The notes below the pieces were generated by a model, which saw only the letters and a program-made list of their open reading frames with translations, was not told the origin of the DNA and ran no database searches. A stretch of DNA of 64,000 nucleotides, taken from Limisphaerales bacterium. Lineage in GTDB: Bacteria > Verrucomicrobiota > Verrucomicrobiia > Limisphaerales > UBA11358. Positions 1 to 64,000 of the stretch are shown here, piece by piece. Position numbers and translations under genes: made by a program. The DNA lies in the NCBI GenBank assembly GCA_025362675.1, contig JANYFN010000226.1, positions 3,835 to 67,834 of the forward strand, in the 5' to 3' direction. Position 1 is the first letter of the stretch. Every line of letters starts with the position of its first letter.

Positions 1-422
1 TGACATTTACACATTTTAAATAATTTCCTAATGAAAAGTTTTTTGGAGATTTTCGGCGGCATGTTGGCCAGTCGGATGGCATCGGAAACTCTCATCGTCC
101 TAGCGTGCGACTACATCGGTCAAACATTACCGACAGCCTGAGTAAAACTTTTGCCGGCTGAAGTTTCAACCGCAGAGAAGGAAGCTTAATTGAGGCGCGC
201 TTGGAATCTGCCACGTAGCTGTGAGCGGGCGGATGGGTGGTTGCAGGAACTGATTCGGAACTGTTCGGATTTAAATTGATTTATCACGCCGCACACAGTG
301 TTTCGCGCAATGTCGGCGGCTGTTTCACTTCCGGCTCAAGTTCATTTATGCAGAGTCATTTGGCCGCCCGGCCGGGCATCGGCGATGCGACGCCCAGCCA
401 TTGGCAAATCCACGATCCGAAC

Positions 423-1028
423 TTAACTCAGTGCCTGCTTGATGTGTTGCAAGAGTTCGGCGTGCGAGTGCATGGATTTGAACTGAGGAAATTGTTGGAT
501 CACATTTTCCGGCGCATGGATTAGGAATCCGGTGTGAGCCTCGGCCAACATTCCGGTGTCGTTGTAAGAATCGCCCGCCGCGACGACGCGGTAATTTAGG
601 GACTTGAACGCCGCCACCGCTTGGCGCTTCTGGTCGGGGAGGCGGAGTTGGTAGCCGGTGATGCGGTCGTTCGCCACGATAAGCGTGTGGCAGAACAGCG
701 CGGGCCAGTTGAGCTGGCGAATGAGCGGTTGCGCGAATTGCTCAAAAGTGTCGGACAAAATCACGACCTGCGTGAGCGTGCGGAGTTCATCGAGAAAACT
801 TTTGGCACCGTCGAGCAGCGATAACGTAGCGATGACATTTTGAATGTCGGAGAGTTTGATGCCGTGGTGGTCGAGGATCTCAATGCGATACCGCATGAGC
901 TTGTCGTAATCCGGCTCGTCGCGCGTCGTGCGGCGGAGTTCGGGAATTTTGGTTTTCTCCGAAACGGCGATCCAGATTTCCGGCGTCAACACGCCTTCCA
1001 TGTCTAACGTGACGATTGATTGTTTCAC
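423..1028 (-). CDS. thrH: ThrH-type HAD phosphatase (phosphoserine phosphatase / homoserine phosphotransferase)
   Basis: 201-aa ORF with a GTG start. HAD motif I is DMEGVL and the C-terminal motif is GDSYND. The overall sequence matches what I recognise as ThrH. Confidence 0.75.
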   Translation of the reverse strand: MKQSIVTLDMEGVLTPEIWIAVSEKTKIPELRRTTRDEPDYDKLMRYRIEILDHHGIKLSDIQNVIATLSLLDGAKSFLDELRTLTQVVILSDTFEQFAQPLIRQLNWPALFCHTLIVANDRITGYQLRLPDQKRQAVAAFKSLNYRVVAAGDSYNDTGMLAEAHTGFLIHAPENVIQQFPQFKSMHSHAELLQHIKQALS

Positions 1029-1147
1029 CCGCAGATTTTTTCAAAACCGGCGGCGCGTGTCGAGTCTGGCAAACTTGCGAGGCAAGGACGTGAATCAGAT
1101 CTGGTAGCGCGCGCGGCCGCGACGTCAAGCGGTGCGGCCGCACCGCC

Positions 1148-2251
1148 CTACCACACCTCCACCGGGCCTTTCGGAACCGGAATGTGTTCGCGCACGGTCG
1201 AAGCCGGATCCCGCATGAAGGACGCCACCAACGGCGCGGGCGCGAAACGCTGAAGTAATTCGCCGTCGTCACCGAGAAATTGTTTTCGCCACGCGATGTA
1301 ACTATCCAGGATTTCGTCGAACTGCGCTTTAGTGGCGACCTGCACCACGCGCTTATTAAATTCGTGACATGGGCCGAAACGTTTGGAATACCACGGCGCA
1401 ACTTTGCGAAACATCCGGCAACCGAGTTCTTCCCCAAACACTTCGAGCATCAAATCCAGATGGCGGAGGAGGACGCGCACGCGTTCGTCGAAAGAAGGCT
1501 CGGGCTGCAATTCGCCGGTGCGCATCAAGTGCAACGTGCGCCTGAAAATCCACGGATCATAGAACGCACCGCGTCCAATGCTCACGCCCGCACAACCGGT
1601 CTCATCGAACATCTTTTTTGCGGCCTGCGGCGTGACGACATCGCCATTGCCGATCACGGGAATATGCTTCACAGCTGCCACGACTTTACGGATTCCGGCG
1701 AGATTTACGGTGCCGCCAAAGCCTTGCTCGCGCGTGCGGCCATGAACGAAAATCGCCGCAATCCCGGCATCTTCCAAGGCGCGGGCTAAATCGGGCGCGG
1801 TCAAATTATCATCGTCCCAACCAAGGCGCATCTTGGCGGTCACCGGAATCTTCACCGCGTTCACCATGCCGCGAACGAGCGCCGCCGTTTTGTCGAGTTC
1901 CGTCATCATCGCGGAACCGCCGCCGATCTTGACGACTTTTTTCACCGGGCAACCCATGTTGATATCCACCGAGACCGCGCCGCGCGCTTCCACCATGAGG
2001 GCCGCCTCGCGCATCTCCTCGGCGACGCTGCCAAAGAGTTGCACGGCGAGCGGCGAATCAGCCGGCGACGTCTCAATGAGCTTGAACGCCTTGGGATTTT
2101 TTTCGATGAGCGAACGCGCGTTCACCAGATCCGTCGTGCACAGTCCCACACCGCCAACCTCGCGCACGACGAGACGAAACGGCAGGTTGGTGTAGCCCGC
2201 CAAGGGCGAGAGAAACAAATTAGAATCAAGCTGGAGCGAGCCAAAACGCAT
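1148..2251 (-). CDS. tRNA-dihydrouridine synthase (Dus family)
   Basis: 367-aa ORF. Carries Dus TIM-barrel motifs: VDINMGCPVKKV (catalytic Cys loop), VTAKMRLGW, FVHGRTREQ and IGNGDV. Confidence 0.85.
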   Translation of the reverse strand: MRFGSLQLDSNLFLSPLAGYTNLPFRLVVREVGGVGLCTTDLVNARSLIEKNPKAFKLIETSPADSPLAVQLFGSVAEEMREAALMVEARGAVSVDINMGCPVKKVVKIGGGSAMMTELDKTAALVRGMVNAVKIPVTAKMRLGWDDDNLTAPDLARALEDAGIAAIFVHGRTREQGFGGTVNLAGIRKVVAAVKHIPVIGNGDVVTPQAAKKMFDETGCAGVSIGRGAFYDPWIFRRTLHLMRTGELQPEPSFDERVRVLLRHLDLMLEVFGEELGCRMFRKVAPWYSKRFGPCHEFNKRVVQVATKAQFDEILDSYIAWRKQFLGDDGELLQRFAPAPLVASFMRDPASTVREHIPVPKGPVEVW

Positions 2252-2364
2252 CGTGGGAAAAATAACCTGAAACTGTCCCCGGAGAAAGTCTCAACCCACA
2301 GCAGCTCGACTGCGAACGCCACAAGAAACGCCATTCCCGGCACAAGAATTTCCGCGCCAACAAT

Positions 2365-3252
2365 TCACTTGGCAGCGTTTGCGCCGGGGAATTTCGTCTC
2401 GATAGAATATAGCGATTCCGTCGCCGTGATGTAGAGCGTCTGGTGATCCGGCCCGCCGAAGCAGACGTTGGCCGACCATTTTTCCGGCACGTCCACATGG
2501 TCGATTTGTTTTCCCGCTTTATCAAAAACCGTCACGCCCTTGCCGGTGAGATAGAGATTTCCCTCCTTATCAATCGTCATGCCGTCAGAACCCAGCGCAC
2601 AAAAAAAAGTTTTATTCGTGAGCGAACCGTCCACCGCAATGTCGTAGCGCCACGTTTTATTATCGCGGATGTCAGACACAAAAAGATTTTTCCCATCCGC
2701 CGTGCCGGTGATGCCATTGGGCTTTTTCAAATCATCCGTCACTCGCACAAGCGTTTTGCGATTGGGCGAGAGATAAAAAACCTCCTCATTCGTTAGCGCC
2801 ATCAGTTGATGATCCCACCATTTGCGACGATAGAACGGATCGGTAAAATATAATCCGCCGCCCGGGGCCACCCAGACATCGTTCGGCCCGTTGAAATAAT
2901 TTGTTTCAAAATTTTTCGCCAACACCTTGATTTTTTTGCGCGGCGAGATGGCCCATAGTTCGTTATGCTCATCCGCGCACGCGATGAGCTGGCCTTTGGC
3001 ATCGAACATCATGCCGTTAGCGCGGCCGGACGGTTGGAGGAACGTGGTGAGTTTCCCCTGCGGACTCCATTTGAGAATGCGGTCATTCGGCTGGTCCACA
3101 AAAAAAAGATTTCCCTTCCGATCACACGTCGGACCCTCCGTGAACAGGAATCCGCTCGCGAGTTTTTGCAGCTTGGCGTCCGCCGGAAAAACGGTCTCGG
3201 CAGCAGCGGTTAACCCGAACGCGAGCAGACAAAACGCAATTAAATTTTTCAT
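2365..3252 (-). CDS. Secreted SMP-30/gluconolactonase/LRE-family beta-propeller protein
   Basis: The ORF runs to 3483, but the internal ATG at 3252 yields a clean signal peptide (MKNLIAFCLLAFGLTAAAE). Motifs FTEGP, GRANGM, PNDV and PNGI are typical of the family. The upstream 77 codons are Arg/Cys-rich and non-protein-like. Confidence 0.8.
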   Translation of the reverse strand: MKNLIAFCLLAFGLTAAAETVFPADAKLQKLASGFLFTEGPTCDRKGNLFFVDQPNDRILKWSPQGKLTTFLQPSGRANGMMFDAKGQLIACADEHNELWAISPRKKIKVLAKNFETNYFNGPNDVWVAPGGGLYFTDPFYRRKWWDHQLMALTNEEVFYLSPNRKTLVRVTDDLKKPNGITGTADGKNLFVSDIRDNKTWRYDIAVDGSLTNKTFFCALGSDGMTIDKEGNLYLTGKGVTVFDKAGKQIDHVDVPEKWSANVCFGGPDHQTLYITATESLYSIETKFPGANAAK

Positions 3253-3841
3253 GGAAAAATGAAAGTTGCTGGCAATCGGGTGACAATGCCAGCAGAAAAT
3301 TAGCGCCAGTCTCGGTGGAATACAACTGGCACGGGCACCACGATCATGGGCGCGATTGGTGTCACAGCCAACCACAATGGCTGAGTTAAGACCTTGGAAT
3401 CCTCCGCCCCACCAGCAGGATCGGGGGCGTTGCCGGTGTCGGTTCTGCGATGAAAGTTGGTTTGAACATGCCGACGTTTTCAAACGCGAATATTTGCACC
3501 GACAATACAGTCATCAATGTGGGCATATCGAAATTGAGCGCCAGCGGCGGCCTGATCAGTGGTAATATTTCTATTTCATGGAGCATCACTTTGGATGTTT
3601 CGACACAAACCGCGCCCGTCTTAAAAGCTACGATGTGCGAAGTTTTTGAAACTGCTGCCGCCCGCCGGAATTTCAGCCAAGTGGCCAACTCGTCGGCTCG
3701 ACACCGACAAAGCAAGTTGCTCATCAACGAATGTCTGATTTTTTAGGCTAGAAACATTTTTTGAAATTATTTGTAATTCGGAGTCGTAATTACTTCTTAC
3801 ATTAGTGATCGGCTTGGTGTCGCGTGCATTTCATCGGCGCA

Positions 3842-6800
3842 ATGAAAAATAATTTATCTACTTGGATGCTGTGTTTATGGGTCGGCTTGGCGGCTTTTTC
3901 CGCAGTGGCCTTGCCCGGCACGGCGCTGCGGTTCAATGGCGCCAATAACTACGCCAGTGTCGCGCATAACGCCGCGCTGGATGCGTATCCGCTGACGGTC
4001 TCGGCGTGGTTTCGCTGCGCGGCCAACAACGGCGGGTATCAAACCATCGTCAGCAAATACACCAACTCCAGCTTCGATGGGTGGGCCATGCAGATCACGC
4101 CGTCGGGCCAGTTGCGCGGTTTTTATTATCGCGGCGGCAGCGGCGCGAACAAGGCGATTGATAATTCCACCGGCAACGGCCCGGTGATCGCCGATGGTTC
4201 GTGGCATCACGCCGCGCTCATGGTGGGCACCAATGGCGGGCAACTATTTCTCGATGGCAATTTGCTTGTGTCGAACGCGTGGTCGGGCGTGGCGGGTGCC
4301 ATCACGAGCACGAAGCCATTAATTTTTTCCGGGTTGAGCGACGGTTCATCGCCGCTGAATGGGGACGTGGACGAGGCTGCGATTTGGGCGCGTGCGCTGA
4401 CGGCGAACGAAATCAATTATCTGAAACATCGTCAACTGCGCGGGGTCGAAGACGGCCTGGTCAGCTATTGGAAATTTGACGACGGCCTCGGCAACACCGT
4501 GGCGGATTCGACCGCCAATCATTTCAACGCCGCGCTTATCAATTCGCCCGCGTGGGTTCCGTCTGGCGCGGCGGTGGATTTGAACATGGTCGCGACGAAC
4601 TGCGTGAAATTTTCCGGCACGACCAGCATTGTCATCGTCACGAACGCAGCCGATCTCAATCCTTATCCATTCACCGCGACCGCGTGGTTTCGCACGACGA
4701 ACGCGGTCAGCCTGCAAGTCATCGCGGCCAAGTATGCTGACTCCAGTTTTAACGGCTGGGTGCTCGCAGTGTCAGGCGGACAGTTGCGCGGTTTTCTGTA
4801 TCGCAACGGTAGCTCGCTCAACAAAGCCATTGACGCCACCGTCGGCCCGAACATCGCCGACGGCGGCTGGCATCAGGCCGCGCTGCTCGTGGACACGAAC
4901 GGCGGAAGAATTTTTCTCGACGGAAATTTGCTGGCGAGCAACGCCTGGTCGGGAACGGCGGGCGCAATCACTTCCATCGCCCCGCTCACTCTGGGCGCAC
5001 TCACCAACGCTGCCCCCAACAGGTATCCGTTTCTGGGTGTCGTGGATGAAGTCGCGCTTTGGAGTCGCGCGTTGACCGCGACGGAAATCGCCGCGCAAAA
5101 AAATCTGCCGCTCGTCGGCAACGAAGCGAATCTCGTCGGCTACTGGCGACTTGATGAAACCAGCGGCACCACGACAACCGACGCCACGGGCAACAATCAC
5201 ACCGGCGCCTTGTCCGGTGGCGCGGCGCAGACTGGCTCCACTGCGTATCTCGGCGACGGCACAACACATTTGCTCGCGTCGCTGGACTACGCAAATCTAG
5301 GCCGCACGTTCGCCATCGCGGGCAGTGCGGCGCAATCGGCGTTCCCGGAAAACACTAGCATCACCTTCTCGCGATTTTATGATTACGGCGCACCACCCGC
5401 GTCCGAAATAATTTCCGCCGTTTTGGATTATGCGCTGCAAACTTCCACCGGCACGGCCATTCCGCTGAAGCAAAGTGAAACCATTTTCAACAGCAGCCTC
5501 GGCGCGCAGCTTGCGTCCGCCCCGCGCACAAATAATTTTTTGAACGGCTGGCTTTCCACGGCGCAAATTTTATCCGCCGAGCCGAACGGCGTGCAGTTAA
5601 ATTCCGTGGACTTCTTGCACCAGATCATCACCACGCTGTCGCACAATGAAAACGGGGGCACGTTTTCCACCGACACGATCAGCACCAACGCAGCAGCGCG
5701 CTTACTGCATTTCGACGGCCAGCTTTTTTTCGGCCCGCTGCTGACGCTGTTCACCAATCTTGACGCGTCGCCAGTCGTCTCAACCATCGTGGCCGGCGAT
5801 CATCTCGACTGCTCGCTCGCCATCAGCACCAACGCCGGATTCATCCCCGGCACGGGCTACACTTTTGGTAACGGCTCGGCACTGTCGGTTTCACTTTTCG
5901 TGAACGGCGATTGCAACTTAAAGACTGGCGTGGTCGCTCCCAACAGCCCGGGCAGCGACAACGACACGATTCAAAACATTTCGTTCCAGCGCACCGGACT
6001 TTCGCTGGGAACCAACGGCGCATCAGCCATTGTCACCTTAAATTTGCCGATTGGTTTCAGCGTCCGCCAGAACACTCAGGGAACGCGGCTCACGGTCAAT
6101 ACGCTCCCGTTTTTCGCCTTGCTCGACGCGTCGCTGCGTCCGCAAACCAACGTGCTGACTCAACCGCCGGTGTCGCTGACGTTCAGCGCGGAAACGCTGC
6201 CGTGCTGGATCAGCACCGTGCAATTTTCCTGGCGTGTGTATGACGGGCAGCTTGTGATTCCCGCGAATAACATCCAATTCGTCCGCCAGTTTGAAGACGA
6301 TGTTTTGACGGCGAACCAATTTTCGCTGACGGACACAAATTCCGCCAAGCGTATTTCCAACGACGCGTATTTTCGCAACGCTCAAATCTACGCGCCGTCG
6401 AATGGCTTCATTATCACGGCGGACGCGAATGGTTTCGCACAGGTGAACGGCAGCATCGCATTGTCGCCGCCAGAACTGCGTCCACATTTTCCTTACACCG
6501 ACAATCAGCCCGGCAGCCAGATTCCGACGAGCACCGGCCTGCTGGCGCTGCAAAACAGTCTCATCGCCAGCAACAGTTTTCTCGGCTTGAGCGGCGTAAC
6601 CATGCCGTTGTTATATTCCGGCGATTGCGCGGACACGAATTGCAGCGGCGCGACTACCGGATTATTACTCGTGAATTTTGCGCCGACGAATAGCCAACTC
6701 GCGTTCACACCCGATGGCGGCTTGCTGGGCTACGGCACTTTGTCATCGCCCGCCAACGCGCACGGCGAAACGGGTCTGCAACTCAAATGGGGCTACAACG

Positions 6801-9800
6801 GCGGCAATGTTTTCGCGCAACAAACCTCGTTCGTAACCAATGGCGTTTATGAGATGGCGGGGAATTTTCTGCGTGGTGATCAAATCGCACCGACCAATTC
6901 GCAGCGCGCCACCGCGCTGTTGTTCACCGGCTGGGGCGACGACGTAAATCCCAATTATCTCGAACGCTTTGGCATGACCAGTTACGCGGATGGTTTTGCG
7001 AATTACGCCGGGCTGAATCTCCGGGCACCCGCGACGGCCAGCAGCACCATTGCCAACGTGGCGACCGGCCCGTATCCATTGACGCCGCGCGCCAAATATT
7101 ACCTCCGCAATGGCGGCGTGAGCGGCATCCACGAGGCTGCGAGTTTCCCGCCAAATTTTTCGTTGTATGGTTACGCGTTTAATTTTTCCAGTTACCGATT
7201 GTCCTATCTCGACAGCGAAAACTATGAATCGCGCACCGATGGCGGCGTTACATTTCCCGAACAGCCATCGGGTTTTTCCATCGGCTTCGAGCGGATGAAA
7301 TTTGTTTGCAGCGGCGGTCTCGGCACCGCGCAGTTGCCGTCCGGCACGGGCAGCAAACATCTGAATTATTGGAACGCAAACTTCACGCCGCAAAGCATCC
7401 AGTTCAAACCGAAGGCGACGGAGCAATGCAGCACGTCCGATCGCACGCTCGTGCTCGGCGCGGAACTGCGGCTGCCGTTCATCACAAACGCGATGCACGC
7501 GACGCTCGGTTTCAAAACGAACGGAAATATTTCCACCGTCACCGACAACGTGGCGGGCACGGACTCGCGTTTTCCATTGCCAAAAACGTTGGCGCTGCAA
7601 GGTTCCGAGTCGAATATTTATCCGGTATCGGTCGCAAGCGAAGGCTATTTCAATAATTGGGAAACGCCAAATCATCCGCCGGAAGGATTTTTTAACATCG
7701 CCGGAACCATCGGCGTGCCGTTTTTTGAAGCCTTCAAGGCGCACCTGCAAATCACGCCGACGGGCAGCAACTACACCAGCGCGCGCATCGCCATCGCCGG
7801 CGGTTGGCCGTCGGCAAAAAATAGCACGGCGACGAATTACGGCTGGTCGGTCGGCGGACAAAATTATTTCAACACCAAAAAATTTGATCCCAATTGCGAT
7901 GGCTGGCCGCAAAGTGTGCCGCTCTCGAACTATCTAAATTTCGCCACGGAACAGTATCATCCACGCGCCCATGCCAATTGGAAAAATCTGGTGTTCTTTG
8001 ATAATTCCTTGACTTGGATTCCGGCGCTGCGGCGGTTTGAAGGCTTTAATTCCGGCACGCTGTCGCTGCCGATTTTGGATGTGGGCAGCAAATTAAAAGT
8101 GCTTTCGGCGACCAAGGTGGATTTTGATTTCAACCAGGATTTGAACCTGGCGCTGCCGCATATCAAGCAACTCGACTTCATCAACGAAACGGTGGACGGC
8201 CCGTTCAACACGATTTCGAACGCGATTTTCGAGCAGTTGCAAGGCGTGGCAAACGCCACCGGCATCACGAAAGGTCTGCAAAGTATGCAGGGCGTGTTGA
8301 ACCCAAACCCGGACGGATTTTTTGGGCCGATTTTGGATGGCTCGTTGGATAATATTTCTGGCATTTTGGTCACGAACCTCGGCGGGTTGCAAAGCGCTAA
8401 TCCCGCGTCGGTATTGACGAATCTTCAAATCGCGTTCAATAACGCTGACGCGCAGTTCAGGTCCGCCATCAGCAAAATCAATGGCACCGCGAATGATATC
8501 AACAGCGTGCTGGGAAAGATTGACGGGACGTTCACCGACGTGACCAACACGGTCGCCCTGCTGCTGCGAATCATCGAAAAAGATATCAACGGCAATCGCA
8601 ATGTCGTCGGCGCGATCGTGAAAAAATTGATGGCGGAACAGCCGGACATATTGCAAACCATCACGGCGGATCAGGCCGGAGACATTGATGGTTTTATCAA
8701 TAGCCAAATGGCGGATTACGATTCTGATTTTGAATCGCTGGCCAGTGACTTGAAAGATTTGCAATCACAATTGGCTGATATCCACAGCGGCGTCGCTGCG
8801 GCCACCGGTCCGGTGGTGGACGCGCTGAACAGTATCACGAATGAGACCGCGAACATTTCTTTGTTCGAGCAGCAGGCGTTTTTGAATGTGTCGAACGCGC
8901 TGGCCGGCGAATTGACGGCGACGGGAGATTACTTCACGGCAAACCCGACCGCAGCGCGCAGCGATGTTCGCAATCGTTTGAAGGACGCCTTTCTCCACTC
9001 GAAGCTAACCGGCGATTATCAGACGAAATTTAAACAATTTCTCGGTGACGACGATTTTGTGCTGAACCAATTATTATGTGTGCTCACGGACAAGATCAAC
9101 GGCGTCGTGCGTCAGGCCATTGAAGGTTACATCGCTGGCACGGGCGATAGCATTTACAAAACGATGAAAGGTATCGGGCAGTTGCAGAAAACGCTCGCCA
9201 CGGCGAAGCTGCGCGGCCAACCGACGTTCAACGGTGACACGCTGGAAATGATTCATCTTGATGCGGCTTTTGAAATCAAAATGCCCGACGCGATGCGCTA
9301 TAACGCCTTCATCGAAATCAAAAGCATGGATTCGCAATCCGGCGCACTCGCCTGTTCACAGGGCGGGGATTCGGCGGTGGAAATTATTCTGGGGGCCAAC
9401 AAAGTTCCGCTCGACTGGCCGGGTGTGAAAAAAACCGGCATCACTTTGACGGCCAACGCGCGGTGGACGATGGATCACGGCACGGTCACCGGCGTGGGCG
9501 GTTTGATGGAACTGGAAGGCAAAGCGGACTTTGAAGGTTTCTCGCTGCGCAAATTGGGGGCGACGTTCGCGGTCGGCAACAATGACAATTACTATGCTGG
9601 CGCGGCCTCCGTGGTCATTTTCATCGGCCCGATTCCGCTCAATCTGAACGCGGGAATTTTCGGCGGTCAGTCCTGCTCGCTTGATCCGATTTTATTCGTG
9701 GACACGAACGCGCCGGCGATCATCGGAAATATTTCCGGGTTCAGCGGATTTTACACCAAGTTCGGCGGCGGCATTTCGTTATCCGATTTGTTGTTCGGAC

Positions 9801-10120
9801 ATTCCAGTTGCTTTCTCAATGCCGACGCGCGGGTGGCTTTTGTAAATTATTATCTCGGCGGACCGTCGGCCGCGAACTTCGGTCATTGGGAGCGACGCGA
9901 CATTGACTTCTCGCTGCTCTGCTTGGTTAGCGGCAGCTTCAGCCAATCGCTCAGCGGACAGGTGACTCAGGATGCGTCCGGCTACCATTTGGAATTGACT
10001 GGTTCCGGCGATGCCTGCGCCGAGGTGGGCATTGACCCGTTCTCCGTAAAAAAATGTGAGACCATCACCATCAAAGGCATCCTCAAGGAAAGTGGCGTTG
10101 ACTACCAACTCGATTACTGA
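3842..10120 (+). CDS. Giant secreted protein with two tandem N-terminal LamG (concanavalin A-like lectin) domains, a long beta-rich middle, a helical region and a Cys-containing C-terminal domain
   Basis: The 2098-aa ORF starts at GTG 3824. The ATG at 3842 gives signal peptide MKNNLSTWMLCLWVGLAAFSAVA. There are two LamG_3-like units (LRFNGANNYASV...WHHAALMVGTNGGQLFLDGNLL and VKFSGTTSIV...WHQAALLVDTNGGRIFLDGNLL). No catalytic motif was recognised. Confidence 0.8.
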   Translation: MKNNLSTWMLCLWVGLAAFSAVALPGTALRFNGANNYASVAHNAALDAYPLTVSAWFRCAANNGGYQTIVSKYTNSSFDGWAMQITPSGQLRGFYYRGGSGANKAIDNSTGNGPVIADGSWHHAALMVGTNGGQLFLDGNLLVSNAWSGVAGAITSTKPLIFSGLSDGSSPLNGDVDEAAIWARALTANEINYLKHRQLRGVEDGLVSYWKFDDGLGNTVADSTANHFNAALINSPAWVPSGAAVDLNMVATNCVKFSGTTSIVIVTNAADLNPYPFTATAWFRTTNAVSLQVIAAKYADSSFNGWVLAVSGGQLRGFLYRNGSSLNKAIDATVGPNIADGGWHQAALLVDTNGGRIFLDGNLLASNAWSGTAGAITSIAPLTLGALTNAAPNRYPFLGVVDEVALWSRALTATEIAAQKNLPLVGNEANLVGYWRLDETSGTTTTDATGNNHTGALSGGAAQTGSTAYLGDGTTHLLASLDYANLGRTFAIAGSAAQSAFPENTSITFSRFYDYGAPPASEIISAVLDYALQTSTGTAIPLKQSETIFNSSLGAQLASAPRTNNFLNGWLSTAQILSAEPNGVQLNSVDFLHQIITTLSHNENGGTFSTDTISTNAAARLLHFDGQLFFGPLLTLFTNLDASPVVSTIVAGDHLDCSLAISTNAGFIPGTGYTFGNGSALSVSLFVNGDCNLKTGVVAPNSPGSDNDTIQNISFQRTGLSLGTNGASAIVTLNLPIGFSVRQNTQGTRLTVNTLPFFALLDASLRPQTNVLTQPPVSLTFSAETLPCWISTVQFSWRVYDGQLVIPANNIQFVRQFEDDVLTANQFSLTDTNSAKRISNDAYFRNAQIYAPSNGFIITADANGFAQVNGSIALSPPELRPHFPYTDNQPGSQIPTSTGLLALQNSLIASNSFLGLSGVTMPLLYSGDCADTNCSGATTGLLLVNFAPTNSQLAFTPDGGLLGYGTLSSPANAHGETGLQLKWGYNGGNVFAQQTSFVTNGVYEMAGNFLRGDQIAPTNSQRATALLFTGWGDDVNPNYLERFGMTSYADGFANYAGLNLRAPATASSTIANVATGPYPLTPRAKYYLRNGGVSGIHEAASFPPNFSLYGYAFNFSSYRLSYLDSENYESRTDGGVTFPEQPSGFSIGFERMKFVCSGGLGTAQLPSGTGSKHLNYWNANFTPQSIQFKPKATEQCSTSDRTLVLGAELRLPFITNAMHATLGFKTNGNISTVTDNVAGTDSRFPLPKTLALQGSESNIYPVSVASEGYFNNWETPNHPPEGFFNIAGTIGVPFFEAFKAHLQITPTGSNYTSARIAIAGGWPSAKNSTATNYGWSVGGQNYFNTKKFDPNCDGWPQSVPLSNYLNFATEQYHPRAHANWKNLVFFDNSLTWIPALRRFEGFNSGTLSLPILDVGSKLKVLSATKVDFDFNQDLNLALPHIKQLDFINETVDGPFNTISNAIFEQLQGVANATGITKGLQSMQGVLNPNPDGFFGPILDGSLDNISGILVTNLGGLQSANPASVLTNLQIAFNNADAQFRSAISKINGTANDINSVLGKIDGTFTDVTNTVALLLRIIEKDINGNRNVVGAIVKKLMAEQPDILQTITADQAGDIDGFINSQMADYDSDFESLASDLKDLQSQLADIHSGVAAATGPVVDALNSITNETANISLFEQQAFLNVSNALAGELTATGDYFTANPTAARSDVRNRLKDAFLHSKLTGDYQTKFKQFLGDDDFVLNQLLCVLTDKINGVVRQAIEGYIAGTGDSIYKTMKGIGQLQKTLATAKLRGQPTFNGDTLEMIHLDAAFEIKMPDAMRYNAFIEIKSMDSQSGALACSQGGDSAVEIILGANKVPLDWPGVKKTGITLTANARWTMDHGTVTGVGGLMELEGKADFEGFSLRKLGATFAVGNNDNYYAGAASVVIFIGPIPLNLNAGIFGGQSCSLDPILFVDTNAPAIIGNISGFSGFYTKFGGGISLSDLLFGHSSCFLNADARVAFVNYYLGGPSAANFGHWERRDIDFSLLCLVSGSFSQSLSGQVTQDASGYHLELTGSGDACAEVGIDPFSVKKCETITIKGILKESGVDYQLDY

Positions 10121-13100
10121 TGAAACGTAAAAAAATATTTTCCGTTCTCGCCGCCGCGTGGCTCGCAGGCAGCGCCGCTGCGTCCGCGCAAACGGCGTTG
10201 AGCAATCTCGTCTTCGCCGTCGGCACGACCATTCAAAATCCGAACGGGCAAAACCTGTCGTATCTGGAGATCGGTTCACAAGCCTCGTCGTTATTGGCCG
10301 GAAAGCAGTTCGCGGTTTACGGAAAAAATGGTTTTGCGACCAACGCGGGCACGTTCACGTTGCGAGGAAAAATGTTTTTGCAGACTTCAACGGCGGCCAT
10401 CAGCTCGCTGCTCAATCAATCCGTGGCGTTGCGCGACGACCTGACTTCGTTGAGCAATACGTTGAATGTGGTGCTGCGGAAAATTCCCGGCGCAGTCAGC
10501 CAGCCACTCGATCAAAAATTATCCACCGCGCTCCAGCTTGCCATCACCGATCCGGAGCTGCGCGGCACACTAGATTTTCTGGGGCGAAACCATCCGGGGA
10601 TTTTGCTTTGCGATGGACAGGCGTTCAGCGAAGCGATCAGCGGCGTTACCACTTACGAAATCCGCGAACTCAATCCGACGAGCGGCAACGCCGGCGATGT
10701 GATCGGCCGTGTCACCGTCGTCCCTGGCAGCCCGGTGATTTTGCCCGCGCCCGGATTTCCGTTTCAACTCGCGACGGCGGGATCGTCGTTTCGTGACAAC
10801 ACGAATAACAACGCCGAGCGCATCAAAATTTATCTGCGCTGGGGCACGCCGCCCGAGCTGCGCCGCCTCGCGCTGCTCAACTTCGGCTTCAACGTCTGGC
10901 GCATGGACAAAGCGACGGCAGAACAAAATAATTTCAACGTCACCCCGCCGTCATCGCTCGCGCAACTTTACACCAACGCCACGCTCGCGAACGACGCGCC
11001 GGTCATGGCCACGAAGGATTTTGCAGCGAATAATCCGGGGGACACCACCGACACCACCACGTTTTTCTTCGTGGATGACAATGGCCGCAAGTTCGGAATG
11101 CCCATGTTCATTGACGGCGCGCAGTATTACTATTTTATCACCGCCCGCGACATTCTTGGCCGCGACGGCTCGGTTTCTCCCGGCACGCTCGCGACTGCGT
11201 GCCGCCAACTCACGCCCGCCGCGCCGACTGGCTTGAAAGTGAAAAATATTTTGCAGGCCGTTTCCGTCGGCGGTGTCGCGACAAACCAGCCGCGTTTGCA
11301 ATTGAGCTGGACACAAAACACCGACACGAATGACAACGTGACTGAGTATTGGATTTACCGCTGGGACAACCCGACGATGGCGCTGACCAATAGTGCGGAC
11401 TCACTAATAAACCGAGTTGGCACTGTCTCGCAACTTTCGACAAACCTGCTCAATCAGTTTGTAGACGGCGGCACGAATCTGCCAACGGTTCCGAGCGCGA
11501 GCAATTATTGGTTCACCGTGCGCGCCGTGAGTCAGGCCCGGTGCGGGCCGTTACTCTCGCCGCAGAGTGCCCCCGCGTGGGGCGTATTGCGCGAACGCCA
11601 AGGCCCGGATGCCGCGACCGGCGAAGTGCTTGGCAGTTGCGGCACGCCCGTGGTGATGTTCCAAAATTTCAACACGCTCACAAATCCCGCCAACACGAAT
11701 GGACAAAATTTAAGTTATCGCCTGACGTGCCAGCGGCGCGATGCCGCGATCGCGTGGGTGTTGTTCACGTTGAACTCCACGGCAGGAACAAACGTCATCG
11801 GCCCCGTGCAATTTCCGCCGGAGGGCGATACGGTTTCCGTGGATGTTACCGTGCCGAACTTTCTCACGTCCGCATTTGCAACCAATCAAATCGTCTGCAC
11901 CGTCGGGGATTTCGAGGATAATAATTCCGCGCCCGTAACAAATTATTTTATCACGTCAGTCACCGCGACGGGTTCGCAACAAGAGGCGGTTTTTTTCGCG
12001 GGCGAAATTTTGCTCACCGCGCTGAATTCTTCGGACCCGCTGCTGTTCGCACTCAACGGTGGATATTCCATTTGCTCTGAAACGATTGCCGTCACGCCGT
12101 ATCCCGACGGCACGGTGAGCATGAGAATGGTCGGTGACGGCAACCTGAATGTCCCGCGCATGATCCAGGTTTTTAAGAACCAAAGTAACAATTGGGCCGA
12201 TGTCGCCATCGCGTGGCCAGACACCAATCATGTTTATTGGGTTTCCTATCCCGCGTGTTTGATCGGGCCGCTACCGACGTTTCGCGGTTGTATCGCGAAT
12301 GTTCCCGGCACTGGCGATTGCGACCAGCACGTCACCAGCGCAGGCAACACGGTGGCCCCGATCATCGTGCGTTTCCGGCCCACCTTTCGCTCGCGCGAAT
12401 ATCGTCTCTACCGTCGCGCTGATGACGGCCCAGCCATCCTCTTGGCGCAAGGCCAAACCACTTTTGATTCGGCAAATCCCAGCCGCGCTATCGTCATTCC
12501 TGACGACGCCATGCCGCCGAGCGCCGCGCACCTCTGCTATTATGTCCAACTGCTTGACGAACACGGCAACGGCAGTCCGCTCGCGTTGCTCGGCTGCAAA
12601 TACGCCACGCCCTCCGTCATGCCGCGCCCCGTGCTCGCCGAGCCGAAACCCATCGGCGACACGAATCATCCGCAAGTGCAGCTCAACTGGTTTTGTCCGG
12701 TCGCCGGCGTCCACCGCTTTCAAATCCTGATTCATCGCGACGACCAGAACGGCGGCGGCCAGCCCACCGGTTTGAAGGGATTAAATTTATCCAAGCGGGC
12801 TGCCTATAATTCTCAAAAATCCTACGCCGGATTGTCCGTCCAAAATAAACGCTATCTCATTTTTGAAGAAGCCCAGATCACTCCGCCCATCAGTGCAGAT
12901 TTTGGCCCCGGCCCGCAATTTTCGCTGACTGCCGACGTGGTCGCCGGCGGCACTTACACCGTCAGCGTTGGTGTTTTGAACGACCACGATAATTCTTACG
13001 CCACTTCCGAGCCGCAAACGTTCACTTGGAAATTCGTCAATACGAACATTCAAAACGTCCCGTGGCCCGCGCGCCCGTTGCCTTCCGTCACGCATTTCGA

Positions 13101-13728
13101 TGATGATAACGGCGGGACAAATTATCGCGTGGCCGCCGTGCTGATGCGCACCAACAATTTCAACGCACAAACTTTTCCGGACACTCGCTATCCCGTGGGT
13201 ATCCGCATCGGCAGTCTCGCTAGTTTCAACTATGCCGGAAATGGCGCGCTCCACTTCAATGTCGGCACGACAAATTTTTTCTCTTACTCCAGTCCAGTAT
13301 TCACCGATTTGGATCCGACGCATTTTCTGTTCACCCGCAATTCCTCCAAGCCTGATCAAGCCGGACAATCCTTGTTGCCCATCGTGGTCTATCGTCAGCA
13401 AGTGACCAACGCCCTGTTTGCAAAAGTTTCCGGCAGCCTGGTTCAAGTGACACCCATGCTGGAAAAACTTGCCTGGCGGTATTTTTCCAACTTCACTGGC
13501 ACGGTCCAAGTCCCCAGTGGAACCGCCATCTTTGACCTCCTTATCGCCGGCGGCACCGAACTGATTTCTCAAGGCGGCACTTTTGCAAACGTCAATTATC
13601 TTTACCTCCGCGACCAGCAGCCCGTGATGATCGGCGCGAGTTATCATTATTACGTCGTTCGCTTTAACACGAAACACGAAGTCGCCGAAACCATTGATGC
13701 CGGCACCGTCACCATTCCGCCGAACTGA
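10120..13728 (+). CDS. Secreted 1202-aa protein with Fn3/Ig-like segments, function unknown
   Basis: The ATG overlaps the upstream TGA by 1 nt (TGATG, 10118-10122). Signal peptide is MKRKKIFSVLAAAWLAGSAAASAQ. Has an Fn3-like stretch PAAPTGLKVKN...LSWTQNTDTNDNVTEYWIYRW. Confidence 0.75.
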   Translation: MKRKKIFSVLAAAWLAGSAAASAQTALSNLVFAVGTTIQNPNGQNLSYLEIGSQASSLLAGKQFAVYGKNGFATNAGTFTLRGKMFLQTSTAAISSLLNQSVALRDDLTSLSNTLNVVLRKIPGAVSQPLDQKLSTALQLAITDPELRGTLDFLGRNHPGILLCDGQAFSEAISGVTTYEIRELNPTSGNAGDVIGRVTVVPGSPVILPAPGFPFQLATAGSSFRDNTNNNAERIKIYLRWGTPPELRRLALLNFGFNVWRMDKATAEQNNFNVTPPSSLAQLYTNATLANDAPVMATKDFAANNPGDTTDTTTFFFVDDNGRKFGMPMFIDGAQYYYFITARDILGRDGSVSPGTLATACRQLTPAAPTGLKVKNILQAVSVGGVATNQPRLQLSWTQNTDTNDNVTEYWIYRWDNPTMALTNSADSLINRVGTVSQLSTNLLNQFVDGGTNLPTVPSASNYWFTVRAVSQARCGPLLSPQSAPAWGVLRERQGPDAATGEVLGSCGTPVVMFQNFNTLTNPANTNGQNLSYRLTCQRRDAAIAWVLFTLNSTAGTNVIGPVQFPPEGDTVSVDVTVPNFLTSAFATNQIVCTVGDFEDNNSAPVTNYFITSVTATGSQQEAVFFAGEILLTALNSSDPLLFALNGGYSICSETIAVTPYPDGTVSMRMVGDGNLNVPRMIQVFKNQSNNWADVAIAWPDTNHVYWVSYPACLIGPLPTFRGCIANVPGTGDCDQHVTSAGNTVAPIIVRFRPTFRSREYRLYRRADDGPAILLAQGQTTFDSANPSRAIVIPDDAMPPSAAHLCYYVQLLDEHGNGSPLALLGCKYATPSVMPRPVLAEPKPIGDTNHPQVQLNWFCPVAGVHRFQILIHRDDQNGGGQPTGLKGLNLSKRAAYNSQKSYAGLSVQNKRYLIFEEAQITPPISADFGPGPQFSLTADVVAGGTYTVSVGVLNDHDNSYATSEPQTFTWKFVNTNIQNVPWPARPLPSVTHFDDDNGGTNYRVAAVLMRTNNFNAQTFPDTRYPVGIRIGSLASFNYAGNGALHFNVGTTNFFSYSSPVFTDLDPTHFLFTRNSSKPDQAGQSLLPIVVYRQQVTNALFAKVSGSLVQVTPMLEKLAWRYFSNFTGTVQVPSGTAIFDLLIAGGTELISQGGTFANVNYLYLRDQQPVMIGASYHYYVVRFNTKHEVAETIDAGTVTIPPN

Positions 13729-13737
13729 ATTTGCGCC

Positions 13738-16626
13738 ATGAAAATTTTTTGCAAACTTTTCCGCCCGCTGCTCGCGCTGTTTTTTTTCGGCAGTTTGGTT
13801 TTGGAAAACAATCTGCGCGCGGCTACCGCGTTCGTGTATGACACCGGCACAGAGCTGCTGACCTCGGCTGATTTCAACAACGACGCCATCGCCGATGTGT
13901 TGGTGCTCGACAAAGCGACCGGCAACCTCCGCGCCGGATTGCTCGACGCCGCTGGAAATTTGTCGTGGTCCGCTCCGCTCGTCAGCGGCGTGGAAAACGC
14001 CACGAGCCTCGCCATCGGAAATTTTTTAACTAACGGCCTGAACGCCGTCGCCGTGACCGCGCCGGATTTTAACCGCATCAATCTCGTCAGCTTGGCGAAC
14101 ACGAATAGCGCCACCAACGCGGTCATCGGGCCAGTGTTTGGCATCGGGCCAAACTCGCTCATCACGCTGGACAATCCGTTTGGCGCGGCGATTTCTTTGC
14201 CCACGAACTTGCTCGTCGCCACGTCGCACAACGCGGGCAACATTGAAACGCTCGAACGGATGCAAGTGTTCAACGGTTTCAGCATCACGCCGTTTTCGCC
14301 CGCGCAGTTCAACGAAACCAATTTGTTTGAACGTGGCAACTCGCTCGCGTTGAATCCGTCCAACTCGCCAAGCTTCGCCGCCGGCCTCGCGCGCGGCGCA
14401 AACGCTGATCGCTTCGACATTCTGCAATTCACCAACGCGCCCGGCGGCATTTTGGTTTCGCTCACGAATCTTCCCGCCGGCGGCGATTATGCGTTCGGCA
14501 ATTTCAATGGCGAAACCTTACCGCGTTTCGCGTTTTACCAGCCGGGAACTTCCAACGTGATTTTTGCCTCGCTGCTCGCCGGAACCAACGGCCTGATGTT
14601 TGGCACCAATGTTTCGTTCGCGCTGGCGGAAGCCGTGAAAAATATTTTTTATCTTCCGTCCACCCCGGGAACGTTTCTCGTCGAATTTTCCGATGGCGTT
14701 CAAGCCCTGCAATTTTCCGGCAACACGCCTGTGGCTGGAAATATATACGGCGGTGGATTCGCGGGAACGAACAACGTTTTTACCGGCATAATTCCGCTCG
14801 CGAATGGACAATTTGTTTTGCTCGACGCGGCGGCGGGCGCGACGGCATCCACGCACGCGCAAGTCATGAAGTTCGATGGCACCAATTTTTCACAGATCAG
14901 TTCGTCTGCGTTGCCTGCGATTTCTTCGCGCACCACGCGCGCGAACGTCTGGCTGTTTCAAACCGAGCCATTCGTCAATCGTGACGCGGGTTTTATCTCA
15001 TCGCTCGCCTCGCCCGACTGGAGCGATTTCATCACCGGGCTGCCGGGATCTTTTTCCGTCCTGAAAGAATCCGATAGCGGCAGCGGAACCGGACTCGGAA
15101 ATTTCGTCACCAACAATCTTGGAAGCTCGCCGCCGGGCGCGAACTTCGGTTTGCCGAATCAAGTCGCCGATGGCATCTCCGTGTTCAGTTACGCGCCACC
15201 GCGCGCAGCGGAGCCGGTGACCATCACCATTGCTCCGCCACCGGGATTCTACAGCAGCGCCATTCAGATTTCGTTGAGTGCGCTCGCGCCGGGCGGTTTG
15301 ATCTATTATCGCACCGCCGCGACCGACAGTTGGCAACTATACGCCACGCCGTTTGGCCTCACTAACAACACCGCAGTGGAATATTACGGCGTAGGTTTTT
15401 CTGGCGCGCATTCACGGCTGCTCACCGCTGGTTATTTCTTTGCCAATTCCATCACGCCGACCACCACGCTGAACCTCACCAACGGCGTGCCATCGACGAA
15501 CAGTCCGACCGCGCCTAGCGGTGGTGACAATGTGGTGCTCTCATCCGGTGGAACCATTTTTTATGGACGCAAAAATTTATCCGGCGGTGCTATATGGGCG
15601 ATCAATCTTGATGGCAGTGGCGACACTTACCTCACGACCGGCGCGCGGCCTCGCGTCTCGCACGACGGACGTTATCTTGCCCTCATGCGCGGCACAAATG
15701 TGTTCGGCGGCAGCGGTGGCGACATCTGGCTGCGTGATTTATCCACGGGCATTGAACGAAAATTTTTTACAAACACTGGGCAAATCGTTGGCTACGATTG
15801 GGATTCCGCCTCGCCCCCGAATTTGATTTTGGATTCGGGCTGCAATTTCTGGCAAGCCCCGCTGTCTAATGCGGCGGCTATTTTTCCGCTGACTGGCAGT
15901 TGCTATTTTGCCGCACCCTCGGTCAATCCAATCGATGGTAGCGTCGCCTTTTTTGATTCCAGCACCGGTGGTGGTATCCGCACGAGTTCGGCCACCGGCG
16001 GACTTTCCACGCATCTCACCTCGACCATGGTAAATTCTCGCTGGCCGGCGTGGTCGCCCGACGGCACGCGCCTTGCATTCTGTTACCTCAATAATTTTTA
16101 CGCCAACAACGGTCTGGCGGATATCTACACCGTCAATGCCGACGGTTCCGCGCTCGCGCAAATATCCGCGTTTACCAACGTCAACGACGGATTTTTATTT
16201 GGCACCATCTGGACGCCAACGGGAAAAGGTTTGGTCGGCGCGGGTTCTATTTACGGCGTGAATGGACTTTGGCTAATCCCATTGACCGCTGACGCGCAGC
16301 AATGCGATTGCCCGGCGAAATTATTGCCCACAAGTTCAGGCGACCCGATTGATTTTGCCGGGTCCATCATTGCCGCACCCGCGCCGGTCATAGCGAAACC
16401 CGCCCTATTTATCCGCATGGATCAGACTAACATCGTCGTTTATTGGAGCACCAATTATCAGGGCTTCCATCTTCAGGCGACTGCAAACCTGAGCCAGAAT
16501 ATTTCGTGGAACGACATCACCGGCCCCTATTTTCAAAACAGCGGTTACTACGAATACCGCGAGCCTAAGACGACACTGTTGGCGACAAAATATTTCCAAC
16601 TGGCATATCCTGGCATCCATCCGTAG
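13738..16626 (+). CDS. Secreted 962-aa protein with FG-GAP/VCBS-like repeats, a TolB/PD40-like beta-propeller and a C-terminal W...YFQL module
   Basis: Separated by 9 nt from the upstream stop, with a signal peptide. Shows FG-GAP-like repeats (ADFNNDAIADVLVLD, AIGNFLTNGLNAVAV, AFGNFNGETLPRFAF) and PD40-like repeats (VSHDGRYLALMR, WSPDGTRLAFC, YTVNADGS). Confidence 0.75.
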   Translation: MKIFCKLFRPLLALFFFGSLVLENNLRAATAFVYDTGTELLTSADFNNDAIADVLVLDKATGNLRAGLLDAAGNLSWSAPLVSGVENATSLAIGNFLTNGLNAVAVTAPDFNRINLVSLANTNSATNAVIGPVFGIGPNSLITLDNPFGAAISLPTNLLVATSHNAGNIETLERMQVFNGFSITPFSPAQFNETNLFERGNSLALNPSNSPSFAAGLARGANADRFDILQFTNAPGGILVSLTNLPAGGDYAFGNFNGETLPRFAFYQPGTSNVIFASLLAGTNGLMFGTNVSFALAEAVKNIFYLPSTPGTFLVEFSDGVQALQFSGNTPVAGNIYGGGFAGTNNVFTGIIPLANGQFVLLDAAAGATASTHAQVMKFDGTNFSQISSSALPAISSRTTRANVWLFQTEPFVNRDAGFISSLASPDWSDFITGLPGSFSVLKESDSGSGTGLGNFVTNNLGSSPPGANFGLPNQVADGISVFSYAPPRAAEPVTITIAPPPGFYSSAIQISLSALAPGGLIYYRTAATDSWQLYATPFGLTNNTAVEYYGVGFSGAHSRLLTAGYFFANSITPTTTLNLTNGVPSTNSPTAPSGGDNVVLSSGGTIFYGRKNLSGGAIWAINLDGSGDTYLTTGARPRVSHDGRYLALMRGTNVFGGSGGDIWLRDLSTGIERKFFTNTGQIVGYDWDSASPPNLILDSGCNFWQAPLSNAAAIFPLTGSCYFAAPSVNPIDGSVAFFDSSTGGGIRTSSATGGLSTHLTSTMVNSRWPAWSPDGTRLAFCYLNNFYANNGLADIYTVNADGSALAQISAFTNVNDGFLFGTIWTPTGKGLVGAGSIYGVNGLWLIPLTADAQQCDCPAKLLPTSSGDPIDFAGSIIAAPAPVIAKPALFIRMDQTNIVVYWSTNYQGFHLQATANLSQNISWNDITGPYFQNSGYYEYREPKTTLLATKYFQLAYPGIHP

Positions 16627-17093
16627 CAACCCAAACTTTCAGTGCTACTTATGGGCAACTTTATAAAGCACTATTAGCCATCGAACTTAGCACCTTTCCA
16701 CTTGCGCGGGCAAAAAGAAGGATCGCTTGTGGCAACATGTGGCGAAATAATCCACCTTCTGTCCGACAAATTCGAAATAAGATTTCAACCATGAAAACCG
16801 ATAACATCGCAACGAGAAACTCAGCCTGTCCGTTCACGGATTGCGTAAAAGTTATCAAACCGTGGCCGTGCTTGCGCGCATTGATTTCGCGGTCATGGGC
16901 GTGAAATTTTTGCCATCATGAAACCACGGACGGCGGCAAACCCATCGTGCTTAAACAACTTATCAGACTAAAACCAACCGGACGCGGGCACAGCGGATTT
17001 TAGGTGCGCCCTACCCTGCTTGGTATCGGGGATGAGCGTAAATCGTTTCTTGTTTTTCGGGCGGTGGTAAAGCATCTTGCGTTAGAATTTTAA

Positions 17094-17546
17094 ATGAGTC
17101 CAAACACATCCAAAGCACTGCGTTTTTTGCAAAGCTGGGTCATCAATACGGTGGCGGTGATGGTGGCGGTGATGATTTTGCGGGGCGGTATCAGTTACGA
17201 AAACAAGTTAGAAAACTTGCTGGTGGCTTCGCTGTTGCTGGGTATTCTCAATGCCTTCGTGCGGCCGATCTTGATGCTGATCGCCCTGCCCTTGCTGATT
17301 TTCACACTAGGCTTATTTCAAATGGTGATCAATGCCTTGTTGTTGTATCTCGTGGGCGCGCTGATGCAACCGCATTTTCAGGTGAACAGTTTTGGCTACG
17401 CTTTCCTCGGCGCGCTGATCATCAGCATCATTTCCATCGCGCTCAATCTGCTGACAGGTAATTCCCGCGTATCGGTGAACCGGCGGCGTCCGCCGGGCCC
17501 GCCAAAAAATTCAGGCGGCGGCGGCGGTTCGGTGATTGACGTTTGA
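17094..17546 (+). CDS. Small integral membrane protein, phage-holin-4 / YvlD-like family
   Basis: 150 aa with four predicted TM helices. The pattern NAFVRPILMLIALPLLIFTLGLF...NALLLYLV is typical of this family. Has a Gly/Pro-rich tail. Confidence 0.65.
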   Translation: MSPNTSKALRFLQSWVINTVAVMVAVMILRGGISYENKLENLLVASLLLGILNAFVRPILMLIALPLLIFTLGLFQMVINALLLYLVGALMQPHFQVNSFGYAFLGALIISIISIALNLLTGNSRVSVNRRRPPGPPKNSGGGGGSVIDV

Positions 17547-17611
17547 AGCAGTTTTATTTTTTTAATTTCAGGTGATACCCGTGCGGTTTTGCCACAACTT
17601 AAAATTCAAAA

Positions 17612-18217
17612 CTAACAATTAAGAACTTGGTAGGCCGCGCGCAACGTTGGTATTCCTTGGGCATTAAATTCCCGCTCAAAATCAGTAGTGATTTCAACGA
17701 GTGACGCGGGCGTTTCGGTGGCCACAAATTCTTTCGCTGCGGCAAACACTTCAGTCATCTGCGAGAAATAATCGGTGTCATCCGTGCGCAAAAAAACGGT
17801 GCCGCCAGGCATCAATGCGGTGCGAGCCAGGGCGGGAAAATTTTCATTGATGAGGCGGTGACGGCGATGTTTCTTCTTGGGCCACGGATCGGGAAAATAA
17901 ATATGCAGGGCAGCGGCGGCATGTGGCGGGAGGAGGTATTCCAGAAAATACGAGGATTCGATGCGCACGCCGCGCGTGTTGGTGAGTCCGTGGCGACGTC
18001 CTTTTTTATCAAGTTTTTGGACACGACCGAGTAAGCGTTCGACGCCGATGAAATTGGTGTTCGGATGGCGCCGCGCGTATTCGATCAGGAATGACGCGTC
18101 ACCGCAGCCGAGCTCAACTTCGAGGGGTTGGGGCTGCGGGAAAAGCTGCGCCAGTTCAATCCGTTCAAGAATCGTCGGCAGCTCGTAGAGCAAGGAGTTG
18201 GGGGCAGTTGAATTCAA
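17612..18217 (-). CDS. trmB: tRNA (guanine-N7)-methyltransferase
   Basis: 201 aa. Carries the SAM-binding motif ELGCGDA and the hallmark FPDPWPKKKHRRHRL. Confidence 0.9.
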   Translation of the reverse strand: MNSTAPNSLLYELPTILERIELAQLFPQPQPLEVELGCGDASFLIEYARRHPNTNFIGVERLLGRVQKLDKKGRRHGLTNTRGVRIESSYFLEYLLPPHAAAALHIYFPDPWPKKKHRRHRLINENFPALARTALMPGGTVFLRTDDTDYFSQMTEVFAAAKEFVATETPASLVEITTDFEREFNAQGIPTLRAAYQVLNC

Positions 18218-18363
18218 TCGGTTCGAATAATTTTGCTGTGAAGGCTAGCGCCGCGCGGCTACGGGCGGAAGCTATTTTTGCGCGTCTCGCCAGTTAAACG
18301 CTCGTGAGCGGACGCGCCTATTTAATTATTCGCACTTTTGTATGTTTGCGCTAATTTTCCCGC

Positions 18364-19965
18364 GTGAAACAATTCGATTTTCTCATTCTCGGCAGCGGTA
18401 TCGCGGGGCTGACATTTGCGCTCAAAGTTGCACCGCATGGTCGCGTGGCCATCGTCACGAAGAAAGATCGCGCGGAGTCGAACACGAACTACGCGCAAGG
18501 CGGCATCGCGTCGGTGACGAGCAAGGAAGATTCTTTTAAGTCGCATGTCAGTGATACGCTGACGGCGGGTGCGGGGTTGTGCAATGAAAGGGTGGTGCGA
18601 ACGATTGTGGAGGAAGGTCCGGCGCGGATCGCGGAGTTGATCGCAATGGGGATGAAATTTTCGGAGAGCAATGCCCCGAGCGAGGACGGCGGCAAGCAGT
18701 TGGATCTCGGGCGCGAGGGCGGTCATTCGGAGCGGCGCATTTTGCACGCGAAAGATGTGACGGGCCGCGAGGTGGAACGGGCGTTGCTGAACGCCGTTTC
18801 CAAGCAGCCAAATATTGAGATTTTTGAAAATCATCTAGGGATTGATCTGATCACCAGCCAGAAGCTGGGCTACGTCGGCGAGAACCGTTGTGTGGGCGCG
18901 TATGTTTTTGATAAAAAAAGTAATCGCGTCAAAACCTTTTCCGCACCGGTCACGCTGCTCGCGACGGGCGGCTGCGGGAAGGTTTATCTCTACACGACGA
19001 ATCCGGATATCGCGACGGGCGATGGCGTGGCGATGGCGTATCGCGCCGGAGCGGCGATCGCGGATATGGAGTTCGTGCAGTTTCATCCGACGTGTCTGTA
19101 TCATCCGAAAGCAAAATCTTTTCTTATCAGCGAAGCCGTGCGCGGCGAAGGCGGCGTGCTGAAGACGCTGGATGGCCGGGAGTTCATGGATAGTTATCAC
19201 GCAATGAAATCGCTGGCGCCGCGCGATATCGTGGCGCGGGCGATTGATAGTGAGATGAAAAAAACGGGCGCGGATTGCGTGCTGCTAGATATCACGCACA
19301 AGCCGGCGAAATATATCATCGAACGGTTTCCGAACATTTATCAGACGTGCCTTAACTACGGCATCGACATCACGAAGGAAGCGATCCCGGTGGTGCCGGC
19401 GGCGCATTATCAATGCGGCGGCGTGGCGACCAACGTCGATGGCGAGACCGATATCGCGGGCCTATACGCGGTGGGCGAAGTGGCTTGCACGGGTTTGCAC
19501 GGCGCGAACCGGCTGGCGAGCAATTCACTTTTGGAGGCGATGGTTTGTGCGCATCGCGCCTCGGTAAAAATATTGAGCACCCCGCCGCCGAAGCTGGAGC
19601 TGAGCATCCCGCTGTGGCAATCCGGTCACGCGACGAATGCGGATGAACTGGTGGTGGTGGCGCATAACTGGGATGAGATCCGCCGTTTGATGTGGGACTA
19701 TGTGGGCATTGTGCGGACAAATAAACGGTTGCTGCGGGCGCAATCGCGGCTCGCGAATCTGCAACAGGAGATCCAGGAATACTATTGGGATTTCAACGTG
19801 ACGGCGGACTTGCTGGAACTTCGCAATATCGCGACGGTGGCGGAACTGATTGTGCGTTGCGCACTGATGCGCCCGGAAAGTCGCGGGCTAAATTACAATC
19901 TGGATTTTCCGGATCTCAATCCCGAGTGGGCGCAGCGTGACAGCGTGGTGCGGCGCGGCAATTAA
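18364..19965 (+). CDS. nadB: L-aspartate oxidase
   Basis: 533 aa with a GTG start. Has the FAD motif DFLILGSGIAGL, plus YAQGGIA, HPTCL and GLYAVGEVACTGLHGANRLASNSLLE. Confidence 0.92.
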   Translation: MKQFDFLILGSGIAGLTFALKVAPHGRVAIVTKKDRAESNTNYAQGGIASVTSKEDSFKSHVSDTLTAGAGLCNERVVRTIVEEGPARIAELIAMGMKFSESNAPSEDGGKQLDLGREGGHSERRILHAKDVTGREVERALLNAVSKQPNIEIFENHLGIDLITSQKLGYVGENRCVGAYVFDKKSNRVKTFSAPVTLLATGGCGKVYLYTTNPDIATGDGVAMAYRAGAAIADMEFVQFHPTCLYHPKAKSFLISEAVRGEGGVLKTLDGREFMDSYHAMKSLAPRDIVARAIDSEMKKTGADCVLLDITHKPAKYIIERFPNIYQTCLNYGIDITKEAIPVVPAAHYQCGGVATNVDGETDIAGLYAVGEVACTGLHGANRLASNSLLEAMVCAHRASVKILSTPPPKLELSIPLWQSGHATNADELVVVAHNWDEIRRLMWDYVGIVRTNKRLLRAQSRLANLQQEIQEYYWDFNVTADLLELRNIATVAELIVRCALMRPESRGLNYNLDFPDLNPEWAQRDSVVRRGN

Positions 19966-22900
19966 TTTCCAGGAATGAGCAACCGGTAATAGCCCTGCGA
20001 CCAATCGGCGTTCGGCTGATTCGTCAGATTGAAATTACCGTTATTGTCGAATAGGTTGGTCAATAGACGCGGCCAGTTCGCCACAGGCGCAATGAGATTG
20101 TTCGTGCCGATCAAATAATACGTCGCGTTGGCGACGCCGCCCGTGCCACTCAACGCGAAGCCACCATCAGTCATGCCCATTCCGCCAATCAACGGCTTGG
20201 CAGTCACGACGACCGCGAGCGTGCCGTTGGTGTTGATTGAGTTCGTGCTCCAACCAAGTCCAGCCGGCAGCGAGGGCAAAATTAATTTGGCAAAACTTCC
20301 GGTGTAACTGGCAGCGTTGAAAAGTTTGAAAGTATCACCGCTCGCCAGCGGTGACGCCCCGAGGTTGGTCACGATCAAAGTGCCGCCGTTGGTGAGCGCG
20401 CCAAGAATTTTCGCGACGTCATTATTGAGCGGCAATTTGGCGATCTCAAAAATATTTGTGCAACCGGATGCGAGCGTGAGCGCGTTACTGAAGGTCAGCG
20501 TGCCGATGGACCCACCGGGTGCAAGCGTCGCCCCACTGCTGACCGTGAAATTACCTTTCACTGAACCGAAGCCAGAAATTTTCTTTCCGCCCGCCAGCGT
20601 CATGGAATTTGCCGTGGTGCCGCTCACATCAAAAAGCGCCGCGTTGGAGATGACGATATTCGCATTGGCGAACGCGCCGGCATTGGTCAGCGCCAAGACT
20701 CCGGTCTCGATGGTGACCGTTCCGCTAAACGTGTGCGCCTTGGTGAGCGCGAGCCGACCGGCACCGCGTTTCGTGAGATTTCCTGTGCCGCTTACGATTC
20801 CAAATCCGGAATCATCAATCGCATCGCTACGATTGAGAGCGAGCGTGGCGTTGTCCGTGATATTGCCAGAACCGATCGTTCCCGCCGCGCCACCATTGCC
20901 GATTTGCAGTGTGCCAGCGCTGATCGTCGTGCCGCTCGCGTAAGTATTCGTGTTGCCGGTCAGCGTCAGTGTTCCCGTGCCGACTTTGGTGAGCGAGTTA
21001 CCGTAGATGGCACCGCCGTAAGTGGAATCCAAATTTTTCGCGCCCACAGTCCAAGCAGTTCCGCTCATCGCCGCGAGTGTGCCGCCCGTCAAAGCACCGA
21101 GCGACACCGCCGCTCCGGCCGTAATGTGATACGCCGAGATGCGATCGGCGAGGTTTACGCTGGCATTGCCGTAACCATTGCCGTTGCCGATACGGAAATC
21201 ACCACCGGTGCTGCCGGTGCCGAGATTTAATTGTCCGGTGTAGGCGGACCAGTTGCCATCCAGTTCGGTGCGCACGTAGTAAATATTAAAATTCAAAGTG
21301 CCGCCGCCGGTGAGCGTGCCGTAGAGATTGCAACGGTCATCGCCAAAAATCGTCGCGGTGGAATTCGTCGGCACCATGACATTCCAGTAGCAAGTATCAT
21401 AGCTGCCGCTGTCGCTGAACATCGTGAGCGTGGCGTTGGAAATCGTGACGGTGGTGTTGCCGTTGCCACCGGGGCCGGGGCCCATGCCGTATTGATTGGC
21501 CGTGCCGCCGCCGAGCGAAACGTTCCCGCCGTAAATAAAAGTTGGGCCGGTATACGTGTTGTTGACGCTCAGGGCGAGCGTGCCGGCGCCGGCTTTTTGT
21601 AACGCGCCGCTGCCGGTGATGACGCCGGCGATGGTCAATTGATCCGTGCCATTCGTCACGTCAATCGTATTCGTGCCGGAATTAATGGTGAGGCCGCGAT
21701 CCGTGTAAGACTCGCCGGCGATGCGCAACGTGGCATTGCCGGACATAATTAAATTTGTCGAGCCGCCGGGCGGATTGCCAAGCGGACTCGGGAAACCAAC
21801 GGCGTCGAGTTCGCTGACGACGAGGGTGCCGCCGGCTAAAACGGTTTTGCCGGTGAAGGAATTATTCAGCGCGGAAATCGTGAGCGTGCCGGAATTCGTT
21901 TTCGTCAAGCCTGCCGGACCAATAATGCTGCCGCTGCCGGTGAGGGTGTAATTGTTCGCCGCGTCCACGACGAGATTGGAGCAGACCAAAGAACCCGCGA
22001 GCGTCACCGTCGAGTTAGCGGCGCCGGTGCTGTCGAAACGCACGGCGTCGTTCGGCGCGAACTGATTCAGCGCCGCCGCGTTCAGCCAGTTGGACGATGT
22101 GAGCAAGTCCCAGGCGTTGCCGCCATTGCCCCCGCTCCAGGTGAGCGTGGTCGGCGCGCGAAAACTTTTTATGACAAGTGCGATTTGTCCCGGTGGATTT
22201 GTGAGCGCGATGGGAATTCCGGTGAGACCGGACACGATAAAATTATTCAGGGTGCCGCTGAACGTGCCGGTATAATTCACGAGCGGATAAACACTCCCGG
22301 GCGGCAAGGACGCATCGAGCTTGCGAATGACAATCGTGTTCGTGCCGGTGACGGTGAGGTTGCCGTTGATCACGAGCAGATCATTCGTTTTCGTGGCACC
22401 GCTCGCGTCGTCGGATAAATCAAAATCATTCAACGTGCGGCCGTTCAGCGCGACATTGTTCGCGATGGTGAGCGTGCCGGGAGAATTAGTCCCCTGCCCT
22501 GGCGAAACGCCCGCGCCTTCAAAAATTGAAACCGCCGAACCGACCACGCCGTTGCCGCCGAGTCGGCCATCGAGCCACACGCCGCCGCGCACAGTGACGG
22601 GCGAATTCGGTAGCGCACCATTGATGATGAATGAACCTTCGCTGATAAGCGTCTTGCCGGTGAAATTATTGGTGCCGTTGAACGTGACTTTGCCCGCGCC
22701 AGCCTTGGTTAATTTCATTGCGCCATCCAGCGAACCGTTACTGCTGTCGAACGTGAAATTTTTCGGCGCGTGAATCCGCACGTCGCCGGGCGTGAGCGAA
22801 CCGACGAGCGCGATGGCGGCATTGTTCGAGCCAGTGAGATCGAAGAGCACGGTGTCGCCGACATTAAACGGCGCGGGATTCGTGTTGGCATTACCGACGT

Positions 22901-24827
22901 AAAACCAGTTCGTGCGCCAATTCGCAGTGGCTGCGGTGTCCCAGACATTCACGCCATCGCCGTGCCAGACGAGTTTGGCAGAGGAGACCGGTGGTGTGGG
23001 CGGCGGCGGCATTTCGTTGCCGAGAAAATAATCCACATAGCTCGCCTGATAATAACCTTTGCAAGTGCATTGATCGCGATAGGCGGGATTTTGCATCAGG
23101 CAATAGAGGCGGTTCGTCGCTTGTATTTTCGTGGTATAGACGCGCAGCTCGGAATAATCGTTGGCGGTGATCACGAGCTCTTCACGCCAATCGCCGAGAA
23201 TGTCGCCCCAGAACGCGGCGCGTCCGCCGTAGGCATTGTGGATGGTATAAGCACCGTTCGTGCTGCCGTCGTTATACATGGTGAAGAGGCGATCCACGTT
23301 GCCGTTGCTCGGATTGTATTTGGTGATGATGGGATTGATGGCACCGGAGCCAGCGCCGTCATACAATTCACGGCCAAGGTCGGCGTCCCACCAGAGCGCT
23401 TCCGGCGGCCAGATGTTGTTCGCAAAAATCTGGTTGCCCTTGCAATCGAAAATTCCCGGCTGCGTGGAATAAAATTCCAGCCCGCGATGTGCCGGGTCCA
23501 AGTCCAGCGTCGTGCCGCGACCCACGTCGGTGATCACGGACGAATACCATTTCTTGATGATCGAACCGTTGTTCATGTCAATGAAAGCGGTGGCGAGTAA
23601 CGTCGGATTCAACTGTTGGATCGAAAACATTTCCAGCCCCGGACGGTCGGGATCAATGTCCGTGAGATGAAAGCGATCGCCGTGAACAAGCTCCGTATCA
23701 AAGAGCGGCTGGCCATTCACGCCGTTCAAAACTGAGCCGACATCAATCGCATCATCAATGCCGTCGTGGTTCACATCCATGATGCGGATCTGGTGGCCCC
23801 AAGATTCGTTTGCGCCAGTCGCCGGCGTGTGAAACCAGCGGCGCGTCAACTGGCCGTTGCGATAATCGTAGGTCATGGACTCACGCTGAAATGCTTGCGC
23901 GGCATTCCGGTTTTCGCTGCGGATCAAAAGGCTGGGACGAATGCCGTCGGCATACATGATCCCGAAATGGGAGTTCATCGGGCCATCGCCGGGCCACATA
24001 TTGGTCAGCGTCGTGCGCGCGAGTTCGTGTCCGGTCATGCCGTCGAGGATGGAAAGATATTGCGTCGTGTCATCCGGTCCGGTGATGGTCGTGCCATCGG
24101 GCAACACCACGCCGCGCGCGGTGCGGATGCAAACCTCCGCTTTGCCGTCGCCGTCCAAATCATAAACCGTCACGCAATCGCCGTGACCGATGCTGATGGC
24201 CGAGGCTCCCGGCTCAATGTTGTATTGATTCGTGCTGTTGTAACCGCAGTCCAGTTGCCAGAGAAACGTGCCGTCGCGTTTGTAGGCTTGGAGAAATTCA
24301 TTCGTAGCGATCGTTGTGGAAATGCGGTCCACCACGTAATCATATTCGCCATCGCCATCGAGATCGCCGACCCAGCAGAATTTCACATCGAACGGCGCAC
24401 CGGGACCGGTGATGGCGCGCAGCGGCCACGAGAGATATTGGCGCACGGCGGAATTGGCCGCGAGCCCACTCGCCGCGCTCGGGGTGGCTTCCGCGCCATT
24501 GGTGACGGCCACGACATACCACGCATTCGAAAGTGTGAAATTCGCGGTGGTATCGAGATAGTCCGTGGTGTTGGTTAGCGGAAGAGAATTTAACTTCACA
24601 GCCAACGCACCATTCACCGAACGGTAAAGATTGAAGCCCACATCCGTCGGATCCGTTGCGAGCAAACGCCAGCCGATGTAAGCCTGCGATGTGGCGGAAT
24701 GCAGCGTCACGACCCCGCGCCCAAGCCGTTCCATCTGCCGTTGCGCTAAGAGCGGATGCACGACTGACAAAAAGATCACCACCACGAGGAGACGACGAAG
24801 TGTAGCGGCGTTAAAAAACGGGTTCAT
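19962..24827 (-). CDS. Giant secreted protein: N-terminal PL11-like rhamnogalacturonan lyase beta-propeller fused to a long array of autotransporter-associated beta-strand (PATR) repeats
   Basis: 1621 aa with a signal peptide. PL11-like Ca-site repeats are present (WVGDLDGDGEYDYVVDR, VYDLDGDGKAEV, IMDVNHDGIDD, GDILGDWREELV...LRVYTT). These are followed by more than 10 units of G-GxLxKxGxGxLxLxGxNTYTGxT. There is no C-terminal autotransporter barrel; the protein ends in a W...YYRL module. Confidence 0.75.
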   Translation of the reverse strand: MNPFFNAATLRRLLVVVIFLSVVHPLLAQRQMERLGRGVVTLHSATSQAYIGWRLLATDPTDVGFNLYRSVNGALAVKLNSLPLTNTTDYLDTTANFTLSNAWYVVAVTNGAEATPSAASGLAANSAVRQYLSWPLRAITGPGAPFDVKFCWVGDLDGDGEYDYVVDRISTTIATNEFLQAYKRDGTFLWQLDCGYNSTNQYNIEPGASAISIGHGDCVTVYDLDGDGKAEVCIRTARGVVLPDGTTITGPDDTTQYLSILDGMTGHELARTTLTNMWPGDGPMNSHFGIMYADGIRPSLLIRSENRNAAQAFQRESMTYDYRNGQLTRRWFHTPATGANESWGHQIRIMDVNHDGIDDAIDVGSVLNGVNGQPLFDTELVHGDRFHLTDIDPDRPGLEMFSIQQLNPTLLATAFIDMNNGSIIKKWYSSVITDVGRGTTLDLDPAHRGLEFYSTQPGIFDCKGNQIFANNIWPPEALWWDADLGRELYDGAGSGAINPIITKYNPSNGNVDRLFTMYNDGSTNGAYTIHNAYGGRAAFWGDILGDWREELVITANDYSELRVYTTKIQATNRLYCLMQNPAYRDQCTCKGYYQASYVDYFLGNEMPPPPTPPVSSAKLVWHGDGVNVWDTAATANWRTNWFYVGNANTNPAPFNVGDTVLFDLTGSNNAAIALVGSLTPGDVRIHAPKNFTFDSSNGSLDGAMKLTKAGAGKVTFNGTNNFTGKTLISEGSFIINGALPNSPVTVRGGVWLDGRLGGNGVVGSAVSIFEGAGVSPGQGTNSPGTLTIANNVALNGRTLNDFDLSDDASGATKTNDLLVINGNLTVTGTNTIVIRKLDASLPPGSVYPLVNYTGTFSGTLNNFIVSGLTGIPIALTNPPGQIALVIKSFRAPTTLTWSGGNGGNAWDLLTSSNWLNAAALNQFAPNDAVRFDSTGAANSTVTLAGSLVCSNLVVDAANNYTLTGSGSIIGPAGLTKTNSGTLTISALNNSFTGKTVLAGGTLVVSELDAVGFPSPLGNPPGGSTNLIMSGNATLRIAGESYTDRGLTINSGTNTIDVTNGTDQLTIAGVITGSGALQKAGAGTLALSVNNTYTGPTFIYGGNVSLGGGTANQYGMGPGPGGNGNTTVTISNATLTMFSDSGSYDTCYWNVMVPTNSTATIFGDDRCNLYGTLTGGGTLNFNIYYVRTELDGNWSAYTGQLNLGTGSTGGDFRIGNGNGYGNASVNLADRISAYHITAGAAVSLGALTGGTLAAMSGTAWTVGAKNLDSTYGGAIYGNSLTKVGTGTLTLTGNTNTYASGTTISAGTLQIGNGGAAGTIGSGNITDNATLALNRSDAIDDSGFGIVSGTGNLTKRGAGRLALTKAHTFSGTVTIETGVLALTNAGAFANANIVISNAALFDVSGTTANSMTLAGGKKISGFGSVKGNFTVSSGATLAPGGSIGTLTFSNALTLASGCTNIFEIAKLPLNNDVAKILGALTNGGTLIVTNLGASPLASGDTFKLFNAASYTGSFAKLILPSLPAGLGWSTNSINTNGTLAVVVTAKPLIGGMGMTDGGFALSGTGGVANATYYLIGTNNLIAPVANWPRLLTNLFDNNGNFNLTNQPNADWSQGYYRLLIPGN

Positions 24828-24914
24828 TTGAATCGAAATAATCTAACCTATTTCCCATGAAACCATATCGCCGAAACTGGTGACGGCACAGCGGTTTCCG
24901 ATCGAGCACCGCCG

Positions 24915-26075
24915 CTACGCTACCAGCCGCTGCCAGAGCCAGACCGACGCCACCAAAATGACCGCCCCAGAGATCACGCGCGCACCGTGGCGCGCAAACC
25001 ACGGCCACTGATTCAACAGCAGCAATAACGGCAACACCAAGGCGGCGACGCTCAGTTGCCCGATTTCCACGCCGACATTAAAGGCGAGGAGTGGTTTGAT
25101 GATTTCGGCGCCAGTTCCCGCCAAACCACTTTCGCGCAGCGCGCTCGCAAAACCAAAGCCGTGGATCAAACCGAAGCCGCAGGTCAACGCATACCGGGGC
25201 CATGACTTTTCAGCGCTACGAAAATTTTCCAGTGCCACAAAAATGATGGAGGCCGCAATCATCGGCTCAACGATGCGCGGAGAAATTTGCACCACGTTCA
25301 ACGCCGCCAGCGCTAACGTGAGCGAATGCGCCACGGTGAAACCAGTGATGACAAGCAGCATCGGTTTCAATCGGCGGCAGCCGAGCAGCAACGCGACGAG
25401 AAACAGCAGATGATCAAACGCCTCGACATTCAGAATGTGACCGATGCCGAGCTTTAGAAATTCCGTAAACGATGGCGTGGTATTTTTCTCCGGGGTGGCG
25501 GTGGAAATTATTTCGGATGTTGGATTGGTAGCCGGCCCCCTCACCCTGCCTTCGGCCACCCTCTCTCCCGCTGGGGGCGAGGGAAGCACAAATTCCGCGA
25601 CCTCCTTGCCCGGCGCGAGGATCGCGCTGCCGAGGATGTTCCCGTTCTCATCTGTCAGCACGAGCGACACGGTGCGGGAGCCGTTCAGCGCGGGGAGAAA
25701 TTTTGATTCCAGCCGCAAGTTTTTTGTCGGTGCGAGCGCGTAATCAAAATGAAATTCAAATTCAATTCCGTCCGTGATGACATCGGCTGCGCGTGGTTGG
25801 AGGATTTTCCCATCGGTGCTCGTCGCAAAAAAATTCGTGACCAGCTCCGGGTTCAGCGCGAAAGGATGGCCATTCGGCAACTGCCCCGGCGTGAGTTGTC
25901 CGACCGCGAGAAATTTTTCCGCCAGCGCCGAGCCGACGGTGACACTGACCTCGGCGGCATCCGCGTGAACGATAACCCGACTGCTGGCATCAAACGGCGC
26001 GTGGGCAAAACCATTTGGCGCGAGCAAAAATGCCGCGAGCGAAATGACGGTGAAAAACGGCGCGCGTGGATTCAT
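24915..26075 (-). CDS. HupE/UreJ-family membrane protein (long form with N-terminal periplasmic domain)
   Basis: 386 aa with a signal peptide. The C-terminal TM bundle carries HILNVEAFDHLLFLVALLL, TVAHSLTL and GLIHGFGFA. Confidence 0.7.
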   Translation of the reverse strand: MNPRAPFFTVISLAAFLLAPNGFAHAPFDASSRVIVHADAAEVSVTVGSALAEKFLAVGQLTPGQLPNGHPFALNPELVTNFFATSTDGKILQPRAADVITDGIEFEFHFDYALAPTKNLRLESKFLPALNGSRTVSLVLTDENGNILGSAILAPGKEVAEFVLPSPPAGERVAEGRVRGPATNPTSEIISTATPEKNTTPSFTEFLKLGIGHILNVEAFDHLLFLVALLLGCRRLKPMLLVITGFTVAHSLTLALAALNVVQISPRIVEPMIAASIIFVALENFRSAEKSWPRYALTCGFGLIHGFGFASALRESGLAGTGAEIIKPLLAFNVGVEIGQLSVAALVLPLLLLLNQWPWFARHGARVISGAVILVASVWLWQRLVA

Positions 26076-26122
26076 CTGGTTGCACTGAATGCTAACGGAA
26101 AATCTTTCAGTCTATCTGTTGG

Positions 26123-26608
26123 CTAGGTGTCGGTCTTGCAATGCGTATCAATCTGTTTCTCCAACTTCTCGATTGAACCAGCCAACGCCCGCAGGTGCTT
26201 GGAGTGCATTTCCAAATGCGTGTCGCTGCCCTTATTGGTGTAAGCTCCAATCAACTCACATATCTCATCATGGCCGCTCAACCGCGCCGTCGTAAACGGC
26301 AAATCGCCTGCCGTGCGAGCAAATGGATCAGCACCGCTCTGAAGCAAAAGCCTTGCAATCTCCTTGTGACCGAACGAGCATGCTTTGTGAAGCGGAGTGA
26401 ACCCTTCCTCCCCTTTCTGATTCACGTTGATACTGTGAGCCACAAGAATCTTCGCAGCCTCGTAGTCGCCCCAAACAATTACACAGTGTAGCGCATTATC
26501 GCCGAGCGCATTCGTCGCGTTGATGTCAGCGAAGTCAACGTAACCGAAATCCGCGGTCTGCTTCACTCGCTCTAAAATTGCTTTTACTTCGGCATGCATA
26601 GAGGACAC
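26123..26608 (-). CDS. Ankyrin-repeat protein
   Basis: 161 aa. Three ANK units were recognised (GDNALHCVIVWGDYEAAKILV, GFTPLHKACSFGHKEIARLLLQSGADP, LPFTTARLSGHDEI). Confidence 0.8.
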   Translation of the reverse strand: MSSMHAEVKAILERVKQTADFGYVDFADINATNALGDNALHCVIVWGDYEAAKILVAHSINVNQKGEEGFTPLHKACSFGHKEIARLLLQSGADPFARTAGDLPFTTARLSGHDEICELIGAYTNKGSDTHLEMHSKHLRALAGSIEKLEKQIDTHCKTDT

Positions 26609-26678
26609 CTAACCATTAATTCCACGGTAGGATTTTGCACCTTGTCTCGCCTCGTGATTATTCCCAATTGGGTTTGTC

Positions 26679-27578
26679 TCACGTCCACAATTTTTCCGGA
26701 TAATCGCCCTTCACGATCAGCTTACGGATGCTCTCGACGACTTGCGGGCGGTCTTCGCGATACGTCACACCGAACCACGAGTCGGACGAGCGCAGCACTT
26801 TGCATTTCGCGCGGCCAGAAGTGACGAGGTCGCCCACGGTGGCGGGGATGTAGCACTCGGATTTCTGCGCGCCACCGGCGCGCTGGAGAAATTTTTCAAA
26901 CTCCACGCGGAGCTGCGGGAACAGGGCGGGCGTGAAGCCCCAGAAATTCATCGAGACGGCTTCGTCGCCGGTGAGCTTCGTGATTTTGCCGTCGGGGCCG
27001 GTGTCTTTCGCGCCGCTGCCGTCACGGTCAATCTTCATCATCTCGACGATGTTTGTGAGATAATTATTTCCGTCCACCCGCGAAACGCCGCGTGCCACGG
27101 TGCCAAAATCGGAAAGAGTGTTCTTCAAAATAAATCCGACCATCGCGTAATCCGGCGTGCCGCTGATGAGATGTTGCGCGAGCAGTTTGTAGGCGTGCTG
27201 TCCGTAAAAATCATCGGCGTTGATGGCGGCGAAATTTTCCTTCACCACGCCTTCGGCCATGAGAATCGCGTGCGTGGTGCCCCACGGTTTCGTGCGGCCA
27301 GCGGGCAACGTGTGCGGCGCGGGCAATTTATCCAGTTCCTGATAGGCGTATTCCACGGCGATGCGTTTTTCAAAACGCGTGCCGACAATTTCGCGAAATT
27401 GTTGTTCGATGTCTTTGCGGATGACGAACACGAGTTTGCCAAAACCGGCGCGCATCGCGTCGAAGATGGAGTAGTCAATAATGGTCTCGCCGTTCGGGCC
27501 AACGGGATCAATTTGTTTAAGTCCGCCATAACGGCTGCCCATGCCAGCGGCGAGAACGAGTAAAGTCGGTTTTGTCAT
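26679..27578 (-). CDS. Sugar-1-phosphate nucleotidyltransferase family protein
   Basis: 299 aa. The N-terminal LVLAAGMGSRYGGLKQ matches the NTP-transferase G-loop. Sugar specificity cannot be assigned. Confidence 0.7.
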   Translation of the reverse strand: MTKPTLLVLAAGMGSRYGGLKQIDPVGPNGETIIDYSIFDAMRAGFGKLVFVIRKDIEQQFREIVGTRFEKRIAVEYAYQELDKLPAPHTLPAGRTKPWGTTHAILMAEGVVKENFAAINADDFYGQHAYKLLAQHLISGTPDYAMVGFILKNTLSDFGTVARGVSRVDGNNYLTNIVEMMKIDRDGSGAKDTGPDGKITKLTGDEAVSMNFWGFTPALFPQLRVEFEKFLQRAGGAQKSECYIPATVGDLVTSGRAKCKVLRSSDSWFGVTYREDRPQVVESIRKLIVKGDYPEKLWT

Positions 27579-27759
27579 GCGCGAGAATTTTAATTTTCCG
27601 GCGCGTATTGTCGAGAAAACGATTTGGCCACAGAAAAGTTAAGGCAGTAGATTGGTTGGCCACAAACAACCCATGGCAAGTATTGAGCAATTTCGGGGCA
27701 GTCGCGCCGTCGCGTCCCTGCGATTTTAAAGGTGTTGATAGAAACTAGCTCACACTAAT

Positions 27760-30516
27760 ATGACGACCATTTCTGATCCTCCTTCCGGCATTGAAGCCGC
27801 TCACGATATCCTGCACCAATCCCGCCGCCGCGCGCTCGATCCGATTTTGTCACCGCGCTCGATCGCCGTGATCGGGGCCACGGAACGTAAACGCAGCGTG
27901 GGGCGAACGGTTTTGAGCAATCTGGTGGCGGGCGGTTTTCCGGGAAAAATTTATCCGGTCAATCCGATTCAAGAAACGATTCTCGGCCTGCACGCGTTTG
28001 CCAATGTCGCCGCGCTGCCGGAAAAACCCGATCTCGCCATCATCATCACGCCGCCGAAAACGGTGCCGGGAATTATTCGCGAATGTGCAGCGGCGGGGAT
28101 TCATGGCGTGATCATCATCTCCGCCGGATTCAAAGAAACGGGCGAGGCGGGCGCAGAACTGGAACGTGAAATTTTAGCGGAAGCGCGGCGTGGTAATATC
28201 CGGATCGTCGGCCCGAACTGCCTCGGCGTGATGGTGCCGGGACATAAATTTAATGCGACGTTTGCGGCGGACATGGCGAAACCGGGCAACGTCGGCTTCA
28301 TTAGCCAGAGCGGCGCACTCTGCACGGCTATTCTTGACTGGAGCTTGAAAGAGAATGTCGGCTTCAGCGCCTTCGTCTCGCTCGGCTCGATGCTCGACGT
28401 GAGCTGGGGCGATTTAATTTATCATCTCGGAGATGATCCGAACACCAAGAGCATTGTCATCTACATGGAATCAATTGGCGATGCGCGCGCTTTCTTATCC
28501 GCCGCGCGCGAAGTGGCGTTGACCAAACCGATCATCATCATCAAGCCTGGACGCACCGCTGCAGCCGCGAAAGCCGCCGCGTCGCACACCGGTTCGCTGA
28601 CGGGTAGCGACGAAGTTTTGCAAGCCGCGTTCCAACGCGTCGGCGTTTTGCGGGTGGATACGATTTCTGAATTATTTGACATGGCCGAAGTGTTGGCCAA
28701 ACAACCGCGCCCCAAAGGTCCGCGTCTCACCATCGTCACCAACGCCGGCGGTCCGGGTGTGCTCGCGACGGATATGCTCATCGGCAGTGGCGGGCAACTA
28801 GCCGATCTCACAGCGGAAACAATGTTGGGGTTGAACCAAATTTTACCACCGACGTGGAGTCATAATAATCCGGTGGATATCATCGGCGACGCCGGCCCGG
28901 ATCTCTACGCGAAGGCCGTGGACCTTGTGGCAAAAGATCCGAACACCGATGGCTTGCTCGTGATTCTCACGCCGCAATCCATGACGGACTCAACGGCCAC
29001 CGCCGAAGAATTGGTCGCCTTCGCGCACATCGAAGGCAAGCCGATCATCGCGAGTTGGATGGGCGTGGGCCAAGTGGAAAAAGGTGAGGAAATTCTTAAT
29101 GCCGCAAAAATTCCCACGTTCAAATATCCCGACCGGGCGGCCAAAGCGTTTTATTACATGTGGAGTTATACGGAAAACTTGCGCTCACTCTACGAAACGC
29201 CGCAGCTGCCGTTGCAGAGTGCGAATGGCTACATTGACCGCCCCGCCGCTGCGAAAATTATCAACGCCGTGCGCAATGACGGACGCACGATCCTCACCGA
29301 GTTTGAATCCAAAGCGTTGTTGGCCACCTACAGCATCCCGATTGTGGAAACTCACATCGCGCTCACCGAGAGCGATGCCGTCAAAGAAGCGGCGCGGCTG
29401 GGTTTCCCGGTCGTGTTGAAATTACATTCCAAAACCATCACGCACAAAACGGATGTCGGCGGCGTGCAACTTAATTTGCGCACGGCTTCGGCGGTGCGTC
29501 AGGCGTGGAAAGCAATTGAATCTTCCTGCACCAAAAAAGCCGGCGCTGAACATTTTCAAGGCGTGACGGTGCAACCGATGATCAAGCTCGAAGGTTACGA
29601 AGTGATCCTCGGCAGCAGCGTCGATCCGCAATTCGGCCCGGTATTGTTATTCGGAACCGGTGGACAATTAGTAGAAGTTTACAAAGACCGCGCGCTCGGT
29701 TTGCCGCCGCTCAACGCCACGCTCGCGCGACGCATGATGGAGCGCACCAAAATTTTCACCGCGCTCAAAGGCGTGCGGGGCCGCAAGGCTTCGGACATCG
29801 GCGCGCTGGAACAATTGCTCGTGCGCTTCAGCCAGCTCGTCGTCGAGCAACCGTGGATTTCTGAAATCGACATCAATCCCCTGCTCGTCTCTTCGGAAAG
29901 AATTTTCGCCCTCGACGCGCGTGTCGTTTTGCACGACCTGAAAACGCCCGAATATAAATTGCCGCATCCGGCCATCCGGCCTTATCCGACCCAATATGTC
30001 ACGCCGTGGTTGATGAAGAATAAAGCCCCCGTGACCATCCGCCCAATCCGCCCCGAGGATGAACCGTTGATGGTGAAATTTCACGAAACCCTTTCGGAAG
30101 AAAGTGTCTATCACCGTTATTTCAGCGCCCTAAATCTTTCTCAACGCATCACGCACGAACGGCTCACGCGCATTTGTTTTAATGACTATGATCGCGAAAT
30201 CGCACTGGTCGCCGAAATCAAAACTCCCAAGGAAGAGAGCGGCGGAAAAATTCTCGGTGTCGGACGTTTGAGCCGCATCCACGGCACCAACGAGGCGGAA
30301 TTTGCCATCCTCATCAGCGACCATTCACAGAATCTCGGCCTCGGTTTAGAACTGCTTAAACAGCTCGTCGAAGTTGGTCGCGCCGAAAAAATGGACCGCA
30401 TCGTGGGCGAAATTCTGGCGGAAAACCATGCCATGCGGCACCTCTGCAAAAAACTTGGGTTCAAGGTCGTGGCCGATGCCGAGCAACGCACCTGCGCCGC
30501 CGTCTTCACATACTGA
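27760..30516 (+). CDS. NDP-forming acyl-CoA synthetase-like / C-terminal GNAT fusion (Pat-type architecture)
   Basis: 918 aa. Has a CoA-binding domain ([14 protein letters not shown]), a succinyl-CoA-ligase-like domain with SHTGSLTG, an ATP-grasp region, and a C-terminal GNAT (RYFS..., GLGLELL). Confidence 0.85.
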
Positions 30517-30526
30517 ACACTGCATT

Positions 30527-33500
30527 ATGAAAAACCCGCGCGTATTCAAAACCATTGATGGCTGCGAAGCGGCGGCCAAAGTCGCTTTCATGCTCAACGA
30601 GGCGATGGCGATTTATCCCATCACACCCTCCTCGCCCATCGCCGAGTGGTGCGATCAGTGGGCGTCCGAAGGCAAAAAAAATCTCTGGGGCACCACGCCC
30701 GCCATCGTCGAAATGCAGAGCGAAGGCGGTGCCGTCGGTGCCGTGCATGGAATGTTGCAGACCGGTTCGCTGGCCACGACGTTCACTGCATCACAAGGCT
30801 TGCTATTGATGATCCCGAACATGTTCAAGTTCGCGGGTGAATTGTTGCCGACAGTTTTCCACGTCACCGCGAGAACCGTGGCCACGCACGCGCTTTCCAT
30901 TTTTGGCGATCACAGCGACATCATGGCCGTGCGCTCGGCGGGTTGGGCCATGCTTGGCGCAGCGTCAGTGCAAGAGACGATGGACTTCGCGCTCATCGCG
31001 CACGCCGCCACGTTACGTTCGCGGATTCCGTTCGTCCATTTCTTCGACGGCTTCCGCACGTCGCACGAAGTTTCCAAAATCGAAATGTTAGATGATGCCG
31101 TATTGCGGGCATTGATGGATGACACGTTGATCGCTGAATTTCGTTCCCGCGCCATGACGCCCGACAAACCGGTTTTGCGCGGCACGGCGCAAAACCCCGA
31201 CGCCTTTTTCCAAGGCCGCGAAGCGACGAATTTGATCTACGCCGCCTGCCCCGAGGTCGTGCAAAAAGTCATGGACGAATTTGCCGCGCAAACTGGACGC
31301 CAATACAAATTGTTCGAATATTTCGGCGCACCCGATGCGGAAAAAGTGATCGTGCTCATGGGTTCCGGCTGCGAAGCGGCGCATGAAACTATCGAGCATT
31401 TACTTGCCAGCGGCGAAAAAGTCGGTGTGCTCAAAGTGCGCTTGTATCGCCCGTTTGATGGCAAACGATTCGTCGAAGCCCTGCCAAATTCCGTGCGCAA
31501 AATCGCTGTGCTGGATCGCACCAAAGAACCCGGCGCGACCGGTGAACCGCTGTATCAAGATTGCATCACAGCGTTGGTGGAAGAAATTTCCAGCGGCCGC
31601 GCTCACTTGAAAGTGATGCCGAAAATTTTGACCGGGCGTTACGGTTTATCCTCAAAGGAATTCACGCCCGCAATGGTGAAAGCCGTGTTCGACAATCTCG
31701 ACGCGGCGGATGCCAAAAATCATTTCACCGTTGGCATTGATGACGATGTTTCGCACACCAGCATTCCTTACGATCCGAATTTCTCCACCGAGCCGGCGAA
31801 TGTCGTTCGCGCTTTGTTCTACGGTCTCGGCGCGGATGGAACCGTGGGTGCAAATAAAAATTCGATTAAAATCATCGGCGAGGAAACGGAGAATTACGCG
31901 CAAGGATATTTTGTTTACGACTCGAAAAAATCCGGCTCCATCACGACGTCGCATTTACGCTTCGGGCCGAAGCCGATTCGTTCCTCCTATCTGGTGACGC
32001 AGGCGAATTTCGTTGCGTGCCATCAACCGGGCTTTCTGGAGCGCTATGAAATGTTGCGCAGCCTGGTGCCGGGCGGAACGTTTCTGCTGAACACGCCGTA
32101 TGCGCCGGGAGCCGTTTGGAGCCGTTTGCCCACGCCAGTGCAAACAACGTTGCTCGCAAAAAAGGCGCGGCTGTTTGTCATCAACGCCACCCGCGTCGCG
32201 AAAGAAAGCGGCATGGGCGGACGCATCAACACCATTATGCAAGTTTGCTTCTTCGCACTTTCCGGCGTGCTGCCAAAAGACGAGGCGATTGAGGCCATTA
32301 AAAATTCGATCAAGAAAACTTACGGCAAAAAAGGCGATGAGGTCGTGAAAATGAATTTGCTAGCCGTGGACAATACCCTGGCCCATTTGCATGAAGTCGT
32401 CGTGACGGATAACGCAGTGAACGGCACCGGGCCGTTGTTGCCACCGATTTCGCCGAGCGCGCCCGCGTTCGTGACCACGGTTTTAGGCAAGCTGGCCGCT
32501 GGTTTTGGTGATGAACTTCCGGTGAGTGCGTTTCCGAACGATGGCACTTTTCCCACGGCGACGGCGCAATATGAAAAGCGTAATCTGGCTTTGGATATTC
32601 CAGTGTGGGACGAAAAAACGTGTATCCAATGCTTGAAGTGCGTGGCGATTTGTCCGCACGCCACGATCCGCGCAAAAGTTTATGACGCCTCGGATTTGAT
32701 GAATGCGCCGGTTTCATTCAAAGCCACCGACGCGCGCGTGCCGGAATTCAAAGGTATGAAATTTTCGCTGCAAGTCGCGGCAGAAGATTGCACCGGCTGC
32801 GGCATCTGCGTGGAAGTTTGTCCGGTAAAAAATAAATCCGAGGCCCGGCTCAAGGCCATCAATATGCAACTGCAAGCGCCGTTGCGCGATGCGGAGCGGG
32901 ACAACTGGAATTATTTTCTCACGCTGCCGGAATTTGATCGGCGCAAGCTCAAAACCGCGACGCTCCGCCAGCAGCAAATTCTTCAACCGCTGTTTGAATT
33001 TAGCGGCGCCTGTGCCGGTTGCGGCGAAACGCCTTACATCAAAATGTTGTCGCAACTTTTTGGTGATCGCGCGGTAATCGCCAATGCTACCGGGTGCTCC
33101 TCGATTTACGGCGGCAATTTGCCGACCACGCCTTACGCGACTGATAAGTGTGGACGTGGCCCGACGTGGTGCAATTCATTGTTCGAGGACAACGCCGAAT
33201 TTGGCCTCGGCTTCCGCGTGTCGATCGACAAACAAAAAGAGTATGCGGAAGAGTTGTTGAAAAAAATTGCGGGTCAAGTCGGCGAGGATTTGGCCACGCA
33301 AATTATTAATTCCGCGCAAAATGACGAGGCGGAAATTTATGAACAACGGGAACGCGTGGCGGCGCTCAAGGAACAATTGAAGCACCTCAATTGCGATGCC
33401 GCGAAGCTGCTGATTCCGCTGGTGGATCAGCTCGTCAAAAAAAGCGTGTGGATTCTCGGCGGCGATGGCTGGGCTTACGACATCGGCTACGGTGGCTTGG

Positions 33501-34117
33501 ATCACGTTCTCGCCAGCGGTCGCAAGGTCAACGTGCTCGTCATGGATACGGAAGTTTATTCCAACACCGGTGGCCAGATGAGTAAGGCCACGCCGCGCGG
33601 AGCGATCGCCAAATTTGCCGCTGGCGGAAAGCCGGCCGGCAAAAAAGATCTCGGTTTGATCGCGATGAGCTACGGAAATATTTATGTCGCGAGCGTCGCG
33701 ATGGGTGCGAAAGACGAACACACGCTCAAAGCGTTCGTCGAGGCGGAATCGTTTCCGGGACCGTCGCTCATCATCGCTTACAGCCATTGCATTGCGCACG
33801 GCATCGCACTGGATACGGGCATCGGCGCGCGCCAGCAGAAGCTCGCGGTCGAGTCCGGTCAATGGCTGCTGTATCGCTACGACCCGCGCCGGGCGGAGCG
33901 CGGCGAGAATCCGCTGCAACTGGATTCCAGCGCCGCGAAACACAAAGTCAAAGATTTCATGCTCACGGAAAATCGGTTCAAGATGCTCACCAAAAGCAAA
34001 CCGGATGACGCGAAGAAATTTTTTGAACAATCGCAGACCGATGCCGACCGACGCTGGAAGTTTTATCAATTTCTGGCCGAACGCGACATGCACTCAAAAC
34101 CGTTACTGCCCGCCTAA
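30527..34117 (+). CDS. nifJ: Pyruvate:ferredoxin (flavodoxin) oxidoreductase, single-polypeptide type
   Basis: The ATG at 30527 gives MKNPRVFKTIDGCEAAA...YPITPSS, the canonical PFOR N-terminus. Has two 4Fe-4S motifs (CIQCLKCVAICP, CTGCGICVEVCP) and the TPP motif GGDGWAYDIGYGGLDH. The ORF extension back to 30374 overlaps the upstream gene and was rejected. Confidence 0.93.
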   Translation: MKNPRVFKTIDGCEAAAKVAFMLNEAMAIYPITPSSPIAEWCDQWASEGKKNLWGTTPAIVEMQSEGGAVGAVHGMLQTGSLATTFTASQGLLLMIPNMFKFAGELLPTVFHVTARTVATHALSIFGDHSDIMAVRSAGWAMLGAASVQETMDFALIAHAATLRSRIPFVHFFDGFRTSHEVSKIEMLDDAVLRALMDDTLIAEFRSRAMTPDKPVLRGTAQNPDAFFQGREATNLIYAACPEVVQKVMDEFAAQTGRQYKLFEYFGAPDAEKVIVLMGSGCEAAHETIEHLLASGEKVGVLKVRLYRPFDGKRFVEALPNSVRKIAVLDRTKEPGATGEPLYQDCITALVEEISSGRAHLKVMPKILTGRYGLSSKEFTPAMVKAVFDNLDAADAKNHFTVGIDDDVSHTSIPYDPNFSTEPANVVRALFYGLGADGTVGANKNSIKIIGEETENYAQGYFVYDSKKSGSITTSHLRFGPKPIRSSYLVTQANFVACHQPGFLERYEMLRSLVPGGTFLLNTPYAPGAVWSRLPTPVQTTLLAKKARLFVINATRVAKESGMGGRINTIMQVCFFALSGVLPKDEAIEAIKNSIKKTYGKKGDEVVKMNLLAVDNTLAHLHEVVVTDNAVNGTGPLLPPISPSAPAFVTTVLGKLAAGFGDELPVSAFPNDGTFPTATAQYEKRNLALDIPVWDEKTCIQCLKCVAICPHATIRAKVYDASDLMNAPVSFKATDARVPEFKGMKFSLQVAAEDCTGCGICVEVCPVKNKSEARLKAINMQLQAPLRDAERDNWNYFLTLPEFDRRKLKTATLRQQQILQPLFEFSGACAGCGETPYIKMLSQLFGDRAVIANATGCSSIYGGNLPTTPYATDKCGRGPTWCNSLFEDNAEFGLGFRVSIDKQKEYAEELLKKIAGQVGEDLATQIINSAQNDEAEIYEQRERVAALKEQLKHLNCDAAKLLIPLVDQLVKKSVWILGGDGWAYDIGYGGLDHVLASGRKVNVLVMDTEVYSNTGGQMSKATPRGAIAKFAAGGKPAGKKDLGLIAMSYGNIYVASVAMGAKDEHTLKAFVEAESFPGPSLIIAYSHCIAHGIALDTGIGARQQKLAVESGQWLLYRYDPRRAERGENPLQLDSSAAKHKVKDFMLTENRFKMLTKSKPDDAKKFFEQSQTDADRRWKFYQFLAERDMHSKPLLPA

Positions 34118-34135
34118 ACATTGACCCAAACTACT

Positions 34136-35134
34136 ATGAACCTGTCCACCACTTATCTTGGCTTGAAATTGCGTTCGCCGCTGGTCGTGGGCGCCTCGCC
34201 ATTGTCGGAAAATCTGGATAACCTCAAGCGCATGGAAGGTGCGGGTGCGAGCGCGGTGGTTCTCCATTCGCTGTTCGAGGAACAGTTGCGCAAGGATCGT
34301 CTGGAACTTCACCGTCATCTGGAGCACGGAACCGAGAGCAATGCCGAGGCCCTCACTTATTTTCCCGAAGCCAGCGAATATCGTCTCGGCCCAGAGGAAT
34401 ATCTCCGCCACATCTGGCTGGCCAAACAGTCAGTAAAGATTCCGGTCATCGCCAGTTTGAATGCGTCGTCGGTCGGCGGGTGGACGGAATACGCGAAGCA
34501 AATTCAGCAAGCCGGCGCGGACGCGTTGGAACTGAATATTTATAACATTCCCACGGATCTCGATATGCCGGGCGAGGTGATCGAGGATGGGTATTTGAAC
34601 ATCCTCCGCGCGGTCCGCTCCGAGGTGAAAATCCCGATCGCGGTCAAATTAAGTCCGTTCTTTAGCAACTTCGCGAACATGGCCAAACGATTTGACGAGT
34701 GCGGGGCGAATGGACTGGTGTTGTTCAACCGGTTTTATCAGCCGGACATTGACCTCGAAGATTTGCAAGTGAAGCCGAATATTTTGTTGAGCACGCCGAT
34801 GGCGATGCGACTTCCGCTGCGTTGGATCGCCATTTTGCACGGTCGGCTCAATGCGAGCCTGGCGGCCACCAGCGGCATCCACCGCGCAAGCGATGTTCTC
34901 AAAATGCTCATGGTAGGGGCCGATGTGACGATGCTTTGCTCGACCGTTTTGCGCCATGGCTTTCCGCAGATCGCGCACATTGAATCCGACTTAATCCGCT
35001 GGCTGGAAGAGCACGAATACGAATCCATCGAACAACTCAAGGGGAGCATGAGCCAAAAAAATTGCGCCGAGCCGGCCGCGTTTGAGCGCGCGCAATATGT
35101 GAAAGGTCTCTCAACTTTCGAGTCGGAACATTAA
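34136..35134 (+). CDS. Dihydroorotate dehydrogenase-like FMN TIM-barrel protein
   Basis: About 332 aa from ATG 34136 (an alternative TTG lies at 34121). Has class-1 DHOD-like strands (LKLRSPLVVGASPLS, ELNIYN, IAVKLSPF, LFNRFYQPDID). The gene starts 18 nt after the PFOR stop. Confidence 0.75.
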   Translation: MNLSTTYLGLKLRSPLVVGASPLSENLDNLKRMEGAGASAVVLHSLFEEQLRKDRLELHRHLEHGTESNAEALTYFPEASEYRLGPEEYLRHIWLAKQSVKIPVIASLNASSVGGWTEYAKQIQQAGADALELNIYNIPTDLDMPGEVIEDGYLNILRAVRSEVKIPIAVKLSPFFSNFANMAKRFDECGANGLVLFNRFYQPDIDLEDLQVKPNILLSTPMAMRLPLRWIAILHGRLNASLAATSGIHRASDVLKMLMVGADVTMLCSTVLRHGFPQIAHIESDLIRWLEEHEYESIEQLKGSMSQKNCAEPAAFERAQYVKGLSTFESEH

Positions 35135-35340
35135 GCGGCCTCGCTCATTTTTTTCGAAGAGAGAAAAACCAGAAAGGTTTTGAATCCAATGTTTACAGCC
35201 AGAAAAACAGTTTTATGACGATTACTTTTTCTAATTTTATTCCAGCTTTGATATTAGCGTCAAAGAAATCGACCGGTTTTTTGTTCAATAACGGACAAAA
35301 AATGGTGAGCTCTATTCCGGGCAAATTCTAAATTAGCTTT

Positions 35341-36450
35341 GTGAAAAGAGAAGACATCAACGAGGCGCGTTCGGCAAAAATTTTCGTAGCTGGCTTGAGC
35401 TACAAGACCGCACCGGTGGCGGCCCGGGAAAAATTGGCAGTATCACGCACCCGATTGCAATGCTGCGGCTGCCGTTTAAAACTCCACGGGAATCTTTCCG
35501 AAGTCGTGCTGCTTTCGACCTGCAATCGCGTGGAGATCTATGGCGTATCGCCTTGGATCCACGGCCGCGTTCACCGGCTGTTTCAGGAACTGACTAACAG
35601 CGATTTTGATTTCACCCCCCATCTCTATGTCAAGGAAGGCGCGGCGGCTGCCCAACATCTGTTTTCCGTGGCCAGCGGCTTGGACTCGATGGTGGTGGGC
35701 GAAACGGAAATCACCGGCCAGGTCAAAAATGCATATCAAGCCGCCAAAGATGCCGGGCTGGTCGGTAAACAGATGAATCGTCTATTTCAAACGGCATTCT
35801 CAGTGGTGAAAGCCATCCGCACCAAAACGGCGATCGGCCGGGGCGCAACCTCGGTGGGCAGCGTAGCGGTGGAACTGGCGGAGAAAATTTTTGACAAAAC
35901 CCTCGCGGAAAAAACCGTGATGATTTTGGGCGCGGGCAAAATGGGGGAAGCCTGCGTGAAACATCTCGCCAAACGCGGGGCGAAAACCGTGCTCGTCGCC
36001 AATCGTTCGGCAGAAAGGGCGGAAAAACTCGCAGCCGAGTTTGGGGGCCGCGCAGTGCGGATCGAACACGCAGCTGCCGCCATGACCGAGGCCGACATAT
36101 TAGTTACGTCAACCGGCAGCCCAGATATTGTTTTATGGCGAGAAGATATCGCCAAGATTTTGCCAGCGCGCCGGAACCGGCCGCTGATTCTCGTGGACAT
36201 CGCCGTTCCCCGCGACATAGATCCGGCGGTCGCCGAGCTGCCCAACGTTTTTCTCTATGACATCGATGACCTAGAAGCCGTCGTTCGCGAGAACACCAAA
36301 AACCGCGTCCAGGAAATGACGGTTTGCGAGCAGATCATGGCCAAATATACGGCGGAACTGATGCCTAAACTAGAGTCGGCTTATGTAAACCACACCCCCG
36401 CGACGGTTGGAACGGCCACGGGATGGGTGTTTGGTGGAGTGCCGGTATAA
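35341..36450 (+). CDS. hemA: Glutamyl-tRNA reductase
   Basis: 369 aa with a GTG start. Carries GLSYKTAPVAAREKLAV, the catalytic-Cys motif LLSTCNRVEIYG, GETEITGQVK and the NADPH motif ILGAGKMGE. Confidence 0.9.
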   Translation: MKREDINEARSAKIFVAGLSYKTAPVAAREKLAVSRTRLQCCGCRLKLHGNLSEVVLLSTCNRVEIYGVSPWIHGRVHRLFQELTNSDFDFTPHLYVKEGAAAAQHLFSVASGLDSMVVGETEITGQVKNAYQAAKDAGLVGKQMNRLFQTAFSVVKAIRTKTAIGRGATSVGSVAVELAEKIFDKTLAEKTVMILGAGKMGEACVKHLAKRGAKTVLVANRSAERAEKLAAEFGGRAVRIEHAAAAMTEADILVTSTGSPDIVLWREDIAKILPARRNRPLILVDIAVPRDIDPAVAELPNVFLYDIDDLEAVVRENTKNRVQEMTVCEQIMAKYTAELMPKLESAYVNHTPATVGTATGWVFGGVPV

Positions 36451-36647
36451 AACAAAAAATATATGGATTTTTCAAAGAATTTTAACAGTGGGCACCGCGC
36501 GGCACTTCTGCCGATGAGCGGGTCTGCTGTTGGAACCACGGCTAACCTAGCCATGTTTAACCAATACGCGGCGTTGATATTCGGCCGCGTGCAGAACCAA
36601 GCCCCAATAACCACATAAAATACGCGCGTAACTAACTATTAACTAAT

Positions 36648-37406
36648 ATGAAAACCACCTACTTACTAACTCTAACCCTCGTCACCGGCTCGTTGCTGAC
36701 AGTGTCGGCCACGGCCGGAATTCTAGGCATCAATAACGCGGGCAGTCCACATGATTTTTCTTCGCAATCATGGAATGTGCAACCGTCAGATCCTGCCACA
36801 GTCTGTAGCGCCTGCCATATTCCTCACCATGCCGATAGCAGCGTCATCCCACTTTGGGCGCATGCCACCACCTCATCGTCGTTCACGATGTATAACAACG
36901 CCAATGTAACCGGCCTCGGCGATAATGCCACTTCGTTGCAAGCAGCGATTGATTCGCAACCAGCCGGCCCTTCGAAAGCTTGCTTGAGTTGCCATGACGG
37001 CACAGTAGCCATCAATACTTACGGCGGCACCACCCACGGCGTTGGGACCACCGTGACTAACAGTGCTAACTTAGGCACCGATTTAACGCATTCACATCCT
37101 ATTTCTTTGACCTATAGTCCGGCGATTGTCGGGCCGGGAGTCAATCAAGATAAATGGTTGTTTGACCCGAACACGACGCCGGTTTTGACCCCGGTCAGCG
37201 GCACGTTCATCCCGGGAAATGATATGACTATCAACGGTTTTCTACTGAACGGGCGGAACCGCTTGGAATGCACCTCGTGCCATGACGTGCATAACCAAGA
37301 AGGAACGCCATTCGATGTCGTGAACAATCCTAAACTGGTCAAAATTGTCGGCGTTGACGCCAACGGCAAGGGTAGTTTGCTCTGTCGCAGTTGCCATAAC
37401 AAGTAA
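36648..37406 (+). CDS. Secreted tetraheme cytochrome c
   Basis: 252 aa with a signal peptide. Has 4 CXXCH sites (CSACH, CLSCH, CTSCH, CRSCH). It is a paralogue of the N-terminal four-heme module of the 45826..47646 product. Confidence 0.85.
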   Translation: MKTTYLLTLTLVTGSLLTVSATAGILGINNAGSPHDFSSQSWNVQPSDPATVCSACHIPHHADSSVIPLWAHATTSSSFTMYNNANVTGLGDNATSLQAAIDSQPAGPSKACLSCHDGTVAINTYGGTTHGVGTTVTNSANLGTDLTHSHPISLTYSPAIVGPGVNQDKWLFDPNTTPVLTPVSGTFIPGNDMTINGFLLNGRNRLECTSCHDVHNQEGTPFDVVNNPKLVKIVGVDANGKGSLLCRSCHNK

Positions 37407-37535
37407 CTCCCTTAAACCGATGTGCCGGGAGATCATGACTGATTCGCCCGCACCTGATTAAAGCCAGCCGAGTAGGGGCAACAGGTATATAAGAGAGCAT
37501 GTCGGTGTAGGGAAAACAACTAACTAACTATTTAA

Positions 37536-40211
37536 ATGAAAACTATTGATCACTTCACTTTGCGCCGTGCCTTCGCCATACTAACCACTGGCTTGGCCCT
37601 CGGTGGCATTGGCGGGACTAATTCCCGCGCCGCGGATATGTATCGCATGCAGGAACTCCATGAAGGCGGGATTCCAGCAGTGACAACCATCAACATGATT
37701 GATTCGCCCACAAACACGACGTTCTCCTGGTATGGTATGCGCGGTTGGAGCACAGTCTTGGCTTCTACAAATCTCACGGATTGGTTCCCCTTCGCTTCCA
37801 CGATGGCAACCGAATATGATTGGTCCGTGAAGGCTGGCAAACCTGACGGGTCCTACTTTTTCAAGTTGGCCCAGACGAACTATTACGCGGGATCAGCCGA
37901 GTGCAGCAGTTGCCACGGCGATAAATATATTACCTGGACTCACACTGAGCACGGGAACGCTTTGAGCGTGCTGAGTTCGATTGGAATGGACAATAACTCC
38001 AGTTGCCTGCCCTGCCACACCGTTGGGTTCGGCCAGCCAACCGGCTACACTAACTCGGCGCTTACTCCGCACCTAGCAAATGTAGGCTGCGAAAATTGTC
38101 ACGGAGCAGCAGGCTGGCATAAGAACAGCGACCACGCGCTGATTAGACCAGCGGTAAGTATCGACCCTGCTATTTGTGGCAGTTGCCATCAAGACAGCCA
38201 TCACCCAACCTTCGAGGAATACTCGGAATCCTTGCATTCACAGGTGAATGATGACGTCAAATATGGTTTCAACAGCGGTGTCTATTACACAAATACAATC
38301 ACGCTTGGCGGGACTAATCTATATGGCTATTACGTGACGACCAACGCCAATGGAACCCTCAAAACAAATGCTACGACAGGTATTGTTCATAGCTTCAATG
38401 GACTGCAAACTTTGCCGAACTTGCAATTTACTTATGACTTGGGCCAAGATCGGGCGGCGGCTTGCGGTGTTTGCCATTCAGGCGCCACGCGCATGGCCAT
38501 GCTGAGTGACTACGCAGACCGCCTTAGTGGACATACTAATGCGCTCGTCATGGCCACCGGTAAAGATGCCGGCGCGTGGGGTCCAACCTGCGCCGTATGC
38601 CATGATCCGCATGCAAAATATAATGTCGCCCAACTGCGCAATCCAACGTGGTCATCAAACTTCTTCACGATGCCCACCACGACCGATAAGCGTAATATTC
38701 TGTCCACAAATTTTATGGGCGCAGTTTCGACCAGTGTTGTGTTCATGAACACGGCATTCGCAACTCTGTATAACCCGAACATCAATATCTGTGGTCAGTG
38801 CCATAACACGCGCGGCGCGCGCTGGGACGGGCGGGCCTACGGCTTAATCACCAATACGGTGGCTAGTGGACCAGTGACTAATGTTGTTTACGTAGATGTT
38901 TACACAAACACTACCATCACCCAAGTGTTCACGAACAGCTCAGGCATCCCGTATCTGACTAACACCTATAATTACAGCTATATTGTCGGACGCATCGCAA
39001 CTAATTCTGTCACCACACCGACCAACCTAGTCGTCTCGGCTGGACTGACGGCTAATGTGACTGGCTATAGTCGTGCGCCCCATAATTCAGTCCAATACAA
39101 CATCCTTATCGGCATTCTACAAACGGACTACCTGAATTCCACCAACGGCAAGTCGGTCTATACAAACGGCGTGTTGACCAACGGAGTCGGAATCTACGCG
39201 ACGCATAGCGGGATCGCCCCTAGATCAATCTTCAATACAAACCAATGCGCGACCTGCCACGTGCCCAATTATGCAGTGAATCCCACCACCACAGTGCTTG
39301 GCCACACATTTGATCTGGATACAATGGGTTGTGCTCTGGGAGGCTGCCATACGTCTGGTTTCCCAGACTATCTTGGGACTCAAGCCAAGACGACGAACAA
39401 CATCGCCCGCGTAGTTGACTTACTCAATCGCTGGGCCACTAACAATGCCCCGGCTATCCTGACGACAAATTACAATAAATATAGACAGAACAGTTGGGAA
39501 TTCACGGCCCCGGGCGTGCTTGCGAGCATTACCAATGCCGGTCCGTCGGCGGCGGATCAGTTGAAGTTGCCCGATGTGATCCGTCAAGCGCGCTTCAACA
39601 CCTACATGGTTCGCAATGACGGCAGCCTGGGCGTGCATAATCCGACCTTCATCCCGTTGCTCTTGAGGGATGCCGAATTCAAGGTGCTCAGCCAGTTCAC
39701 CGTTGCCAAATTCACGGCGAATTCGCCTGATATTGCGTTGAATGGCGTCGTTACCTTCACGAACATGAATTCCGGGGTTTCTGATAGCACCTGGGACTTC
39801 GGTGACGGCGTGATTACCAACACCACCGCCCGGACGTTGACCCACAAATACACCGCGGTTGGACTCTTCTCCGTGACACTGACAGCGACCGATGTCAACG
39901 GGACCGAAACCTTGACGCGTAATAACTATGTAAGCGTGTTTGATCTGGTAGTGCCGAGCTTCACGTTCACTGCGGGCGGGCTCACACATCCCGTCACGGT
40001 CAACTTCACGAACACCAGTATCAATGCTGAATATGGCAAATGGTCGCTCTATGATAGCAGCGGCTTCATGGCCACATCCAATCGGTTGTTAGGTGTCTCA
40101 GGCATGACTGCTTCTTATAACTACACTAATGCCGGGACTTATAAAGTGTTGCTGCAAGCCAGCAATCCCGGTGGCAGTGCCAGCATCACTAATACGATCA
40201 CTATCAACTGA
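37536..40211 (+). CDS. Secreted multiheme cytochrome c (c554-like N-terminal heme block) with two C-terminal PKD domains
   Basis: 891 aa with a signal peptide. Has 8 CXXCH plus one CX4CH (CALGGCH). The c554-like pattern is CSSCHGDKYITW..H...CLPCHTVGFG...VGCENCHGAAGWH. The PKD-like units begin around WDFGDGV...HKYTAVGLFSVTLTATD. Confidence 0.85.
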   Translation: MKTIDHFTLRRAFAILTTGLALGGIGGTNSRAADMYRMQELHEGGIPAVTTINMIDSPTNTTFSWYGMRGWSTVLASTNLTDWFPFASTMATEYDWSVKAGKPDGSYFFKLAQTNYYAGSAECSSCHGDKYITWTHTEHGNALSVLSSIGMDNNSSCLPCHTVGFGQPTGYTNSALTPHLANVGCENCHGAAGWHKNSDHALIRPAVSIDPAICGSCHQDSHHPTFEEYSESLHSQVNDDVKYGFNSGVYYTNTITLGGTNLYGYYVTTNANGTLKTNATTGIVHSFNGLQTLPNLQFTYDLGQDRAAACGVCHSGATRMAMLSDYADRLSGHTNALVMATGKDAGAWGPTCAVCHDPHAKYNVAQLRNPTWSSNFFTMPTTTDKRNILSTNFMGAVSTSVVFMNTAFATLYNPNINICGQCHNTRGARWDGRAYGLITNTVASGPVTNVVYVDVYTNTTITQVFTNSSGIPYLTNTYNYSYIVGRIATNSVTTPTNLVVSAGLTANVTGYSRAPHNSVQYNILIGILQTDYLNSTNGKSVYTNGVLTNGVGIYATHSGIAPRSIFNTNQCATCHVPNYAVNPTTTVLGHTFDLDTMGCALGGCHTSGFPDYLGTQAKTTNNIARVVDLLNRWATNNAPAILTTNYNKYRQNSWEFTAPGVLASITNAGPSAADQLKLPDVIRQARFNTYMVRNDGSLGVHNPTFIPLLLRDAEFKVLSQFTVAKFTANSPDIALNGVVTFTNMNSGVSDSTWDFGDGVITNTTARTLTHKYTAVGLFSVTLTATDVNGTETLTRNNYVSVFDLVVPSFTFTAGGLTHPVTVNFTNTSINAEYGKWSLYDSSGFMATSNRLLGVSGMTASYNYTNAGTYKVLLQASNPGGSASITNTITIN

Positions 40212-40238
40212 AACTAACCAGACAAGTTTGATGTCACA

Positions 40239-40280
40239 CAGGCTTTGGTCGAAGATCCGACCAAAGCCTGTCCTTTTTTA
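40239..40280 (+). terminator. Rho-independent terminator candidate
   Basis: A perfect 13-bp stem (caggctttggtcg / cgaccaaagcctg) with a 6-nt loop, followed by tcctttttt. It begins 28 nt after the stop of the PKD cytochrome. Confidence 0.7.
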
Positions 40281-40422
40281 AAAAGTATGCCGGGCTTGCC
40301 TGGCTGCGCCTGAGCGCTCCTCGGAATCCACAATTAACCGACGGTTAGCTTGTGACAATTTACGGTGAGTCTCCCGCCTAGTTTTGAATTATTTAATGGG
40401 AAGACATCAACAAATTATGACT

Positions 40423-41508
40423 ATGAAAATAAATATCAAACCACGGTTTATAAAGGTCGGCGGCTTTTGCCTGTTGTTGACGCTATTTAATGGCTGCAGC
40501 ACCACGACCACCAGCAAGTCAACCCAGCCCTATACTTTTTTTCCCTCCGCTCCGGATCAACCGCGCATTCAATACCTGACCGCTTTTGCGTCGGACGCCG
40601 ATATGGGCAAAAGCACCGGATTCGCCGATTTTATCACGGGCGAACAAAAGTCAGCCGACCCTTTGGTGAAGCCGTATGGCATTGCGCTGCACGAAGGAAA
40701 TATTTTCGTTTGCGACACGGTGTCCGGCATGGTCGAGGTGTTTGACTTGAAAAAAAATCACGCAAGCTACTTTTCGCCGCAGGGTGAAGGAAAGTTGCGT
40801 TTGCCCATTAACATTAGCATTGATACGGATGGAACGCGTTACGTTGCTGACACCGGGCGTCAGCAGGTCATGATCTATCGCGGTGACGGAACTTTTATTG
40901 AGGCGCTCGGCAAGAAGGATGAAATGAAGCCCGTGGATGTGGGTATCACGACTGACCGTCTCTACATCGCTGATTTGAAAAATCATTGTGTAAAAGTTTT
41001 CAGCAAGGCTGATCACAAGTTGCTGTTCACGATTCCAGCTGATGGTCAAAACAGTCAAGCTCGCCTGCTCTCTCCCACCAACCTGACCATCGATAAAAAC
41101 GGCGGACGTTTGCTGGTTTCCGATACCGGCGGCAACGTCGTGCAAGTCTATGATCTTGATGGAAAATATTTACGGACCATTGGTCGCGCGGGTGTGGCCC
41201 CTGGATTGTTTGCCCGTCCGAAAGGCGTGGCGGTGGATCGTCAGGGGCTCGCTTATGTCGTGGATGCGGCAACGCAAGTAGTGCAACTCTTCGATACGGA
41301 GGGCCGATTACTCTTATTCTTCGGTCAAGCTGGTGCCAGCACGCGCGGGGAAGTTCTGCTGCCGGCGGCGGTGAAAGTGGATTATGACCACGTTGGTTAT
41401 TTCCAAAAATTCGTCGCACCCGGCCATCAAATCGAATACCTCATCCTAGTCACCTGTCAGTTCGGCGGTCAGAAAGTCAGTGTGTATGGTTTTTTGAAAC
41501 AACAATAA
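40423..41508 (+). CDS. NHL-repeat six-bladed beta-propeller lipoprotein
   Basis: The ORF opens at TTG 40384. The ATG at 40423 gives MKINIKPRFIKVGGFCLLLTLFNGC (lipobox). Repeated NHL units are present (PKGVAVDRQGLAYVVDAATQVVQLFDTEGRLL and others). Confidence 0.8.
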   Translation: MKINIKPRFIKVGGFCLLLTLFNGCSTTTTSKSTQPYTFFPSAPDQPRIQYLTAFASDADMGKSTGFADFITGEQKSADPLVKPYGIALHEGNIFVCDTVSGMVEVFDLKKNHASYFSPQGEGKLRLPINISIDTDGTRYVADTGRQQVMIYRGDGTFIEALGKKDEMKPVDVGITTDRLYIADLKNHCVKVFSKADHKLLFTIPADGQNSQARLLSPTNLTIDKNGGRLLVSDTGGNVVQVYDLDGKYLRTIGRAGVAPGLFARPKGVAVDRQGLAYVVDAATQVVQLFDTEGRLLLFFGQAGASTRGEVLLPAAVKVDYDHVGYFQKFVAPGHQIEYLILVTCQFGGQKVSVYGFLKQQ

Positions 41509-41535
41509 GTGCTGGCTGCTTAATCGCCCGTTCTG

Positions 41536-42747
41536 ATGAACCTGCCTTTTGCCAAAACCAATTCGCCCCGCCAACGGGGACGGATCTTTGGCGTATTCAT
41601 CGGGCTTTTGTGCGGCCTTTTCATCTTGGCGGGCTGTCGCACGGAGACCAAGCAGAAGTGGCTGAATGTGTTCTTCGATGGCGTGCCGGATCCGAACGCG
41701 ACGAATGTTCTGGGCGCGGCGAAATCAAATGTGCTGATCACCAACTTGGTCAGCGAGGCGCGCGTGCTGCAACCATCCCTGAGCGCGATGAATATTCATT
41801 CGCCTTATGCGAAGCGGGATTGCACCGCGTGCCATGAATCTCAGTTCTCGCAAAAGATGCAAGGCAAGCCGGGCGAAGTTTGTTTCAACTGCCACCTTGA
41901 ACTGAAAAAAAATTTGGAGGCGAGCAAGGTGAAACATCCGCCGGTTCAGGACGGCGACTGTAAAAGCTGCCACAATCCGCATCGCTCACCGAATGCGAAA
42001 TTACTCAACATGGTGGGGAATTCCCTTTGCCTCACCTGCCATGATAATCCGCTCGCAGCGGGCAAGATCAAGCATCAGGCAGTCGAAGCCGGTTCATGTC
42101 TGGATTGTCACGCACCGCACGCCACGAATTTCAAAGGGCTTTTGAAAAAATCCCTCAAAGAAACGTGCGCCGAGTGTCACGTTGATCTGGTGGCGAAGAA
42201 AAAATTTGTGCATCAGCCGGTGGGAGACGGCGATTGTATGGAATGCCACACACCGCACGCGGGTAAATTCAACAAGCTCCTCAAAAAACCGGTGAAAGAA
42301 ACGTGTGCGGAATGTCACGACGAAATCCCGGCGAAGAATGCCAAATCAATTCATCAGCCCGTGGGCGATGGCGACTGTCTCGCATGCCACGATCCGCATG
42401 CCACGGCGAACAAGGCGCTCATTAAAAAAACTGCGCCAGCGTTATGCTGGGATTGCCACGATAATTTTTTGGAGAAGGCGAAGTTCAAACACGATGTCGT
42501 GGATGATTGCATGGGTTGCCATAAGGCACATCAATCGGCGGAGACAAGTTTGTTGGCGAAAAATATTTTGAAGTTGTGCGGCGATTGCCACGACGACAAA
42601 GATTTGAAAGCTGTGAAAGCTCACGCCGGTAATGAAGCCAAGTCCTGCGTGGTCTGTCACGATCCGCACGTGGGCAAAGATAAATTTCTCCTAAAAGGTT
42701 CTGCCGCCACCCAACTGATTGGCAAGGAAGGAGCGGTCGGAAAATGA
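41536..42747 (+). CDS. 13-heme c7/c3-type repeat cytochrome c lipoprotein (periplasmic wire-like)
   Basis: 403 aa with lipobox LFILAGC. Has 13 CXXCH sites arranged as repeated H-x-PV-x-DGDC-x-x-CH-x-PH / C-x-x-CHD units. Confidence 0.85.
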   Translation: MNLPFAKTNSPRQRGRIFGVFIGLLCGLFILAGCRTETKQKWLNVFFDGVPDPNATNVLGAAKSNVLITNLVSEARVLQPSLSAMNIHSPYAKRDCTACHESQFSQKMQGKPGEVCFNCHLELKKNLEASKVKHPPVQDGDCKSCHNPHRSPNAKLLNMVGNSLCLTCHDNPLAAGKIKHQAVEAGSCLDCHAPHATNFKGLLKKSLKETCAECHVDLVAKKKFVHQPVGDGDCMECHTPHAGKFNKLLKKPVKETCAECHDEIPAKNAKSIHQPVGDGDCLACHDPHATANKALIKKTAPALCWDCHDNFLEKAKFKHDVVDDCMGCHKAHQSAETSLLAKNILKLCGDCHDDKDLKAVKAHAGNEAKSCVVCHDPHVGKDKFLLKGSAATQLIGKEGAVGK

Positions 42748-44765
42748 AGTTTACCAAGCTCCATCGTCACCCGATTTTTACGAGTCTGCTGTTGGCCGGT
42801 ATCGCACAACGTATGGCACCATCCGCCCGCGCCGAGGAGCCGCGTTGGTTCCGATTGAACGGAATTCCAGAGGCGAGCGTGGGCATGGAAGTAGAAAGCT
42901 CGACGGAGACCACTCGCATAGGCGGCAGCGAATCCAGTTATGAACATATGTTCATCACCCCGCTGGTTGGCCTACAAACTTCTGGCTCGATTTATCATCC
43001 GAACCTATTGACGTTTGACCTCAACGGCGAACTCGGCTGGGGTTGGGATTCGATGACTTCTAAAAATACGGGTGCGACGCAAACCCGGAACGAAAGCGAC
43101 CAGTTGAACCGCTACTTTGCGCAGATCAATTTGCTGCAAGCCAAGCCTTACAACGCTTCGTTTTTTGCTTCGCAGGATCATACCTTCCGCGACTACGGAA
43201 CGTTTGACACATTCACCGTGGACAGCGAGCGCTATGGTGGCCGCATCAATTGGAACAAGGAAAATTTAAGTTTGAACACCGACTTTGGTTATCGCGATGA
43301 AAAATCCACCGGCCTCAACGACTCGTCGGAAATCGCCGAAACGTATTTCAACTTTGTCGGATTGAACCGCCGAAAAAACGGTCAGACCGCCGCAACCTTT
43401 CGGTTCGATCAGTTCGATAATATTTTTAATTCTGGCAGCAAGACGGGCACCATGAATGAGTCAATCGGGCTTTCCGATTCCGAGACCTTCGGCCGTCGCA
43501 ATCAAATCACCTCAGCCACGGGAATAAGTTTCGGCCACTCAGAATACAGCGGGCAGGCATCCGATACCATCAACGCCAATGAAAATGTATCAATCCGCCA
43601 TCGTCCGCATCTAGATAGTTACCTGATGCTGGATTTTGCCCACAACCATCTGCATCCCGAAACCCAATCCCGCTTGCAGGGCACCTATGGCTTGCGCCAT
43701 CAACTATTTGACAGCCTAACCTCCAACTTAGACGCCCATGGCAGCCATCAGGAAAACACCAGCGTGCTTAGTTCCTCCACGAGCGATCGCTATGGTCTGG
43801 GACTATATGAAAGTTATACCAAGCGGCTCCGTTCTTGGGGCAGGCTGACCGCCGGCATGGGAATCGTGGCGGACCATGAGGAAGATAATTCTACCGGCAC
43901 CATTTTCACGAGCATTGATGAATCACATGTGCTCTATGTGCCAACCAGTCCGAGCTATCGCCCGGTTTATTTGAATCGTCCGCGCGTGGTTCCCGGAACG
44001 ATTCAAGTCAACGTAGCCGGTGATGTGCTCATTGAATCAACCGATTATCAAACAGTCACGTCGGGCGAGTTGACGGAAATTCGCCTCATCGTTCCCGTCA
44101 GCAGCCATCTGCAATCGCTCTTACTAAGTAGTGATAACTTGATCGTGTTAGTGACTTATCAAAGCGCTTCGTTGAACAATGCCTCGTTTGAATCGCTGAA
44201 CGGCACGGCGCAAGTCCGTTTGGATCTGCCTGGCGGAGTTGGCATCTATAGCCGCGCGAATTGGATGGAAAATAATGCGCCCGCTGAAATTCTGGTGCAA
44301 ACGCTGACCGATCTCGTCGGCGGGGTTGATTATAGCTGGCATTGGATGCGGGCCGGAGCGGAGTATGAAAATTATGATTCTAATTTCACCCAGTATACAG
44401 CTTACCGCTTTTACCAGAATTTTGATTTTCGAATCGATTCAAAATCAACTTTGAATTTCAACTTCAATGAAACGTTTTACAATTACCCCGATGGTCGCGA
44501 TCAGAATCAGTATCAATTTCTCACCCGTTATAGCTCACAGTTATGGGCAACATTTAGTTGGTATATCGAAGGTGGCCTAATGATTCAGGAGGTTTTGGGA
44601 ACGGATCAACTACAGGGTTCCGCCCGCACCGGCTTTAATTGGCGGCGCGGCAAGCTGACCGTGCGCGCCGGTTACGAATACAACGCGCAAACCTCTTCAT
44701 CCGGTTTGTGGACGGAAGAACGTGAAAAGCACCGTTTTTTCGGTTATATGAAAAGGACGTTTTAA
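42744..44765 (+). CDS. Large outer-membrane beta-barrel protein (porin-like sheath candidate)
   Basis: 673 aa. The ATG overlaps the upstream stop (ATGA). Has a signal peptide, alternating-hydrophobic strands rich in Y/G/N/S/T, no Cys, and a C-terminal ...FGYMKRTF ending in Phe (BAM beta-signal-like). Confidence 0.7.
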   Translation: MKFTKLHRHPIFTSLLLAGIAQRMAPSARAEEPRWFRLNGIPEASVGMEVESSTETTRIGGSESSYEHMFITPLVGLQTSGSIYHPNLLTFDLNGELGWGWDSMTSKNTGATQTRNESDQLNRYFAQINLLQAKPYNASFFASQDHTFRDYGTFDTFTVDSERYGGRINWNKENLSLNTDFGYRDEKSTGLNDSSEIAETYFNFVGLNRRKNGQTAATFRFDQFDNIFNSGSKTGTMNESIGLSDSETFGRRNQITSATGISFGHSEYSGQASDTINANENVSIRHRPHLDSYLMLDFAHNHLHPETQSRLQGTYGLRHQLFDSLTSNLDAHGSHQENTSVLSSSTSDRYGLGLYESYTKRLRSWGRLTAGMGIVADHEEDNSTGTIFTSIDESHVLYVPTSPSYRPVYLNRPRVVPGTIQVNVAGDVLIESTDYQTVTSGELTEIRLIVPVSSHLQSLLLSSDNLIVLVTYQSASLNNASFESLNGTAQVRLDLPGGVGIYSRANWMENNAPAEILVQTLTDLVGGVDYSWHWMRAGAEYENYDSNFTQYTAYRFYQNFDFRIDSKSTLNFNFNETFYNYPDGRDQNQYQFLTRYSSQLWATFSWYIEGGLMIQEVLGTDQLQGSARTGFNWRRGKLTVRAGYEYNAQTSSSGLWTEEREKHRFFGYMKRTF

Positions 44766-44767
44766 TC

Positions 44768-45829
44768 ATGGTCCCGAAATTACAACTGCCGATTCCAGTG
44801 AACCCGCCCCGAGCGAAGGGCGCGCACCCGTGGCTCCGGGTATTGATGTTTGTCGGTTTGCTTTGGTGGCGAGCACCGTTAAATATGTTGGCCAGCGAGA
44901 CTAATACGTTGGCGTGGCCACCGCCACCGGCAAATCCCTATGTCGTTTATGTCCGCACTATCTCCGCTCCAAAAGACATCGGTGTGCGCGCCTCGTTCTT
45001 TACCCGACTCGGCAATACGCTCACCGGGGTTGGAAAGGACGCCAAGAAAATGGAGCGTCCGTTTGGTCTCACGCTGGACGATGCCGATAACCTGGTCATC
45101 ACCGATACGAGTGCAAACTCCGTTGATTATCTCGACTTGGCCGGAAAAAAATGGCGACACTTCACTTCTTCCGGTGGCAAAGCATTCTTATCGCCCGTGG
45201 CCGCCGTGCACCATGGAAAAACTTTTTTTGTGGCTGACTCGGCAGCGGGTAAAGTTATCGCCTTTGACGAGAAAGGAAAAGAGCAGTTCGTCATCACTAA
45301 TGAATTAGCGCGCCCTTCAGGGCTGGCGATACTAGGTGGTAAGCTGCTGATAGCTGACTCTCAACTCCACCAAGTCATTCTCTACGACCTAACTGGACAA
45401 TTCATCTCCAAGTTCGGCCAACGCGGCAAAGGCGAGGGCGAATTTAATTTTCCGACCCACGTTTCCGTTGATACCCACAGCCAAATCTATGTCACGGATT
45501 CCTTGAATCATCGCATCCAGGTCTTCGCTGGCGATGGAAAATATCTCCGCAGTTTCGGCAGCGTCGGTGATGGTCCCGGCCATTTCAGCCGTCCAAAAGG
45601 CGTCGCGGTGGATCGTTCGGGCCACGTTTATGTCGTCGATGCGGTGTTCAACAACGTGCAGATTTTCGATGACCACGGACGACTGTTGCTCGACTTTAGC
45701 GAACCTGGTTCGGAAGCGGGCAAACTCTGTCTGCCCAACGCTATCGCCATCAATTCCAAAAATGAAATTTTCGTAGCGGACGCTTACAATCATCGTATCC
45801 AGGAGTTTCGCTACACCGGCAGAGAATGA
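44768..45829 (+). CDS. NHL-repeat beta-propeller protein
   Basis: 353 aa, starting 2 nt after the barrel gene stop. NHL units include FNFPTHVSVDTHSQIYVTDSLNHRIQVF, FSRPKGVAVDRSGHVYVVDAVFNNVQIF and LCLPNAIAINSKNEIFVADAYNHRIQEF. Confidence 0.85.
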   Translation: MVPKLQLPIPVNPPRAKGAHPWLRVLMFVGLLWWRAPLNMLASETNTLAWPPPPANPYVVYVRTISAPKDIGVRASFFTRLGNTLTGVGKDAKKMERPFGLTLDDADNLVITDTSANSVDYLDLAGKKWRHFTSSGGKAFLSPVAAVHHGKTFFVADSAAGKVIAFDEKGKEQFVITNELARPSGLAILGGKLLIADSQLHQVILYDLTGQFISKFGQRGKGEGEFNFPTHVSVDTHSQIYVTDSLNHRIQVFAGDGKYLRSFGSVGDGPGHFSRPKGVAVDRSGHVYVVDAVFNNVQIFDDHGRLLLDFSEPGSEAGKLCLPNAIAINSKNEIFVADAYNHRIQEFRYTGRE

Positions 45830-47646
45830 AAACTTTTCGACATGATGAGCCGCGATTCAGCCAGCCAGCGACGGCCGGTAAGCCAGGGCAATGGTATTTC
45901 TCGGCCAGAGATCGTGTTTTGAAAAATGTCGTAACCCGACTGATTACATTTATTACCCTAGCTGTTTTTTGGGAGGCTCAGACTGCTTTCGGACAAAATC
46001 CGGACAGTATTGTTTTTTCAAAACATAACCTTTCCCTGAGCAGTCCTGGCACGGTTCATTCGACAACGGAATCAGACATTTGTATTTTTTGCCACACGCC
46101 ACATCAGGCCTCGAATGACGGACCGCTCTGGAATCATAAGATGTCTTCCGAGACTTATACTCCTTATACTAGCCCAACTCTCAAAGCTACGGTCGGACAA
46201 CCTACTGGCTCTTCTAGACTTTGTCTAAGCTGTCACGATGGCACGGTGGCGCTCGGCATGGTTGCCAGTAGAAGCAGTGGCATTGCCATGAATTCGACCA
46301 CCATGCCGGCCGGACCTAGCAACCTAGGCACTGATTTGTCCGCCGATCACCCAGTTTCATTCGAATATAAAGCGGAGGCAGGATTTCTCCGCGATCTGAG
46401 TATGTTGCCGCAGGAGATTCATATGGACCGCGCGGGCCAGATGCAATGCACTGCCTGTCATGATCCGCATAACAATAAGTTCGGAAATTTTCTGGTTTTG
46501 GATAATACCGATTCCGCCCTGTGTTTGAAGTGCCATATTATGCCCGATTGGAGCGGCTCGGCGCATCAGATTTCAACGAAAGCTTTGCCTACTTTTTTGA
46601 AAAGTTTAATGACTGCGCAGAGCGGTTCGACCAAAGATAAAGCTACTGCGAAAACGGTTTCGGTCGCCGCAGCGGGTTGCGAGAGTTGTCACGTCTCCCA
46701 TTCGGCAGGGACTAAAAAGGAATTGATGCGCTTCTCTACTCTGGAGAAAAATTGCCGCTCCTGTCACGACGCCGAAGGACCAGGGCAGAACGTCAGCGCC
46801 GAGTTCAGCAAGATGAGTGCGCACCCGATCTCGCTTGATTCCGAGTCACACACGGCGACTGAGGACCCGATCAATCCCCCGACGCGTCATGTGACGTGCG
46901 CTGACTGTCACAACCCCCACGCTTCCAGCAGCACCCCCGGGAGTCAGGGCAAAATTGCCAGTGCATTGAATGGCGTCACCGGTGTCAGTTCCGGCGGTAG
47001 TAAAATGCGCAACATCACTCACGAATATGAGCTTTGTTATCGCTGCCACGGCGACAGCAATCAGCGCGGACCGGCGCGCGTGCCGCGTCAATTTGTGGAA
47101 ACCAACACGCGCCGCGAGTTCAATCCCGGCAATGTTTCTTTCCATCCCGTGGAAACCACCGGCAAGAACTCCAGCAACGCCAGCTTGCTGTTGCCATTGA
47201 CCACGGCGAGCACGATTGGATGCACCGATTGCCATAACAACGATCAAGGCCCGGCTAATGGCGGCACCGGCACCAAGGGCCCGCACGGCTCCGCCTTTGA
47301 ACCATTGATCGAACGCCCGTTGCTGCTTACCGACGGCACTGCTTATAATCCCGCAAACTTTGCATTGTGTTACAAATGTCATAGTAGCGCGGTGGTGGAT
47401 AGTAATCTCGCCAATAGTTGGGCGTTTCACCGGAAACACATTGAAGATTACCGCGCTGCTTGCACCACCTGCCATGATTCCCACGCCGCGAATCAACCGC
47501 ATTTGATCAATTTTAACACGGAATATGTTAAACCCATGACCGGCGTTTTGAACTATACTTCCACCGGCATCAACCATGGGACTTGCACGCTGACCTGCCA
47601 CGACGGCACCGGACAAAACAAAACGCACAATGCCCTGAGTTACTAA
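45826..47646 (+). CDS. 12-site multiheme cytochrome c
   Basis: 606 aa. The ATG overlaps the upstream stop by 4 nt. Has an N-terminal hydrophobic segment and 11 CXXCH plus one CX3CH (CTLTCH). Confidence 0.85.
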   Translation: MKTFRHDEPRFSQPATAGKPGQWYFSARDRVLKNVVTRLITFITLAVFWEAQTAFGQNPDSIVFSKHNLSLSSPGTVHSTTESDICIFCHTPHQASNDGPLWNHKMSSETYTPYTSPTLKATVGQPTGSSRLCLSCHDGTVALGMVASRSSGIAMNSTTMPAGPSNLGTDLSADHPVSFEYKAEAGFLRDLSMLPQEIHMDRAGQMQCTACHDPHNNKFGNFLVLDNTDSALCLKCHIMPDWSGSAHQISTKALPTFLKSLMTAQSGSTKDKATAKTVSVAAAGCESCHVSHSAGTKKELMRFSTLEKNCRSCHDAEGPGQNVSAEFSKMSAHPISLDSESHTATEDPINPPTRHVTCADCHNPHASSSTPGSQGKIASALNGVTGVSSGGSKMRNITHEYELCYRCHGDSNQRGPARVPRQFVETNTRREFNPGNVSFHPVETTGKNSSNASLLLPLTTASTIGCTDCHNNDQGPANGGTGTKGPHGSAFEPLIERPLLLTDGTAYNPANFALCYKCHSSAVVDSNLANSWAFHRKHIEDYRAACTTCHDSHAANQPHLINFNTEYVKPMTGVLNYTSTGINHGTCTLTCHDGTGQNKTHNALSY

Positions 47647-47696
47647 AAATATTTTAAGCTGATAAGTCTAACCATTAACTAATCCCTACTAATTAT

Positions 47697-48488
47697 ATGA
47701 ACACCAAACACCTCCTTATCATCGGTTGCCTGACTATGCCGACTCATTGGGCTTGTGCCGATGACGCCAACCCGGCGGCCAATACTGTGCCCGCTCAAGC
47801 AACCCAAGCCGAAACCATAAGTGGTAAAGTCGCCGAAACCATGAGCACGGCAGGCTATACTTATGTCTTGGTGGATACCGGCAGCAAAAAAGTCTGGGCG
47901 GCGGCGGTTGAGTTTCCCATAAAAGTGGGCGATTCCGTTTCGTTTGTGGCGACCGATCCTATGGAAAATTATCATAGCAAATCATTGAACCGCGATTTTG
48001 ATCAGGTCTATTTCACGGGCGGTATTGCTGTCGGCACTGAATCAGGCTCCCCGGCTCTGCCTAAGTTGCCACCGGGACATCCAGCACTACCCGGTAAGAC
48101 AGCTTCCACGCTTCCGCCGGGACATCCGTCAATCACGGGTGAAGTAGTTCCTAAAAAAGTAGAGCTCACCGGTATCAAGAAGGCCGATGGTGGTAAGACC
48201 GTTCAGGAAATTTTCGCCGATCATTCCAAGCTGGTGGGTAAACCCGTCAGCGTGCGTGGCAAAGTTGTGAAATATAACGCCATGATCCTCGGTAAAAACT
48301 GGCTGCATATCCAGGACGGTTCGGGCACTGTGGAAAATCGCGACAATGACCTAACGGTCACCACCAGCACCCCCGCTAAATTGGGCGACACTGTGCTCGT
48401 GACCGGCAGCGTGTCGCTGAACAAAGACTTCGGAGCGAATTACAAATACGCTGTCATCCTTGATGACGCGAAGGTGGTCGTCGAATGA
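47697..48488 (+). CDS. Secreted protein with two OB-like beta-barrel halves joined by a linker with two LPPGHP repeats
   Basis: 263 aa with a signal peptide. Shows an internal duplication (SGKVAETM..YTYVLVD..IKVGDSVSF versus RGKVVKYN..WLHIQDGSG..KLGDTVLVTG). The linker reads LPPGHPALPGKTASTLPPGHPSITG. The fold assignment is tentative. Confidence 0.6.
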   Translation: MNTKHLLIIGCLTMPTHWACADDANPAANTVPAQATQAETISGKVAETMSTAGYTYVLVDTGSKKVWAAAVEFPIKVGDSVSFVATDPMENYHSKSLNRDFDQVYFTGGIAVGTESGSPALPKLPPGHPALPGKTASTLPPGHPSITGEVVPKKVELTGIKKADGGKTVQEIFADHSKLVGKPVSVRGKVVKYNAMILGKNWLHIQDGSGTVENRDNDLTVTTSTPAKLGDTVLVTGSVSLNKDFGANYKYAVILDDAKVVVE

Positions 48489-48769
48489 ATCAAACCGATT
48501 TATTACCAGGTCCGCCGTTGAAATGATTCTCCAAACATAGATCGGCTGTCTATTGGTAGCGGCAGCTGGAAGAAATTGGCCGCTAGTCGCTCGGCAAGGT
48601 CCGCTGGAAATTTTTATTGGATCCGATAATAATTCCGCTGTCGTGCAGATTCCTTACCGGTGTGAAGTAATAGTTTGCCAAGAAAATAAAATTGAACCCT
48701 CGTATCAACAGTGGCGGATCGACCTGTGATATATGGCTAAGGTTGCTTACTGCTAATTTGTTAGAACCA

Positions 48770-49855
48770 TCAACGGCTATACCACTCGCGCGACTGGTTG
48801 CAGACCTTACACACAGAGAGCATCACCGGAACTTCCACCAGCACGCCCACGACGCACGCGAGCGCCGCGCCCGAGCTGGGACCGAACAGCGTGATGGCTA
48901 CCGCCACCGCCAGTTCAAAAAAATTGCTGGCACCGATCAGAGCACCCGGTGCCGCCACATTATGCGGCACTTTTAATTTTCGCATCATCAGATAAGTGAG
49001 GCTGGAATTGAAATAGACCTGAATCAAAATCGGCACTGCTAATAGGATGACGGTAAACCATTTGCTCGTCAGGTTGTCGGCTTGGAACGCGAAGATCAGC
49101 GCCAGCGTGAGTAGTAGCGCCCACATCATCATAGACTGGAATTTCGGCAGGAAGTTCTTTTCGAACCATGCTTTTCCACGCGACCTAAGCAGCAATGTCC
49201 GCGTCAGCCAGCCAGCCGTCAGCGGCACGACGATGAACACCACGACGCTCGTGATCAAAACTTTCGGCGGAACGACAACGTTGGCTACGCCGCAGAGAAA
49301 CATCACGATGGGCGCGAATAGCACGAGCATGATGAGATCGTTTACCGCCACTTGCACCAACGTATAAACGGGATCGCCGTCGGTCAGGTAAGACCAGACA
49401 AACACCATCGCCGTGCAGGGCGCAGCGGCCAGAATGATCAGACCGGCGGTATAATTTTTTGCCGCCTCCGCATCAATCCACTGCGAAAATAAGTGCTGCA
49501 TGAAAATCCACCCAAGGAAAGCCATGCTGAACGGCTTCACCAGCCAATTCACAAACAGCGTCACCATCAAGCCCTTTGGCCGTTTCGCAATACCGCCGAT
49601 CGAGTTGAAATCCACCTTGAGCATCATCGGATAAATCATCAGCCACAGCAAAATGCCAATCGGCACGTTCACCTGTGAGCCTCGCCCAAATTCCAGTTTG
49701 CTCAACGTGGACGTAAGTGCGGGTAACAATTTGCCGAAGGCGACACCCACGACCATACAAACCAGAACTCAGACCGTGAGATAGCGCTCAAAGAGAGCGA
49801 GACGTTTCGGCTGAACGGCGGGCACGGTAGTTGTAGAGATAGTTTGATCAGTCAT
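48770..49855 (-). pseudogene. acr3: ACR3-family arsenite efflux permease with an in-frame TGA at codon 29
   Basis: The 328-aa ORF (48770..49756) is clearly ACR3 (IYPMMLKVDF, FVNWLVKPF, APCTAMV). An ATG at 49855, 5 nt after the arsC stop, opens the same frame and encodes ...LALFERYLTV-TGA-VLVCMVVGV. The TGA (49769..49771) sits where ACR3 proteins have the conserved Trp of ERYLT-W. Confidence 0.7.
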
Positions 49856-49860
49856 GGCCG

Positions 49861-50322
49861 CTATTTCTTTGGTTTCGTTTGGTCGCGTCGCCCCGCCGCG
49901 TAAGCTTCAAACACCATCTTGATCTGGTCGCGCGCTTGCCGGAACACTGCCAACTTTTCATTGTCTGTGCCGATGGCGTGTGCCGGATCATAAAAGCCCC
50001 AATGATGACGATTCAATTGGCCGGGAAAAATCGGGCAGGCTTGATCCGCGTTGCCGCAGACCGTAATGACCGTCTCGACGGGCTGGTTCAGGAAATCATT
50101 CATGTGCTTGGAATGATGGTCAGAAATATCAATACCGATTTCCTTCATGACTCGTATGGCGAGCGGATGCACATAGCCTGCCGGACTTGAACCAGCACTT
50201 TGCACGTTGAGAATATCGCCCGCGGCCGCCTGCAGAATTCCCTCAGCCAGATGGCTGCGACAGGAATTGCCCGTGCAGAGAATGAGGACGGTCGGGTTCA
50301 CTTTTTGCCTTGGCGTTTGCAT
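49861..50322 (-). CDS. arsC: Arsenate reductase, LMW-PTP (thioredoxin-coupled) type
   Basis: 153 aa. Has the P-loop LCTGNSCRSHLAEG and the downstream Cys pair region TVCGNADQACP. It overlaps the arsR 3-prime end. Confidence 0.85.
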   Translation of the reverse strand: MQTPRQKVNPTVLILCTGNSCRSHLAEGILQAAAGDILNVQSAGSSPAGYVHPLAIRVMKEIGIDISDHHSKHMNDFLNQPVETVITVCGNADQACPIFPGQLNRHHWGFYDPAHAIGTDNEKLAVFRQARDQIKMVFEAYAAGRRDQTKPKK

Positions 50323-50663
50323 ATCTCAGACAAATTGGTTCTCTGAATTTTTTTGATTTGTTTGGTGTCGGCGAAAATCTGCGGTTCGTTCTCATTCGCT
50401 TTGGTCACCCAGACGAGAGTAGCCCGCACCGCGCTGCCTGCTTCTCGCCCAGGTAGGCGGTAATACACCCATCGGTCAGTCTTTCGAGATTGCACCAGCC
50501 CGGCTTGAAAAAGAATAGATAGGTGTTTAGAGACCGTGGAGGGAGCCATGCCGAACAGTTCGGTGATCTGACAGACGCATAGTTCCCCGCCGCGCAAGGC
50601 CATCAAAATCCGCACGCGGGTCGCATCCGCCAGCGATTTTGTGATACTCATGAACTCACGCAT
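50298..50663 (-). CDS. arsR: ArsR/SmtB-family metalloregulator
   Basis: 121 aa (an alternative ATG lies at 50651). Has the HTH LADATRVRILMAL with the metal-site motif ELCVCQI. It is the first gene of arsR-arsC-acr3. Confidence 0.85.
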   Translation of the reverse strand: MREFMSITKSLADATRVRILMALRGGELCVCQITELFGMAPSTVSKHLSILFQAGLVQSRKTDRWVYYRLPGREAGSAVRATLVWVTKANENEPQIFADTKQIKKIQRTNLSEICKRQGKK

Positions 50664-51222
50664 ATTTATTTGCTTGTTTCGTCATACAGCGAAATAACCA
50701 TAGTTCAGCGTGACCTCACCGTCAAGCGAGCAGGCGAGGCACTCCGGCTAACGATCCCAAATCAGCAGCGGTTGGAGTTAAAACGTTTCGCCGCGCACCC
50801 AACAATGCCATCCTCGAGCATGTGCCGACGGATGCGGGCAAACCTGACAACATCTTCGCAGGGACTCGAGTGGTTTAGCGCCTGGAAGTGAGCGGCCCGA
50901 ATCGCTCCTTAGTTATGGCGCTAATGAGCTGCCAGAATTCCCATGCGATACGCTACAACCTTAAAAAATTTACTTATTCGATCGGGGCTAAATTCTTTTC
51001 GAGGTTTCAAGAAAGCACCAAATGAGCTTGCCACACTCGTAGTTGCAGGCATAATTTGTTTGCGATTGGGCGTGGCAAACCGAATTTGCTATCGGAGTTT
51101 TTTCGATCGTTAAAGTGTAGTTTCGGCTTGAAATAACCCTCATGCCAAAATAAACAATAGCGTAATCAAAACACAATTTGCGAAATTAAAAAAACGCAAA
51201 TCCGCTCAATCAAACTTTGGTT

Positions 51223-51300
51223 CGGGGCGTAGCGTAGTCTGGCTAGCGCGCTTGTTTCGGGTACAAGAGGTCGTGAGTTCGAATCTCACCGCCCCGACCA
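51223..51300 (+). tRNA. tRNA-Pro (anticodon CGG)
   Basis: A manual cloverleaf fits. Acceptor stem cggggcg/cgccccg, D stem gcgt/gcgc, anticodon stem cttgt/acaag with loop ttCGGgt (G37), T arm gtgag-ttcgaat-ctcac, discriminator A, and an encoded CCA. Confidence 0.9.
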
Positions 51301-51387
51301 TTTTTCCTCGGGTTTCTGGGAGTTCAAGGGTTTCTAGCCAGTTTCTAGCCGTCGGCGCGTTAAGCGTTCCCGCTAGAGAAAGAAACC

Positions 51388-51720
51388 ATGAAGATGCCCA
51401 CCTTTCCCCACGTCGTCAAAGAAGACGGCGTTTCTGCCCGTATCCGCAAGCTCTCACAAGCCAAAAACGGCAAAGATTATTCCTTGTTTGTTGTAGATTA
51501 CATTTTGCTCGGCAAAAGAAAACGCGAGGCTCGCTCTGATTTCGCCGAAGCGCGGCAAGTTGCCTTGAATGCCTGCCGCAAGATCGCAAGCGGCCATTGG
51601 TTGAGGCGGCGACCACCATCTCGGCCGGCTTATTTTACCGGCTGGCCTGAGCCTCTGTTTGACGACGGGCAGGATCATCGCGCCGCCCTATTTTCCCGGT
51701 GGAATTCCGATCGGCGATGA
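51388..51720 (+). pseudogene. Possible remnant of a tyrosine-integrase N-terminus
   Basis: The first ~70 aa (VSARIRKLSQAKNGKDYSLFVVDYILLGKRKREARSDFAEARQVALNACRKIASG) resemble the N-terminal arm-binding region I associate with PVC/Acidobacteria integrases. The remainder is Arg/Pro-rich and no catalytic domain follows. It lies 88 nt downstream of the tRNA 3-prime end. Confidence 0.3.
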
Positions 51721-51925
51721 AGCAGGAAATTTCAGCGAAGTCTGGTAGCCATTTGTGTCAAATGGATTTGTGATTCGCTGCCAGGCAATCGTTTCACGGC
51801 GGAGTATTTAGCCTTGGTGACCTGCTCATGAATGAGTGGAAAAGCATCATCGAGTTCACGTCAACCAAGCCGAGTCATGTCCGAGGTTTTCAATGAAGAA
51901 TCCCTTTGGACGAGTATTAAAATGC

Positions 51926-53365
51926 TTACGTTTCCGAAATGGCATCGGCGGAATCAGGATGCAACCCAAGCTGTTTGAGTTTTTCGCGCAAGGTAAAGCG
52001 GGACAAGCCCAGCCAGCGGGCGGCTTTGGCTTGATTACCTTCGGCCAGCGTGATGGCTTGCGTCAAAATTTCGCGTTCGGCTTCGGCCAGCATCTGAGTA
52101 TGGGCGTCGGCCAGTCCGCCCTGCTGCGCCCGCGCCAGCAAATCACTGGCAAAGGCGGTGAAGGAATTTCCAGCCGGTGCCGTCTCCGCGTTGCGGGCGG
52201 CCAGGGTTTGGCGAACGGCGTCGGCGTTGATGGAGAGTCCGCGCGCACCGAGCAAGAGACGCCGGGTAATGTTCTCTAATTCACGGACGTTGCCCGGCCA
52301 AGCATCGGCTTGCAACCCGGCCAAAGCATCCGTGGTAATTGTTGGATTTTCCACGCCGAAGTCGCTGGCATATTTACGTAGAAAATGTTGCACCAACACG
52401 GGAATGTCTTCTCGCCGCTCGCGCAGTGGCGGGAGTTGGAGGCCCACCACGTTGAGACGATGGAACAAGTCCTCGCGGAATTTCCCGTCGCGAATCATCG
52501 CTTCGAGATTGCGATGCGTGGCGGCGAGGACACGCACGTCCACGGAAATCGACTCTGCCCCACCGACGCGTTGGAAAGTTTGTTGCTGGAGCACGCGCAA
52601 CAGTTTCACCTGCGTGTTGAGCGGCAGATCGCCGATTTCGTCCAAGAACAGCGTGCCTTTGTTCGCTTGTTCAAAACGTCCGATGCGCCGCTGATCCGCG
52701 CCGGTGAACGCCCCGCGTTCATGACCAAACAGTTCGCTCTCCAAAAGATTTTCGGGAATGGCCGCGCAATTGATCGCGATGAAAGGTGCTTTGGCGCGCG
52801 GGCTGTGCTGGTAAATCGCGCGGGCAATCAATTCTTTTCCCGTGCCGGTTTCGCCGCGAATCAGCACGGTCACCGGCTTGGCAGCGACGCGTCCGATTTC
52901 TTTGCACACGTCCTGCAACGCGCGACTGGTGCCGACGAGGGCGGTGCGGCTCTCCACTGGCGCGTCGGCCAAAGTGACGGGTTCACGCATGAGGCGGCTG
53001 GCGTCCACGGCCCGTTGCAGCACGCGGAGAAGTTCCGGCATCTCGAAGGGCTTTTGCAGATAATCGTAGGCGCCGAGCTTGGTCGCTTCGATGGCCGTTT
53101 CAATCGTGCCGTGCGCCGTCATCAGCACGACGGGCAGGCGCGGCTGAAGGGCGTGAAGTTGTTTCACGAGCTCCAAACCGCCGAGCCCGGGCAGACGCAG
53201 ATCCGTCAACACCACGTCACATTCGTCTTTGTTGGCGCGGCGCAGTCCCTCATCGCCGCGATGGCAAACCGTGACTTTGAAACCGTCGTCCTTGAGCACG
53301 TCGCACAAGTTTGTGGCGAGGCTGGTATCATCTTCGATGAGCAGAATGTGGGCGGCTTTGGGCAT
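51926..53365 (-). CDS. Sigma-54-dependent response regulator (NtrC/ZraR-type enhancer-binding protein)
   Basis: 479 aa. Has a receiver domain (ILLIEDD...VVLTDLRLPG), an AAA+ domain with GETGTGKE and the GAFTGA motif (ERGAFTGA), and a C-terminal Fis-type HTH. Confidence 0.92.
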   Translation of the reverse strand: MPKAAHILLIEDDTSLATNLCDVLKDDGFKVTVCHRGDEGLRRANKDECDVVLTDLRLPGLGGLELVKQLHALQPRLPVVLMTAHGTIETAIEATKLGAYDYLQKPFEMPELLRVLQRAVDASRLMREPVTLADAPVESRTALVGTSRALQDVCKEIGRVAAKPVTVLIRGETGTGKELIARAIYQHSPRAKAPFIAINCAAIPENLLESELFGHERGAFTGADQRRIGRFEQANKGTLFLDEIGDLPLNTQVKLLRVLQQQTFQRVGGAESISVDVRVLAATHRNLEAMIRDGKFREDLFHRLNVVGLQLPPLRERREDIPVLVQHFLRKYASDFGVENPTITTDALAGLQADAWPGNVRELENITRRLLLGARGLSINADAVRQTLAARNAETAPAGNSFTAFASDLLARAQQGGLADAHTQMLAEAEREILTQAITLAEGNQAKAARWLGLSRFTLREKLKQLGLHPDSADAISET

Positions 53366-53461
53366 GAGGTTGGTTAACGCGGCGAAATAAATTCGAGTAA
53401 AATCCTGCGAACCGTTCGGCTCGCTTGCACAAAAACAACGGGCGGACTAACTGCCGTCGGC

Positions 53462-54874
53462 CTAATGGATCGCACTGGTTTTAGCACTGCCTGCAATGTC
53501 GCCAATTTCACGCGGCAAGACAACGCCGAAGGTGGTGCCGTGGCCGGTCTGCGTTTGATACTGGAGCGCGCCGCCATGCTTTTCGACAATGCGCGCGGCG
53601 ATCGGCAGACCGAGACCGGTGCCGGTTTCCTTCGTGCTGAAGAACGGATCGAACAGACGCTTCTCTGCTTCCGGTGAAATGCCCTTGCCCGTATCAATCA
53701 CTTCCAGAATCACGGCGTCGGTCTCGCGCCCGTTAAGCGGGGTGCGTGTGGCGCGGGCGCAGAGCGTTATTTTACCTTCGCCGTCAATCGCATCTGCACC
53801 GTTGCGAATGAGATTGATCAGCACCTGTTTCAAATGGCCGCTATCGGCGCGGATGAATAAATCCGTGCTGGATTCAATGCCCAATTTCACGGCGCGACTC
53901 TCCAAGTTGGGCGACATCAATCCTTGAATTTCGCGGAGCAATGTATCGACCGCGAGGGGTTCCATCTTGGGGTCGGCGGGCCGCGCAAAACTCAGCACGT
54001 CTTGCACGATGCGTTCGAGGCGGGAAATCTCCGAACTTATGATGTCCGTGTCTTTGCGCGCGGCCGGCACGGACTGGAGATGTTTTTCCAAAGTGTAGAG
54101 GCGCGCTTTGAGCGACGTGAGCGGGTTGCGGATTTCGTGGGCGATGCCGGCGGCGAGCGTGCCGAGCGTGGCCAGTTTTTCCTGTCTTTCGAGCAAGTCC
54201 TGACTGTGAACCAGCTTGGTTCGCAGCGGCGCAATCATGTCCCGGTAGATCACCCAACCCAACGCCGCGACCAGCGCCAGCAAAAACACGATACTCAGCA
54301 TGAGAATTTTCCGAAGGCTGTCGAGCGACGCGGTGGCATCGGCCAGAAACCCAGACTGCGCTGCGCGGTGTGCGTCGGACAAGCCCCGCACGAGTTCGCG
54401 CATCCGTTGCGCTTGGACATTGAAGTCGTCGAGTTGCGCGAGTTGCCCTGAACTCACCAAAGCGGGTTGGGTATTGGAATGCACAGCGTGGGCAGCACTT
54501 AAATAATCATCATAGGCGACGTTGATTTTCTTGAATATCTGACGCTCAGTTTCCGTGGTGAGAATCGTATGCGGATTCAAGCTGACATCATGGTCATCAA
54601 TCCAATGATTGAGGTCGTCGCTGGCCTTCTCGAACTGCGCCCATTGCGGCGCGTCTCGCACCAAAGTGTAGTGCAGCATGGAATCATTCAGACTCTGTAA
54701 GCCACGGCTGACTTCGCGCGCGAGTTGGAAACTTTCGAGCTGGGAACTGGTCAGCCGGGTCTCAAGCTGCCGCACGTGTTGCCACGCAGAGGAGAGCGCG
54801 TAGATCATTCCGCTCGCCACCACGATCAACGCGGCAATCAAAATCCAGAGACGGAAACCAAACGGAGATTTCAT
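53462..54874 (-). CDS. Membrane sensor histidine kinase
   Basis: 470 aa. Two TM segments flank a ~150-aa periplasmic helical domain. Has the H-box AAGIAHEIRNPL, an N-box LINLIRNGADA, and G-boxes DTGKGI / GTGLGL. Confidence 0.9.
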   Translation of the reverse strand: MKSPFGFRLWILIAALIVVASGMIYALSSAWQHVRQLETRLTSSQLESFQLAREVSRGLQSLNDSMLHYTLVRDAPQWAQFEKASDDLNHWIDDHDVSLNPHTILTTETERQIFKKINVAYDDYLSAAHAVHSNTQPALVSSGQLAQLDDFNVQAQRMRELVRGLSDAHRAAQSGFLADATASLDSLRKILMLSIVFLLALVAALGWVIYRDMIAPLRTKLVHSQDLLERQEKLATLGTLAAGIAHEIRNPLTSLKARLYTLEKHLQSVPAARKDTDIISSEISRLERIVQDVLSFARPADPKMEPLAVDTLLREIQGLMSPNLESRAVKLGIESSTDLFIRADSGHLKQVLINLIRNGADAIDGEGKITLCARATRTPLNGRETDAVILEVIDTGKGISPEAEKRLFDPFFSTKETGTGLGLPIAARIVEKHGGALQYQTQTGHGTTFGVVLPREIGDIAGSAKTSAIH

Positions 54875-54927
54875 AATTATTTCAGCGCGCTGTGTTTGGG
54901 TTGGACCAACGCTTCGATGGCCGACGA

Positions 54928-54943
54928 TGCAAGTGCCGTGCCG
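54928..54943 (-). promoter_or_regulatory. Sigma-54 (-24/-12) promoter candidate for the kinase/EBP operon
   Basis: The minus strand reads CGGCACGGCACTTGCA, against consensus TGGCACG-N4-TTGCW. GG/GC spacing is exact with one mismatch. It lies about 55 nt upstream of the kinase ATG (54874). Confidence 0.55.
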
Positions 54944-55015
54944 TGAAGTGTGACACCGTTAGACCATTACCGCACGTTGAATATGCGCGCTGCGCTGACC
55001 GCCCGGCATTTCCTC

Positions 55016-55049
55016 GCCGGATAAAATGGGTCATCCATTTATCCCCGGC
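55016..55049. promoter_or_regulatory. Imperfect palindrome, candidate enhancer (UAS) between divergent sigma-54 promoters
   Basis: Sequence gccGGATAAAATGG-gtcat-CCATTTATCCccggc. Its centre is about 90 bp from the minus-strand -24 element and about 100 bp from the plus-strand -24 element. Confidence 0.4.
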
Positions 55050-55130
55050 ATGGTAAGTCATTTTCCCATGCACCAGCTCCGGCACCCGCGATCGATTCTC
55101 AAACCCCTATGAATCAACCTTTGTGACCGC

Positions 55131-55146
55131 TGGCATGGCGCGTGCA
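55131..55146 (+). promoter_or_regulatory. Sigma-54 (-24/-12) promoter candidate for the receiver-protein genes
   Basis: TGGCATGGCGCGTGCA against TGGCACG-N4-TTGCW. GG and GC are at the correct spacing with two mismatches. It lies about 55 nt upstream of ATG 55200. Confidence 0.5.
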
Positions 55147-55199
55147 TGAATCTCTCTAAGATCGTAGAAAACAAGTGCATTAAGAAACCAACAAACATT

Positions 55200-56099
55200 A
55201 TGAAACTAAATATTCACACCCTGTCTATTGCACCAAGAATCCTGGTCGCGGAAGACAATCAAACCATCCGCAACCTCATGTTTCGGGCCTTGGCCAGCGA
55301 GGGCTTCGAAGTGACCATGGTTAAGGATGGCGAGGAGGCGTGGGATGAATTGCAGCACCAACCCTATGATCTGCTGGTCACCGATAACGAAATGCCGCGA
55401 CTCGCCGGACTGAATCTCATCGAGCGAACGCGCCACGCGGGCCTGAGTCTGCCGGTTATCCTGGCTTCCGGCTCGGTTTCCGCTGAGATCATTCAGGATT
55501 GCCCGCAACTAAAAATCGCAGCGGTCGTGGTAAAACCATTTAACATCTGGGAATTTCTCGACACCGTGCGCCTGACCCTTGGGATTTTTGTGACCGAGGC
55601 GACTGTTCCCGAAGAAGTTTATGCCGACTCGACTACGCCGCCGACCTCATACGCAAGAACATCTGCCCCGCTGCACAATCATGTTTTGATTGCCGACGAT
55701 GACGCGGTAGTGCGTGGCAGTCTGGCTGCCGTGTTGCAATCCGAGGGCTACGAGGTGGAGGAAGCGAGCAACGGTATCGAAGCTGTCACCCGCGCCATCC
55801 GCCACAAACCGGACTTAGTCTTGCTCGATCTCAATATGCCGCACGCCGATGGCTGGACGGCTTTTAGTCAATTGGAACAGGTCAAACCGCTCCTGCCAGT
55901 CATTATCATCACCGCCCGGCCCAATCAATACTTGGAGGCCGTGCGCGTGGGGGTGGATGCCTTCATGGAAAAACCGTTGAACATCTCGGTTTTGGTCAAC
56001 GCAGTGAAACGGCTGACCACTGAGGATGAGCATCGCCACGACAATCGCATCACCAAACACACGTTTATCACCCAGTTGCTTGGCAGCACGGTTTCGTGA
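55200..56099 (+). CDS. Tandem double-receiver (REC-REC) response regulator without an output domain
   Basis: The ORF opens at 55146, but that would overlap the promoter candidate. ATG 55200 gives MKLNIHT.. followed by RILVAEDNQ. Both REC domains have acceptor Asp contexts (LLVTDNEMP; LVLLDLNMP). Confidence 0.8.
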   Translation: MKLNIHTLSIAPRILVAEDNQTIRNLMFRALASEGFEVTMVKDGEEAWDELQHQPYDLLVTDNEMPRLAGLNLIERTRHAGLSLPVILASGSVSAEIIQDCPQLKIAAVVVKPFNIWEFLDTVRLTLGIFVTEATVPEEVYADSTTPPTSYARTSAPLHNHVLIADDDAVVRGSLAAVLQSEGYEVEEASNGIEAVTRAIRHKPDLVLLDLNMPHADGWTAFSQLEQVKPLLPVIIITARPNQYLEAVRVGVDAFMEKPLNISVLVNAVKRLTTEDEHRHDNRITKHTFITQLLGSTVS

Positions 56100-56163
56100 C
56101 GGAAGAAACCTTGGAGTTACAAAACTGGAGTTTGCTCCGTTTAAAAAATCACCTCCCATAACG

Positions 56164-56718
56164 ATGAAAAAAAACACCGCTCCAAAAACTGCAACCACGC
56201 AGCACTATCCAACGCATCAGTCTGGTCGGACGACAGCGCCGGATCACGCTGTCAGCCACCAGCTCAACAACCGTTCGCGCTCCGCCAAGCGGATTTTGTT
56301 GGTGGATGACGACCCGACCGTGCGTGACTCTTTGAAAGAGGTGCTGATTGGCGAAGGATATGCCGTCATTCCGGCCGCGAACGGCGAGGAGGCTTTGCAT
56401 CTCGCCGCCCGGCTGCCGATTGATCTGGCGTTGCTCGACTTGAACATGCCGGTCATGAATGGCTGGGAAACGTTTCAACAACTTACCTTCGAACATCCGC
56501 TCATCCCCGTCGTCATCGTCACGGCGAAACCAAACCAGCTTTTCACTGCGGTTGGAGCGGGTGCGGGTGCGTTGCTGGAGAAACCAATGGAAATTCCGAC
56601 GCTCTTGCAAACTATCAAAAAACTGCTGAACGAACCCGCCCGCAACCGGCTGGCACGCCTGACGGGACAGGAAACCGATTTTCATTACCAGTGCGCCAGC
56701 CGCGATCCGGCTCACTAA
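56164..56718 (+). CDS. Single-domain response regulator (REC)
   Basis: ATG 56164 (MKKNTAPK...). The REC core is RILLVDDDPTVRDSLKEVL...LALLDLNMPVMNGW...VVIVTAKPNQ. It is a paralogue of the second REC domain of the upstream gene. Confidence 0.8.
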   Translation: MKKNTAPKTATTQHYPTHQSGRTTAPDHAVSHQLNNRSRSAKRILLVDDDPTVRDSLKEVLIGEGYAVIPAANGEEALHLAARLPIDLALLDLNMPVMNGWETFQQLTFEHPLIPVVIVTAKPNQLFTAVGAGAGALLEKPMEIPTLLQTIKKLLNEPARNRLARLTGQETDFHYQCASRDPAH

Positions 56719-56723
56719 CACCC

Positions 56724-57110
56724 ATGGATTCCGAACCACTTGATCCATCAAACTTGCCACCGGCGTGTTCGCCGCTGCCAACCCAGATTGCCGGGCGGGC
56801 GGTGTTAATTTTCGTCCGCAGCAGCACGGTGATTTTTTTGATGGCGGTTTTTTGGTTTTACGAAGCCGCAACCTTGCAAAGGATTTTATCAAAATTGCTG
56901 TGCGCTATCCCAAAGTTGTTCCGCATCTTTTTTCGGCGCGCTAAGCCGACGCCTAATCGTGCTGCCATCCCACCTGAGAATTTTCAACCAGACACCGCTC
57001 CGCTCGATAAATGCCAGAACAATTTTCATGACGCTTGGACGCCGCCCGCGCCCCGGGCTTGCTTCGAGCGCCACCGGCTCATGCGGATTCATACCCGGGA
57101 TAACTTTTAG
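56724..57110 (+). CDS. Hypothetical small membrane protein
   Basis: A 128-aa frame starting 5 nt after the REC gene stop, with one clear hydrophobic helix (AVLIFVRSSTVIFLMAVFWFY). No recognisable family. It could be a spurious ORF. Confidence 0.3.
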   Translation: MDSEPLDPSNLPPACSPLPTQIAGRAVLIFVRSSTVIFLMAVFWFYEAATLQRILSKLLCAIPKLFRIFFRRAKPTPNRAAIPPENFQPDTAPLDKCQNNFHDAWTPPAPRACFERHRLMRIHTRDNF

Positions 57111-57146
57111 TTCGAGACTCGCGGTGGTGAGCTGCGCGAAATGGTT

Positions 57147-60100
57147 TCAGTGGATTTGCTGGCGCGGCGCGGAGACAGTTGCCGCATTCGTTTTCCGCTC
57201 CACCAGCAAGTAAATTGTCGGCAGCAAGACCAGCGTCAGCAGCGTGGCCGAGACCAGTCCACCGATGATGACGACGGCAAGGGGGCGTTGTGTTTCCGAG
57301 CCGATGCCGTGCGATAGCGCCATCGGCAACAGTCCGAGAATCGCCAATAACGCGGTCATCATGACGGTGCGCAAGCGGTCCCCCGCGCCTTTCAAAACGG
57401 CGTCATAAGTCGTCAAGCCCTCGTCTTGCAGCTGGTTGAAACAACTAACCATCACCACCCCGTTGAGCACGGCCTGGCCGAACAGCGCAATGAAACCGAT
57501 GGAGCCGGAGACACTCAAGGGAATTCCCGTGAGCAGCAACGCGACAATTCCGCCGATGAGTCCCAAGGGCACGTTGACCAGAATCAACAGCGCACTTTTC
57601 ACGGACTTGAACGCGTTGAAGAGCAAAATGAAAATCATGAAAATGCTGATGGGCACGATGATTGACAGTCGTTTCATGGCGCGCTGCTGGTTTTCAAATT
57701 CGCCACTCCACGTCACGAACCAGCCGTGCGGCAGGGGAAATTTTGCGAGCCGCGCCTGCATATCCGCCACCACGCTGCCCATGTCGCGGCCTTGGATGAA
57801 GACGCTGATGGCGGAGAGACGCGTGCTGTCTTCACGGCTGATGTTCATGCTGCCGCTCGTCTCCTTGAACGTGGCAACTTGTTCGAGCGGGATGTGCAAT
57901 CCGTCCGGCGTATCCACGAGAATTTTTTTCAGATTGGCGAGGCTGCGTTGGGCTTCCGGCAGGCGAACGATGACACTGAAATGCTGTTCGCCCTCCCAGA
58001 ATTCCGTGGCGGCCTTGCCCGCAAGTCCAGTTTCAATCACGTCCTCGATATCGCCGATGTTCAGTCCGTAGCGCGCCGCCGCCTTGCGATCAATCTCGAT
58101 GTTCGCCTGCGGCACTTCACCCGCGCGGTCCACGGCGGCGGCGCTGACTCCCCGCACGCTGGCGATGACTTTGCACATTTCTGCGGCCTTTTGGCGCAAG
58201 GCCGTCGAGTCATCACCAAAAACTTTGATGACCACCTGGCCGTCAATCTGCGAAATACTTTCGAGCACGTTGTCCATGATCGGCTGGTCGAAACTGAAAT
58301 CGAGGCCGGGCAACGTGTTGAGATTCCGGTTCATTTCAGCAATCAGTTTTTCCTTCGTCATGCCGAGTCGCCATTCGCTGGGCGGTTTCAAGTCCACAAA
58401 CGTTTCCGACATGTTGATCGGCTTCGGGTCCGTGCCGTCTTCGGGCCGACCGGATTTGGAAATGACCGTGCGCACCTCCGGCGTTTTGTGCAGCCGCTCG
58501 CGCATCGTGCGACAGTAGCTGCGCGCCTGCTCGACGGAAACGCTCGCGGGGAAATTGACGTTCACCCAGATGGTGCCTTCATTCAATTCCGGCAAAAATT
58601 CCGAGCCAAGCCGACCGGCCAGCAGCAGGCTGACGGCGAGGCAAATCAAGGCCGAGGTGATGATCCATTTTGGACGCGCCAGTGCCCAGCGCAACGTGGC
58701 GAGGTAAGGTTTTTTGACGAAGCGCACGACGGCATTGTCCTCGTGCGGAACTTTTTTTCGCAACAGAAAAAAGCACAGCAGCGGCACGAGCGTCAGCGAA
58801 AAAATCAGTGAGCCAACCAGCGCGCTCGTCACCGTCCACGCCATCGGCGCGAAGATGCGGCCTTCGTGACGTTGCAGCGTGAAGATGGGAATGTGCGCGG
58901 CGATGATGATGAGCATCGAGAAAAAAGTCGGCCGGCCGACTTCCACGGTCGCGTGTTCGATGGTGGTGCGGAATGTTTTGCGGTCGCTGCCGGGCTTCAA
59001 TTCGCCGAGCCGCCGGAAAACATTTTCCACCACGATCACCGCGCCGTCCACGATGATGCCAAAGTCCATCGCGCCCAATGAAAGCAAGTTCGCGGGAATG
59101 CCGCGCCACGTCAGCCCAACGAACGTCGCGAGCAGCGACAGCGGAATCATGAACGCAACAATCATCGCCGCCCGGACATTGCCGAGAAACAGCAGCAGCA
59201 CGAGCGTCACCAGAATTGCGCCCGTGGCGAGGTTTTCAAATACCGTGTGGAGCGTCGTGCCGATCAGCCAGGTGCGGTCGTAGTAAGGAACAATTTTTAC
59301 ACCCTTCGGCAATATAGAAGTGTTGAGCGTTTCAATCTTGGCCTTGAGCGCCTTCAAGACTTCGGAGGGATTGTCGCCCTTGTGCATATCCACGACGCCG
59401 AAAACAATGTCGTCGTCTTTGTCTTGGCCGGCGATGCCCTCGACCGGCAAATTGCCGAGCGTGACTTCCGCAATATCTTTCACCAACACCGGCGTGCCTT
59501 TGTGCGCGGTGATAACGATGTCTTTTATTTCATCGGCGGACTTCAGCATCCCGACGCCGCGAATCAAATACTGCTGCGCGCCTTGCGTGACTTTGCTGCC
59601 GCCAACATTGGCGTTGCCGCGACCGAGCGCGGTGTAAAGTTGCGACAAGGCAATGCCGTAATAACGCATCTTCGCGAGGTCAGGATTCACCTCGTAACTT
59701 TTGACCAAGCCACCGAAAGTGACGACGTCCGCCACACCCGGCACGGCACGCAGGTTGCGTTCGACGACCCAATCTTCGAGCGAACGCAGATCGCGCGTCG
59801 AATAGCCATCGCCCTGCAAACGGTAGCGGAAAATTTCGCCGATGGGCGTCGAGAGCGGCTGAAGTTGCGGCTGCACGCCGGGCGGCACGTCAATCGTCGT
59901 GAGACGTTCGAGCGTTTGCTGACGCGCCTGCATATCCGTGGTGTTGTCGTCGAACGTCAGCACGATGTAGGACAACCCGAACTGCGTGTGCGAAAACATG
60001 CGCACCGCGTGTGGCATTCCATTCAGCGCCGACTCGATGGGAATCGTGACCTGTTTCTCGACTTCCTCCGGCGCGCGTCCGGGAAACAGCGAGATGACAT

Positions 60101-60242
60101 TGACCTGAATATCCGAGACATCGGGAAACGCCTCGATGGGCAGATGAATGTAGGCTGCCACGCCACCACCGATAAACAGCACCGCCATCAATACGATGAA
60201 AAATGGCTGGTGCAGCGCAAAACTGACAACGCGTTTAATCAT
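57147..60242 (-). CDS. CusA/CzcA-family heavy-metal efflux RND permease
   Basis: 1031 aa with the 12-TM RND topology. HME-type motifs include AMDFGIIVDGAVIVVEN and GFIALFGQAVLNGVVMV. Confidence 0.9.
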   Translation of the reverse strand: MIKRVVSFALHQPFFIVLMAVLFIGGGVAAYIHLPIEAFPDVSDIQVNVISLFPGRAPEEVEKQVTIPIESALNGMPHAVRMFSHTQFGLSYIVLTFDDNTTDMQARQQTLERLTTIDVPPGVQPQLQPLSTPIGEIFRYRLQGDGYSTRDLRSLEDWVVERNLRAVPGVADVVTFGGLVKSYEVNPDLAKMRYYGIALSQLYTALGRGNANVGGSKVTQGAQQYLIRGVGMLKSADEIKDIVITAHKGTPVLVKDIAEVTLGNLPVEGIAGQDKDDDIVFGVVDMHKGDNPSEVLKALKAKIETLNTSILPKGVKIVPYYDRTWLIGTTLHTVFENLATGAILVTLVLLLFLGNVRAAMIVAFMIPLSLLATFVGLTWRGIPANLLSLGAMDFGIIVDGAVIVVENVFRRLGELKPGSDRKTFRTTIEHATVEVGRPTFFSMLIIIAAHIPIFTLQRHEGRIFAPMAWTVTSALVGSLIFSLTLVPLLCFFLLRKKVPHEDNAVVRFVKKPYLATLRWALARPKWIITSALICLAVSLLLAGRLGSEFLPELNEGTIWVNVNFPASVSVEQARSYCRTMRERLHKTPEVRTVISKSGRPEDGTDPKPINMSETFVDLKPPSEWRLGMTKEKLIAEMNRNLNTLPGLDFSFDQPIMDNVLESISQIDGQVVIKVFGDDSTALRQKAAEMCKVIASVRGVSAAAVDRAGEVPQANIEIDRKAAARYGLNIGDIEDVIETGLAGKAATEFWEGEQHFSVIVRLPEAQRSLANLKKILVDTPDGLHIPLEQVATFKETSGSMNISREDSTRLSAISVFIQGRDMGSVVADMQARLAKFPLPHGWFVTWSGEFENQQRAMKRLSIIVPISIFMIFILLFNAFKSVKSALLILVNVPLGLIGGIVALLLTGIPLSVSGSIGFIALFGQAVLNGVVMVSCFNQLQDEGLTTYDAVLKGAGDRLRTVMMTALLAILGLLPMALSHGIGSETQRPLAVVIIGGLVSATLLTLVLLPTIYLLVERKTNAATVSAPRQQIH

Positions 60243-60463
60243 GAGAAAAATTTATTGAATGGGTGGGCAATTCGCGCTGCGACTCGACACCGACCGCGCA
60301 CGGTCGCTTTGTGGTGCGGCTACTTTTAGGCACACGAATGATTCCGTCACCGGACGCTGCGCTCGGCGACGGGTTTTTCGCAGCGCGAAAAACTCCACCT
60401 TGCCAACAGCGCCAGCGGCAAAAAAAAGCTCAGAAAATTCCATGGAAAAATTTCCGCGCGAAC

Positions 60464-61597
60464 TTATTCCAAGAGTTGTTGCAATAGCACGCAGCCTTCC
60501 GTCACAACTTGCTGACCGGCCCGCAGTCCGTTCAGAACCAGCGCGCGGCCATTCTGCTCCGCACCAAGGGAAACTTCTCGCCGCGTGAATTCCCCCGGCT
60601 TTTCCTGCACGAAAGCGAAATGTTTTTCGCCCTTCAAAAAAACCGCCGTCGCCGGCACGCTGATGCCCGGGGCACCCGCATCCGGCAGATTCACATTCAC
60701 AAACATCTCCGCTTTGAGCAGCCGTTGCGCGTTGTCCACCGCGCCACGCACCTTGATCGTGCGCGTGTTCGGATCGAGAAATTCTGAAACTTTTTCCACG
60801 CGTCCGGTGAAGGTCTGTTCGGGAAAGGCGCGGCTGGTGAACGTGAATTCACTGCCCGGTTGCAAGCGCGGCAAATCAACTTCCGTCGCATCAATCTGAA
60901 TCCACAAATGCGCCGGATCACTCACGACGAACAACGGTGCGGTGACTTCCGGCATATTCGCCAGCATCTGATCGGGACGGATTTCTAGGCCCGGACTAAC
61001 ACTCTTGTCCACGACCGTTCCGGCCAACGGACTGCGCAGCGAAAATATTTCATCCAGCGAATCCGCGTTGGCACCATAAGCCGCGATTTTTGAAACGGCG
61101 CGCGCCCGTTCCGCCTCGGCCTGCGCGTGGGCATCTTCCGCCGCGTCCAAATCTTTTTTCGCCGCCGCGCCGTGAGCGAACAATTCCTGAAGCCGCGTCA
61201 GGTTGCGCTCCGCTAATTTCAAATCACCCTCCGCTTTGCGCGCGTCGGCCTGCGCCTGTCCAAAATCCGGCGATTCCACTTCCGCCAGCGACGCATTTTT
61301 TGCCACCGTCGCGCCGAGGTCCGCCGTGATTTTGCGGACGCGCCCGGCGAACGGTGTGAAGACGCGCACGGTCACATCGTCATTCCAAATCAGCCGGCCT
61401 GAAAGCTGGGTGCTGGCCGACGCGCGCGCTTCAACCGCTGTGACGGCAACCGAGGACAGTTGTGGCGAATCGGGCGGGAAAGAAATTTTTTCGCCGCTCA
61501 CTTTGGGGTCGCCCGCAGCCTCCGGCGGGGTTTCATGTCGGCAACCCGACACCAGCAACGCGAACATGAAGCAGTTTAGAATTCGGATGATTTTCAT
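60464..61597 (-). CDS. Efflux RND periplasmic adaptor (membrane fusion protein) lipoprotein
   Basis: 377 aa with lipobox LLVSGC. Has a biotinyl-lipoyl-like hairpin and a coiled coil (AQADARKAEGDLKLAERNLTRLQELF) typical of CzcB/CusB. Confidence 0.88.
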   Translation of the reverse strand: MKIIRILNCFMFALLVSGCRHETPPEAAGDPKVSGEKISFPPDSPQLSSVAVTAVEARASASTQLSGRLIWNDDVTVRVFTPFAGRVRKITADLGATVAKNASLAEVESPDFGQAQADARKAEGDLKLAERNLTRLQELFAHGAAAKKDLDAAEDAHAQAEAERARAVSKIAAYGANADSLDEIFSLRSPLAGTVVDKSVSPGLEIRPDQMLANMPEVTAPLFVVSDPAHLWIQIDATEVDLPRLQPGSEFTFTSRAFPEQTFTGRVEKVSEFLDPNTRTIKVRGAVDNAQRLLKAEMFVNVNLPDAGAPGISVPATAVFLKGEKHFAFVQEKPGEFTRREVSLGAEQNGRALVLNGLRAGQQVVTEGCVLLQQLLE

Positions 61598-61613
61598 AAG
61601 GACAGGCAGCCAT

Positions 61614-61841
61614 TCATTGCGCCGCGATCGGAGAAGATTTTAAAAATTTCGCCCGACGGTTTTTTGGTTTTTCAATCTGGACCGGAACTTTCGGCGATAG
61701 CGGACTGGCACTCGGCACCGGCGCGGGTTCATTGGCCGCCCACAAGCATGCGGCATCGGCTTTGTGCAATTCCACCGCGCGGATCCAGTCGAGCAACGAT
61801 TGTTTAGGGCGGACAAATGTATTGGGAGATTTCCGGCTCAT
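61614..61841 (-). CDS. Hypothetical 75-aa protein wedged between the outer-membrane factor and adaptor genes
   Basis: The ATG lies 4 nt after the upstream TGA (61846..61848) and the stop lies 16 nt before the adaptor ATG. No family was recognised. The support is positional only. Confidence 0.35.
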   Translation of the reverse strand: MSRKSPNTFVRPKQSLLDWIRAVELHKADAACLWAANEPAPVPSASPLSPKVPVQIEKPKNRRAKFLKSSPIAAQ

Positions 61842-61845
61842 GGGT

Positions 61846-63165
61846 TCAGTTGTTAATGGATGCTTGATCGGTGGCGGCCTTGAAATCAGCAGCCGCGCTG
61901 GCGGCATCGGCCAGTGCCTGCGCGGTGGCGAGCCGGGCGTCATTGTCGGCGCGCTCGGCTTGCAGCAAATCCACCAGCGACGCGCCGCCCTTTTCATAAG
62001 CGAACGCCACCGACTCGCGCACTTGCTGAGACTTCGGCAAAATCTGATTTTGATAGCGCGCCAGCCGTCCGTTGGCTTCGTGAAATTCGGATTGCGCATT
62101 CGCGATGTCCGCCGCCCACTGGGCCCTAACTTTGGCAAGCGCCAGAGAACTTTTTTCCACGGCCGCCCGCGCGGATTTAATCTCGCCGCGATTCCAATTC
62201 CACAGTGGGAGCGGAAAGGAAATGCCCACGCCCACGGTGTCTTCCGGCGGGCCGCCGCCCGGCGGGTTGTGCTCGGCGAGAATAGAAAACGTCGGGTCGG
62301 GAATCCGCATCGCCTGCTGCAATTGCAAATCAGATTTAGACTGTTTCAAATCAGCCTCCGCTGCGAGCACGTCCGCCCGCATGGAATTGGTCTTGGCTTC
62401 GATGATCGGTGGTGCGGAAAAACTCATTTGCGCGAGCGAATCCGTCGGCGTCCAATTTCCCCCGGGCTTTTCCACGCCCAACAAAATTTCGAGCGCGATC
62501 CGCGATTGCGCGGCGATCGCTTCGGCGGACGTCGCCTGCAACTCAAAAACATCCGCGTTGTTTTCAATCTGTTTTTCGTCGGAATCGGAAATGTCTCCGG
62601 CCTGCAAGCGCACCTGCGCGATTTCTCTTTCATGCCGCAGCATCCGGGAAGATTCGTTCAGGATGCGGGCATTTTCCCCGGCAAGCAGGGCCGCGATGTA
62701 AGCCTTCGTCACGCCCTGTTCCAGCAACCGCCGCGCATCAATAAATCTTGCCCGCGCACCCGCCACGCCCGCGTCGGCGGAAAGGTTGCGATCATGCCGC
62801 TTACCGCCGATTTCGATGAGTTGGTTGACGGCAAAAATCGTGTCATAACTGCGACTCCAAAGCCCGTTACCCAAAGCCGTGCCGCTGTCATGCGAACCGA
62901 TTTTGGACGTGGCCAGGGAAAAAGTGGGGTTGGGAAATTCCTTTGCGATGAGGCGTTGCGCCTCGGCGGCGGACACCCCGCTGTTCGCCGCCAGCAAATC
63001 CCAATTGCGCTCAAAAGCTATCCGCTTTACCTCAGCGAGCGAGAGCCCGAACGGCGCAAGATGCAGCGGCGGCGTTGGCTGGGCACTAGTGGGGACAAGG
63101 CCCAATTGCATTATGACCAACGCCGCGCCGCAAATTTTTTTAACCAAAAAAAAGTATCTTTTCAT
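61846..63165 (-). CDS. TolC-family outer-membrane efflux protein (CzcC-like)
   Basis: 439 aa with a signal peptide. Has two OEP repeats with the characteristic long helical segments (LLAANSGVSAAEAQ..., VLAAEADLKQSKSDLQLQ...). Confidence 0.88.
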   Translation of the reverse strand: MKRYFFLVKKICGAALVIMQLGLVPTSAQPTPPLHLAPFGLSLAEVKRIAFERNWDLLAANSGVSAAEAQRLIAKEFPNPTFSLATSKIGSHDSGTALGNGLWSRSYDTIFAVNQLIEIGGKRHDRNLSADAGVAGARARFIDARRLLEQGVTKAYIAALLAGENARILNESSRMLRHEREIAQVRLQAGDISDSDEKQIENNADVFELQATSAEAIAAQSRIALEILLGVEKPGGNWTPTDSLAQMSFSAPPIIEAKTNSMRADVLAAEADLKQSKSDLQLQQAMRIPDPTFSILAEHNPPGGGPPEDTVGVGISFPLPLWNWNRGEIKSARAAVEKSSLALAKVRAQWAADIANAQSEFHEANGRLARYQNQILPKSQQVRESVAFAYEKGGASLVDLLQAERADNDARLATAQALADAASAAADFKAATDQASINN

Positions 63166-63450
63166 GCCTTAACCAACTGCTTCTGACGCCAATGGTTTTG
63201 ACCTGTATTTATTTTCCGAACGAATCGCAGTCGTGGTTCAGGTTATTCACCAGGAATATTTCCAGACTTCAACTTGAGTTTTCGCAATCATTTTCCAAAG
63301 TGCCCGCCGCCGCGCAAACGGGCGCGTTCTGTCCGCCGGGATTAACGCAGCCAGTGAGCAGCTGGGTGGAAAAGCCAGCCACTCGCCTTGCAAAACTTGT
63401 TTTCAAAAAAGTTTTTTTAATCACATTTACCGAGCAGATAAAGCGGTGTT

Positions 63451-63466
63451 AGCTACTCGCGTGCCA
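63451..63466 (-). promoter_or_regulatory. Sigma-54 (-24/-12) promoter candidate for the efflux operon
   Basis: The minus strand reads TGGCACGCGAGTAGCT, against TGGCACG-N4-TTGCW. The -24 element is a perfect match and the -12 GC is at the correct spacing. It lies about 285 nt upstream of ATG 63165. Confidence 0.5.
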
Positions 63467-63621
63467 ATGGATGCATAGGGCAATTCCCCAATGTTTTCAA
63501 AGTGATTTCTATGACAGCAGGTTGCGGGTGGTCAATGAGTTGTCACGTCGCCGATAAATAAGTTTCCCATTCAGTTCCGGGCGGAAGTCTCGAACGCGTT
63601 GCGTTTGCCCAGTCAAACCAA

Positions 63622-64000
63622 TTACTCCCCGCGCGACGCGCGTGCGTGACCGTTCGCGTCTGGCACCACTGATTTACCTGCGAGCTTTGAATTTTGGAAT
63701 TTGGATTTCATCACTCCATTCGCAAACTCCGATTGCAACAATCCATAAATGGCGTGGTCGGCGTAATGATCGTGCAGCCATTCGATGCCGCGAATGATGC
63801 CGTCGAGCTGGAAGCCGAGCCGTTCGGGAATGGCGCGGCTCCGGTAATTTTCCACCGCACACTGAATCGTGATGCGGTTCAGCTTCCAAGTATTGAAACC
63901 ATGAATCAACAGCGCGTGGCAACACGACGTCATGATGCCCTTGCCTTGCTGACCTTCATCGAGCCAGTAACTCAAGGCCGTCCAACGGTTCGGCCAGTCC
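63622..64000 (-). CDS. GNAT-family N-acetyltransferase (RimJ/RimL-like), 5-prime end outside the window
   Basis: The frame stays open to the window edge. The GNAT core is YWLDEGQQGKGIMT...RITIQCAVENYRSRAIPERLGFQLDGIIR. Confidence 0.75.
   Translation of the reverse strand, partial: DWPNRWTALSYWLDEGQQGKGIMTSCCHALLIHGFNTWKLNRITIQCAVENYRSRAIPERLGFQLDGIIRGIEWLHDHYADHAIYGLLQSEFANGVMKSKFQNSKLAGKSVVPDANGHARASRGE

What the first reader, a model, noticed from the sequence alone, without database searches (positions are those of the whole stretch)
36648..48488. Eight-gene multiheme-cytochrome / NHL-propeller / large beta-barrel cluster: candidate trans-envelope electron conduit or cytochrome-wire assembly system
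Seen in the sequence. There are four c-type cytochromes: a 4-heme secreted protein, a 9-site protein with two PKD domains, a 13-heme c7-repeat lipoprotein, and a 12-site protein. Together they carry 36 CXXCH sites plus one CX4CH and one CX3CH. They are interleaved with two NHL six-blade propellers (one a lipoprotein) and a Cys-free 673-aa protein. That protein has a signal peptide, strand-like periodicity and a C-terminal Phe, so it looks like an outer-membrane barrel. Genes 41536-47646 are translationally coupled: ATGA overlaps at 42744 and 45826, and a 2-nt gap at 44766. A strong terminator at 40239-40280 splits the cluster into two units. Established knowledge. Porin-cytochrome conduits (Mtr, Geobacter Pcc/Ext) combine a periplasmic multiheme protein, a barrel and a surface multiheme protein. 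As far as I recall, NHL-repeat genes also flank omcS in Geobacter sulfurreducens. Inference. The part list here (c554-like PKD cytochrome, c7-polymer lipoprotein, MtrB-sized barrel, two NHL propellers, LPPGHP protein) does not match Mtr or Pcc as I know them. It also sits in an apparently PVC-type genome, so it may be an undescribed extracellular electron-transfer module.
Basis: partly seen in the sequence, partly recalled or inferred. Interest (0 to 1): 0.85.

Follow-up and report, generated by a model that had tools for sequence, protein, structure and literature searches.

The report
OmcE-type cytochrome nanowire cluster, Verrucomicrobia
This eight-gene cluster is the Verrucomicrobial version of the Geobacter omcE "cytochrome nanowire" gene set, a known kind of machinery for moving respiratory electrons out of the cell, found here in a phylum where I found no report of it.

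Summary

This is a cytochrome-wire and electron-conduit cluster, but it is not an undescribed module.

- The 4-heme protein is a homologue of the Geobacter OmcE nanowire subunit (PDB 7TFS, E=1e-15). All four CXXCH and four distal His are conserved.
- The 12-site cytochrome starts with a complete OmcE-like tetraheme module.
- The 13-heme lipoprotein is MtrA-like.
- The Cys-free 673-aa protein models as a roughly 28-30-strand beta-barrel. It is homologous (hhalign 99.5%) to the barrel in a Geobacter sp. OmcE-like cluster.

The order OmcE-like, NHL, MtrA-like, barrel, NHL, 11-heme recurs in most of 80 loci retrieved from more than 10 phyla. It matches the published "minimal omcE cluster".

Lineage-specific additions are the OcwA/c554-like PKD cytochrome and a two-domain OB-like protein.

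The genome is Verrucomicrobia subdivision 3, a phylum absent from the published OmcE survey. It is a new member of a known kind.

The most useful lead is that the 11/12-heme protein may be the filament's base.

The parts
36622..36647 (+). Leader of g1. It holds the palindrome ACGCGCGT (36622-36629), then AACTAACTA (36630-36638), just 5' of the ATG.
   Evidence: ACGCGCG is kept about 5-25 nt upstream of the g1 orthologue start in L082, L002, L003 and L004, although the flanks have diverged. The exact AACTAACTA occurs only before g1 and g2 in the window. Function not tested.
36648..37406 (+). g1: secreted tetraheme OmcE homologue, the presumed nanowire subunit (252 aa).
   Evidence: PDB 7TFS (G. 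sulfurreducens OmcE filament) E=1.2e-15 over residues 13-222. PDB 9YUQ (presumably the D. soudanensis OmcE bundle) E=1.1e-12. All four CXXCH plus His35, His60, His150 and His215 are invariant in an alignment with both solved OmcEs. 1622 homologues.
37536..40211 (+). g2: 9-site (8 CXXCH + CX4CH) surface cytochrome with a c554/UshA-like/OcwA-like heme domain and two C-terminal PKD domains. It is a lineage-specific addition.
   Evidence: Pfam Cytochrome_C554 4.5e-14 and PKD/PKD_4. NCBIfam UshA_like_PCGU 7.9e-26, below its cut-off. PDB cytochrome c554 5e-9 and 6I5B 9e-8. An equivalent gene between the OmcE-like gene and the NHL gene occurs only in the nearest Verrucomicrobial loci L002-L004 and L082.
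40238..40281 (+). Intrinsic-terminator-like hairpin after g2.
   Evidence: 14-pair stem, 8 GC pairs, T-rich tail. It is the strongest such site in 35-50 kb.
40384..41508 (+). g3: NHL six-blade beta-propeller lipoprotein ('N3' class, always next to the OmcE-like gene). The true start is probably ATG 40423.
   Evidence: Pfam NHL 6.5e-18 and DUF5128. The lipobox Cys is conserved in 90% of 68 homologues. E4->N3 adjacency in 65 gene pairs. Start inferred from L082.
41536..42747 (+). g4: 13-heme MtrA/DmsE-like lipoprotein, the presumed periplasmic-side wire that enters the barrel.
   Evidence: 13 CXXCH and an LAGC lipobox. TIGR03508 DmsE family 1.2e-45, 156 bits against a cut-off of 192. PDB 6R2Q chain A (333 aa; I take it to be MtrA of the Mtr complex, the entry's name line is uninformative) E=9.4e-15. 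P->B adjacency in 50 pairs, median gap 5 nt. ATGA overlap with g5.
42744..44765 (+). g5: large outer-membrane beta-barrel, roughly 28-30 strands, belonging to a family that has no Pfam or NCBIfam model.
   Evidence: AF2 mean pLDDT 83.7, all-beta with about 30 long antiparallel strands. Foldseek hits are only large OM barrels (Cir, LptD, FimD, MtrB), TM 0.3-0.36, identity 10% or less. No Pfam, NCBIfam or PDB sequence hit. The family HMM finds the barrel in 66 of 80 OmcE-like loci. hhalign to the Geobacter sp. L070 barrel: 99.5%, E=3e-22. 1341 clusters at 50% identity.
44768..45829 (+). g6: NHL six-blade beta-propeller with no lipobox ('N6' class, always paired with the 11-heme cytochrome).
   Evidence: Pfam NHL 8.2e-28 and DUF5128 2.4e-21. 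N6->C11 adjacency in 49 of 51 cases with a median 4-nt overlap. ATGA overlap with g7 here.
45826..47646 (+). g7: 12-site cytochrome (11 CXXCH + CX3CH). It is an N-terminal complete OmcE-like tetraheme module (about residues 60-240) fused to an 8-site C-terminal domain. It is the candidate surface anchor or base of the filament.
   Evidence: PDB 7TFS E=8.4e-26 for residues 50-189. BLASTP to OmcE: 35% identity over 203 aa. Four CXXCH plus His67, His93, His175 and His215 align with OmcE's ligands and are invariant in 34 homologues. 38% identity over the full length to the Geobacter sp. L070 11-heme protein, E=1e-123. More than 7800 homologues.
47697..48488 (+). g8: exported two-domain protein (N-terminal domain of about 70 aa and an OB-like C-terminal domain). 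Function unknown. It is a loosely associated accessory.
   Evidence: No Pfam, NCBIfam or PDB match. It sits directly downstream of g7 in L082. Homologues lie beside the cluster in 7 loci of Bacteroidota, Chlorobiota, Opitutae and an unclassified MAG, often on the opposite strand. The LPPGHP linker is not conserved.

Best explanation
This is the Verrucomicrobial (subdivision 3) member of the omcE-type extracellular-cytochrome-nanowire gene cluster.

Shown:
- g1 is an OmcE homologue with all eight heme ligands.
- g7 carries a complete OmcE-like module.
- g4 is MtrA/DmsE-like.
- g5 is a large beta-barrel homologous to the barrel of OmcE-like clusters in Geobacter sp. and many other phyla.
- g3 and g6 are NHL propellers. 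Each is fixed next to one OmcE-module gene.
- The six-gene order is conserved across phyla.

Inferred mechanism:
1. Electrons from the periplasm enter the lipoprotein g4, which is sheathed by the barrel g5 in the way MtrA is sheathed by MtrB.
2. They pass to g7 at the cell surface.
3. The OmcE-like module of g7 makes the same head-to-tail contact as a filament subunit, including His-to-neighbour-heme ligation. In this way it anchors or nucleates a polymer of g1.
4. The two propellers act as dedicated periplasmic or outer-membrane assembly partners, g3 for g1 and g6 for g7. They would keep the OmcE modules unpolymerised until export.
5. g2, co-transcribed with g1 and followed by a terminator, is a lineage-specific OcwA/c554-like surface reductase held out on PKD domains.
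6. g8 is an accessory of unknown role.

The likely acceptors are insoluble or humic substrates in anoxic freshwater or peat-type habitats. The direction of electron flow is not determined.
For: Homology to OmcE:
- g1 to OmcE 7TFS 1.2e-15 and to 9YUQ 1.1e-12.
- Invariant 4 CXXCH + 4 His across g1, both solved OmcEs and the g7 module.
- g7 N-terminus to 7TFS 8.4e-26. G. sulfurreducens OmcE matches the N-terminal modules of 11-heme proteins as well as it matches 4-heme proteins.

Conduit parts:
- g4 to 6R2Q chain A (MtrA) 9.4e-15 and DmsE family 1e-45.
- g5 AF2 model pLDDT 83.7, all-beta, with only big OM barrels as fold matches.

Synteny:
- A barrel HMM built from Verrucomicrobial sequences alone hits ORFs 2-5 kb from the OmcE-like gene in 44 loci. 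After iteration it hits 66 of 80.
- hhalign to the Geobacter sp. barrel: 99.5%.
- The components E, N3, B, N6 and C occur together in 48 of 80 loci from Verrucomicrobiota, Bacteroidota, Ignavibacteria/Chlorobiota, Calditrichota, Proteobacteria, Desulfobacterota, Nitrospirae and others.
- Adjacent pairs: E->N3 65, N3->P 52, P->B 50, N6->C 49 with a 4-nt overlap.
- Synteny is identical in the close relative L082.

Literature:
- Petersen et al. describe exactly this minimal omcE cluster and propose the barrel as a secretion or anchor porin.
- OmcE and OmcS filaments use a His from the adjacent subunit (PMC9473688).
- Shen et al. 2025, as cited in PMC13194489, assign folding, secretion and morphology roles to the analogous osc genes.
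Against: - No experiment exists on this organism. Polymerisation of g1 is inferred only from about 31% identity to OmcE and from gene context.
- OmcE-like tetrahemes are a very large family (1622 hits), and the authors of the OmcE survey themselves restrict 'nanowire-capable' members by context.
- The AF2 model of g7 failed (pLDDT 36.6), so the anchor role has no structural support here.
- Petersen et al. state that no tip- or initiator-like candidate is apparent in omcE operons.
- In 12 loci the MtrA-like gene is missing between N3 and the barrel, and the Acidobacterial EET1 core is only porin-NHL-cytochrome. So which cytochrome occupies the barrel is unresolved.
- The barrel could instead be a secretion channel for folded subunits.
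- The physiological importance of cytochrome filaments is itself disputed (PMC11077965, listed).
Confidence: 0.7

Rival explanations
1. The cluster encodes a porin-cytochrome conduit without a filament. g4, g5 and g7 would form an Mtr-like trans-outer-membrane complex. g1 would be a monomeric periplasmic or surface tetraheme shuttle, and g2 the terminal reductase.
For: g4 is MtrA-like. The barrel fold resembles MtrB or LptD only generically. Fiorito et al. 2026 interpret the related Acidobacterial porin-NHL-cytochrome triad as a porin-scaffold-cytochrome conduit. OmcE-like tetrahemes are very numerous.
Against: g1 keeps every heme ligand of the two solved OmcE filaments, so the His that ligates the neighbouring subunit's heme must be among them. 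It also sits in exactly the gene context used to define nanowire-capable OmcEs. The universal pairing of each OmcE-module gene with its own propeller has no obvious role in a simple conduit.
Confidence: 0.2
2. The barrel g5 is a usher-like secretion and anchoring pore for folded OmcE-type subunits, not a sheath for g4. g4 would be only a periplasmic relay. The propellers would be chaperones that deliver subunits, as in a chaperone-usher pathway.
For: About 28-30 strands, larger than the 26-strand MtrB (strand count as cited by Fiorito et al.). FimD usher chains are among the fold matches. Petersen et al. favour a porin 'secretion or anchor' model, and Shen et al. call OscEFG channel-like. 12 loci have N3 directly before the barrel with no MtrA-like gene between them.
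Against: P->B adjacency with near-zero gaps in 50 loci, the ATGA overlap here, and MtrA homology of g4 fit the Mtr arrangement. There is no plug, POTRA or usher domain match by sequence.
Confidence: 0.3
3. The system works inwards. It would take up electrons from reduced humics, Fe(II), minerals or partner cells rather than discharge respiratory electrons.
For: Related cytochrome and NHL-propeller clusters in Desulfovibrio ferrophilus IS5 are induced under electron-donor limitation and linked to electron uptake (PMC5815863). Multiheme wires are reversible in principle.
Against: Nothing in the window indicates direction. The characterised relatives (OmcE in Geobacter and Desulfuromonas) come from metal- or electrode-reducing bacteria.
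Confidence: 0.15

Closest known systems
omcE gene cluster of Desulfuromonadia (G. sulfurreducens OmcE filament, PDB 7TFS; D. soudanensis OmcE bundle; Petersen et al. 2025, bioRxiv 10.1101/2025.10.22.684050)
   Same: It has the same six parts: an OmcE-type tetraheme, two NHL propellers, a large barrel and two multiheme cytochromes. They are in the same order as in Geobacter sp. locus L070. All parts are detectably homologous: g1 31% to OmcE, g7 38% to the L070 11-heme protein, barrel hhalign 99.5%.
   Different: - The phylum is Verrucomicrobiota, which is not among the five phyla listed by Petersen et al..
- The barrel is 673 aa against about 913-965 aa in Desulfuromonadia; it lacks their N-terminal extension of about 285 aa.
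- The MtrA-like protein has 13 hemes and is a lipoprotein, against 5 hemes in L070.
- An extra PKD cytochrome (g2) and g8 are present.
- No glycosylation gene block was seen in the flanks that were examined.
- L070 itself is not the GSU0618 orthologue; its 4-heme protein is 31% identical to G. sulfurreducens OmcE.
osc (omcS-companion) cluster of G. sulfurreducens (Shen et al. 2025, cited via PMC13194489)
   Same: The logic is the same: a filament cytochrome encoded with a beta-propeller-like protein and channel-like outer-membrane proteins, which are proposed to fold, secrete and shape the nanowire.
   Different: There is no OmcS-like hexaheme and no prolyl-isomerase (OscH-type) gene here. Homology of g5 to OscE/F/G could not be tested because no sequences were available.
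MtrCAB / Geobacter Pcc (OmaB-OmbB-OmcB) porin-cytochrome conduits
   Same: An MtrA-like multiheme protein is encoded immediately before a large barrel, and a surface multiheme cytochrome is encoded after it.
   Different: - The barrel has no MtrB/PioB (PF11854) signal and 10% or less identity to MtrB.
- There is no MtrC/OmcA-type cytochrome (TIGR03507 38 bits against a cut-off of 209).
- NHL propellers and an OmcE subunit are present, and these are absent from Mtr and Pcc.
Acidobacteriota 'EET1' porin-NHL-13-heme OmcE-like cluster (Fiorito et al. 2026, bioRxiv 10.64898/2026.05.27.727921)
   Same: It is the same triad as g5-g6-g7: a barrel, an NHL propeller, and a large extracellular cytochrome whose model matches OmcE 7TFS.
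   Different: It was described as a three-gene core, without a separate tetraheme OmcE subunit, a second propeller or an MtrA-like gene. The Verrucomicrobial clusters in that paper (EET3, EET4) are a different system: a 9-heme protein, an 8-heme MtrA-like protein and an MtrB-like or PEP-CTERM porin. Sequences were not compared directly.
Desulfovibrio ferrophilus IS5 outer-membrane cytochrome clusters DFE_448-451 / DFE_461-465 (Deng et al. 2018, PMC5815863)
   Same: [quoted passage not shown]
   Different: No barrel or OmcE homologue is reported in the passages I read. Those clusters are linked to electron uptake. Sequences were not compared.

Membership tests
omcE-type cytochrome nanowire cluster | A tetraheme subunit homologous to OmcE, with four CXXCH and the four distal His that ligate the hemes | tested here: met
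   7TFS E=1.2e-15 and 9YUQ E=1.1e-12. C53/C56/H57, C112/C115/H116 and C208/C211/H212 are invariant together with H35, H60, H150 and H215. The fourth CXXCH is present in all full-length sequences.
omcE-type cytochrome nanowire cluster | A large outer-membrane beta-barrel gene in the cluster, homologous to that of Desulfuromonadia clusters | tested here: met
   AF2 all-beta model, pLDDT 83.7. The only fold matches are OM barrels. HMM hit to the Geobacter sp. L070 barrel 1.5e-36. hhalign 99.5%.
omcE-type cytochrome nanowire cluster | Two beta-propeller (NHL) proteins, described as lipoproteins | tested here: met
   g3 and g6 carry NHL/DUF5128 domains. A lipobox is present in g3 only. The g6 class mostly lacks one across phyla, so the 'lipoprotein' part is half met.
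omcE-type cytochrome nanowire cluster | Two further multiheme cytochromes | tested here: met
   g4 has 13 hemes and g7 has 11+1. Both classes are conserved across loci. g7 is 38% identical to the L070 11-heme protein.
omcE-type cytochrome nanowire cluster | The subunit polymerises into an extracellular filament with cross-subunit His-heme ligation | not testable with these tools
   This needs cryo-EM or biochemistry. No multimer or heme-aware prediction was available.
osc (OmcS companion) cluster | An OmcS-like hexaheme filament subunit and a prolyl-isomerase chaperone (OscH) | tested here: not met
   None of the PDB sequence searches with the four cytochromes returned an OmcS chain. No PPIase domain is present in any of the eight proteins.
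Mtr/Pcc porin-cytochrome conduit | An MtrB/PioB-family barrel (PF11854) | tested here: not met
   g5 has no Pfam or NCBIfam hit at E<=0.1. Foldseek to MtrB 6r2q_B gives only E=5e-6, TM 0.34, 8% identity, no better than TonB receptors or LptD.
Mtr/Pcc porin-cytochrome conduit | An MtrA/DmsE-family periplasmic multiheme cytochrome | tested here: inconclusive
   g4 scores 156 bits on TIGR03508, below the cut-off of 192.2. It matches 6R2Q chain A at 9.4e-15. It has 13 hemes rather than 10 and is a lipoprotein.
Mtr/Pcc porin-cytochrome conduit | An MtrC/OmcA-type surface decaheme cytochrome | tested here: not met
   TIGR03507 scores 38 bits against a cut-off of 209 for g4 and gives no hit for g7 or g2. 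The Mtrc-MtrF_II-IV domain hit to g2 (36 bits) barely exceeds its cut-off of 30 and covers only a short heme motif stretch.
Verrucomicrobial EET3/EET4 and the He et al. 2017 porin-MHC clusters | A nonaheme extracellular MHC, an octaheme MtrA-like MHC and an MtrB-like or PEP-CTERM-type porin, without NHL or OmcE genes | tested here: not met
   The published descriptions differ from this gene set. Only g2 shares the UshA-like/OcwA-like heme domain with their nonaheme protein.

The most novel reading that the evidence does not exclude
The universally co-encoded 11/12-heme cytochrome (g7 class) is the missing base, or initiator, of OmcE-type nanowires. Its N-terminal module is a full OmcE unit that seeds the polymer by the same His-to-heme handshake. 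Its 8-heme C-domain plugs the filament electrically into the barrel conduit. Each OmcE-module protein has its own NHL-propeller chaperone. If this is right, the six-gene module is a self-contained 'conduit plus wire' machine. It would be spread across at least ten phyla, including Verrucomicrobiota, Bacteroidota, Ignavibacteriota and Calditrichota. Cytochrome nanowires would then be a common feature of anoxic freshwater, peat and sediment communities rather than a speciality of Desulfuromonadia.
Probability: 0.3. Interest if true: 0.75.

Novelty: new member of a known kind. Interest (0 to 1): 0.5.

Why it matters
**Distribution.** OmcE nanowire clusters have been surveyed in five phyla. Among the best 80, the full six-gene module appears in Verrucomicrobiota, Bacteroidota, Ignavibacteria/Chlorobiota, Calditrichota, Nitrospirae and others. 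This points to extracellular electron transfer capacity in abundant, mostly uncultured heterotrophs of humic lakes, peat and sediments, where such respiration may compete with methanogenesis.

**Mechanism.** How these filaments are started, anchored and wired to the cell is an open question. The conserved OmcE-like module at the N-terminus of the 11/12-heme cytochrome gives a concrete hypothesis. So does the strict pairing of each OmcE-module gene with its own propeller. Both can be tested in Geobacter or Desulfuromonas genetics.

**Annotation.** The barrel family has at least 1341 clusters at 50% identity and no Pfam or NCBIfam model. It would be a useful marker for this system.

Tried and rejected
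1. An AF2 model of g7 built from a 34-sequence alignment failed (pLDDT 36.6), so no fold search was run on it. Heme-dependent folds need AF3 with ligands.
2. g5 and g8 have no Pfam, NCBIfam or PDB sequence matches.
3. An Rfam scan of 35.0-49.5 kb at E<=1 found nothing. There is therefore no GEMM-type riboswitch of the kind I recall near some Geobacter cytochrome genes.
4. I considered whether this is the 'novel porin-MHC' of freshwater Verrucomicrobia (He et al. 2017) or EET3/EET4 of Fiorito et al. 2026. I rejected this because those are a 9-heme protein, an 8-heme MtrA-like protein and a porin, without OmcE or NHL genes.
5. The LPPGHP motif of g8 as a functional signature was rejected. The linker is not conserved in homologues.
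6. A search for a conserved His or Met in the propellers that could act as a surrogate heme ligand found only His201 of the g6 class (88%). This is suggestive at most.
7. The OmcE structure paper (PMC9357133) and the Shen et al. osc paper are not held in the library. Their content is cited second-hand.
8. The look-up of the window's own barrel gave only an unnamed Logan contig. Taxonomy therefore rests on the nearest loci.

Full report
**1. Observation**

My own motif count is as follows:

| Gene | Length | Heme sites |
|---|---|---|
| g1 | 252 aa | 4 CXXCH |
| g2 | 891 aa | 8 CXXCH + CX4CH at residue 599 |
| g4 | 403 aa | 13 CXXCH |
| g7 | 606 aa | 11 CXXCH + CX3CH at residue 587 |

That makes 36 + 1 + 1, as stated. 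These are the only multiheme ORFs in the 64-kb window.

g5 (673 aa) has no cysteine and ends in KRTF. The ATGA overlaps (g4/g5 at 42744, g6/g7 at 45826) and the 2-nt gap (g5/g6) can be read directly from the sequence. The hairpin at 40238-40271 has a 14-pair stem with 8 GC pairs and a T tail. It is the strongest terminator-like site in 35-50 kb. Pfam confirms NHL/DUF5128 propellers (g3, g6), a c554 domain with two PKD domains (g2), and paired-CXXCH/c7/c3 repeats (g4, g7).

**2. What the parts are**

g1 matches the solved G. sulfurreducens OmcE filament (PDB 7TFS, E=1.2e-15 over residues 13-222). It also matches a second multiheme chain, 9YUQ (E=1.1e-12), which is presumably the D. soudanensis OmcE bundle.

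I aligned g1, both solved OmcEs, the g7 N-terminus and nine homologues. The CXXCH sites and exactly four further histidines (His35, His60, His150, His215 in g1) are invariant. This is the pattern Petersen et al. report for OmcE homologues: four CXXCH plus four heme-ligating His.

g7 matches OmcE even better (E=8.4e-26, residues 50-189). Its residues 60-240 contain all four CXXCH and the four equivalent His (His67, His93, His175, His215). These are invariant in 34 homologues. An 8-site C-terminal domain follows.

g4's best solved relative is chain A of the Mtr complex (6R2Q_A, E=9.4e-15; I take this chain to be MtrA). It scores 156 bits on the DmsE-family model, below the cut-off, and has an LAGC lipobox.

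g5 has no Pfam, NCBIfam or PDB sequence match. AlphaFold2 on a 39-sequence alignment gives a confident all-beta model (pLDDT 83.7, pTM 0.63). It has about 30 long antiparallel strands and a small insert at residues 399-474. Foldseek returns only large outer-membrane barrels (Cir, LptD, FimD usher, MtrB) at TM 0.3-0.36 and 10% identity or less. I could not inspect coordinates, so 'about 28-30 strands' comes from the DSSP string, and barrel closure is not verified.

g2 combines a c554/UshA-like/OcwA-like heme domain with PKD domains. g8 matches nothing.

**3. Context elsewhere**

The barrel has 181 word-index homologues, all labelled hypothetical. The named ones are Verrucomicrobiota MAGs. An exhaustive profile search finds 1341 clusters at 50% identity with E<=1e-3, and 946 with E<=1e-10.

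I scanned GTDB species representatives with the OmcE alignment. The best 80 were fetched. The nearest are Verrucomicrobia subdivision 3 (80% identity).

ORFs in these loci were classified with phmmer and a barrel HMM. I use these labels:

| Label | Class |
|---|---|
| E4 | OmcE-like 4-heme protein |
| N3 | g3-type NHL propeller |
| P | g4-type MtrA-like cytochrome |
| B | barrel |
| N6 | g6-type NHL propeller |
| C11 | g7-type 11-heme cytochrome |

Two sub-modules emerge, [E4-N3-P-B] and [N6-C11]. They occur either in the order seen here or with N6-C11 first. The second order is found in Bacteroidota, Ignavibacteria and Calditrichota.

Counts among the 80 loci, many of them truncated contigs:
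- barrel in 66;
- N3 in 72;
- N6 in 56;
- C11 in 51;
- E, N3, B, N6 and C all present in 48.

Adjacent pairs:
- E4->N3: 65;
- N3->P: 52;
- P->B: 50, median gap 5 nt;
- N6->C11: 49 of 51, median overlap 4 nt.

An uncultured Geobacter sp. locus (L070) reads E4-N3-P5-B-N6-C11-P13. Its barrel aligns to the Verrucomicrobial profile at 99.5% probability (E=3e-22, 585 columns). Its 11-heme protein is 38% identical to g7 over the full length. A close relative of the window (L082; barrel 82% identical; 160-kb contig) has the same g1-g8 order between hemA and ResB/CcsB.

**4. Comparison with the literature**

Petersen et al. [quoted passage not shown] They treat the barrel as a putative secretion pore or anchor. 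They list five phyla, and Verrucomicrobiota is not among them.

[quoted passage not shown] 2025, via PMC13194489).

Fiorito et al. (bioRxiv 2026) describe an Acidobacterial 'porin-NHL-13-heme OmcE-like' triad, EET1. This corresponds to g5-g6-g7. Their two Verrucomicrobial clusters, EET3 and EET4, are a different system: a 9-heme protein, an 8-heme MtrA-like protein and a porin. The 'novel porin-MHC' of He et al. 2017 is described in the same terms (a porin plus an 8-heme periplasmic cytochrome), so I treat it as that different system too.

Deng et al. 2018 saw cytochrome and NHL-propeller clusters in D. ferrophilus.

The window's six core genes are therefore a distant member (22-38% identity) of a described kind. 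Its presence in Verrucomicrobia subdivision 3, and the breadth across FCB-group phyla seen, were not reported in any paper I could find.

**5. Mechanism**

*Shown:* the homologies, the conserved ligands, the lipoboxes, the conserved order and the translational coupling.

*Inferred:*
- g4, a lipoprotein MtrA-like wire, enters barrel g5.
- g7 sits at the surface. Through its OmcE-like module it offers the same interface as a filament subunit, so it anchors or seeds a g1 polymer. OmcE filaments use a His from the neighbouring subunit to complete one heme (PMC9473688).
- The propellers are dedicated partners of the two OmcE-module proteins. The N3 class is a lipoprotein (lipobox Cys conserved in 90%). 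The N6 class is mostly not a lipoprotein and has a conserved His201.
- g1 and g2 form a separate transcription unit that ends at the terminator. That would allow higher expression of the polymer subunit and of the lineage-specific PKD-tethered reductase.

*Weak points:*
- No heme-aware or multimer model could be run.
- The g7 AF2 model failed.
- In 12 loci no MtrA-like gene lies between N3 and the barrel, and EET1 has only the triad. The occupant of the barrel could therefore be the C-domain of the g7 class, or the barrel could be a usher-like export pore.
- The direction of electron flow is unknown.
- The physiological role of cytochrome filaments is contested (PMC11077965).

**6. Verdict**

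The cluster is real and correctly described. Its functional class was correctly guessed, but it is not an undescribed module. It is a new phylum-level member of the omcE-type nanowire and conduit cluster, with two lineage-specific additions (g2 and g8).

The most valuable by-products are:
- a barrel family that has no curated model;
- the wide phyletic spread of the complete module;
- the testable idea that the 11/12-heme OmcE-module cytochrome is the filament's base.

That last idea bears on a question the OmcE authors explicitly leave open. Interest is 0.5.

Noticed in passing
window 36622-36638 and 37518-37530; L082, L002, L003 and L004 upstream of the g1 orthologues: A palindromic ACGCGCG(T) lies about 5-25 nt upstream of the start codon of g1 and of its orthologues in four related loci, although the flanks have diverged. 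The exact AACTAACTA occurs three times in the window, all immediately before the ATGs of g1 and g2 (11 hits at one mismatch or fewer, against 2.7 expected). This may be a leader or regulatory element of the highly expressed unit.
   Followed up: partly
window 40384-40423: The mechanical ORF for g3 starts at TTG 40384. Comparison with L082 (361 aa, conserved upstream sequence) suggests the real start is ATG 40423 (MKINIKPRF...). That gives a normal lipoprotein signal peptide.
   Followed up: partly
window 30374-36450 and 48770-50663; L082 1-22022: In the window and in L082, PFOR, a dihydroorotate-dehydrogenase-like gene and hemA (glutamyl-tRNA reductase, heme synthesis) precede the cluster. In L082 the cluster is followed by two bPH_2 genes and then ResB/CcsB (system II cytochrome c biogenesis). 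In the window an arsenic-resistance set (ACR3-type carrier, LMW-phosphatase ArsC, ArsR) sits there instead, on the minus strand. The adjacency to heme and cytochrome biogenesis genes recalls the resB/ccsB neighbourhood reported for Desulfuromonadia omcE clusters.
   Followed up: partly
L003 (CAZHIM010000082.1): This contig carries a cluster 75% identical to the window's at g1, and it is clearly Verrucomicrobial in type. The record is titled 'uncultured Bifidobacteriaceae bacterium', so a binning or labelling error is likely.
   Followed up: no
window 47697-48488; L017, L020, L027, L030, L036, L057, L066: g8 belongs to an unannotated family with two conserved domains. One is an N-terminal domain of about 70 aa with a YTY(L/V) motif. 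The other is an OB-like C-terminal domain with GKNWxHIQDG and KDFGxGY motifs. Members recur beside OmcE-type clusters in Bacteroidota, Chlorobiota, Opitutae and an unclassified MAG, often on the opposite strand. Function is unknown.
   Followed up: partly
loci L006, L013, L017, L019, L020, L022, L026, L046, L052, L059, L072, L074: Many clusters, mainly in FCB-group phyla, carry extra OmcE-like paralogues, including 5-heme versions. These may correspond to the '5-heme OmcE-like' candidate nanowire family mentioned by Petersen et al. None is present in the window.
   Followed up: no
L002 1070-2782, L003 1787-3655, L008 944-6528: In other Verrucomicrobial relatives, 9-heme proteins of 570-622 aa (and 6-, 11- and 9-heme genes in L008) lie just upstream of the OmcE-like gene. 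They may be the nonaheme OcwA-like cytochromes of the EET3/EET4 type. In the window hemA occupies that position instead.
   Followed up: no
window 51926-53365 (- strand): A sigma-54-dependent response regulator (receiver, AAA+ and Fis HTH domains) lies 3.4 kb downstream of the cluster. No link to the cluster was tested.
   Followed up: no

Follow-up and report, generated by a model that had tools for sequence, protein, structure and literature searches.

Predicted divergent sigma-54 promoters and a tandem-dyad enhancer between a two-component system and receiver-only genes in a soil Verrucomicrobium

A spacer of 325 bp (54875-55199) that parts minus-strand kinase and activator genes from two plus-strand receiver genes was analysed in the genome of a soil Verrucomicrobium (4.31 Mb, 93.6% complete) and, judged from its sequence, is a real, well-supported and conserved divergent sigma-54 switch. 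Positions are those of the window, by which we mean the whole stretch of 64,000 nucleotides that was analysed. It is likely that the adjoining activator, phosphorylated and bound at two tandem dyads (A1 and A2; Table 1) in this shared spacer, drives both of its promoters and probably two distal ones. In the mechanism proposed, the adjacent kinase would phosphorylate the NtrC-family activator, which would then bind A1 and A2 on the same face of the DNA. DNA looping, possibly aided by a bending protein at two conserved boxes, would allow the looped activator to switch on the RNA polymerase-sigma-54 waiting at both outward-facing promoters, with positive autoregulation of the kinase/activator operon expected from the kinase-facing promoter and induction of the REC-REC and REC genes from the receiver-facing one. 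In this genome the same activator would probably also drive two promoters 8-10 kb away, which front a CzcCBA-type metal-efflux operon and the gene for a His-rich protein; given these targets, metal or envelope stress is a possible stimulus here.

Genes and divergent promoters of the spacer

Genes and sequence elements are collected in Table 1. The activator carries the GAFTGA motif, at residue 218, as had been read from the sequence before, and has the recognition helix SRFTLREKL; its NCBIfam scores lie below every equivalog cut-off. The ~165-aa helical sensor of the kinase was assigned to no Pfam family. An rpoN gene, on whose presence the earlier note had made its promoter assignment depend, was found: the genome encodes one RpoN, an intact protein of 537 aa with activator-interacting, core-binding and DNA-binding domains and the RpoN box ARRTVAKYR. 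Rfam gave no match at E <= 0.1 across 54700-64000, and a scan for sigma-70-like promoters and terminators gave no match within the spacer.

Table 1. Positions of genes and of predicted promoter and enhancer elements. Positions are those of the window except where a locus or contig is named.
Feature	Position	Strand	Sequence and remarks
NtrC-family enhancer-binding response regulator (activator)	51926..53365	-	REC, AAA+ sigma-54 interaction domain, Fis-type HTH (Pfam)
Sensor histidine kinase	53462..54874	-	two membrane-spanning segments flanking the helical sensor, then HisKA and HATPase_c
Kinase-facing sigma-54 promoter (predicted)	54943->54928	-	CGGCACGGCACTTGCA; matrix 15.8 bits; GG-N10-GC
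Conserved box, kinase side	54971..54986		consensus GCAGCACnTTGAAAAT; between enhancer and kinase-facing promoter; 0.76 vs 0.62 background
Imperfect palindrome	55019..55044		GGATAAAATGG-N5-CCATTTATCC; only centre and right arm in conserved sequence
Enhancer dyad A1 (predicted)	55028..55044		GGGTCATCCATTTATCC; clade consensus GGTCA-N6-TTATC; conservation 0.80; overlaps right arm of palindrome
Enhancer dyad A2 (predicted)	55051..55068		TGGTAAGTCATTTTCCCA; TGGnAAGC-N-TTTnnCCA; conservation 0.77; also found as inverted repeat
Conserved box, receiver side	55100..55124		cccTGTGAATCAnC, ATCAA core; between enhancer and receiver-facing promoter; IHF-like, one mismatch
Receiver-facing sigma-54 promoter (predicted)	55131-55146	+	TGGCATGGCGCGTGCA; matrix 15.5 bits; GG-N10-GC
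REC-REC protein	55200..56099	+	299 aa, two canonical receivers (Pfam)
Single receiver protein	56164..56718 (start approximate)	+	184 aa, low-complexity N-terminus; paralogue of REC-REC second domain
CusA/CzcA-family RND pump	60242..57147	-	TIGR00914, 1025 bits
Adaptor	61597..60464	-	
Outer-membrane factor	63165..61846	-	followed by a 75-aa ORF
Lipoprotein ORF	63424..63269	-	51 aa, lipobox LLTGC and three further Cys
Third sigma-54 promoter (predicted)	63466->63451	-	TGGCACGCGAGTAGCT; matrix 14.95; fronts lipoprotein ORF and CzcCBA-type operon
Tandem dyads B1 and B2 (predicted)	63529-63545; 63552-63568		TGGTCAATGAGTTGTCA and CGATAAATAAGTTTCCC; starts 23 bp apart
Fourth sigma-54 box (predicted)	L056 1857->1842, just past window end	-	TGGCACGAATGTCGCT; dyads 1919-1935 and 1942-1958
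His-rich protein	L056 1352-1780 = G000:C272:68151-68579	-	142 aa, two helical repeats and HHHHHH run; behind fourth promoter, followed by RimL-like GNAT gene

The earlier note had placed two -24/-12 boxes, one facing the kinase/activator operon and one facing the receiver genes, each with exact GG-N10-GC spacing; positions, strands and spacing were all borne out when the letters were read again, and both boxes resemble TGGCACG-N4-TTGCW. Transcription from the kinase-facing promoter would start near 54917 and that from the receiver-facing promoter near 55157, with a predicted 43-nt leader in each case, the second of them reaching to the ATG at 55200. A plain consensus search allowing up to 2 mismatches returned 21 matches in the window against 16.4 expected, which is not above chance; as this was uninformative, a weighted matrix was used instead, with frequencies after the compilation of Barrios et al. 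(1999); its scores are approximate and not those of a fitted model. A genome-wide weight-matrix scan, which had been proposed together with the boxes, placed both of them within the top 40 sites, only 40 of 8.6 million genome positions scoring at least 15 bits. The chance expectation at that threshold is ~0.0014 per strand of the 325-bp spacer and ~2e-6 for an outward-facing pair. Of the top 40 sites, roughly one in three falls outside ORFs. No genome-wide excess of matrix matches was seen at this threshold (40 sites, compared with 58 in a second-order Markov-simulated genome), and position and conservation were therefore weighed along with score.

Sigma-54-like boxes of 15.2-15.8 bits were also found inside ORFs of 534-963 aa in the window (16062-16077 and 18773-18788 on the plus strand, 28619-28634 on the minus strand); these three are probably chance or non-productive sites. 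Elsewhere in the genome (G000), five near-identical boxes (TGGCATGGCnnGTGCT; C277:8707, C176:4687, C223:2878, C101:13239 and C267:325), mostly in ORF-free DNA, look like a separate multi-copy sigma-54 regulon. Those on C277, C176 and C223 precede paralogous ~206-aa genes whose products end in ...QVRAIGGSTG.S.WS.PV; the box at C101:13239 has an upstream repeat identical to that of C277, and no ~206-aa ORF was found there by script; at C267:325 the same box precedes a different gene, of 246 aa.

The start of the REC-REC gene was placed at 55200, in agreement with the earlier preference for this codon over the ATG at 55146. The latter is made up of the last base of the -12 box and two more, and so lies upstream of the start predicted near 55157; it is missing from all 14 other orthologous loci in the alignment, and the short-form homologues, which start with MKLN... 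or MKPK..., are like the protein read from 55200. An MNL... start at 55146, which would resemble long-form homologues, was considered and rejected: long-form proteins have their MNL start well downstream of the promoter, by 335 nt in the closest relative (L113), where an additional ORF of 76 aa comes in between, and the resemblance is thus three residues of coincidence. This ORF (L113 5739-5969, plus strand) was assigned to no family; it sits between the receiver-facing promoter and the REC-REC gene and is absent from the window.

Conservation was followed in orthologous loci. A DNA search of 60 relatives returned only one syntenic locus, and protein-anchored loci were therefore used instead (30 same-genus loci and ~35 loci from soil and peat metagenomes). 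Most of the same-genus and metagenome loci preserve the arrangement activator<-kinase, ->receiver gene. In 15 of 15 non-redundant loci, which have spacers 40-60% identical to that of the window, both boxes keep their GG and GC unchanged, and the mean majority fraction is 0.88 in the kinase-facing block, 0.85 in the receiver-facing block, 0.77-0.80 in the dyads and 0.62 in the remaining spacer. Spacing is similarly fixed: A2 lies 78-80 bp from the plus-strand box and 107-109 bp from the minus-strand box (74 bp in one locus), with variation of ~1 bp in most loci, and in two loci the A2-promoter spacing differs by close to an integral number of helical turns. Rarity, conservation, the intact rpoN and the activator together argue for the arrangement first proposed, in which an activator site is flanked by two sigma-54 promoters that face away from each other.

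The two promoters differ in how far they can be followed. In 23 more distant loci of the genus (kinase 45-48% identical), a receiver-facing TGGCAYG-N4-nCGCT box was found in 20, and, besides the window, its three closest relatives have a receiver-facing sigma-54 box too; the kinase-facing box is confined to this clade and one other subclade. As the first is widespread and the second clade-limited, receiver induction would be old and autoregulation specific to some clades. In the clade of the window, autoregulation of the kinase/activator operon, as claimed before, is likely, given the kinase-facing GG and GC that do not vary in the 15 loci.

On this distribution the receiver gene can be read as the one deeply conserved target. 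The primary output of the kinase/activator pair would then be an inducible free-standing receiver, serving as a phosphate sink or timer or as a second-tier signalling protein, and the lineage would later have gained the REC-REC duplication-fusion, autoregulation and a metal-efflux island via the same enhancer at 84 bp; we hold this history to be a tentative one, with a minor share of the probability. The REC-REC protein has >100 homologue clusters, and NCBI names one close homologue as from a Verrucomicrobiae bacterium. The best NCBIfam match of its domain 1 is CpdR, below cut-off. Pfam found no output domain in the REC-REC and REC proteins, and all three free receiver domains have the acidic pair, phospho-Asp, Thr/Ser and Lys. 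Their alpha-1 helices read (T/V)(V/I)R... as opposed to SLA... in the receiver of the activator, so that sharing of the kinase is only plausible. Phospho-acceptor residues without an output domain would suit a phosphate sink or a feedback role for the induced receivers, roles that the earlier note had put forward together with a phosphorelay; partner binding, or cross-talk to another kinase, would be alternatives.

Absence of the kinase-facing box from most distant orthologues also bears on whether that box is productive. It might bind sigma-54 unproductively, as a silent or roadblock site, and the operon of kinase and activator would then be expressed constitutively from an unrecognised housekeeping promoter: a two-component system needs basal expression, which a purely activator-dependent promoter supplies poorly, and Verrucomicrobial housekeeping promoters may not fit the sigma-70 scan used. 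An E. coli study describes intragenic non-productive sigma-54 sites as common (PMC4591121). We consider this improbable, however, because the box has the same GG and GC in all 15 loci, faces the operon at 43 nt from the predicted start to the ATG, and keeps its distance to the dyads in all but one locus.

Tandem dyads and a palindrome between the promoters

A central palindrome, 90-100 bp from each -24 element, had been taken for the activator site in the earlier note. The palindrome is present, and the distance roughly holds, its centre lying ~90 bp from the minus-strand -24 and ~100 bp from the plus-strand -24. It is imperfect, with one indel between the arms GGATAAAATGG and GGATAAATGG; a gap-free repeat finder did not report it and returned GCATGGTAA/TTCCCATGC at 55048-55071 instead. 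Its standing as the activator site was not upheld: the majority fraction is 0.64 in the left arm and 0.62 in the background, and in L113 the GGATAA part is missing. Conserved instead are two 17-18-bp dyads of the form TGGnnA-N5-TnnCCA with starts 23 bp apart, of which A2 had been missed on the first reading.

A palindromic dyad matrix of 17 bp was trained on distant orthologues, with this locus and its two nearest relatives left out. A2 is its best match in the 64-kb window (15.5). A1 reaches ~3.4 by hand sum, under the 4-bit listing cut-off, and is supported by its clade conservation and by the 23-bp register with A2, as in two other enhancers of the genome. Among 25 orthologous spacers, TGG-N11-CCA was the top non-homopolymer dyad (10 vs 2.3 expected); A/T runs dominate the enrichment list under a mononucleotide shuffle, and for that reason only rank among non-homopolymer dyads was used. 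The motif is degenerate, with 61 genome matches at >=15 and 124 at >=14.

Several observations speak for the 26-bp palindrome as a single symmetric activator site, with A2 incidental. Arms of 10-11 nt would seldom arise by chance within a 325-bp spacer, the folding of the stretch is better than that of shuffled sequences (z = -2.75), a GATAA-type half-site recurs (55020, 55039-55043 and 63553), and in several orthologues GGTCA takes the place of the GGATA that this genome has ~10 bp upstream of A1. We nevertheless give this reading little credence, since the left arm is conserved no better than background and its GGATAA half is lost in L113, the independently trained matrix picks A2 and not the palindrome, and the two other enhancers of the genome consist of paired 17-bp dyads, with starts 23 bp apart, without such a long palindrome. 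A1 and A2 are kept here as the predicted pair of activator sites.

On either side of these dyads stands a further conserved box (Table 1). Both boxes, GCAGCACnTTGAAAAT and cccTGTGAATCAnC, fit the IHF consensus inexactly and are possibly sites of a DNA-bending protein; three HU/IHF-family genes are present in the genome. The sequence CACTTTGAAAAC also occurs between the RND enhancer and the RND promoter described below, and may be a candidate site for a bending protein there.

One subclade (L042, L047, L049-L052 and L054) differs in its kinase-facing box (GGGCAYGGGTTATGCA), and instead of TGG-N11-CCA dyads it has TTTGCAG repeats. The recognition helix of its activator reads SRITMKAKL, compared with SR(F/L)TLREKL elsewhere, and activator and site may be co-evolving in these loci. 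We infer that the adjoining activator is the one that binds the dyads; as the covariation of the helix motif comes to two or three independent clade events, it was taken as supporting evidence and not as proof.

A predicted four-promoter regulon around the locus

Two further promoters with dyads were found near the locus, the third in front of the CzcCBA-type operon and the fourth in front of the His-rich protein gene (Table 1). With the matrix from distant orthologues, B1 is the second-best dyad match in the window (14.0) and B2 scores 9.0; the two dyads of the fourth promoter score 17.7 and 14.7. When a promoter of >=14.8 was combined with a dyad of >=14 at 70-116 bp, only four promoters were returned genome-wide, all within 10 kb on this contig. 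Looser cut-offs gave 7 promoter-dyad pairs genome-wide with the dyad upstream, compared with 1-2 in a downstream control at the same distances. From the enhancer centre to the GG of the -24 element the distance is 85 bp for the receiver promoter, 84 bp for the RND promoter, 83 bp for the His-rich promoter and 106 bp for the kinase promoter, which is two helical turns further, so that all four promoters are in helical phase.

The 51-aa lipoprotein ORF begins ~15 nt after the transcription start predicted near 63439 for the third promoter and occupies what would otherwise appear to be a leader of 286 nt ahead of the outer-membrane factor gene; its product may be a small metal-binding lipoprotein. 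The operon as a whole (57147..63424, minus strand) is a probable member of the regulon in this genome only. In none of the three closest relatives does the RND operon adjoin the two-component system, and a query with the outer-membrane factor gave no match in four genomes (G162, G089, G020 and G035). An orthologue of it in a further genome (G027) has neither sigma-54 box nor dyad and stands beside an apparent LuxR-type regulator (DNA read by eye). As the RND link is not conserved, the metal connection would be specific to this genome. The 142-aa His-rich protein has no clear signal peptide and matched no Pfam family above cut-off.

That the promoters are real while another of the 11 true sigma-54 activators of the genome drives them (for example that of a paralogous kinase/activator pair, 5 kinases of the genome being related to this one), the adjoining activator acting elsewhere, is very improbable: although the dyad motif has many genome matches, the kinase/activator pair, spacer and receiver gene stay linked in the loci examined from a 163-genome family search, the recognition helix changes in the same subclade in which the site motif changes, and strong pairs of promoter and dyad are confined to the surroundings of this locus.

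Significance and comparison with known systems

The analysis provides a base-level map of a Verrucomicrobial sigma-54 switch (promoters, dyads, spacing and likely start codon) and corrects the start of the REC-REC gene to 55200. The predicted compact regulon of four promoters would, in this genome, connect the two-component system with metal efflux, and the locus lends itself to the study of a two-component system that has a receiver-only protein as its conserved target. A literature search of limited extent found no paper on Verrucomicrobial sigma-54 promoters; the architecture itself is already textbook, as in zraP/zraSR and glnAp2.

In the NtrC enhancer at glnAp2, and in systems of the NtrC1/DctD type, two adjacent dyads about two helical turns apart lie ~80-110 bp upstream of a -24/-12 promoter and are served by a REC-AAA+-HTH activator. 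The locus shares with these the tandem dyad sites upstream of a predicted -24/-12 promoter and an activator of the same domain order. NtrC is also the best NCBIfam match of the activator, but its 528.8 bits fall below the TIGR01818 equivalog cut-off of 558.6, so that the protein does not rank as NtrC proper. Unlike glnAp2, the spacer has no nitrogen genes nearby, and one enhancer here would serve two opposite promoters.

The closest known case is zraP/zraSR (hydHG) of E. coli and Salmonella, in which ZraR drives its own operon and a divergent gene from divergent sigma-54 promoters (PMC4987338). The host here belongs to another phylum, and the divergent genes encode REC-REC and REC proteins and not a periplasmic chaperone of the ZraP/Spy/CpxP type. 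Kinase and regulator fall short of equivalog status, at 190.8 against the ZraS cut-off of 479 and 387.9 against the ZraR cut-off of 760, and the dyad motif TGGnnA-N5-TnnCCA is one derived from this locus family. The likeness lies in a sensor kinase paired with an NtrC-family regulator and in divergent sigma-54 promoters for operon and target, which are predicted here from the DNA letters; ZraS is the second-best NCBIfam match of the kinase, and the CzcA-type pump and the His-rich protein make a link to metal plausible here.
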